This document shows positions 1 through 23,714 of a DNA stretch of 23,714 bases, one piece after another. This DNA is from a bacterium (lineage in GTDB: Bacteria > Bacteroidota > Ignavibacteria > UBA10030). The notes beneath the pieces were generated by a model. It saw only the letters and a program-made list of their open reading frames with translations, had not been told where the DNA came from and did not search any database. The DNA lies in the NCBI GenBank assembly GCA_043803945.1, contig JAZDJN010000081.1, positions 1-23,714 of the forward strand. Reading direction: 5' to 3'. Position 1 is the stretch's first letter. Every line of letters starts with the position of its first letter. The position numbers and the translations under genes are program-made.

Positions 1-184
1 GTGCAATATACAACATCATCATGGGGCTCCGCAAGGGGGTAGGTTTTCACTACATGAGCTTTTCTGTCATAATAAGTGAAAGCAGAGCTCAATGACCAAA
101 AAATATTTTTTTAGACCATACGACTGTCGAACTTGGGCTAGGGAACACAGAAATATCTAATCTTGGCGTATCGTGTAAGGATAA

Positions 185-526
185 TCATAGGGCAGACTGA
201 TGGTTCTCCTTAACATTAGTTAAAGCAGGATGACTGGTACTATTTTCCTTCATTTCGTTGGCATAGGCGTAAGCTTGTTGTCTATTGGTAAACCAATCGG
301 ACGAAATACGCTTTTTGAACCAAAAGATTTTTCTCCAGCGCCTGACGATCCAAATACTGGGATCAGCGTCACGATGGAGAACTTTAATAATACAATTCCG
401 GATATTCGATATGACCGTACGGTTTTGCTGCCGATTTGCTGCCACCGACGATGCACTTCCGCTTGGTGCACTTGGAGGAGTCAGCACTTCTGCTTTCCCT
501 GTAGTTTTTCCATCTTGCGTATTCAT
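185..526 (-). CDS. Hypothetical protein (113 aa)
   Basis: ATG-started ORF, co-oriented with the minus-strand cluster, with purine-rich GAAAGG upstream. No recognised family. Confidence 0.55.
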   Translation of the reverse strand: MNTQDGKTTGKAEVLTPPSAPSGSASSVAANRQQNRTVISNIRNCIIKVLHRDADPSIWIVRRWRKIFWFKKRISSDWFTNRQQAYAYANEMKENSTSHPALTNVKENHQSAL

Positions 527-804
527 CTATTGCCTTTCATAAATATGAAATCTGGATTGCCGTTGAAAATAGAGATCTAAAGTTGTCCATCTCAGACAGA
601 GAGGCAGATCCGCAAACCTTTCAGTACGCCGGTGTGCCTTCTTTGTTAGAGACCCGCAATTTCTTCTGATGCTCGCGCTCATAGGCATTGACCCTCGATT
701 CCGGTGACACATCTTGGACGTGCTCGGAAAACGCTTGTTTTCCGCCAGTTCTTTTTTTGTTTGCGGGGTGCGAATTGAGTCTATAGCGAAATATATATTT
801 TGTT

Positions 805-2856
805 TTATTTTTTAGATAGAGTATCGAATGAAGTCGGCTTTTTCTCTATTTCCTCAAAAAGAAGATGAAAGAGGAATCGAAAACCGTGTACCGATTCGAA
901 CAGCCACACTTCGACCCACTTCAGCGGATTCCAGAGATGGCGATACCACCGCTTCCAGATACGTTGAATGTAGAATCTCGTGAAAGCACCGGCAAACGGA
1001 TTTCGTTTCTTGAACCAAAGATGCACCAACGAAGGCACTTTCAACTCCGGCATGTCAAGAGAAAGCTTTTCATAGAATGTAGCAAGTTCTTTCGTACTCA
1101 GATCCCGCCAATCAATGATATCCTGTTTCGTTTTTGAGATGAGATCATGAAGCGCCTCTTCGATGTTGCTCTTTGGCCGGCTTCGAAGCCATACTTCTTC
1201 GAGCTGGAAAAATAAACTTACCATATCCCATAATCGAATCGTGAGAACTTTCGTCCGATGCAACCAGAACGGGACAAATGCCTCCTGCGGGAGGTTAGCA
1301 CGGCGGTCAGTTCGGCGTCGTACGGTCCAGAAGCCGCAATTCATCGGATGCAAGCGTTCGATTCTGAATGAATAAAGGTACCACATGAAAAAAGATAACC
1401 GCTCTTTGTAAGAATAACGATCGCCTCTCCAAAGCTTCAGAACATCGACCATATGCTCGGTGGAATAGAATTGTTCCCATGCATTATGATACGCTTCCAT
1501 AAGCTCATCACAAGACATACGTTCCGGTTTTACTGCGACGTGGGCTGAATCATAGCTGTTGAAATCTTTGTCCAGCCAACGACCCTCGCGACACCACCGC
1601 TGGTGATCCTTTGAACCGGGAAGAGGTGCGAGAATGTAGAATGAAGCAGAATCGAACATCATCCGCTGAAGTTCTGAGATATCATGTTTGAGACTTTCCG
1701 GTGTATCGAACGGCAGTCCCAGGATATACCCCGCATGGCAAGCGATACCGAGCGAGTGGCAATGCTCAACAAGATTCTTGTACTCAGAGACCTGATTCTG
1801 AAACTTGTCCTGAGAACGGAGGTTCTCTCGGTTTACACTTTCCACACCGAAAAACACTTGATTGCAGCCTGCACGTGCAGCGAGTTCAAAGAAATCATTG
1901 CCGGGCATCTTCCGGGCTGCGAGATCGCTCTGCATCATAAAAGTGAACGGGATATTTTCTTCTTCGCGCATGCGGATGAGTTCGGAAAAAAGCTCTCGCC
2001 AGAGCGGGTTTCGTGCAGTGTTGTCGTCCGTGAAGAAAGAGTGCGAAACACCTGCCTCGCGATAACTCTGCCTCACAAATTCGACAACTTGTTTTGGATC
2101 CCGGTACCGCATAGTCCGGCCTTGTACGTTGATAATCGTACAAAAGTCGCAATTAAAGACACAGCCGCGCCCCGTATCAATAGTGGTAAATCGAGATGCG
2201 AAATTCTCGAATTCGTCTTTCGTGATATGAGGGATTGGAACGTCATGCAGCTTTGGTGTCGGATTAAGGAAATTATAGAGTGGCTGTGCCCTATCCCTGA
2301 GAACATCTTCTACGATCGCAGGTAATCGTCCTCCTTCAACCTCTCCGGCGACAAGCGTGATTCCTTTCGATATTGCACTCTTAAGATCTTCGGTAAGACC
2401 GATCATAGCCAGCATACCGCTTACATGGAAACCGCCGATTAATACAGAGATTCCATGCGGCAGAAACTTCGATGCAATATCCAGCGCACGGGGGTACTGG
2501 TTCGTTTGAACGCCAACGAGCATCACAATTGACTTCACTCCGGATACCTTTGAATGATGAACGATATCCTTCACAGGGATCCATTCAATTGCTTCATCAA
2601 TCTTTCGGATGTTGAGTGAGACTCCTCTGAAGAAAGGGAAGGTCATACAATCCTGTACGAGTGTACCAATCTGTGTCAGGGTGTTACTGCGGATAACGCC
2701 GATTCGTGTTTTGATCGGGTAACCGTCATCCGTATAGTTGGTGGGGCGAATGAGTGTTACGTCAAGTTCGCGTATTCCATACTCCGTAGCCGTTTGGAAA
2801 TCAGCGTGAGTATCCTCCAATCGCTTTAGCTCATCTACAGCAATGAGTCCTCGCAT
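805..2856 (-). CDS. Radical SAM protein with N-terminal B12-binding-like domain (class B-like)
   Basis: 683 aa ORF. CxxxCxxC motif (GRGCVFNCDFC), IGGFH and GEVE motifs of the B12-binding-like region, FTDDN, FFGVES, YILGLPFDT and PLPGS motifs typical of this family. Confidence 0.9.
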   Translation of the reverse strand: MRGLIAVDELKRLEDTHADFQTATEYGIRELDVTLIRPTNYTDDGYPIKTRIGVIRSNTLTQIGTLVQDCMTFPFFRGVSLNIRKIDEAIEWIPVKDIVHHSKVSGVKSIVMLVGVQTNQYPRALDIASKFLPHGISVLIGGFHVSGMLAMIGLTEDLKSAISKGITLVAGEVEGGRLPAIVEDVLRDRAQPLYNFLNPTPKLHDVPIPHITKDEFENFASRFTTIDTGRGCVFNCDFCTIINVQGRTMRYRDPKQVVEFVRQSYREAGVSHSFFTDDNTARNPLWRELFSELIRMREEENIPFTFMMQSDLAARKMPGNDFFELAARAGCNQVFFGVESVNRENLRSQDKFQNQVSEYKNLVEHCHSLGIACHAGYILGLPFDTPESLKHDISELQRMMFDSASFYILAPLPGSKDHQRWCREGRWLDKDFNSYDSAHVAVKPERMSCDELMEAYHNAWEQFYSTEHMVDVLKLWRGDRYSYKERLSFFMWYLYSFRIERLHPMNCGFWTVRRRTDRRANLPQEAFVPFWLHRTKVLTIRLWDMVSLFFQLEEVWLRSRPKSNIEEALHDLISKTKQDIIDWRDLSTKELATFYEKLSLDMPELKVPSLVHLWFKKRNPFAGAFTRFYIQRIWKRWYRHLWNPLKWVEVWLFESVHGFRFLFHLLFEEIEKKPTSFDTLSKK

Positions 2857-3125
2857 AGTTATTCCTTCTGAGAGTTCAGAATACTATTTCGTTTCCAACT
2901 TCTTCGGATAGTATTGCAGTATGCGGATTGAGTACAATGAATGAAACCATGATCTCTTTGCAGTCCTCATTCGCTTTCTCCTCCGTCATCCCGCCATAAC
3001 GATGTTGTCGGGCAGGACCGCCAGTGTGTCTCATCATCGTTGTCTGGTAGAGGCGAGACTGTATAGAAAGATTTCTGATGCAGGTGTAGATTGATCGACA
3101 AATACATTGATCTGCTCTCTGCAAA

Positions 3126-3434
3126 TCACTTCCTCTTCGTCGATACTCTTTTTATCTTCATCAGCCGTTTGCCCGCATTCTTCTTTTTTAAAACTTTCTG
3201 CAGTTTTATTAATTTTGTGTTGGCTTGCTTAAGTTGTGCAACGATAATTTTATATTCATCCGCCTGGTTTCTGGCATCATCTTTGGCATTTCCGTATTTC
3301 TCTTGGAGTCTTCCAACAAGCTCCTCGTACTTGCCCAGAATCGCCGACAGTTCATCGTTCATCATTTTTCCCCAATGATGCAGAGCTTGTCCCCTTTGCT
3401 GCTTCCATTGTCCTTCCAGACGATCCCAGTTCAC
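3126..3434 (-). CDS. CsbD family general stress protein with basic C-terminal extension
   Basis: N-terminus NWDRLEGQWKQ..G.....WGK...D.L....GK.EELVGRLQEKYG matches CsbD/YjbJ. GTG start with a strong SD (AAGGAGGA). Confidence 0.85.
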   Translation of the reverse strand: MNWDRLEGQWKQQRGQALHHWGKMMNDELSAILGKYEELVGRLQEKYGNAKDDARNQADEYKIIVAQLKQANTKLIKLQKVLKKKNAGKRLMKIKRVSTKRK

Positions 3435-3487
3435 AATGTATCCTCCTTATACTCCAAATCTAAAACTCTTCCATTAGTATTAAGATG

Positions 3488-4390
3488 CTACTTCGTATCG
3501 AGAATAATCGGCAGTCCATCTTTTCCGCTTCCAATGATAACAACTTTCGCATTGTTCGATTCAGCAATTTTCAACGTTGCTTCAATACCTTTCCAGCGCA
3601 GCAGTTGCTCGCTTATGCCAGCTGCTACAATCGTCTGGAAGTCGGCTATACCCTTTGCCTCAATGCGCTTGCGGTCCGCCTCTTGTTTTTCCTTTGTAAG
3701 AACAAACTCCATCCGCTGGCTTTCTTGGTCGGCACGCTGCTTTTGTTCAATTGCTTCGGTGAGTTGGACAGGGAGAGCGACATTTCGTATTGGAGTATTT
3801 TCAATAGTAACGCCACGAGCAGCAACTGCTCTCGCCAGCTCCTCTTGAATTGATGAGCCGAGCCGCTCCCGTTCGGTAGAATACAATGCACTTGCCTGAA
3901 AGCTTGCTGTGACTGCGCGACAGATGGAACGGAATTGGGGAATGAGAATAATAGTTTCGTAATCTCCACCAGCCACAGTTCTGTATACTCGAGCTGCAGA
4001 ATCAGCGTTGAGCCGGTACAGTGCGCTTACTTCCAATCCGATCGTGAGCCCTTCGCGTGAGAGCACTTGCATCGATTCCTTATGCTCTTTCGTCTGAATG
4101 GAATATTGAATAACACGTGCAAGCGGATTTACAAAATTGATACCGGATGGAAGAGTCTTCTCTGACACAATACCGAAGAAATCGACCACGCCAACGTGTC
4201 CTGCAGGGATCTGTGTAAAACATTGAAGCAATGCAGAAAACCCGAACACCAGAGCAGCGAAAGCGCTTGCCATGGCAGGAGTACGGAAAGCAAAGTTGTT
4301 TTGCTGCACTCGCCTTCTGGCGACGAACATCACCAGAATAGCTATAAGAGTAACAACTACTGATATGATGAATAGCATAATAATCTCCAT
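3488..4390 (-). CDS. SPFH/prohibitin (band 7) family membrane protein
   Basis: Two N-terminal hydrophobic segments, IPAGHVGVV, G.NFVNP, AIEQKQ.A.QE coiled coil, EA.RKRIEAKGIA, and a GKDGLPIIL C-terminus. Confidence 0.92.
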   Translation of the reverse strand: MEIIMLFIISVVVTLIAILVMFVARRRVQQNNFAFRTPAMASAFAALVFGFSALLQCFTQIPAGHVGVVDFFGIVSEKTLPSGINFVNPLARVIQYSIQTKEHKESMQVLSREGLTIGLEVSALYRLNADSAARVYRTVAGGDYETIILIPQFRSICRAVTASFQASALYSTERERLGSSIQEELARAVAARGVTIENTPIRNVALPVQLTEAIEQKQRADQESQRMEFVLTKEKQEADRKRIEAKGIADFQTIVAAGISEQLLRWKGIEATLKIAESNNAKVVIIGSGKDGLPIILDTK

Positions 4391-4772
4391 AGTGAATGAT
4401 TATGTACGACTATTGTATCGAGCGGCAACTGCCAACTCATGTTCTTCCTCTTGTTTGAAAGAAAGATTATTCTAGCGACTTCTGAGAATGAAATACTTCT
4501 CTGTCTCTGTGAACGTGAAAATAATACCGATAATTTATTTAATGGGGAATCGCCCGAAAGGATGAAAAAAGGATTAATTCTTTTTGAAGCGGATAGATAA
4601 TACTGGAGCACATAACGTTCCCTCCGAACCAAACAAAGAGGGGAGTAAAAGAACACACATTCCTTTTCTTGAACTCGAACCGTTGACTCTTGTATGTCAG
4701 AGAGCAATAACGGGACTGTAACGGCCGAATAGAGTAGATAGTACGTTCGTGGAAAGAGGAGTTCGGCGGGAT

Positions 4773-5423
4773 CTAAGAATTTTCTTCGTGGATAAACTTC
4801 GCTATCTGTAAACGGCTGTGCAGTGCTAATTTTTCCATGATGTTATGCACATGGCTTTTCACGGTGTGAGTAGCAATATTGAGTTGCTGGGCAATTTCCT
4901 TGTTGCTCAGGCCATCTGCAATCAGCACAATAATTTCACGTTCGCGTTTCGTCATCCGAACGGCACTGGCCAATGTTCCTTTCTTCTTCTTGAGAGCAAG
5001 CTCAATAACATGAGAAAAAAGTGAACCGGCCAGAGAGGGTGGAAGGACTTTTGCTCCTTGTGCAACAGAACGTATTGTTCCGAGAAATTCCTTTACTGTA
5101 GCGTCTTTCAAAATGAAGCCCGATGCCCCTGCCTCTACAAACTCAACGATGTCTGATTGTGACGGGATAAAACCCATTCCTATCACTTTCGATTCAGGTA
5201 TTTTTTCCCTTATTGATTCTACGACCGACGACTCTTTGAAATATTTCAGACCCAGGTCCATAAGAATCACATGTGGTTTTGTCTGGATTGCTTTCAGCAG
5301 AACATTATTACCGCTTCCTATGGTAGCTACCACGCGCATATCCGCTTGTGCATTGAGCATTGCAGCAATACCCTCGCGCAAGACGCGATTATCTTCAATG
5401 ATAAGTATTCGGCTTTTTCTCAT
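4773..5423 (-). CDS. NarL/FixJ (LuxR-family) response regulator
   Basis: Receiver domain (ILIIEDN, ILMDL, GASGFILK) plus LuxR HTH (MTKREREIIVLIADGLSNKEIAQQLNIATHTVKSHVHNIMEKL). Confidence 0.95.
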   Translation of the reverse strand: MRKSRILIIEDNRVLREGIAAMLNAQADMRVVATIGSGNNVLLKAIQTKPHVILMDLGLKYFKESSVVESIREKIPESKVIGMGFIPSQSDIVEFVEAGASGFILKDATVKEFLGTIRSVAQGAKVLPPSLAGSLFSHVIELALKKKKGTLASAVRMTKREREIIVLIADGLSNKEIAQQLNIATHTVKSHVHNIMEKLALHSRLQIAKFIHEENS

Positions 5424-6174
5424 CGACTAGAGATCTAATTATTTCTATGAAACTGTTTAGGCATCATGTTTCGCTGTTAGCGTATTCAGTTCCTGCAGTG
5501 ACGACATAGACTTAAAGAAATCATTCTTCATTCCGCCTACGAATAGTACCCGCACAGGTAAAGATAAATAATGAGTTGAGTAAACACAACGGAGAGGCGG
5601 ATCTTTTATGGTTAAAAGCTCTCGATGAATTTCACTCGACTTTGAAGGAACTGCAAGGTGAACGAGGGTGGTTACAACTTTATAAGCTGCATAAAAAATT
5701 TTGTACATACCAATTAAATCAAGAACGAGGATTCGAGAAAGCAGCTATTCTACTTAGTTCTCACAGAAAAAGGATAGCCGCCAAAGCATAAAGTTACTAA
5801 GAGGTTCATATAATAGATAATTCAAAAAACTCAACATCCTTTCTGCCTTACCTGCACGCCTAAAGCGGTCTCAGATAGCAGGCGGGGAGTCTTTGTGGTA
5901 ATTATTTCATCGAGAACTACTTAGAAGTTGCACTATCCTTCCGGCCCGATCTGGAAGGAGGTTTCGGAGATGCTACCCCCGCTACATATTTGATGTCTGC
6001 GTTAAAGAGCGACTCTGCTTGAATTATTATTCTTCCCAATATTGACCATGTTCTGTCATCGGGGATTGAGCCATTATTGAAAAAATGGTGAACAGGAAAA
6101 ATCTTCATTCGCGATTTTAGAAGTGTGGAGCCACTATTCAGATGAGAAAATAAATCTTCCCGGTAAAATAAATC

Positions 6175-6219
6175 TTGACATCTACCTTCTTTTTTTTTAT
6201 CGTCGGTATGATGTCATAC
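6175..6219 (+). promoter_or_regulatory. Sigma70-type promoter of the TonB receptor operon with adjacent palindromic operator
   Basis: TTGACA (6175-6180), 17-bp spacer, TATCGT (6198-6203). Palindrome GTATGA-TG-TCATAC (6206-6219) lies over the predicted +1 region. Confidence 0.65.
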
Positions 6220-6431
6220 ATCTTATAAGGATTGATAACGATTTTTACTCCCGTTGGCGAACGAACCTTGCTAGGCAAATCCGTTGAAGGAAAAATCGAA
6301 GAAGCGATTGTAAAATAATTATCGATCCAATCCGTCGCTTAATGCCCAAGATAAAAACCGGTATTTATGCGGCGGCGGAGTGGCACACGAGAATTGCGAA
6401 GGCAATCATTTAACAAAAAGGAGGATTTTCC

Positions 6432-9203
6432 ATGAGGAAAGCAATTTTGCTCTCCTTTCTTCTTGCGTTCTCACTTTATGCTCAGAATAAGGGAAAGATC
6501 GCCGGCTATGTACGAGATGCAAAGACCAAAGAGGGGCTCCCCGGTGTGAATGTGGTACTGAAAGATACGCGTCTCGGAGCCATAACAGATATCGAAGGCG
6601 CATACTTCGTAATAAATATTCCACCCGGAATCTATGAAGTCACTGCCTCTATTATTGGATATCAAAAAGTTACCCAGGAGAATGTGCAGATCAGCAGCGA
6701 CCGGACAACGACGGTGAATTTCTCACTTCAGGAAGCGGCTCTTAATATTGTCAAAGAGGTTGTGGTGGTCGCGGAGCGGCCTGATGTCTCTCCCGAAAAA
6801 ACATCCACGAGCGATATTATTCGCGGCGAGCAAGCTTTGAGTTTACCCGGTACTCGCGATCTGACTGCGGTGATGTCACTCTCTCCTGACATCATCGATG
6901 GCCATTTCCGTGGCGGTCGTGAGGGAGAAGAACTCTATACGCTTGCTGGGATGGGAGTCGTCAACCCGCTCGATAATGCACTTGCAGTGGCACCAATTCT
7001 GAGTGCAGTGGAAGAGATTGAGGTGATCACCAGCGGCTTCAGTGCGAAATATGGAAACGCACAGTCTGGTGTTGTTAATATCTCGCTGAAGGAAGGCAGT
7101 AGAAACAAATGGCAGAGCCGCGCTGAGTTCCGATCGCGTATGCCGGCCTATAAACACTGGGGGGCGAATGTCTGGGATTCAAAAAATAATCCTTACCTCC
7201 AGTTGATGAATTCACCGGAAAAGATGAGATCGAACGAGGATAGCACAAGGCTCTTTCTTGCGAATTTCTTATCTCTTTCAAACTACAAAAACGATACAAC
7301 ACTTGCTTCACGTCTTGCTTATGCCATGTATACGCAGAATCGGCGAAATATCGGCGGGAGCTATAACAATACGTGGGATTATTCTGCGGAGGCAAATGTT
7401 GGCGGACCGCTTTCAAACGATGTCACTCTGTTTCTTGCAGGCCGTTTTGCAAATACCTGGCCTGTCATACCACCTCCGGAACCAGATGTCACCAGACAAT
7501 TGATAGCTAATCTCGCATTTTCCCTTGGCGATGGAATGTCGCTCCGGCTGAGCGGCGCTTTCTCAAATAACGACCGGCATGACTATCGGGCACTGGGATC
7601 GGCAACCAGCCTCGATTATCGCTATTGGATCTGGGACCGGGTGATGGGACTCAATAAGATCTCACAGGACAATTATACGTATGGTCTACGCTATACCTAT
7701 TCACCAACTCCAAACACATTCTATGAAGCCAAAGTCAGCGGACTGATGACAAGGGTACAGGAAGGTTCACCGGTTATTGCTACGGACAGGTTCAGAACGG
7801 ATGATGTTCTCGGCAATGCATTATGGCGTGTGCTCACAGGAGGTGATGGCTACCGGATTGGCTATATGGATTCAGGGACCCGCGACGAGAAGACCTTCAC
7901 CTTCTCAGTCGATGCCTCAATGACAAGCCAGGTAACGCGCTCACATCTGCTATTGGCAGGTATGCAATTTAATTCCTTCAATATCGATGTCAACAATCAG
8001 ACAGGCCGTGCGAATCCGGGTACGGCACACAACGAAATTTACATTGCCAAACCGATTGAGTGGTCTCTCTTCGTACAGGATAAAATGGAATTCCAGGGAA
8101 TGATTGCCAACATCGGACTCCGACTAGATGCCTACAATCAAAAAGTGGGGTATTATAAAAATGTATTCACACCACTTGAGGGTGCAGAGACCGAAAAGAC
8201 TCCAACGATCGGTCGTTTGCAGCCACGGATTGGAATTTCGTTCCCGGTTTCGACGATGACCGTGTTTCATATGAATTACGGATCCTTCCTGCAGCGTCCA
8301 TCGTTCCAATATACCATTGCGAAAAGTGTAAGCTTGACAGGCCGTATCCCTTCGTTAATCGGTAACCCTCAGTTGAAACCTCAGGATACCAAGAGTTATG
8401 ATGTTGGCCTGACACAAGGTTTTGGTAAGGGATTCACGCTCGACATCAGCAGTTATTATAAAGATGTCAGCAATCTGATTGAGCGTGTGTACTTCTATCC
8501 GGCCAAGGGTGCGTTGGAATTCTATGAAACATATATGAACCGTGATTATGCCGATATCAGAGGTTTTCGCATTTCCTTCAATCGACGATCCGGCATTCTC
8601 ACCGGCTCACTGAATTATAATTTCCAGGTTGCAACAGGCAAGAGCAGTACTCCCTTTGATGCTTCACCGATCATTCGTGAGAACACGAGCGCTTCCAGGA
8701 AAACCGATACCCCGGATCCTGAAGATATTCTTCTGGATTTTGATCGAACGCATAATGTGGTGCTGGTGCTTGGCGTCGAGACTCCTGTTGAGTTTGGTCC
8801 GCAAGTCTTTGGCGCTTTTCCGTTTGAACAGTTGAGCGTCTCCTCGAAATCGTTTATCCGAAGTGGCCGTCCCTATACTTCGGACCTCGATTTTGGAGAA
8901 CGCTTCAAGCGCAGAACTCCCTCGGAACAAAACACCGACTTAAAGATTTCGAAGCAGATCAAACACTTTTTCGGTGTCTCGGCAACGTTCTATGCTGAAG
9001 TATTTAACCTGTTTAATAGCAAGATCTATGAATACAATCCCGTTTTTAGAAATCCAATTAATCGAAATAAATTTGAATCTGACCAGGGTCAACTTCCCCT
9101 GTGGGTGAGTGAAGAAAACCAAATCTATACATGGGACATTTCCTATCTCCTTTACGACAATGCTCCACGGTCCATCTGGTTTGGTTTGGTAATAAACTTC
9201 TGA
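6432..9203 (+). CDS. TonB-dependent outer membrane receptor
   Basis: 923 aa. Signal peptide, carboxypeptidase-regulatory-like N-domain (GKIAGYVRDAKT.E.LPGVNV), plug motif (EEIEVITSGFSAKYGNAQSGVVNI), GNPQLKP, EVFNLFN and a C-terminal Phe. SD AGGAGG. Confidence 0.95.
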   Translation: MRKAILLSFLLAFSLYAQNKGKIAGYVRDAKTKEGLPGVNVVLKDTRLGAITDIEGAYFVINIPPGIYEVTASIIGYQKVTQENVQISSDRTTTVNFSLQEAALNIVKEVVVVAERPDVSPEKTSTSDIIRGEQALSLPGTRDLTAVMSLSPDIIDGHFRGGREGEELYTLAGMGVVNPLDNALAVAPILSAVEEIEVITSGFSAKYGNAQSGVVNISLKEGSRNKWQSRAEFRSRMPAYKHWGANVWDSKNNPYLQLMNSPEKMRSNEDSTRLFLANFLSLSNYKNDTTLASRLAYAMYTQNRRNIGGSYNNTWDYSAEANVGGPLSNDVTLFLAGRFANTWPVIPPPEPDVTRQLIANLAFSLGDGMSLRLSGAFSNNDRHDYRALGSATSLDYRYWIWDRVMGLNKISQDNYTYGLRYTYSPTPNTFYEAKVSGLMTRVQEGSPVIATDRFRTDDVLGNALWRVLTGGDGYRIGYMDSGTRDEKTFTFSVDASMTSQVTRSHLLLAGMQFNSFNIDVNNQTGRANPGTAHNEIYIAKPIEWSLFVQDKMEFQGMIANIGLRLDAYNQKVGYYKNVFTPLEGAETEKTPTIGRLQPRIGISFPVSTMTVFHMNYGSFLQRPSFQYTIAKSVSLTGRIPSLIGNPQLKPQDTKSYDVGLTQGFGKGFTLDISSYYKDVSNLIERVYFYPAKGALEFYETYMNRDYADIRGFRISFNRRSGILTGSLNYNFQVATGKSSTPFDASPIIRENTSASRKTDTPDPEDILLDFDRTHNVVLVLGVETPVEFGPQVFGAFPFEQLSVSSKSFIRSGRPYTSDLDFGERFKRRTPSEQNTDLKISKQIKHFFGVSATFYAEVFNLFNSKIYEYNPVFRNPINRNKFESDQGQLPLWVSEENQIYTWDISYLLYDNAPRSIWFGLVINF

Positions 9204-9219
9204 GAAGGCGAGAACCACT

Positions 9220-11427
9220 ATGAACAGAATACTTTTGCTCTTCCTTGCTTGTCTCTCCATACCGATGATACTTGTCAGTCAGGAACGGTCGTACGAGATT
9301 CATAAGCGGGGTATGTTGCATCAGACCGTCTTTAACACTGGTGAATTGAGCAGGAATTTTACTCAGGGGAATGCCGGAAACTCGACCTCGGTGCCGCTCT
9401 TCGAATGGCCGCGATCTTCCCGCGTCATCATCGATCAGAAAGAGTACGACGGACAGCATCACTCGTTAGGCGGAGGAATTTGGATCGCAGCTAATGCAGC
9501 CGATACAGCAGGCCGTCTGAAAGCATTATGCGGCGGTGTCGGATCGAGCAGTGCGGAAATCGTGAGCGGCATCTGGAGTTATCCTTTATCGATCAAGAGA
9601 ACTGAAAATTATCCGGTCTTATCCAATGGAGATTTAAATCCGGCATACAATCCTAACGAGGCTGAAGAAATCATTCTCGCCAGATGGGCAACACCGACTG
9701 GCATCACGGTGACACGGACAAGTCGGGCGTGGAGTTATCCCGACTACGATGATTTTATCATCTATGAATATGAATTCGAAAATACCGGCAATCGTAATGC
9801 AAATGAAGCGACGATCGAATCGAATGCAATCCTGACCGACGTGGTCGTTTCATTTGCCTATGGATTTGCACCCTCGATGTTCGGGCATATGCGAACCTAT
9901 AATCGATGGTACTATACGGAGATGGAGGCAAATGCACGCGCACGCTTCGATTTCAAACGCTGGCTCGATTATAATACAAGCAATAATGGTCTGCCTGAAC
10001 CAAATAGCGGATATTTTACACTCTGGGGTTCAACCAAGAAATATGGCGGTAGCCTCCTGTCACCACAAGCGGTTGGGTTCTCAGTCCTCTATTTCGATAA
10101 TGATCTGGTCGCCCGCAAGAGTGAGACCTCAGCCTATGCACCAGCCTCCGATTCATTAGCATGGGATAAAGTTACTGGAAAACTTCGTCAGCCCTGGGCA
10201 AATTATACTCAGACCTCCAATATGCGATCGTCGAAGAATCTCCCGATTCTCGATATCGCGAACGGAAGAGCTCCCGAAACCGGCTCCTCCAAAGTGACAA
10301 TTTACAATCCAGGACAGAACCGATTTGATGGCAGTGCCTATTGGATCGGCCGGGGCAGCGCCTACAAGCGTGTGAATGGTGTTGGGCGCATCCTGATGTT
10401 TGGTCCATACACAATTCCCAAAGGCCAGAAGGTCAGATTTTCAATTGCAGAAGTTGCCGGCTATGGGGCAGCGACATTGCAGCAAACGCGAAGCGGCATT
10501 ATTAAGGATCATGATCTCATCACTGATCGGTACAGTGCACCTCCGAATTGGTTTATAGACACGACCTTTACAGGAGCTGGCTCGAATCAGGTTGGGAGCA
10601 CCTATCTGGCAACTTATCCTTTGCCGGATTATGTGAATTCCAAAGTCGTGACTGTTCGTGATGTTACGGATCGGGCAATTCAGGCATACAACGGGGGACC
10701 GGTGATTATGTACGACACGCTCCAATATCAGGCTGAGCTCGCGCCGAGCAAAGGTATCTATAAATTTCCTGCACCTTTTCCAGCACCAGGACTGACATTC
10801 TCCAATACGTCACTAGCCGAGAATGTGATTTCCTGGGGTCCACAGATCGAATCATTCAGCCATCCGATGCTTAGCGGAACGTTCAGCCACTACGAAGTGC
10901 TCAAAGCCGATCATCCGCTGGGTCCTTGGTCGAAACTGGATAGTGTCGGAAAATCCGATCCGAGATATTTCTCGAACGGGATTTATAAAGTGAAAGATCG
11001 GACCACAAAAGTTGGTGCGACATATTACTATACGGTTATCTCGGTGGATAACAAAGGGAACAAGAGTGGGCAGACGAACATGGCTTTCTTTGAAACGCAA
11101 ATTGGCGGAACAGATCAGCTTGAGAAGGTCTATGTTGTGCCGAATCCATTTATCGGGCAATCGGGATTCGGCGGTGCAACCTCTGGTGGAGTCTCTGATA
11201 CCCGGATGAAGATCGGATTCTATAATCTTCCAAAGGTTTGTACGATACGCGTCTACTCTTTCTCCGGTCAACTAGTAACGACCATTCAGCATGAGAGCGG
11301 TTCGTATTCAACTGAATACCTCCAGGTAACAAGAAATAACCAGGTACTCGCCAGCGGGGTGTATTTCTATGTTGTCCAAACCCCGGAAGGGAATACGACA
11401 AACGGAAAATTTGTGGTTATCCATTAA
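9220..11427 (+). CDS. Secreted protein with FN3-like region and T9SS-type C-terminal sorting-like domain
   Basis: 735 aa with signal peptide. YYYTVISVDNKGNKS is FN3-like. The C-terminal VYVVPNPF...FYNLP..CTIRVYSFSGQLV...LASGVYFYVV resembles a T9SS type A sorting/FlgD-Ig domain. Confidence 0.75.
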   Translation: MNRILLLFLACLSIPMILVSQERSYEIHKRGMLHQTVFNTGELSRNFTQGNAGNSTSVPLFEWPRSSRVIIDQKEYDGQHHSLGGGIWIAANAADTAGRLKALCGGVGSSSAEIVSGIWSYPLSIKRTENYPVLSNGDLNPAYNPNEAEEIILARWATPTGITVTRTSRAWSYPDYDDFIIYEYEFENTGNRNANEATIESNAILTDVVVSFAYGFAPSMFGHMRTYNRWYYTEMEANARARFDFKRWLDYNTSNNGLPEPNSGYFTLWGSTKKYGGSLLSPQAVGFSVLYFDNDLVARKSETSAYAPASDSLAWDKVTGKLRQPWANYTQTSNMRSSKNLPILDIANGRAPETGSSKVTIYNPGQNRFDGSAYWIGRGSAYKRVNGVGRILMFGPYTIPKGQKVRFSIAEVAGYGAATLQQTRSGIIKDHDLITDRYSAPPNWFIDTTFTGAGSNQVGSTYLATYPLPDYVNSKVVTVRDVTDRAIQAYNGGPVIMYDTLQYQAELAPSKGIYKFPAPFPAPGLTFSNTSLAENVISWGPQIESFSHPMLSGTFSHYEVLKADHPLGPWSKLDSVGKSDPRYFSNGIYKVKDRTTKVGATYYYTVISVDNKGNKSGQTNMAFFETQIGGTDQLEKVYVVPNPFIGQSGFGGATSGGVSDTRMKIGFYNLPKVCTIRVYSFSGQLVTTIQHESGSYSTEYLQVTRNNQVLASGVYFYVVQTPEGNTTNGKFVVIH

Positions 11428-11443
11428 GCAAAGAGAGTGTCTT

Positions 11444-12493
11444 ATGAAACGGAAGCAAATACTCTTACTCACGTTGGCTGCAACTCTCTTCATGGGAAGC
11501 GCAATGCGGCTTCACGCTCAAAAGGTTGCGACAACCTCATTTCAATTTCTGAAAGTTATGCCGACAGCCCGCGCTACGGCAATGGGAGAAGCGTACAGCA
11601 CGCTTGCAACGGGAGCCGATGCACTCTTCTGGAATCCTGCCGGACTTGCATTGGCGAGTGAGCAACAGATCTCAACAACGCTGACATTGTGGCTCTTTGA
11701 TACCAAACTTGGTGCAATTTCCTATGCGCTGCCACTGGGAGACCTTGGAGCGATTGGTCTGCAGCTCCAATATGTCGACTATGGCAAGATCGAAGAAACT
11801 TCAGTGGATCGCCTGGGATTTGAAGGATCGGGCACAAACCTTCGCTACAATCCCGGGCTCACCGGGAATACTTTTTCTCCGGTCGCGTATATTGTGGGGC
11901 TGACCTATGCAAAAGCACTAACAGATAAATTTTCAACAGGCCTCTCGGTAAAATATATTTCAGAATCACTCTGGGGCAATCGGACTGTCTCGGTACTAAG
12001 TCCGGAAGGGCAGATGGTTGACTATAAGACCTATGCGAAAGCGCTGCTCTTCGATTACGGCCTCCGTTATAACACGGGATTTCGTTCGGTGCAGATAGGA
12101 ATCTCGGTCCAGAATCTTGGTGCCGCGATCCAATATGGGACCGACGGATACCCTGCACCGTTGTTATTCCGCGTCGGTACGTCTGCTGACTTGTTGGGGC
12201 CGAATGCGCTGCTCTATCCCTCCGATGAACATCGCTTGACGTTCGCCTATGATCTTTTTCAACCGAATGATTATGCACAGCAAATGCATTTTGGTCTCGA
12301 GTATGCGTTTAACAATACCTTTGCACTTCGCAGTGGGTATAAATGGAATTATGACTCAGATGGTTTGACCCTGGGTGCAGGAATCAATATCGAGTTGGGA
12401 GGATACGACTTAGCATTTGATTACAGCTATGGAACGATGGGAGAATTTCTTGGCCAGGTTCACCGAATAACATTGGGAGCGAAGATTCGATGA
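11444..12493 (+). CDS. PorV/PorQ (UPF0164) family outer membrane beta-barrel
   Basis: Likely start is ATG 11444 (MKRKQILLL.. signal peptide), not 11369. FQFLK..P.ARA.AMGEA......ADALFWNPAGLA motif, and a C-terminal FDYSY......G.VHRITLG. Confidence 0.85.
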   Translation: MKRKQILLLTLAATLFMGSAMRLHAQKVATTSFQFLKVMPTARATAMGEAYSTLATGADALFWNPAGLALASEQQISTTLTLWLFDTKLGAISYALPLGDLGAIGLQLQYVDYGKIEETSVDRLGFEGSGTNLRYNPGLTGNTFSPVAYIVGLTYAKALTDKFSTGLSVKYISESLWGNRTVSVLSPEGQMVDYKTYAKALLFDYGLRYNTGFRSVQIGISVQNLGAAIQYGTDGYPAPLLFRVGTSADLLGPNALLYPSDEHRLTFAYDLFQPNDYAQQMHFGLEYAFNNTFALRSGYKWNYDSDGLTLGAGINIELGGYDLAFDYSYGTMGEFLGQVHRITLGAKIR

Positions 12494-14025
12494 AAACCAT
12501 TCGACGGTACACTGCAATAGGAATCCTGATAAATCTGATTGTTCTTTCATCTGCAACGATAGTGGCGCAAGGTGTTGCAGTTCCACTCATGCTCCAGGGG
12601 CTCGATCACACTGTTCCACAAGGTGCCCGCTCTCGTGCGATGGGCGGCACCGCATACGGTATGTCAGGCGATGTGGCAGCAATGTTTTCCAATCCAGCCG
12701 GATTGATGGGATTACAGGCAAACGAATTTCACATCGGTGCAACCGATCTTCTCCTGAATTCAACGATGACTCAAGAGTGGTATGTGAACGATTATCTTGA
12801 CTACTTTTCACTGATCGTTGAGAACAAGCCTGAATATGGTCCGATCTTCGATGCTTTGAATGATAGGTTTCGATCAGACTCGTTAACGAAATTTAGGAAC
12901 GGCAGGTTGTTTAATGTCAAACCCTATGATGATCTTCAAACAAATTGGCAAAAGAGCAAGAGTCGATTTTTACCATCCTTGCTCGCGGTAGCGTTTCCAA
13001 TAGAATTTAAAAAACAAATGATCGTTCTGGGTCTTGGGTACACCGAGATGATTAATCTCGATTATTATTTCCAGAACAATACGGCAATGGATCCATACCT
13101 TGGACAATTCCGACCTGCCCCGGTTCCGGTATTTAAAAATGTCAATGACTCATTGAAAGTTCGTTTATTCAGAAACAGCGCCCAGCGTGAAGGCTCGATC
13201 TATGGAGTGACACCGGGTATCGCCTTCAGTCCTTTGAATGGCATAAACGTGGGAATCACTTATACCTCGCTCTCCGGTATAACCGATGATCTTGAAGAGC
13301 AATATGACCGCTCGATTATCGTGATCAGAACGGTAAAAGGGAGGGTCGATATCGATCCGGTTTGTCAGCTCGATCCCGGCAACTATTCCAGGATCAGCAA
13401 AGGCAAGTCGCACTTTTCCGGATCGATGATCAATGTTGGGGTGAATTACAAAGATGAATATTTTAGCATTGGAGGTTCATTTAAGCCTCCCTATACCATT
13501 ACTCGAAGCTGGGACAGAAGAATTACCACAACGGCGCTACCCGGCGCTTCGATTTTGGATAGTGAAATTATCGAAGGGGGAGAAGAATCGATAAAGTTCC
13601 CATTCAGCTTCGGCATCGGACTTGCGATTTTCGCGAATGAAAAAGTGACAGTCGCATTGGATTATGAAAGCCGTAACCTCACCCGGACAGTTCTCTCAGT
13701 GCGGGATTCCACCGAACTCAATCCCTGGCTGAACGGGAGCCGGTATCGCTTTGGTGTTGAGTACCGTCCGTTGTCTGGGCTGGCGCTTCGATGCGGGTAT
13801 CGTGAAGAGGCGGAAGTCTTTGCCCGAACGGGTGCAGCGATTATGACCCTTCCTGAACGCTCGAAGATTTTTACCGGTGGCCTCGGATTTCAAATTTCCT
13901 TTGTTACCATCGATCTCGCGTATGAATTCAGGAGGCTGATCTATTTCGATTCATGGGAATCGAACACGAACTTTATCACTGATAACAAGCATTTCCTGAT
14001 GATTGAAACTTCGTTCCGATTCTAA
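12490..14025 (+). CDS. FadL/OmpP1-like outer membrane beta-barrel protein
   Basis: Signal peptide, GARSRAMGG......D..AMFSNPAGL hatch motif, amphipathic strands (RFGVEY, LRCGY, IDLAYEF), terminal FRF. ATGA overlap with the upstream gene. Confidence 0.75.
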   Translation: MKTIRRYTAIGILINLIVLSSATIVAQGVAVPLMLQGLDHTVPQGARSRAMGGTAYGMSGDVAAMFSNPAGLMGLQANEFHIGATDLLLNSTMTQEWYVNDYLDYFSLIVENKPEYGPIFDALNDRFRSDSLTKFRNGRLFNVKPYDDLQTNWQKSKSRFLPSLLAVAFPIEFKKQMIVLGLGYTEMINLDYYFQNNTAMDPYLGQFRPAPVPVFKNVNDSLKVRLFRNSAQREGSIYGVTPGIAFSPLNGINVGITYTSLSGITDDLEEQYDRSIIVIRTVKGRVDIDPVCQLDPGNYSRISKGKSHFSGSMINVGVNYKDEYFSIGGSFKPPYTITRSWDRRITTTALPGASILDSEIIEGGEESIKFPFSFGIGLAIFANEKVTVALDYESRNLTRTVLSVRDSTELNPWLNGSRYRFGVEYRPLSGLALRCGYREEAEVFARTGAAIMTLPERSKIFTGGLGFQISFVTIDLAYEFRRLIYFDSWESNTNFITDNKHFLMIETSFRF

Positions 14026-14057
14026 TTTGAATTCAATCGGGAGGTACGTGAAGATCG

Positions 14058-15461
14058 ATGATTATGCATAACGGAATAATTTTGTTGAGTTTATTAATCT
14101 GTTTGCAGAGTTCCTTCGCTCAGACAGTCATCAGGGTTTCTTCTGTTGTGGAATTGAAGCAGGCGCTTGCAGCCATTAAGCCATCTCAAACGATTCTCAT
14201 TGCAGATGGGAAGTACAACCTCGAAGGTGTTGTAAAGGTATCAATGGGAGGAACACACAATGCTCCGGTTTTGATAAGGGCAGAGCATAGCACAAAGGTT
14301 CAGTTCATCGGCGATTCCCGGTTTCTCTTTGAAGCTTTGGAGCATTTAACGATTGAAGGATTCGAGTTCTCATCGACCATTGGTCCGGCACTAGAACTCC
14401 GCTCATGCAATAACGTTCGTATTACCCGATGCCTGTTTCACCTTCGTGAAGCAACGCGGGGATCGTGGGTAGTGGTGACAGGAATTCCCAATGATTCCAT
14501 TCGTCTCAGTCACCACAACCGGATCGATCATAATATCTTTGAGAAGAAATCCCAGCTTGGGAATTTTATTACTATCGAAGGTACGATATGCTCTAAGCCG
14601 CAGGTATCGCAATATGACCGCATCGACCACAACCTCTTTGCCGATATTGGACCGCGAGTGGAAAATGTGCTCGAAGCTATCCGTGTAGGCTCCTCGGAAT
14701 ATTCTCTCTCGAGTGGGTTCACAGTCATCGAGGAAAACCTCTTTGAGCGGTGTGATGGCGATCCGGAATATATTTCTATCAAATCCAGCGACGACACGAT
14801 CCGCCATAATACGTTTCGTGAATGTTTTGGCTCGCTCTCCTTACGTCATGGGAACCGAAATACTGTCGATGGCAATTATGTCCTGGGGAATGGCAGAACC
14901 GGAACATTTATCGACAGCACGGGGAAAACGTGGACGCTCGGAACAGGCGGAGTTCGTTTCTACGGCACAGGGATGCGTATAATTAATAACTATTTCGAGG
15001 GATTGACCGGTAAACGATGGGATGCAACATTTGCAATCACCAGCGGTAACGCGGAGTACGGCGACGGTCAACCGCTAACCAAACATTTCCGGATCCAGAA
15101 TGCGACGATTGCCTTCAATACGCTTGTGAATAATACGAGCAATTTCGAAATCGGATACGACGGCGAAGGTTTTCAAGGCAACTGGTGGCGGCTTCCACCG
15201 ATGGGATTGCATATGCAGAATAATATCATAGTTAGCAAACAGGACACACTGATAAAGATATTTGCCTCGCCGGTGAACTCCACATGGGAAAAGAATATTG
15301 TCTGGGCGACAGGCGGAGCAGTAGTCTCGCATTCTCCCATTGATGGAGTACAAGTGACGGATCCGAAGTTGGTGAACGATAGGGGAATCTGGCACTTGCA
15401 AGACCGGCCTGTACGTTTTCGTCCGCTTGAGAGAAAAGACGTTGGGCCGGAGGCGAAGTAA
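14058..15461 (+). CDS. Polysaccharide lyase family 6 (chondroitinase B/alginate lyase-like beta-helix)
   Basis: Signal peptide, NRIDHN repeats, EAIRVGSS, CDGDPEYISIKS (catalytic Lys position), GSLSLRHG (catalytic Arg position), GGVR, IINNYFEGL. Confidence 0.9.
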   Translation: MIMHNGIILLSLLICLQSSFAQTVIRVSSVVELKQALAAIKPSQTILIADGKYNLEGVVKVSMGGTHNAPVLIRAEHSTKVQFIGDSRFLFEALEHLTIEGFEFSSTIGPALELRSCNNVRITRCLFHLREATRGSWVVVTGIPNDSIRLSHHNRIDHNIFEKKSQLGNFITIEGTICSKPQVSQYDRIDHNLFADIGPRVENVLEAIRVGSSEYSLSSGFTVIEENLFERCDGDPEYISIKSSDDTIRHNTFRECFGSLSLRHGNRNTVDGNYVLGNGRTGTFIDSTGKTWTLGTGGVRFYGTGMRIINNYFEGLTGKRWDATFAITSGNAEYGDGQPLTKHFRIQNATIAFNTLVNNTSNFEIGYDGEGFQGNWWRLPPMGLHMQNNIIVSKQDTLIKIFASPVNSTWEKNIVWATGGAVVSHSPIDGVQVTDPKLVNDRGIWHLQDRPVRFRPLERKDVGPEAK

Positions 15462-15536
15462 TTGTGAAGATGGACTCGCTAAAATCGGAGTCGTTTTTGA
15501 AAGAACATTTTGTCAGCAAGTGATATCCAGGCCAAC

Positions 15537-15671
15537 GCGTGCGAGTTTGTTGACATCTACCCAACGCTATCGGATTTATGAGGGCTTCCTATCGCAAACG
15601 ATCTGGAAGGACCTAGCGTAGTTCCGTTGATGAATGATCCAAAGAAGCCATGGAAGAAGTCAAAACCGTAG
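15537..15671 (+). pseudogene. Remnant of a sulfatase C-terminal region
   Basis: Manual translation gives ACEFVDIYPTLSDL*GLPIANDLEGPSVVPLMNDPKKPWKKSKP*. This matches the sulfatase motif 'VD..PTL..L.GL......LEG.S..P', with an in-frame TGA at 15579-15581 and no N-terminal catalytic domain. Confidence 0.75.
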
Positions 15672-15793
15672 GTTTGAAAATTCGGGATAATGCTACAATC
15701 TTATACAAAATACATTGGAGCGGATTTTTTACGATCGATGAACATGGTCTACCAATGAGACCGTTCACCATACTTTAGGGCAGCGCTGTGAGG

Positions 15794-15921
15794 CTGACTC
15801 ATCCCCCTCGCCTACGCTGCCGCTTCCACCTCCGTTCTTCGAACTTCGGTGGACAAGTCGGCGAGCAGGCACACCCCCTTCTCTAAAACTTAGAGAAGGG
15901 GGATTGAGGGGGTTGAGTCAG
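15794..15921. repeat. Nested palindromic (REP/REPIN-like) element
   Basis: Outer IR CTGACTCATCCCCCTC (15794-15809) / GAGGGGGTTGAGTCAG (15906-15921), 15/16 match. Perfect 13-bp stem 15874-15886/15890-15902. Inserted hairpins CTCGCC..GGCGAG+CAGGC and TCCACC..GGTGGA+CAAGT. Confidence 0.8.
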
Positions 15922-15965
15922 AAGAATAAGAAACTAATCTCGACGCCGTCTAAAAAGAAAATGAA

Positions 15966-15994
15966 TTGACTCTTCCTGCAAACATTTCTACATT
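15966..15994 (+). promoter_or_regulatory. Putative Pc-like promoter upstream of the cassette array
   Basis: TTGACT (15966-15971), 17 bp, TACATT (15989-15994), pointing into the array about 190 bp upstream of the first recombination point. Confidence 0.45.
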
Positions 15995-16268
15995 TCTTCC
16001 AGCCATATCTTATATACCGTGTTGAAGCATACCGGAGGGAAGGATTTGTGTGCTTCCGAAGGAGCAACTCCTGCATACGAAAAAGATAATTCCAAGGAAT
16101 CGAAAAGCTTAGGATTCGCGATTGCGATGAAGGAGGTTTTCATACTTATAAGGAATAATCGCAATTCGTTTTTACACACTGTTATGCGCCATTTGCGCTT
16201 TCGATTCAGTTCACGCTCAGAAACTTTATACGAAGTATGCTCCGCAACAACCAACTTTGGAGGAATGT

Positions 16269-16646
16269 ATGGCTAAGAAGAAAGTATTCATCAGCTTCGA
16301 CTTCGACAACGACAAGACATTGAAGGAATTTATTATCGGGCAGGCCAAAAACGATGACTCGCCGTTTGAAGTCAGCGATCATTCGATCAAAGAAGCCGCT
16401 CCCGAAAAGGATTGGCTTGACCGAGCCAAGGTTGCAATTGGACGAGCTGACGTGTTCATAATTATGCTCGGCTCGAAAACTAAGAATGCCAGCGGGGTAC
16501 TCAAAGAACTCAAGGTTGCCAATGAAAAAGGTAAGGATAAGTTCCAGATCATCGGATACCGCGACGGCTCTGAAGATTGGGCTGTCCCCGGTGGAGGACG
16601 TGTATATCGATGGAATTGGTATAACCTGAAGAAACTACTCTCGTGA
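16269..16646 (+). CDS. TIR-like domain protein (MTH538/DUF1863, ThsB-like)
   Basis: Start ATG 16269 after GGAGG. Motifs KKVFISFDFDND, D.SIKE, I..ADVFIIMLG..T..A.GVLKE (Glu at the TIR catalytic position), Y.WNW.NL. Confidence 0.8.
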   Translation: MAKKKVFISFDFDNDKTLKEFIIGQAKNDDSPFEVSDHSIKEAAPEKDWLDRAKVAIGRADVFIIMLGSKTKNASGVLKELKVANEKGKDKFQIIGYRDGSEDWAVPGGGRVYRWNWYNLKKLLS

Positions 16647-16650
16647 GGGT

Positions 16651-17091
16651 ATGATGTCTAAGGTCAAGATAGATTCTCCGGGTGTTCAGAGTTATCTGGA
16701 GATTCTCCAAGGCGTGATCAATCGAATGGCATCCAACAGCTCGGGTTGTAAGACGTGGTGCATAGCTTTGGTCTCTGCCATTGTCGTCATCATAGCGGAT
16801 AAGGGGAAGCCGCAATTTGTGTGGATTTCGCTTTTCCCCGTTCTTCTTTTCTTGTTTCTTGATGCTTACTACCTGAGTCTAGAAATACGATTCCGTGACC
16901 GGTACAACGACTTCATCAGAAAGTTACACGCAGACGAAGCATCAATTGAAGATTTGTTCATTGTTACACCGGGCAAAGGATTTAGAAATATCACCAAGTC
17001 GAGCATCAAGGCGCTATTCTCGCTATCTGTCTGGCCATTCTATGGTCTGCTGATTGCCATGATGATTATTATGCGTCTCTGGCTCCTATGA
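16651..17091 (+). CDS. Small 3-TM membrane protein, putative defence effector
   Basis: YLEILQGVINRMASNS...KTW motif, three hydrophobic segments, LDAYYL.LE..FR..Y. Starts 4 nt after the TIR stop codon. Confidence 0.75.
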   Translation: MMSKVKIDSPGVQSYLEILQGVINRMASNSSGCKTWCIALVSAIVVIIADKGKPQFVWISLFPVLLFLFLDAYYLSLEIRFRDRYNDFIRKLHADEASIEDLFIVTPGKGFRNITKSSIKALFSLSVWPFYGLLIAMMIIMRLWLL

Positions 17092-17195
17092 GTAAAGCTG
17101 ACGAAACTTGACATACATTTGCTCTCCGGCTTGCGATGTTGTAAATTAAGGTCAGTTCAGAATTGATCTCAGACTCTTACAATCATTGGAGTAGT

Positions 17196-18098
17196 ATGAA
17201 GGTATTTGAAAAGAACGGTCACAAGATAATTTGGGGTGAAGCGATTGAGGTTTTTGAAACCATCAAAGATGGTTCGGTCGACCTCATTTTCGCTGATCCC
17301 CCTTACAACATCGGGAAAAAATTTGCCGACGTTCCTGATCGCTGGGAATCGGATAGTTCGTATTTGAATTGGTGTTATAAGTGGCTGCACATGTGTATCA
17401 AGAAGCTGAGAAGTAATGGGACGATGTACGTAATGACGGCCACCCAGAACATGCCACACTTCGACCTTTTCCTGAGAGATAAACTTACAATCCTCTCTCG
17501 AATTGTCTGGTATTACGACAGTTCCAGTGTTCAGGCACGCAAGTATTTTGGTTCTCTATATGAGCCGATACTTCATTGCGTCAGGGACGAGAATGATTAC
17601 ACATTCAATTCGAAGGACATTCTGGTAGAGGCGAAGACTGGCGCTGTTCGTAAGCTGATTGACTATAGAAAACCCGTCCCGACAGTTTATAACTCGAAGA
17701 AGGTTCCCGGAAACGTCTGGCATCTTCCAAGGGTAAGATACCGTATGGATGAATACGAAAACCATCCAACGCAGAAGCCAATTGCATTGCTGGAAAGGAT
17801 TATCAAGGCAAGCAGCAACGAGGGCGATTTAGTAGTTGATCCGTTCTCTGGCTCTTTCACAACTTCGTACGTTGCCAAGCAACTCAAAAGAAAGTCAATT
17901 GGAATCGAGATCAGCGAGGACTACGTCAAGATTGGTTTGCGCCGTTTACAGATCGCTACAAAGTTTAACGGTGAACCTCTACGTAGAGAGCGAAAGACAT
18001 ATGAGCCACCGGAAAACGAAAACCAAACCGCCCTATCCCTATTTGAAAAGAAAGTCAAATGGAACACGAGTTCACCAAAACGATCAAAAGTATCTTAG
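17196..18098 (+). CDS. Beta-class N6-adenine DNA methyltransferase (YhdJ/M.AvaIII/M.NsiI-like)
   Basis: Motif IV DPPYN precedes HPTQKP and motif I DPFSGSFTT (beta order). AKTGAVRKLIDYRK and RVRYRMDEYENHPTQKP are YhdJ-like. Likely start ATG 17196 after GGAG. Confidence 0.9.
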   Translation: MKVFEKNGHKIIWGEAIEVFETIKDGSVDLIFADPPYNIGKKFADVPDRWESDSSYLNWCYKWLHMCIKKLRSNGTMYVMTATQNMPHFDLFLRDKLTILSRIVWYYDSSSVQARKYFGSLYEPILHCVRDENDYTFNSKDILVEAKTGAVRKLIDYRKPVPTVYNSKKVPGNVWHLPRVRYRMDEYENHPTQKPIALLERIIKASSNEGDLVVDPFSGSFTTSYVAKQLKRKSIGIEISEDYVKIGLRRLQIATKFNGEPLRRERKTYEPPENENQTALSLFEKKVKWNTSSPKRSKVS

Positions 18099-19204
18099 AG
18101 AAGAACTTTCCAAAGTCATCGCAGACGATCTTTTCAAAGAGCGAGCTTATTCAGTATCTCAATATCAAGAGCAAGTCGGCAAACAAAGGTTCAAAGTCCA
18201 GGGGCAGTTTCGCCAATCTCTATGCCATCTATGTTTTGGTCGAAGATTACATTTCAAAAGGCTTCCACAAGGCAGGCAATTACAAGAAGTCCGAGGGTGC
18301 CGTCTTTTCAACGCTTTTCGACAGACAAAGGGAGCTACCTTTTGGGCAGAAACTGCAGAACCACGCACTTAACCACCGAATGAATGAGGAGTTCAAGAAG
18401 TTTTTCCCTAATTGCGATTACATTCCCATCCTTCGAGATCCTAAAACCAACCGCTACTGGTTCAACCAAAATCTTCTCAGACTCACAGTCCGCTCCAAGA
18501 AGCAAGACCTTTCTCAGTCTATGATAGAAATTATCGACGCATACGTCGAGGCAAAGAGAAGCGCATTTGACCGATTTATCAAGTTCTGTGAGGGTGCAGA
18601 AAAACTCAAAGAGCCGAAGCTTGTAGAATTCATCACGGGTTTGATTGAGCCCACAGTTGACGCCCGCATTTTTGAGATCGTAAGCTACAGTATTCTCAAG
18701 TACTACTATCACAATCAGAAACTCTTCTGGGGTTTTGACCCTGATGACCTCCAAGAAGATAATCTCAAACTCTACAAAACTGGGCGCACCAATGCCAATG
18801 ATGGCGGCATTGATTTCGTTATGAAGCCATTAGGGCGATTTTTTCAGGTCACTGAGACTGTCGATGTGAAGAAGTACTTCTTAGACATCGACAAGATTGA
18901 GAAATTCCCGATAACCTTTGTTGTCAAATCAACCGATTCGTCTGATACTATCAGACAGAAGATACAACAACAGGCAGAAAGACAATATTCAATCCAAGCT
19001 ATTGTCTCTCGATATATGTCTTGCATTGAAGAAATTATCAACATTCCCGAATTGCTTCTCAAGTTCAAATCGGTGATTGATGAAGGTTACTTGACCGACA
19101 TTCTTACAGAGATCATCAAACAGAGCAAGGTCGAATTCAATTACGACGAAGATGACTACGATGTGAGCGAATATGCGAACGGCAAAGAGTCCGAAGAAGA
19201 TTGA
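18059..19204 (+). CDS. Type II restriction endonuclease (AvaIII/NsiI-like)
   Basis: Overlaps the MTase by 40 nt. QYLNIK.KSANKGSKSRGSFAN.YAIYVLVEDY and the nuclease-like core NANDGGIDFVMKPLGRFFQVTE resemble, from recall, REases paired with YhdJ-like MTases. Confidence 0.78.
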   Translation: MEHEFTKTIKSILEKNFPKSSQTIFSKSELIQYLNIKSKSANKGSKSRGSFANLYAIYVLVEDYISKGFHKAGNYKKSEGAVFSTLFDRQRELPFGQKLQNHALNHRMNEEFKKFFPNCDYIPILRDPKTNRYWFNQNLLRLTVRSKKQDLSQSMIEIIDAYVEAKRSAFDRFIKFCEGAEKLKEPKLVEFITGLIEPTVDARIFEIVSYSILKYYYHNQKLFWGFDPDDLQEDNLKLYKTGRTNANDGGIDFVMKPLGRFFQVTETVDVKKYFLDIDKIEKFPITFVVKSTDSSDTIRQKIQQQAERQYSIQAIVSRYMSCIEEIINIPELLLKFKSVIDEGYLTDILTEIIKQSKVEFNYDEDDYDVSEYANGKESEED

Positions 19205-19218
19205 CAGGCGCAAACGGC

Positions 19219-19349
19219 ACATAACACGCCGCACCACGTCGCTCCGTCATTTGGAGTAGATTAAAGTCGTCGCTCAATGGCACGCCTTCGCAGGAAATTG
19301 ATTTATTATAGCTCGGCGTGCCACTGCGTGGTGCGGCGAAATGTTAGGC
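19219..19349 (+). other. attC-like recombination site 1 (131 bp)
   Basis: R'' ACATAAC 19219-19225. Perfect 12-bp IR CGCCGCACCACG (19227-19238)/CGTGGTGCGGCG (19327-19338). Inner IR TGGCACGCC/GGCGTGCCA. R' GTTAGGC 19343-19349. Confidence 0.82.
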
Positions 19350-19387
19350 GGCATGGCCGCCCTAAGGATACAGATAACGGGATGTGT

Positions 19388-19666
19388 TTATTCAAAGAGT
19401 TGTACTCTAATCCTCATGCCTAGTGCATTTGCATATTTTTCAAGAGTTGAGAGTCGTATGTCCTCAGCATGGTTTTCAATTCGGGATATTGCCGATTTTT
19501 TTGTCCGAAGTTTCTTCGCAATCGCTTCTTGTGTTACTCCAGCTCGTTCTCGAGCTTCCCTCAACATCACACTGAACTCAAACGCTTCATATCCTGATTC
19601 GAAATTCTGTGCAAACTTTGAACTACGTGCTTTTCGTCTTTCGATATATCGCTCAACATCACTCAT
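19388..19666 (-). CDS. HigA-like XRE/HTH antitoxin
   Basis: [31 protein letters not shown]...[21 protein letters not shown]-coupled to the upstream toxin. Confidence 0.9.
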
Positions 19667-20016
19667 AGCTTTCCCTTCCTTTGCATGTATTCAGTTCGTC
19701 GTTGTTGCGCTAGCTCTATCTCTTGTAAAGGTATTTTCTTTTGCTTCTTCACAAATCCGCTCGTCAAGATTAGTAACACCGGTCCATCAAAGAATCCAAG
19801 TAATCGATAATGTTTACCTCCAGACTGAACGCGTATTTCCCAGAGTTGATCGGTTCCGACAAGTTTTTTCAAGTATTGCTCTGGTACTCTATCAAGTCGC
19901 TCAACAAGTCGTAGTACCCATGCTACTTTCTGAGCGTGCTGGTCCGACAAGCTGTCGAGGGATTCTTCTACTGGCTTCGAGTTCGATGGTGTTCTATAAA
20001 ATTCTATTTCTCGCAC
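19663..20016 (-). CDS. RelE/ParE-superfamily toxin (Gp49-like, HigB-type)
   Basis: IEFYRT....PVEE.L..L, LWEIRV......YR, GFVKK..K.P..EIELA..R motifs. Toxin-before-antitoxin gene order. Confidence 0.9.
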
Positions 20017-20021
20017 ATCCT

Positions 20022-20050
20022 AAGTTAACATATATGTGAACTATATGCAA
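20022..20050 (-). promoter_or_regulatory. TA promoter with palindromic autoregulatory operator
   Basis: Minus strand TTGCAT (20050-20045), 17 bp, TAACTT (20027-20022). Near-perfect palindrome GTTAACATA-TATGTGAAC (20024-20041) overlaps the spacer and -10. Confidence 0.7.
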
Positions 20051-20091
20051 GCAGCCTTTATTCAATCTTTTGAGTGCGGGCGGCCACGACC

Positions 20092-20378
20092 GCCTAACAA
20101 TCGTGCTTGCGACCCGCCTCCGAAAAAAACACTACGGCGGGCAGGCGCTCGCCTAGGAAGATAGCGGGCGGGCACTCGTTTGGTTATGTCGAATAGGAAT
20201 CTAAATTAATGTATGTCAATTGTGCTTCCGCCAAAAAGATAGCGGACAGTTGCTCCATTTCGTGCCGCCACACAATTGAGCTTTCATAGCGGCGGCACTC
20301 AACGGCCCCGATAAAAAACATCCCGATACAATGCATCGGGACAAGTTCGGGGCAGGCGCAAGCACTCACACGTTATGC
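20092..20378 (+). other. attC-like site 2 (287 bp, expanded by nested hairpins)
   Basis: R'' GCCTAAC 20092-20098, IR GTGCTTGCG (20103-20111)/CGCAAGCAC (20357-20365), R' GTTATGC 20372-20378. Confidence 0.75.
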
Positions 20379-20430
20379 GCCACGCAGCTTTTGTAGGAAA
20401 CGATATGCTTGGTACTTTGGAATAAGGAAT

Positions 20431-20847
20431 ATGTCAACACACCAATCATTTTCCTTCGTACAATTTTTGATTTTACTCTTATTTCTCTCAAGCGGGTGCG
20501 TTTCGATAGAAATTATCAATCCTGATCCAGGTAGATTCGATTCGACAAAAGACATTGTAGTATCAACCCATGATGGCCGTAACATTCTCTTTCGTGGTGG
20601 CAATTATCAGATCATCTATCAACTCAATAATAAATTAATCAAAGGTTATGGGAGATTGATAGCTGCGGGAAATCTATCTGACCGAGAATTAATATTTAAT
20701 GATACTATTCCGTTTGACCAAATCGATTCAATTCAGGTACGCCATTATTCGATATTTCACTATACCGGTGCAATTATATTTGGGATAGCAGCACTTTGTG
20801 TTATCATACTAGCAATGATGTTCGGCGGCCGTGGTATTGGCGATTGA
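20431..20847 (+). CDS. Putative lipoprotein with C-terminal TM segment (cassette gene, copy 1)
   Basis: SD AAGGA, lipobox-like LSSG|C, hydrophobic C-terminal helix, AT-rich. Confidence 0.75.
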   Translation: MSTHQSFSFVQFLILLLFLSSGCVSIEIINPDPGRFDSTKDIVVSTHDGRNILFRGGNYQIIYQLNNKLIKGYGRLIAAGNLSDRELIFNDTIPFDQIDSIQVRHYSIFHYTGAIIFGIAALCVIILAMMFGGRGIGD

Positions 20848-20889
20848 TTATATTAATCATTATCAATGCAAATCATGCTGCTGCGCGGC

Positions 20890-21203
20890 GCCAAACAATC
20901 GTGCTTGCGACCCGCCTACGCCAAAATCGCTTCCACCTTCACTTCGTTTCAGTGGACAAGTCGGCGGACAAACCCGCCCAAGAAGATGGCGGACAAACGC
21001 TCGTTTGGTTATGTCGAACAGGAATCTAATGAAAGGTATGTCAGTTGTGCTTCCGCCAAACAGACGGCGGACAGGCGCTCCATTTCGTGCCGCCACACAA
21101 ATTGATTTTTCGTAGTGGCGGCACTCAACGGCCCCGATAAATAACATCCCGATACAATGCATCGGGACAAGTTCGGGGCAAGCGCAAGCACTCACTGCTA
21201 GGC
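20890..21203 (+). other. attC-like site 3 (314 bp, degenerate cores)
   Basis: Homologous to site 2, with the same GTGCTTGCG/CGCAAGCAC arms. R'' GCCAAAC and R' GCTAGGC deviate from consensus. Confidence 0.65.
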
Positions 21204-21255
21204 GGCACGCAGCTTTTGTAGGAAACGATATGCTTGGTACTTTGGAATAAGGAAT

Positions 21256-21672
21256 ATGTTAACACACCAATCATTTTCCTTCGTACAATTTTTGCTTTTA
21301 CTCTTATTTCTCTCAAGCGGGTGCGTTTCGATAGAAATTATCAATCCTGATCCAGGTAGATTCGATTCGACAAAAGACATTGTAGTATCAACCCATGATG
21401 GTCGTAACATTCTCTTTCGTGGTGGTAATTATCAGATCATCTATCAACTCAATAATAAATTAATCAAAGGTTATGGGAGATTGATAGCTGCGGGAAATCT
21501 ATCTGACCGAGAATTAATATTTAATGATACTATTCCGTTTGACCAAATCGATTCAATTCATGTACGCCATTATTCGATATTTCACTATACCGGTGCAATT
21601 ATATTTGGGATAGCAGCACTTTGTGTTATCATACTAGCAATGATGTTCGGCGGCCGTGGTATTGGCGGTTGA
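21256..21672 (+). CDS. Putative lipoprotein with C-terminal TM segment (cassette gene, copy 2)
   Basis: 134/138 aa identical to 20431-20847. Confidence 0.75.
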   Translation: MLTHQSFSFVQFLLLLLFLSSGCVSIEIINPDPGRFDSTKDIVVSTHDGRNILFRGGNYQIIYQLNNKLIKGYGRLIAAGNLSDRELIFNDTIPFDQIDSIHVRHYSIFHYTGAIIFGIAALCVIILAMMFGGRGIGG

Positions 21673-21866
21673 TTATATTAATCATTATCAATGCAAATCA
21701 TGCTGCTGCGCAGCGCCTAACAATCGCAACTATGGTGTTCGCTCTTTAATGTGTTAGCTGCAAGTTTCCCCTGGACTTTCTCATCATATTCCTCTCACAT
21801 ACAGTGCCACACAAGATTACAAAATATTGTGTAGATTAGCGTAATTAGCGTTAACCCGATGAATCG

Positions 21867-22538
21867 ATGAAAACAGAATTGATAGAGAAGCAAGTTGTCT
21901 CAAAAAAGCGTGTGGCTGACCATGGCGAGGTGTTGACCGGCAAGCGCGAGGTTAATGCCATGCTCGACCTTGTGAAGCAGGAAACGGAGCGGATCGAGTC
22001 GCGGTTTCTTGAACCGGCTTGCGGGGACGGGAATTTCCTCACAGAAATTCTGGAACGAAAACTGCGCGTCGTTGAAAGCCGCTACGGGAAGTCCCAACTG
22101 GAATACGAACGCTACGCCATACTTGCAGTATCTTCCATCTACGGCATTGATATTCTGGAAGACAACGTTCAGCAGTGCCGGCACAGGCTTTTCGGGGTTT
22201 TCGAGTTGAACTACACGCGGCTTTTCAAGAACAATGCCAAGAATAGGTGTCGCGAGGCCGTCCGGTTCATCCTTGAACGCAATATCATCTGGGGCGACGC
22301 CCTGACGCTCAAGACAGTGGGCGAGGAACCGGAATACATTGTTTTTTCAGAATGGTCGCCGGTCAATGGAAGTATGCTTAAGCGGCGCGACTTCACGTTC
22401 CACGGTTTGCTGTCACACGAAGGCATGAAGGAACTGCCGCTCTTCTCCGATCTCGGCGAAGACGTATTCATTCCCACACCGAAGAAGGAATATCGCCCGA
22501 CCCACTTCCTGGAGGTTGCCGATGCAGACAAGCGGTAG
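21867..22538 (+). CDS. SAM-dependent DNA methyltransferase-like subunit (motif I, no obvious motif IV)
   Basis: [42 protein letters not shown]. Overlaps the downstream Eco57I-like gene. Confidence 0.8.
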
Positions 22539-23714
22539 TTACAACCCGGACGTCCTGACCTGCCTGGCAAACTTGAGCAGTGACGAAGTGTTCAGCCCGC
22601 CGCAATTGGTCAATCGCGTTCTGGATTTACTGCCTCATGAAATTTGGAGCGACAAGAACGCCCGGTTTCTCGATCCGTTCTGCAAGTCCGGTGTTTTTTT
22701 ACGCGAGATTGCCAAGCGCCTCGACAAAGGCCTGGAAAAGATAATCCCGAACAAGCAGAAGCGGATCAACCACATCTTTAAGAACCAGTTGTTCGGCATT
22801 GCCATTACGGAATTGACCTCTTTGCTTTCCCGCCGGTCGGTGTATTGCTCGAAGACCGCCAATGGGAAATATTCCGTCTGCGAAACCTTCGACGACTTAC
22901 AGGGTAATATCCGTTTCAAGCGGATCGAGCACACATGGGAAGAAGGACGTTGCGTTTTCTGCGGGGCAAACCAAGAGGCCTATGACCGAAGCAAAGAACT
23001 GGAAACCCACGCCTATCAATTTATCCATACTGAAAAGCCAGAGGAGATATTCAAGATGAAATTCGATGTCATTGTCGGCAATCCGCCGTACCAACTGAGC
23101 GATGGGGGAGCGAAGGCAAGTGCTTCACCTATTTATCACTTATTTGTTCAGCAAGCGAAAAAGCTTAATCCTCGGTTTCTGACCATGATTATTCCTTCAC
23201 GCTGGTTCTCCGGCGGGAAAGGGCTGGATAACTTCAGAAATGAGATGCTTAATGACAATCGTTTGCGACAAATTATCGATTATCCTGATTCGACCGAGTG
23301 TTTTCCTGGCGTTGACCTGAGCGGCGGAGTCTGTTACTTCAAATGGGACAGAGACAACCGGGGCGATTGTGAGATCAATACACATATCGAAGGAAGAACA
23401 TCGACGATGACTCGCCCTCTACACGAAAAGGACATAGACACGTTTATCCGATACAACGAAGCAGTCTCTATCCTTCACAAGATAATCACAAAAAAGGAAA
23501 ATGAAAGTAGCTTCAGTGAAATAGTTAGCGCGAGAAAGCCTTTCGGATTTTCGACTGACTTTAATGATTTCAAACAGAAAGAATTTCCTCACAGTGTAAA
23601 GTTAATTGGTTACAATAAAACCGGCTTTGTTAAGCAATCTCAAATACTACAAAACAGTTCCTGGGTAAATAAACACAAAGTCTATATTTCTATGGCCTAC
23701 GGGGAGAGAATAGC
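22522..23714 (+). CDS. Eco57I-like restriction-modification methylase domain protein (partial, runs off the window)
   Basis: Absent from the ORF track because it has no stop in the window. Manual translation from ATG 22522 (SD GGAGG): [27 protein letters not shown]...[12 protein letters not shown]...[13 protein letters not shown]...[14 protein letters not shown]. Confidence 0.88.

Follow-up and report, generated by a model that had tools for sequence, protein, structure and literature searches.

A four-gene anti-phage cassette probably formed by fusion of two integron defence cassettes

The four genes at positions 16181-19343 of the window (the whole 23,714-nt stretch of DNA analysed here) form an integron-type cassette with an attC at its 3' end. 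This unit is most probably a fusion of two separately mobile defence cassettes, one with a TIR protein and a transmembrane (TM) protein and the other with a restriction-modification (RM) system, whose halves would act independently of each other, to judge from how their genes are distributed. We envisage that a TIR/TM cassette and an RM cassette with attCs of one family once lay side by side, and that a deletion running from within the R'' box to just beyond the R' core removed the intervening attC. Such a deletion would leave a 104-nt spacer without a crossover site and give the four genes a left boundary from the TIR/TM cassette and an attC from the RM cassette; the fused unit would since have moved between arrays as one piece. 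One clean ancestral fusion is insufficient, however, because cassettes that carry only the RM genes nest between groups of fused cassettes; the history must also include a second fusion or a later exchange.

This reading has precedents. Fused cassettes of class 1 integrons, as described in PMC4670013, have partly or wholly lost the first attC and take their 5' end from the first cassette and their attC from the second, which is the architecture proposed for the unit in the window. Resistance genes are joined in those cases, whereas here two multi-gene anti-phage modules are joined, in a chromosomal, integrase-less array, in a unit that is old (dS ~1) and has spread to other organisms. Anti-phage genes are described as integron cassettes, with compact systems and type II RM common among them (bioRxiv 10.1101/2024.07.02.601686; 10.1101/2024.07.02.601719); the reported cassettes are small, streamlined and mostly hold one system, in contrast to the 3.16 kb, four genes and two systems found here. 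If the fusion is real, defence units with several systems can arise in integron arrays through the loss of one attC, which welds two cassettes that may then spread between unrelated organisms.

Boundaries of the cassette and its surroundings

The TIR, TM protein, methyltransferase (MTase) and restriction endonuclease (REase) genes all lie on one strand (Table 1). They are closely packed, with 4 nt between TIR and TM genes and an overlap of MTase and REase genes at 18059-18098, and the only spacer is that between TM and MTase genes. We called attC sites with a simple R''/L''/L'/R' detector, by folding against shuffled sequences and with a covariance model of this attC family.

Table 1. Features of the four-gene cassette and its flanks (window coordinates).
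Feature	Position	Strand	Description
attC-like hairpin	15797-15918	+	ACTCATC ... GTTGAGT; bottom strand -44.1 kcal/mol, z -9.77, 0/200 shuffles fold as well
ORF-less remnant	15919-16180	.	between upstream hairpin and unit; no recognisable attC
Left terminal repeat	16181-16198	+	R' core GTTATGC plus outward extension; boundary G|TT at 16181/16182
ThsB-type TIR	16269-16646	+	125 aa; GVLKE glutamate E80; Pfam ThsB_TIR (PF08937) 23.8 bits, cut-off 21.2
TM protein	16651-17091	+	146 aa; three predicted TM helices; PADLOC PDC-M50A model PDLC04686, E 2.3e-31
Putative fusion scar	17092-17195	+	104 nt; RM leader apparently kept, GTT core and intervening attC apparently gone
N6-adenine DNA methyltransferase	17196-18098	+	YhdJ family; NCBIfam NF008572 equivalog, 450.1 bits, cut-off 292
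Type II restriction endonuclease	18059-19204	+	methylase partner; PADLOC REase_II PDLC03455, E 6.7e-159
Right terminal repeat	19208-19225	+	R'' (ACATAAC) plus outward extension; probably inherited from RM cassette
attC of the unit	19219-19349	+	131 nt; ACATAAC ... GTTAGGC; crossover G at 19343; next cassette from TTAGGC on

The terminal repeats GTTATGCGCCATTTGCGC and GCGCAAACGGCACATAAC lie where an earlier note on this DNA had placed them, and they are indeed reverse complements at 16 of 18 positions. Complementarity of at least 16 occurred in none of 300 shuffles of the flanking zones (16150-16268 and 19205-19350), which reached a maximum of 14. Across neighbouring cassettes of the window, start-to-end pairing is 16/18 and 13-14/18 on the diagonal, compared with 3-11 for unrelated start-end pairs. 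We do not read the inverted repeats as the signature of one original cassette: the left repeat would derive from the TIR/TM cassette and the right repeat from the RM cassette, with an attC family common to both. A cassette with only the TIR/TM pair, at locus L010 (GTTATGTGCAATTTGCAC ... GCGCAAACTGCACATAAC plus attC), carries the left 18-mer at 15/18 positions, and an RM-only cassette, at locus L091 (TTATATGCCATTTGCTCGC ... GCAAACGGCATATAAC plus attC), ends with the sequence of the right repeat; the two cassettes have attCs of one family and the same terminal repeats.

The attC of the unit folds on its bottom strand (-33 kcal/mol, z -3.48) and is the sole site that the detector finds on the + strand of the whole window. 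It is homologous to the attCs of L010 and L091 and of two further loci, L089 and L090, and compensatory changes are present at 12 of 30 consensus pairs in a comparison of four homologous sequences.

At the left end, GTTATGC fits the core GTTRRRY at six of seven positions. The interval 16090-16200 folds weakly (z -1.40) and has no match to the covariance model at E <= 10 or to the detector; with no recognisable attC before 16181, its own boundaries may be insufficient for excision of the unit at this site. The earlier description of one excisable unit of about 3.16 kb thus holds in so far as this is a single cassette that recurs whole in other arrays, and is doubtful as regards excision from the present site. 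The nearest candidate recombination partner is the attC-like hairpin 263 nt upstream, the centre of which is similar to the repeat-family D5 attC at 20890-21014; this hairpin marks an array that starts at or before it. A sigma-70-like match lies at 15966-15994, and such matches are not above chance in this region.

No recombinase is encoded among the ORFs of the window, and every single match to TIGR02249 in the genome falls below the 265-bit cut-off (at the ends of contigs C41, C45 and C70, and also on C5 and C65). Six attC-like sites lie downstream of the match on C5. Other contigs of the genome carry integron-integrase-like genes and more attC arrays, and the cassettes near the unit are duplicated or lack ORFs. 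Type IX secretion genes are also present in this genome.

The spacer and the relatives of each half

The earlier note had found no recombination site between the four genes, and our searches agree: the spacer (17085-17200) shows no fold (z +1.03, with an equally good fold in 171 of 200 shuffles), and neither the covariance model at E <= 10 nor the detector has a match in it. A hidden recombination site in 17092-17195 had been named as the find that would speak against a single unit; none was found, but what appears to be the scar of a lost attC lies there. Segment 17116-17184 aligns to the leader of the RM-only cassette L091 from CATTTGC onwards (1 of 1000 shuffles is as good) and corresponds to an RM-cassette leader that starts 9 nt inside the normal left end of such a cassette. 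Immediately upstream, 17104-17115 matches the R'' of L010 at 10 of 12 positions, yet 114 of 1000 shuffles are as good, and the match is suggestive only of an R''-like remnant. The 24-25 nt before the junction in the window, and the junction itself, recur in L009, L089, L090 and L092.

A Nitrospiraceae MAG (L009) carries these four genes in unchanged order behind an identical GTTATG left boundary, at 83% nucleotide identity; homology between window and L009 starts at the 16181 core, with unrelated sequence upstream, and stops at 19226. The unit also occurs in a metagenome locus (L089), the contig of which starts inside the left terminal repeat, so that the left boundary was compared with L009 alone. 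The right-hand neighbours differ among all three loci. In the window the four ORFs are intact and share 88-95% amino-acid identity with the copies in other arrays. For all four genes, dN/dS between window and L009 is 0.03-0.05 and dS is 0.94-1.25, which indicates purifying selection on each of them and similar synonymous divergence.

Other relatives carry one half. L092 has an intact RM system and only the last ~8 codons of the TM gene, and L090 has an intact RM system and homology to the window only from 17086 onwards; both are best read as relatives that kept RM and lost TIR/TM. In REase and MTase trees, the fused cassettes fall into two groups, between which the RM-only loci L091, L141 and L142 are placed; L091 joins the group of the window with SH-aLRT support of 100 (REase tree) and 81-95 (MTase tree), in trees that each comprise 15 selected rows and were built by quick search without bootstrap.

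Across the loci of either half, the two rarely meet. Of 80 loci with a TM homolog, 64 of which have at least 2,200 nt of sequence downstream, one carries the RM system, recognised by a REase homolog. Conversely, one of 56 REase-homolog loci has the TIR/TM pair; in this set at least 1,000 nt upstream of the MTase are available in 27 loci and 250-999 nt in 12 more. An attC directly 3' of the TM gene was found in 5 of the 80 TM loci and in none of the shuffled segments.

Selected package, coupled system or relic

Linkage in one cassette would allow co-transfer of two defence layers, and an addictive RM system may also stabilise the cassette. A stronger version, which we regard as unlikely, holds that the fusion is a selected two-layer immunity cassette, acquired in one integrase event, held by its RM system and perhaps formed repeatedly at the same hairpin junction; repeated formation is suggested because RM-only cassettes nest between fused groups in both trees. 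If this were true, integrons could build miniature defence islands through attC loss, and a TIR of 125 aa and its three-helix partner of 146 aa would rank among the smallest TIR signalling systems.

Of the rival explanations, the closest to this supposes selected co-mobilisation without biochemical coupling, in which an adaptive and perhaps recurrent fusion produced an RM-stabilised cassette that out-competes single cassettes. The age of the fused form, the purifying selection on its four genes and its presence in three arrays (the window genome, the Nitrospiraceae MAG and the metagenome contig) are consistent with this, and the nesting of RM-only cassettes could represent two fusions at the same junction. 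Against it, all five loci with the scar share a homologous pre-junction segment and junction point, which favours one event followed by exchange. Fused copies are also rare on either count of loci, two derivatives have lost the TIR/TM half, and the trees have the narrow sampling described above. We consider such selection improbable.

We also weighed the proposal, made in the earlier note, that the TIR/TM pair guards or backs up the RM system in the manner of PrrC or PARIS, so that the four genes form one functional system that fires when a phage inhibits restriction. PrrC pairs with EcoprrI, and PARIS senses the anti-restriction protein Ocr. In both, as in the window, an abortive-infection module adjoins a restriction system, but there the linkage or the trigger is a property of the family, whereas 79 of 80 TM-homolog loci and 55 of 56 REase-homolog loci lack the linkage seen here. 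The tight packing on one strand, a spacer in which we found no terminator-like site, and the preservation of the intact unit in three arrays under purifying selection would all suit a coupled system. However, the linkage is limited to one cassette lineage, the pair is self-contained with its own attC in at least five loci and is listed by PADLOC as a two-gene candidate, RM persists in L090 and L092 after the loss of TIR/TM, and the spacer has the appearance of a deletion scar rather than a designed junction. A lack of RM linkage in homologous loci is, moreover, what the earlier note had itself named as counting against its proposal, and the counts of loci bear this out. We judge this coupling very improbable and see no new class of coupled RM-abortive system in the unit; the other possibility raised in the same note, that two defence layers were pre-packaged for mobility, is the reading that the evidence favours. 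Where 'composite' defence is scored from gene adjacency in cassette arrays, fusion scars need to be checked first.

Least credible of all is that the unit is a degenerate fragment of an attC cluster that lacks an integrase, and no longer moves or functions, its 18-mer match being attC-family consensus and nothing else: the missing integrase, the lack of an attC before 16181, the duplicated or ORF-less neighbours and termini that are family-wide, since pair-only and RM-only cassettes have them in common, would fit such a relic, but the four ORFs and the 3' attC are intact, the copies in other arrays are closely similar in amino-acid sequence, the upstream hairpin could be the left partner, and integron-integrase-like genes and attC arrays exist elsewhere in the genome.

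The two defence modules

Under the favoured reading, a fusion of two independent cassettes, each half would bring its own mode of defence. The TIR would sense infection and make an NAD-derived signal, upon which the three-helix TM protein would oligomerise and damage the membrane, amounting to Thoeris-like abortive infection; the RM system would cut unmethylated incoming DNA, probably at ATGCAT. The gene calls on which this scheme draws (a ThsB_TIR match, three predicted TM helices, a YhdJ-family MTase and a type II REase) had been made correctly from the letters of the DNA.

The TIR/TM pair looks Thoeris-like and, judging from profile searches, is probably the PADLOC candidate PDC-M50. In PADLOC, the TIR matches ThsB at E 7.3e-6 and PDC-M50B weakly at E 0.0094 (14.2 bits), and generic ThsB models score better. 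By comparison, 43 of 72 partner TIRs of the TM family match PDC-M50B, the best at E 1.2e-69, and the 125-aa TIR of the window is a member of a divergent short subgroup. Its glutamate E80 is shared by all 22 close homologs and conserved in at least 90% of 72. The TM protein matches three more PDC-M50A models (E 1e-14 to 1e-20), has 873 relatives and is modelled by AlphaFold2 with a pLDDT of 84.5 and helices at residues 10-51, 54-93 and 128-145. We presume that it is the effector of the TIR: the 80 TM loci yielded 71 upstream ORFs, 64 of which are ThsB_TIR genes immediately before the TM homolog. The protein has no recognisable ligand-binding domain and matches no Pfam family at E <= 10, DUF2270, SLATT and Macro included; a PDB fold search gave no match at E <= 0.001, and its Atlas neighbours are without a Pfam family.

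PDC-M50 (PADLOC-DB v2.0.0) is a two-gene candidate, of which the window has a clear component A but only a weak match to component B, and it is named in no paper in the literature searched. Operons of a TIR and a membrane-spanning effector are described as validated Thoeris types V and VII, and membrane effectors as comprising the Macro-TM protein of type II, ThsF of type V (DUF2270, three TM helices) and ThsH of type VII (SLATT), with 29 putative types listed (bioRxiv 10.64898/2025.12.03.692087). The pair in the window resembles these in placing a ThsB-type TIR with a catalytic-type glutamate beside a small multi-pass membrane protein, one with three TM helices as in type V; it differs in that the TM protein matched none of the described effector families and the TIR is unusually short. 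This compact pair is a frequent, widely distributed candidate Thoeris-like system, of a size that suits cloning and identification of the signal.

The REase has more than 6,346 relatives, and a search returned no Pfam family and no solved relative; we take its family to be linked to NsiI/AvaIII. In 50 of 56 loci, the REase homolog directly follows a homologous MTase gene. The MTase of the window also matches Pfam N6_N4_Mtase (E 8.7e-57) and PADLOC MTase_II (E 4.6e-129). The genome shows no depletion of ATGCAT (observed/expected 0.92; it ranks 25th of 64 palindromes), so it is from YhdJ, which is described as methylating ATGCA*T (PMC9239280), that we infer the probable recognition site. The MTase passes the equivalog cut-off of the YhdJ family; YhdJ is an orphan methylase in E. 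coli and Salmonella, whereas the enzyme in the window has an overlapping REase partner.

Boundaries of the four-gene cassette

The four genes at 16181–19343 encode a TIR protein, a protein with three transmembrane helices (TM protein), a methyltransferase (MTase) and a restriction endonuclease (REase), and they are closely packed: 4 nt separate the TIR gene from the TM gene, and the REase gene overlaps the MTase gene by 40 nt. The earlier note had read them as a single cassette bounded by an 18-mer and its near reverse complement, and both points hold. The 18-mers at 16181–16198 and 19208–19225 are reverse-complementary at 16 of 18 positions, a value never reached when the two flanking zones were shuffled 300 times (shuffle maximum of 14). 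Because the other junctions are the 4-nt gap and the 40-nt overlap, the spacer at 17092–17195 is the sole room for a hidden attC, and such a site is ruled out: the spacer shows no fold (z = +1.03), a covariance model built for the local attC family scores no hit in it at E ≤ 10, and a simple R''/L''/L'/R' detector places no site there. Across the window's + strand, this detector finds a single site (19219–19349). A canonical attC ending at 16181 was not found by folding, the covariance model or the detector. Rfam returned no family at the gathering score for the whole window, and a promoter and terminator scan of 15700–19500 gave counts no higher than those of shuffles.

Genes of the cassette and the attC-like hairpin upstream of it
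Feature	Position	Strand	Basis
attC-like hairpin	15797–15918		fold z −9.8
Gene 1, ThsB-type TIR, 125 aa	16269–16646	+	Pfam PF08937, 23.8 bits versus cut-off of 21.2; PADLOC ThsB, E 7.3e-6
Gene 2, TM protein, 146 aa	16651–17091	+	PADLOC candidate PDC-M50A, E 2.3e-31
Gene 3, YhdJ-family adenine methylase	17196–18098	+	NCBIfam equivalog, 450 bits versus cut-off of 292
Gene 4, type II endonuclease	18059–19204	+	PADLOC model, E 6.7e-159

Origin of the cassette and its copies

Loss of the attC of the first cassette is described as a known origin of fused cassettes (PMC4670013), and comparison with separate cassettes identifies the spacer, on sequence grounds, as the scar of a lost attC. A pair-only cassette (L010) carries the TIR and TM genes, is bounded on the left by GTTATGTGCAATTTGCAC and has GCGCAAACTGCACATAAC 14 nt past the TM stop, followed by an attC; a detector-positive attC lies directly after the TM gene in 5 of the 80 genome loci of TM relatives versus 0 in shuffled segments. 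An RM-only cassette (L091; MTase and REase) starts with TTATATGCCATTTGCTCGC directly after the upstream attC and ends with GCAAACGGCATATAAC and an attC, with similar starts in the RM-only loci L141, L142/L143 and L094/L095. Positions 17116–17184 of the spacer align with the L091 leader (1 of 1,000 shuffles scores as well), and the alignment has CATTTGC as its exact start, 9 nt in from the left end of the RM cassette, the GTT core of which is missing from the spacer together with everything upstream of it. Abutting this leader, 17104–17115 matches the R'' of the pair cassette at 10 of 12 positions; the match alone is not significant (114 of 1,000 shuffles), its placement after the TM stop is that of L010, and a clearer R''-like GGGCAAAC... 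is retained in a metagenome locus with the whole unit (L089) and in a truncated relative (L092).

The attC sites of the window, L089, L091, L010 and L090 (another relative that keeps the RM genes) are homologous, and the common structure has compensatory changes in 12 of 30 pairs (four sequences). As this includes the RM-only and pair-only sites, both parent cassettes belong to one attC family, which is why the left end, a product of the pair cassette, is complementary to the right end, a product of the RM cassette. The two terminal 18-mers of a cassette pair with each other at 16 positions in the unit and at 13–14 in the lipoprotein cassettes of the same array, versus 3–11 of 18 for unrelated start–end combinations in the window.

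Whole copies of the unit occur in other arrays. A locus in a public Nitrospiraceae MAG (L009) has the identical four-gene order, with 83% nucleotide identity over 16259–19226; its left end is GTTATGTGCCATTTGCAC, as in the window, preceded by unrelated sequence, and its right repeat, also as in the window, leads into another attC, a shorter one, beyond which the next cassette differs too. L089 has the unit at 92–95% amino-acid identity to the window, and a further copy may lie on a 12,463-bp Logan contig (TM protein 92% and REase 93%, each recorded on a contig of that length). The unit has thus moved from array to array across unrelated organisms. In the window–L009 comparison, dN/dS is 0.03–0.05 for all four genes and dS is similar across them (0.94–1.25); the four genes have therefore diverged together under purifying selection. 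An altered TM stop codon in L009 adds 24 residues.

The end of the L009 homology at 19226 raised the idea that the attC does not travel with its cassette, which we rejected because L089, L090 and L091 show that the attC of the window is of the RM cassette's native family. In L009 (3155–3227), the 66-nt attC differs from the 131-nt site of the window and these three loci in having an unrelated centre, with an identical R'' box; the body of the site was replaced, and R'' marks the break.

In L092, the scar is kept and the TM gene is reduced to its last ~8 codons, behind an unrelated cassette, and in L090 homology to the window is confined to 17086 onwards; both keep intact RM genes, so the RM system does not need the pair. 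The L092 derivative (2500–3040) starts at GTTCATT inside the last TM codons, right after an attC-like GACTAAC..., and recombination at a secondary GTT site may have produced it. The cassette before it encodes what looks, by eye, like a nucleotidyltransferase.

The number of fusions can be approached from the junctions and from gene trees. All five scar-bearing loci have the junction in common, together with a homologous 24–25-nt pre-junction segment, which favours one fusion event. However, in both the REase and the MTase trees (15 selected rows each, quick search, SH-aLRT only), the RM-only L091, L141 and L142, which have intact left ends, nest between two fused groups, one of the window, L089 and L090 and the other of L009 and L092. 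This nesting points either to later exchange of RM alleles between fused and unfused cassettes or to fusion twice at the same hairpin.

Independent distribution and predicted functions of the two halves

The TM protein has 873 relatives at 58–92% identity in many phyla. Across the 80 genome loci (64 with at least 2,200 nt downstream of the TM gene), a same-strand ORF lies directly upstream in 71, of which 64 match ThsB_TIR, and a REase homolog is present in one (L009). PDC-M50B matches 43 of 72 scanned TIRs, a set that includes the TIR of the window, itself below threshold. The REase family has more than 6,346 members; among 56 metagenome REase loci, a homologous MTase is adjacent in 50 and TIR/TM genes are present in one (L089), with at least 1,000 nt upstream of the MTase in 27 loci and 250–999 nt in 12 more. 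Even RM pairs at 90–94% identity (L090 and L091) are without TIR/TM genes. The earlier note had proposed a coupled composite of the pair and the RM system, to be given up if homologous loci had no RM linkage; linkage in 1 of 80 and 1 of 56 loci does not support it, and by gene neighborhood the halves are independent in nearly all other loci.

Some members of the TIR/TM family may be three-gene systems: in L015, L019, L022, L025 and L029, a third gene follows the TM gene by ~10–30 nt, and its product, which starts MAR(R/H)(V/A)FFSFHYQND... (read by eye), looks like a second, different TIR-like protein. In L062, the TM homolog is adjoined by one TIR ORF (6495–6989), and 537 nt upstream of it there is also an 81% close homolog (6108–6464) of the short TIR of the window, giving two TIR genes of different subfamilies.

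By analogy with Thoeris, the TIR would produce an NAD-derived signal upon infection, and the three-helix protein would oligomerize and breach the membrane. The GVLKE glutamate of the TIR is conserved without exception across 22 close homologs. AlphaFold2 models the TM protein as all-helical (pLDDT 84.5), with three helices of membrane length, and a conserved cytosolic segment after the second helix, LD.YYL.LE.RFR..YN.FI.KLH, is a candidate ligand site. The TIR/TM half resembles in architecture Thoeris systems with membrane effectors. Of these, a recent preprint reports validation of type V, in which ThsF (DUF2270, three TM helices) responds to 3'cADPR, and of type VII (ThsH, SLATT, cADPR), and it lists 29 putative types that include various TM proteins (bioRxiv 10.64898/2025.12.03.692087); the pair may already be one of the 29. 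No relation of the TM protein to DUF2270, SLATT or Macro could be detected (Pfam, E ≤ 10), nor any solved structural analogue (Foldseek versus PDB, E ≤ 0.001). Pfam and NCBIfam yielded nothing for it at loose thresholds (E ≤ 10 or E ≤ 1), and the ESM Atlas gave unnamed clusters alone. DUF2270 sequences, sought for profile comparison, were found in 0 of 401 genomes, and a literature search found no paper naming PDC-M50.

The RM half is probably a conventional type II system; its REase has no match among solved structures. YhdJ is reported to methylate ATGCA*T (PMC9239280), and ATGCAT is therefore the likely recognition site. Avoidance of ATGCAT, used as a test of specificity, is absent from the genome (observed/expected of 0.92). 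Genome-wide, CAGCTG is the scarcest of all 64 six-base palindromes (267 observed versus 942 expected, a ratio of 0.28), a deficit suggestive of prolonged contact with PvuII-type restriction.

The components are all of known kinds: defense-encoding integron cassettes, fused cassettes, a PADLOC-listed TIR/TM candidate and a YhdJ-type RM system. Integron cassettes that encode defense have been described, with stress on their compactness (bioRxiv 10.1101/2024.07.02.601686), and the 3.16-kb unit is therefore large for its class. What is new is the instance, in which attC loss joined two defense modules into one cassette; the case is clean and instructive rather than a new kind of system, and the Thoeris-like pair is small, tractable and worth testing.

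The surrounding array and genome

The window is a whole contig of a 5.54-Mb assembly in 118 contigs. The genes in its left 15 kb are ordinary chromosomal ones, type IX secretion components among them, and an integron-type cassette array spans at least 15797 to about 21760, running from the attC-like hairpin through the unit to a toxin–antitoxin cassette and two lipoprotein cassettes. No integron integrase is present in the window. Elsewhere in the genome there are integron-integrase-like matches, none of which reaches the TIGR02249 cut-off as a single match, and further attC-like sites, some (on C90 and C114) of the window's own attC family; the array can therefore be classed as an attC cluster that lacks an integrase, within a genome with integrons.

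The integrase-like matches fall on C41, C45, C70, C5 and C65. Those at contig ends are identical N-terminal pieces on C45 and C70 and, on C41 (2,317 bp), a C-terminal piece, with one match containing TGA; this pattern suggests that at least two integrase copies broke the assembly. On C5, a 358-aa recombinase frame with no match to model positions 180–241 is followed by a run of six attC-like sites.

The cassette after the unit (19343 to about 20189) holds a toxin–antitoxin pair on the minus strand (19388–20016), opposite to the array, comprising a 117-aa Gp49/HigB-like protein (PF05973, E 9.6e-19) and a 92-aa HTH protein (HTH_31/HTH_3); an overlapping 232-aa ORF on the + strand (19341–20039) has no family and is probably spurious. 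An 825-nt tandem duplication follows (20183–21203 and 21008–21760), giving two 98%-identical cassette copies that encode a 138-aa lipoprotein with weak pallilysin-like matches. Ahead of each copy is an ORF-less element of ~190 nt, most of it taken up by an extended attC-like hairpin (z = −4.9 and −6.0), and the second copy has an R' core of GCTAGGC in place of GTT.... Beyond them, overlapping ORFs at 21867–22538 and 22516–23712, in a stretch that continues past the contig end, both match MmeI/Eco57I-type methylase models and may be one frameshift-split type IIG/Eco57I-like gene or two genes; GCCTAAC at 21715 is a short attC-like start before them, so they may form another large defense cassette.

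Follow-up and report, generated by a model that had tools for sequence, protein, structure and literature searches.

The locus considered here raises the question of which recombinase, if any, could handle a row of attC-like repeats whose geometry departs from that of ordinary integron sites. The repeats lie in a stretch of 23,714 nucleotides, hereafter called the window (contig JAZDJN010000081.1, assembly GCA_043803945.1), from a bacterium of the Ignavibacteria lineage UBA10030 whose genome is designated G000 below. A preliminary description, made from the letters alone, had proposed that these repeats may serve a distinct integron-like system with a different tyrosine recombinase. This proposal gained support from three sides: a clade of recombinases devoid of the IntI-specific (I2) insertion, their linkage to such arrays in 8 of 8 loci, and the separate site family that accompanies canonical IntI. 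With a probability of roughly three in four the window array can be regarded as part of a second, distinct integron-like system operating without the I2 insertion, whereby we infer recombination and choose the enzyme by synteny.

The array consists of four cassettes occupying positions 16181–21855 (Table 1), and thereby reaches beyond the range covered in the preliminary description. Inspection of open reading frames and Pfam searches revealed no recombinase or integrase gene on its own 23.7-kb contig. Each cassette carries a hairpin-forming site at the 3′ end, in which the integron core is represented by TAAC on the left and GTTA on the right. The beginning of cassette 1 (16181) is complementary to the left flank of site 1 in 17 of 22 nt, and no recognisable site precedes this cassette upstream of 16181. 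The ends of cassette 2 (19343–19362 and 20078–20098) form 9 and 8 base pairs separated by an internal loop of 3 by 4 nt. Cassettes 3 and 4 represent an 825-bp tandem duplicate with 98% identity in the ORF part and 85–94% in the site parts; for the 138-aa ORF of cassette 3 only a weak resemblance to Pallilysin was registered in Pfam (E 0.002, under the cut-off).

Table 1. Cassettes, genes and sites of the window array (positions are those of the window)
Feature	Position	Strand	Remarks
Cassette 1	16181–19343	+	ends at G of its own site (site 1)
ThsB-like TIR protein gene, cassette 1	16257–16646		PADLOC ThsB, 24 bits; Pfam
PDC-M50A-like protein gene, cassette 1	16651–17091		PADLOC PDC-M50A, 107 bits; Pfam
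Type II methyltransferase gene, cassette 1	17163–18098		PADLOC MTase_II, 429 bits; Pfam
Type II restriction enzyme gene, cassette 1	18059–19204		PADLOC REase_II, 527 bits; Pfam
Site 1	19219–19349	+	131 nt; R″ 19219–19225, L″ 19227–19238, L′ 19327–19338, R′ 19343–19349
Cassette 2	19344–20372	+	toxin–antitoxin pair on the minus strand and own site 2
HTH antitoxin, cassette 2	19388–19666	−	Pfam HTH_31/HTH_3
Gp49/HigB-like toxin, cassette 2	19663–20016	−	Pfam PF05973, 9.6e-19
Site 2	20092–20378	+	287 nt; R″ 20092–20098, L″ 20103–20111, L′ 20357–20365, R′ 20372–20378
Cassette 3	20373–21197	+	138-aa ORF 20431–20847 and site 3; ends complementary
Site 3	20890–21203	+	314 nt; R″ 20890–20896, L″ 20901–20909, L′ 21183–21191, R′ 21197–21203
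Cassette 4	21198–21855	+	duplicate 138-aa ORF 21256–21672 and degenerate site 4
Site 4	21715–21855	+	degenerate; 40-site model 14 bits, E 0.17

The inner arms of site 1 make a perfect 12-bp inverted repeat with a left spacer of 1 nt and a right one of 4 nt, and its variable region contains an inner hairpin. Crossover in this site may be placed between G19343 and T19344, although the exact point inside the invariant core cannot be fixed. Site 2 has perfect arms of 9 bp, spacers of 4 and 6 nt and both cores; site 3 also has perfect 9-bp arms, with spacers of 4 and 5 nt; its R″ reads AAAC, and its R′ has GCT in place of GTT, a change that the preliminary description does not mention. Thus, the arms reported earlier as perfect inverted repeats of 12, 9 and 9 bp with no extrahelical base were found exactly so, and the right spacer is indeed longer than the left one in all three sites. 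As a distinguishing mark, this lopsided spacer is real, but it differs from the canonical arrangement only in degree. The large length of sites 2 and 3 is due to extra hairpin modules inside the variable region; those of site 2 are also present in sites on contigs C15 and C99 and at a few other loci.

When a covariance model was derived from 40 members of this site family and applied to the window, site 1 appeared as a near-consensus member (110.4 bits, E 2.8e-22), site 2 was recognised over its full length with two large insertions (31.1 bits, E 3.4e-5), and site 3 gave only a partial match confined to the inner hairpin block 21076–21128 (18.2 bits, E 0.021). Some of the array in the window has probably ceased to move, since site 3 has lost its GTT and site 4 is degenerate. 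Going one step further, the array might be taken for a dead relic of the variant system, whose hairpins would have no role left beyond that of terminators, or of spacers separating defence from toxin–antitoxin genes. The contig without recombinase, the damaged sites 3 and 4, the absence of a site in front of cassette 1 and the extra hairpin modules acquired by sites 2 and 3 all agree with such a fate, yet site 1 with its 110 bits, site 2 with both cores and a perfect L stem, the persisting complementarity of cassette ends and the intact recombinase gene found elsewhere in the genome do not, so that we consider complete inactivation unlikely, even though it deserves attention.

The same 40 sites were aligned. 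TAAC and GTTA vary hardly or not at all among them. Pairing was registered in 91.3% of the cells of this alignment, versus at most 44% if the partner was slid by 1–3 columns. The L box is paired in 89%, compensatory changes were found in 12 of its 14 pairs, and the observed covariation score was matched by none of 500 shuffles. Bottom strands were folded as the preliminary description had envisaged, and minimum-free-energy structures were free of any single-base bulge on the 3′ arm in 32 of the 40 sites; a bulge at position 16 appeared in none of the 40. In the window array the inner (L) stem is a perfect duplex of 9–12 bp lacking the two single-base bulges of the textbook attC, and the spacer forms a bulge on one side only, on the AAC-bearing strand. 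Left and right spacers measure 1 and 4, 4 and 5, or 4 and 6 nt in the lineage and mostly 1 and 5 nt in Desulfitobacterium; site lengths are mostly 120–160 nt (range 120–315) and about 69–123 nt, respectively.

Beyond the core, pairing follows the cassette rather than the site. The two ends of a cassette match with a median of 14.5 out of 20 nt (14 or more in 24 of 40 cassettes), versus 7 out of 20 for the two flanks of one site (14 or more in 3 of 39) and 14 or more matches in 1.8% of random pairs. Approximately 16 nt after GTTA are complementary to about 16 nt before the TAAC of the same cassette, save an invariant non-pair at position +7, which was paired in 0 of 29 cassettes from four arrays of two phyla and in 23 of the 29 places A opposite C on the top strand. 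Since the first ~16 nt of a cassette pair with its own last ~16 nt, the full outer stem can arise only once the two ends are brought together. The joined form is on average 10 kcal/mol more stable than the array form, and in 26 of 27 joined sites it is the bottom strand that folds more stably. Complementarity of cassette ends over about 17–20 nt, noticed earlier, was confirmed, but as a peculiarity of these cassettes it did not hold: canonical cassettes of the lineage also pair past the 7-bp core, although over a shorter distance.

Structured repeats do not necessarily take part in site-specific recombination, and those of the window might be extragenic palindromes of the REP/BIME type or structured RNAs. 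Their make-up is mosaic and modular, copies are scattered across 17 contigs, and their covariation fits RNA folding as well as that of DNA. However, scanning of the window against Rfam gave nothing at E up to 1. REP and BIME elements occur in either orientation and follow no cassette-end logic, whereas the sites described here are strictly co-oriented within arrays that begin at a recombinase gene, and their flanks pair cassette-wise, with complementarity changing its partner at the conserved core just as cassette exchange predicts. An identical unit of cassette plus site was, moreover, found in three places, and we see hardly any chance that recombination is irrelevant for these repeats. The three copies belong to a relative, G040, where an 848-nt cassette with its site occupies three positions in two arrays with 99.3% and 99.9% identity; its neighbours differ by position, and the shared block stops at the right end of the site. 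Public sequencing runs containing the array were sought for excised circles or deletions, and none were listed.

A candidate enzyme for these sites was found in the same genome. Contig C5 of G000 encodes an intact Xer-like tyrosine recombinase, which heads a nine-site array with all ORFs co-oriented. Its best solved relative is VchIntIA (2a3v, E 1.1e-41), while XerA aligns with it colinearly. Across the span that takes 68 residues in VchIntIA (IntI4) this protein has only 26, and the IntI-specific insertion is therefore absent. In line with this, the TIGR02249 profile matched it in two pieces (120.4 and 96.7 bits, with a cut-off of 265 bits) and skipped model positions 180–241. An alignment revealed that all 8 orthologues lack the insertion block, which all 11 canonical IntI of the lineage have. 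In a phylogenetic tree the insertion-less recombinases form a clade (support 81/81) within a polytomy with IntI and Xer. Thus, a linked tyrosine recombinase, as the preliminary description had supposed, does exist, and the I2 patch for which it was checked is lacking.

In the lineage, same-strand arrays of window-type sites start directly downstream of the insertion-less gene at all 8 loci with context, namely contig C5 of G000 and seven loci of relatives in which downstream sequence is available. In 7 of the 8 an attI-like junction (…TAG|TTA) follows 25–100 nt past the stop codon of the recombinase. The linkage was also observed in four more FCB metagenome genomes, and it recurs in Desulfitobacterium, Saccharibacillus, Nitrospirae and others, so that of the earlier attribution to an FCB-group recombinase the linked family stands, while its confinement to this group does not. 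A stringent scan relying on structure only, applied to 80 homologue loci (909 kb), gave 44 matches, all on the same strand as the recombinase; 43 lay downstream of the gene, and the other strand had none. Searches of Desulfitobacterium sp. Sab5, Saccharibacillus kuerlensis and one Ignavibacteriota genome gave no match over the IntI family cut-off, and all three have such arrays, with 12, 3 and at least 9 sites; the one of 12 sites belongs to Sab5, whose genome is complete.

The picture is complicated by canonical integrases of the same lineage. IntI in whole or fragmentary form was found in G000, and among 41 genomes 13 exceeded the family cut-off. An initial assumption that these genes stand without arrays was rejected, as a repeat search found a separate canonical site family beside them: motif matches numbered 11 in G016, two in G018 and one each in G004, G006, G008 and on contig C41 of G000. 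When folded, twelve of the 15 sites extracted from this family show single bulged bases, G16 and T23, in agreement with the attC positions stated in the consulted portion of PMC5027507. The canonical IntI of G018 and that of contig C41 in G000 both read toward their cassettes. The profile of the window's family detected nothing at the 12 canonical IntI loci examined, and the canonical motif was met once each inside 2 of 10 loci headed by the insertion-less recombinase; contig C114 mixes both families. Because of such occasional mixing, cross-use of sites is conceivable. As for the combination of ordinary attC with canonical IntI, which the preliminary description had weighed against its own proposal, the integrase is present in the genome, but it goes with its own attC and not with these sites.

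The two candidate enzymes, insertion-less recombinase and canonical IntI, are not told apart by their joint distribution with the sites over the 41 genomes. Sites of the window's type accompany canonical IntI, intact or in fragments, with no intact insertion-less gene in G014 (9 sites), G018 (12), G017 (8) and G016 (2), and are found with neither enzyme in G032 (21), G031 (5) and G015 (5); the array heads in G014 and G031 are remnants of the insertion-less recombinase gene. One may suppose that the sites are an aberrant attC family moved in trans by canonical I2-bearing IntI, and that the Xer-like neighbour is a passenger or has another role. The spread of canonical IntI, the genomes where it is the only enzyme found (G014, G018 and G016), the TAAC…GTTA core common to both families and their mixing are compatible with this scenario, as is an observation in the accessible part of PMC5027507 that deletion of extrahelical bases did not reduce bottom-strand recombination of some attC. 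It has to explain, however, the arrays in the three genomes without canonical IntI, the lack of window-type sites at the 12 canonical loci examined, which have a family of their own, and the attI-like junction directly behind the insertion-less gene. Moreover, G000 has just one assembled C-terminal half of a canonical IntI, and a 294-nt insert disrupts it. We therefore find mobilisation in trans improbable and retain the insertion-less recombinase as the candidate enzyme.

If so, the Xer-like recombinase encoded on contig C5, lacking the I2 insertion, would bind the folded bottom strand as two arms of ~10–12 bp around a bulged central region. Cleavage may be expected within AAC, as is the case for IntI on attC, and the whole process could proceed much as that of XerCD on the folded CTX-phage site. 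The choice of strand would then be set by the one-sided bulge and by position +7 (T–G on the bottom strand and A–C on the top one), and not by extrahelical bases. On a broader scale, the data lean somewhat toward an insertion-less lineage of gene-capture platforms that use bulge-free hairpins and span FCB, Nitrospirae, Spirochaetes, Thermodesulfobacteria and Firmicutes. With the same modest preference one can assume that its recombinase either never had I2 or has shed it, and that it recognises in each site a pair of perfect arms separated by a centre left unpaired on one side.

For detection tools, an integron is what has the I2 insertion and fits the canonical attC model, and a coherent clade without the insertion would break both rules. 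To our knowledge, canonical integrons are almost absent from Firmicutes. The I2 insertion and extrahelical bases are presented, in those parts of PMC4792948 and PMC7790495 that were available, as the innovation which allowed a Xer-like enzyme to recombine folded single strands. Should the proposed system be real, neither of them would be a prerequisite for single-strand cassette recombination, and the lineage would either reflect the state of integrons before they acquired I2 or have arisen in parallel. With a widespread clade of this kind, the origin of integrons would become open to direct testing: single genomes contain both systems, and in each system site and enzyme are matched. It would also add a hidden reservoir of cassettes, which in the window contain restriction-modification, TIR and toxin–antitoxin genes.

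Compared with canonical integrons, such as those of class 1 or the Vibrio superintegron, the system has much in common: a tyrosine recombinase gene with an adjoining attI-like junction, arrays of co-oriented cassettes, most of them with one or two genes and each closed by an imperfect hairpin site that has the AAC/GTT core, a probable exchange point in the right-hand core, and a similar cassette content (a toxin–antitoxin pair, defence genes and small unknown ORFs). In canonical integrons it is the folded bottom strand that recombines, with replication resolving the product; the higher stability of the bottom strand in 26 of 27 joined sites would agree with such a course here. The differences concern the enzyme, as IntI is defined by an insertion of ~35–40 residues near patch III (the I2 helix) that is absent here. 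In the bottom strand of canonical attC, two or three extrahelical bases belong to the L″ arm (G at 16 and T at 23/24, with 6 bp between them), whereas the window's family is devoid of bulged G16 and T23 and its L stem is a perfect duplex of 9–19 bp. According to the excerpted text of PMC5027507, spacers of the textbook attC have 5–6 nt per arm, versus 1–4 nt in one arm and 4–6 nt in the other in this lineage. The length given there is 57–141 nt; sites of this lineage measure 120–315 nt, and the shorter ones, site 1 with 131 nt among them, lie within the textbook range together with those of Desulfitobacterium. An outer stem of about 17–20 bp with a fixed non-pair at +7 is likewise unlike canonical integrons. 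The recombinase is co-oriented with its array, in contrast to the textbook arrangement; integrons whose integrase reads toward the cassettes share this orientation, but they have insertion-bearing IntI and attC of the ordinary kind.

A mechanistic precedent is provided by the pair XerCD, which recombines the folded single-stranded attP of CTX-type phages and thus integrates the phage genome at dif. In both cases the substrate is, or would be, a hairpin imitating a core site of two arms with an unpaired centre, and the enzyme is of the Xer type without I2. The phage, however, relies on two host Xer proteins and on dif, while here a single dedicated recombinase gene heads the cassette array, and the analysis brought to light no part for a dif-like site. 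XerC and XerD are named in the consulted portion of PMC5027507 as the other recombinases known to act on single- as well as double-stranded substrates. Neither integrons without the insertion nor sites of this kind were found described in a full-text literature search covering few subscription journals. The closest approach is that of Cury et al. 2016 (PMC4889954), where, as far as the available portion of that paper goes, 50 tyrosine recombinases without the IntI-specific domain were registered beside attC and 21 were included in the tree. Such proteins were scattered in it, four intermediate ones had fewer than 3 attC each, and it was concluded that they are not IntI. Unlike that assemblage, as it appears in the same portion, the recombinases described here make up a single clade heading arrays of up to 12 or more sites, and the non-canonical geometry of these sites matches the enzyme.

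The 23.7-kb window makes up all of contig C81 in a 5.54-Mb assembly of 118 contigs (genome G000; other G numbers denote relatives among 41 genomes of its family and order, C numbers contigs and L numbers extracted loci). Four cassettes span positions 16181 to 21855, and no tyrosine recombinase is encoded on this contig. The perfect inner arms of sites 1–3, their lopsided spacers and the long complementarity of cassette ends are seen in the sequence as the preliminary description had stated; it missed that site 3 ends on the right with GCT, not GTT, and that sites 2 and 3 owe their length to additional hairpin modules in the variable region, also found in a few further sites and loci. The FCB-group origin that it assumed fits the type IX secretion genes of the window (PorV, Por_Secre_tail).

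The four defence-type genes occupy one cassette or two fused ones; the gap between the two gene pairs is only 70 nt, and no site was found in it. In the tandem cassette duplicate the ORF copies are 98% identical and the site copies 85–94%, so that sites diverged faster than the gene. The GCT right-hand core preceded by CACT recurs elsewhere in the genome, and such sites may be dead ends locking adjacent cassettes together. Sites 2 and 3 contain small G+C-rich modules (of CCGCC...GGCGG type, together with a nested CCCCGA/TCCCGAT hairpin). With similar modules ahead of the array and on C25, C51 and C101, they look like a separate miniature-repeat family that invaded the sites. The Eco57I/MmeI-type gene appears split, which could mean a frameshift or two genes.

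Positions of features in the window and in related contigs and loci
Feature	Position	Details
Outer-membrane/type IX secretion cluster	window 6432-14025	CarboxypepD_reg receptor-like, Por_Secre_tail, PorV-like, FadL-like proteins
Chondroitinase-B-like lyase	window 14058-15461	after the cluster
G+C-rich hairpin modules	window 15800-15870, 20114-20175, 20225-20258, 20307-20358	
Cassette 1	window, from 16181	ThsB-like TIR protein, PDC-M50A-like protein, type II restriction-modification pair
Defence-type genes	window 16257-19204	ThsB-like TIR, PDC-M50A candidate, type II methyltransferase (PADLOC 429 bits), restriction enzyme (PADLOC 527 bits)
Cassette 2		Gp49/HigB-like toxin, HTH antitoxin; opposite strand
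Cassettes 3 and 4		138-residue ORF and tandem duplicate of the same ORF, 825 bp apart
Site 1	window 19219-19349	arms 12 bp, perfect; spacers 1 and 4 nt
Site 2	window 20092-20378	arms 9 bp, perfect; spacers 4 and 6 nt
Site 3	window 20890-21203	arms 9 bp, perfect; spacers 4 and 5 nt
Site 4	window 21715-21855	degenerate
Tandem cassette duplicate	window 20374-22023	825 bp
GCT core with CACT	window 21192-21203; C35:519, C83:1879, C15:34254, C99:10920	
Eco57I/MmeI-type restriction-modification gene	window 21867-23712	overlapping ORFs 21867-22538 and 22516 to contig end
Canonical IntI N-termini	C45 13792-14082; C70 58758-59048	at contig ends
Insert in canonical IntI half	L021 about 1203-1504 (C41 plus coordinates 1706-2007)	minus strand
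Second recombinase	L072 about 1600-2400 (G040 contig C2)	
G000 counterpart of second recombinase	C65:24414-25291	frameshifted
198-nt cassette copies	L122 12528-12726, 12849-13047, 13982-14180	

With 21 sites of the window's family (attC-like hairpins with a TAAC...GTTA core and a perfect inner, or L, stem) as input, a profile matched 51 times on 17 contigs of G000. Most matches form series on one strand, and many lie at the end of a contig. In a single register, 40 sites of G000 and six related genomes can be aligned: TAAC, one base, the 12-nt block of the L'' position, a variable region that includes a conserved inner hairpin, L', 4–6 bases and GTTA. Paired cells in this alignment amounted to 91.3% and fell to no more than 44% once the partner was slid, two-sided changes were registered in 12 of 14 L-box pairs, and the covariation score was reached by none of 500 shuffles. 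The pairing is therefore under selection, acting in DNA or in RNA, as the counts fit both.

An intact Xer-like tyrosine recombinase of 338 residues, lacking the IntI-specific (I2) insertion, is encoded on contig C5. Its closest solved structure is VchIntIA (E 1.1e-41), 26 of its residues span a stretch that takes up 68 in IntI4, and XerA aligns with the protein without a gap. A junction ...TAG|TTA lies ~70 nt past the stop of the gene, nine window-family sites follow on the same strand, and all cassette ORFs are co-oriented. Matches at E 1e-40 or better were found in 18 of the 41 genomes (counting G000 itself and a few hits that are partial or paralogous), full-length orthologues being 48–55% identical. 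Window-family arrays follow the recombinase at each of the seven loci of relatives that extend downstream (eight of eight with C5), the junction motif is present in seven of these eight insertion-less loci, and remnants of the gene head the arrays in G014 and G031. In G040 a second, distinct recombinase (~43% identical) stands directly after the insertion-less integrase; its G000 counterpart lies away from any array.

The earlier proposal that the sites serve a recombinase other than canonical IntI, the integron integrase with the I2 insertion, is favoured by separate site families for separate enzymes and weakened by the presence of canonical IntI, as pieces, in G000. No gene of this genome reached the IntI family cut-off; the pieces are two N-termini (C45 and C70) and one C-terminal half on the 2.3-kb contig C41. 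Since C45 and C70 have only their last ~450 nt in common, G000 must contain two or more heads of canonical integrons, which the assembly collapsed. The C41 piece, the sole C-terminal half to have been assembled, has the IntI patch motif. Past its HxxRH box and ahead of the helix that follows, an in-frame insert of 294 nt interrupts it; this insert has 15-bp inverted ends, codes for a GIY-YIG protein of 94 aa (Pfam 4.9e-15) and is present once at the DNA level in the assembly. It may be a very small mobile element, or it may be removed by splicing. Canonical IntI exceeds the family cut-off in 13 of 41 genomes, and window-family sites stood beside it in none of 12 loci examined. Such loci carry another site family, found by repeat search, whose motif matched 11 times in G016, twice in G018 and once each in G004, G006, G008 and on C41. 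On folding, 12 of 15 extracted sites of this canonical family displayed a single bulged G at 16 and T at 23, six pairs apart, the same positions and spacing as those given for attC in PMC5027507. In the same test a bulge at position 16 was found in 0 of 40 window-family sites, 32 of which had no single-base bulge at all. The enzyme with the insertion goes with bulged sites and the enzyme without it with bulge-free ones, both in the same genomes.

Co-occurrence of sites and recombinases over the 41 genomes is not decisive. Window-family sites are accompanied by canonical IntI (intact or fragments) and no intact insertion-less gene in G014, G016, G017 and G018, and by neither recombinase in G015, G031 and G032; the canonical-site motif occurs once in each of two loci headed by the insertion-less gene, and both site families are mixed on contig C114. 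The tree recovered an IntI clade (100/99) and an insertion-less clade (81/81) but no branching order among these two and Xer. We consider it probable, at about three chances in four, that the insertion-less recombinase is the enzyme of the window-family sites; recombination itself we infer.

In 40 cassettes the 20 nt after GTTA matched the reverse complement of the 20 nt before TAAC of the same cassette with a median of 14.5, against a median of 7 of 20 for a site's own two flanks and a mean of 7.1 for random pairs, so that the pairing partner switches at the conserved right-hand core. Exchange at G|TT predicts such a switch, which places the point of exchange to within the invariant block. 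Position +7 pairs in none of 29 cassettes from four arrays (G000, an Ignavibacteriota genome, Desulfitobacterium and Saccharibacillus): 23 cassettes have an A facing a C on the top strand, hence a T facing a G on the bottom one, and the remaining six have other non-pairs, most with a one-base length difference there. Folding of the joined form gave for 27 sites a mean of −39.6 kcal/mol on the bottom strand versus −36.8 on the top one, the bottom being more stable in 26; array-form means were −29.1 and −28.0, respectively. Pairing past the 7-bp core, noted previously, is present but not unique: the canonical array of G016 also has 8–10 contiguous nt after GTTA matching in four of seven neighbouring pairs, without the +7 non-pair (two neighbouring pairs were unusable, one site end being misplaced). 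An 848-nt cassette with its site is found at three places in two arrays of G040, 99.3% and 99.9% identical and with differing neighbours. A 198-nt cassette, which is too small to hold a normal gene, is present in three copies in an Ignavibacteriota array (L122), with other cassettes between them.

A mechanism may be proposed around the observed anatomy, covariation, cassette-wise pairing, linkage and contrast with the canonical family. The insertion-less recombinase would bind two arms of the folded bottom strand, an outer stem of ~10 bp reaching to the +7 non-pair and an inner stem of 9–12 bp, and cleave in the central region between them, which would lie almost only on the AAC-carrying strand; one strand would be exchanged with the attI-like junction or another site, and the product resolved by replication, as in integrons. 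The full outer stem would exist only in the excised cassette, and therefore insertion of free cassettes should be favoured over excision from arrays. XerCD, which acts on the folded single-stranded site of CTX phage, is the precedent for an Xer-type enzyme on such a substrate. PMC5027507 names XerC and XerD as recombinases of single-stranded substrates.

Metagenomes contain a very large number of members of the recombinase family: of 8000 proteins scored, 6501 reached E 1e-30 or better, under source names that are mostly XerD or site-specific integrase. Among 80 genome loci examined, with homologues at 42–67% identity, the site model scored in four FCB genomes. A structure-only scan (TAAC...GTTA, perfect stem of 8 bp or more, right spacer longer by 1–4 nt) hit 19 loci 44 times, always on the strand of the recombinase and in 43 cases downstream of it; the other strand had 0 hits in 909 kb. 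Restriction of the recombinase to the FCB group, as first suggested, does not hold, since among the carriers are Desulfitobacterium sp. Sab5 (12 sites), Saccharibacillus kuerlensis (3 sites) and genomes labelled Nitrospirae, Thermodesulfobacterium, Clostridia and Spirochaetota. Carrier sites outside the lineage are 58–123 nt long, with a one-sided bulge, unbroken 8–19 bp stems and the +7 non-pair. Five carrier genomes were searched for IntI; three of them, including a complete one, had no match above the cut-off.

In the literature, insertion-less recombinases near attC were dismissed as scattered and site-poor (Cury et al. 2016, PMC4889954), the insertion was described as not fully conserved in an integron-like subgroup (Smyshlyaev et al. 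2021, PMC8138268), and IntegronFinder 2 (PMC9024848) reported that Ignavibacteriae have complete integrons and Firmicutes just a few orphan clusters. A full-text search with partial literature coverage found no description of an insertion-less integron-like system. Both features that define integrons in current tools, the IntI insertion and canonical attC geometry, are missing from the window-family system, while its layout and function are those common to integrons.
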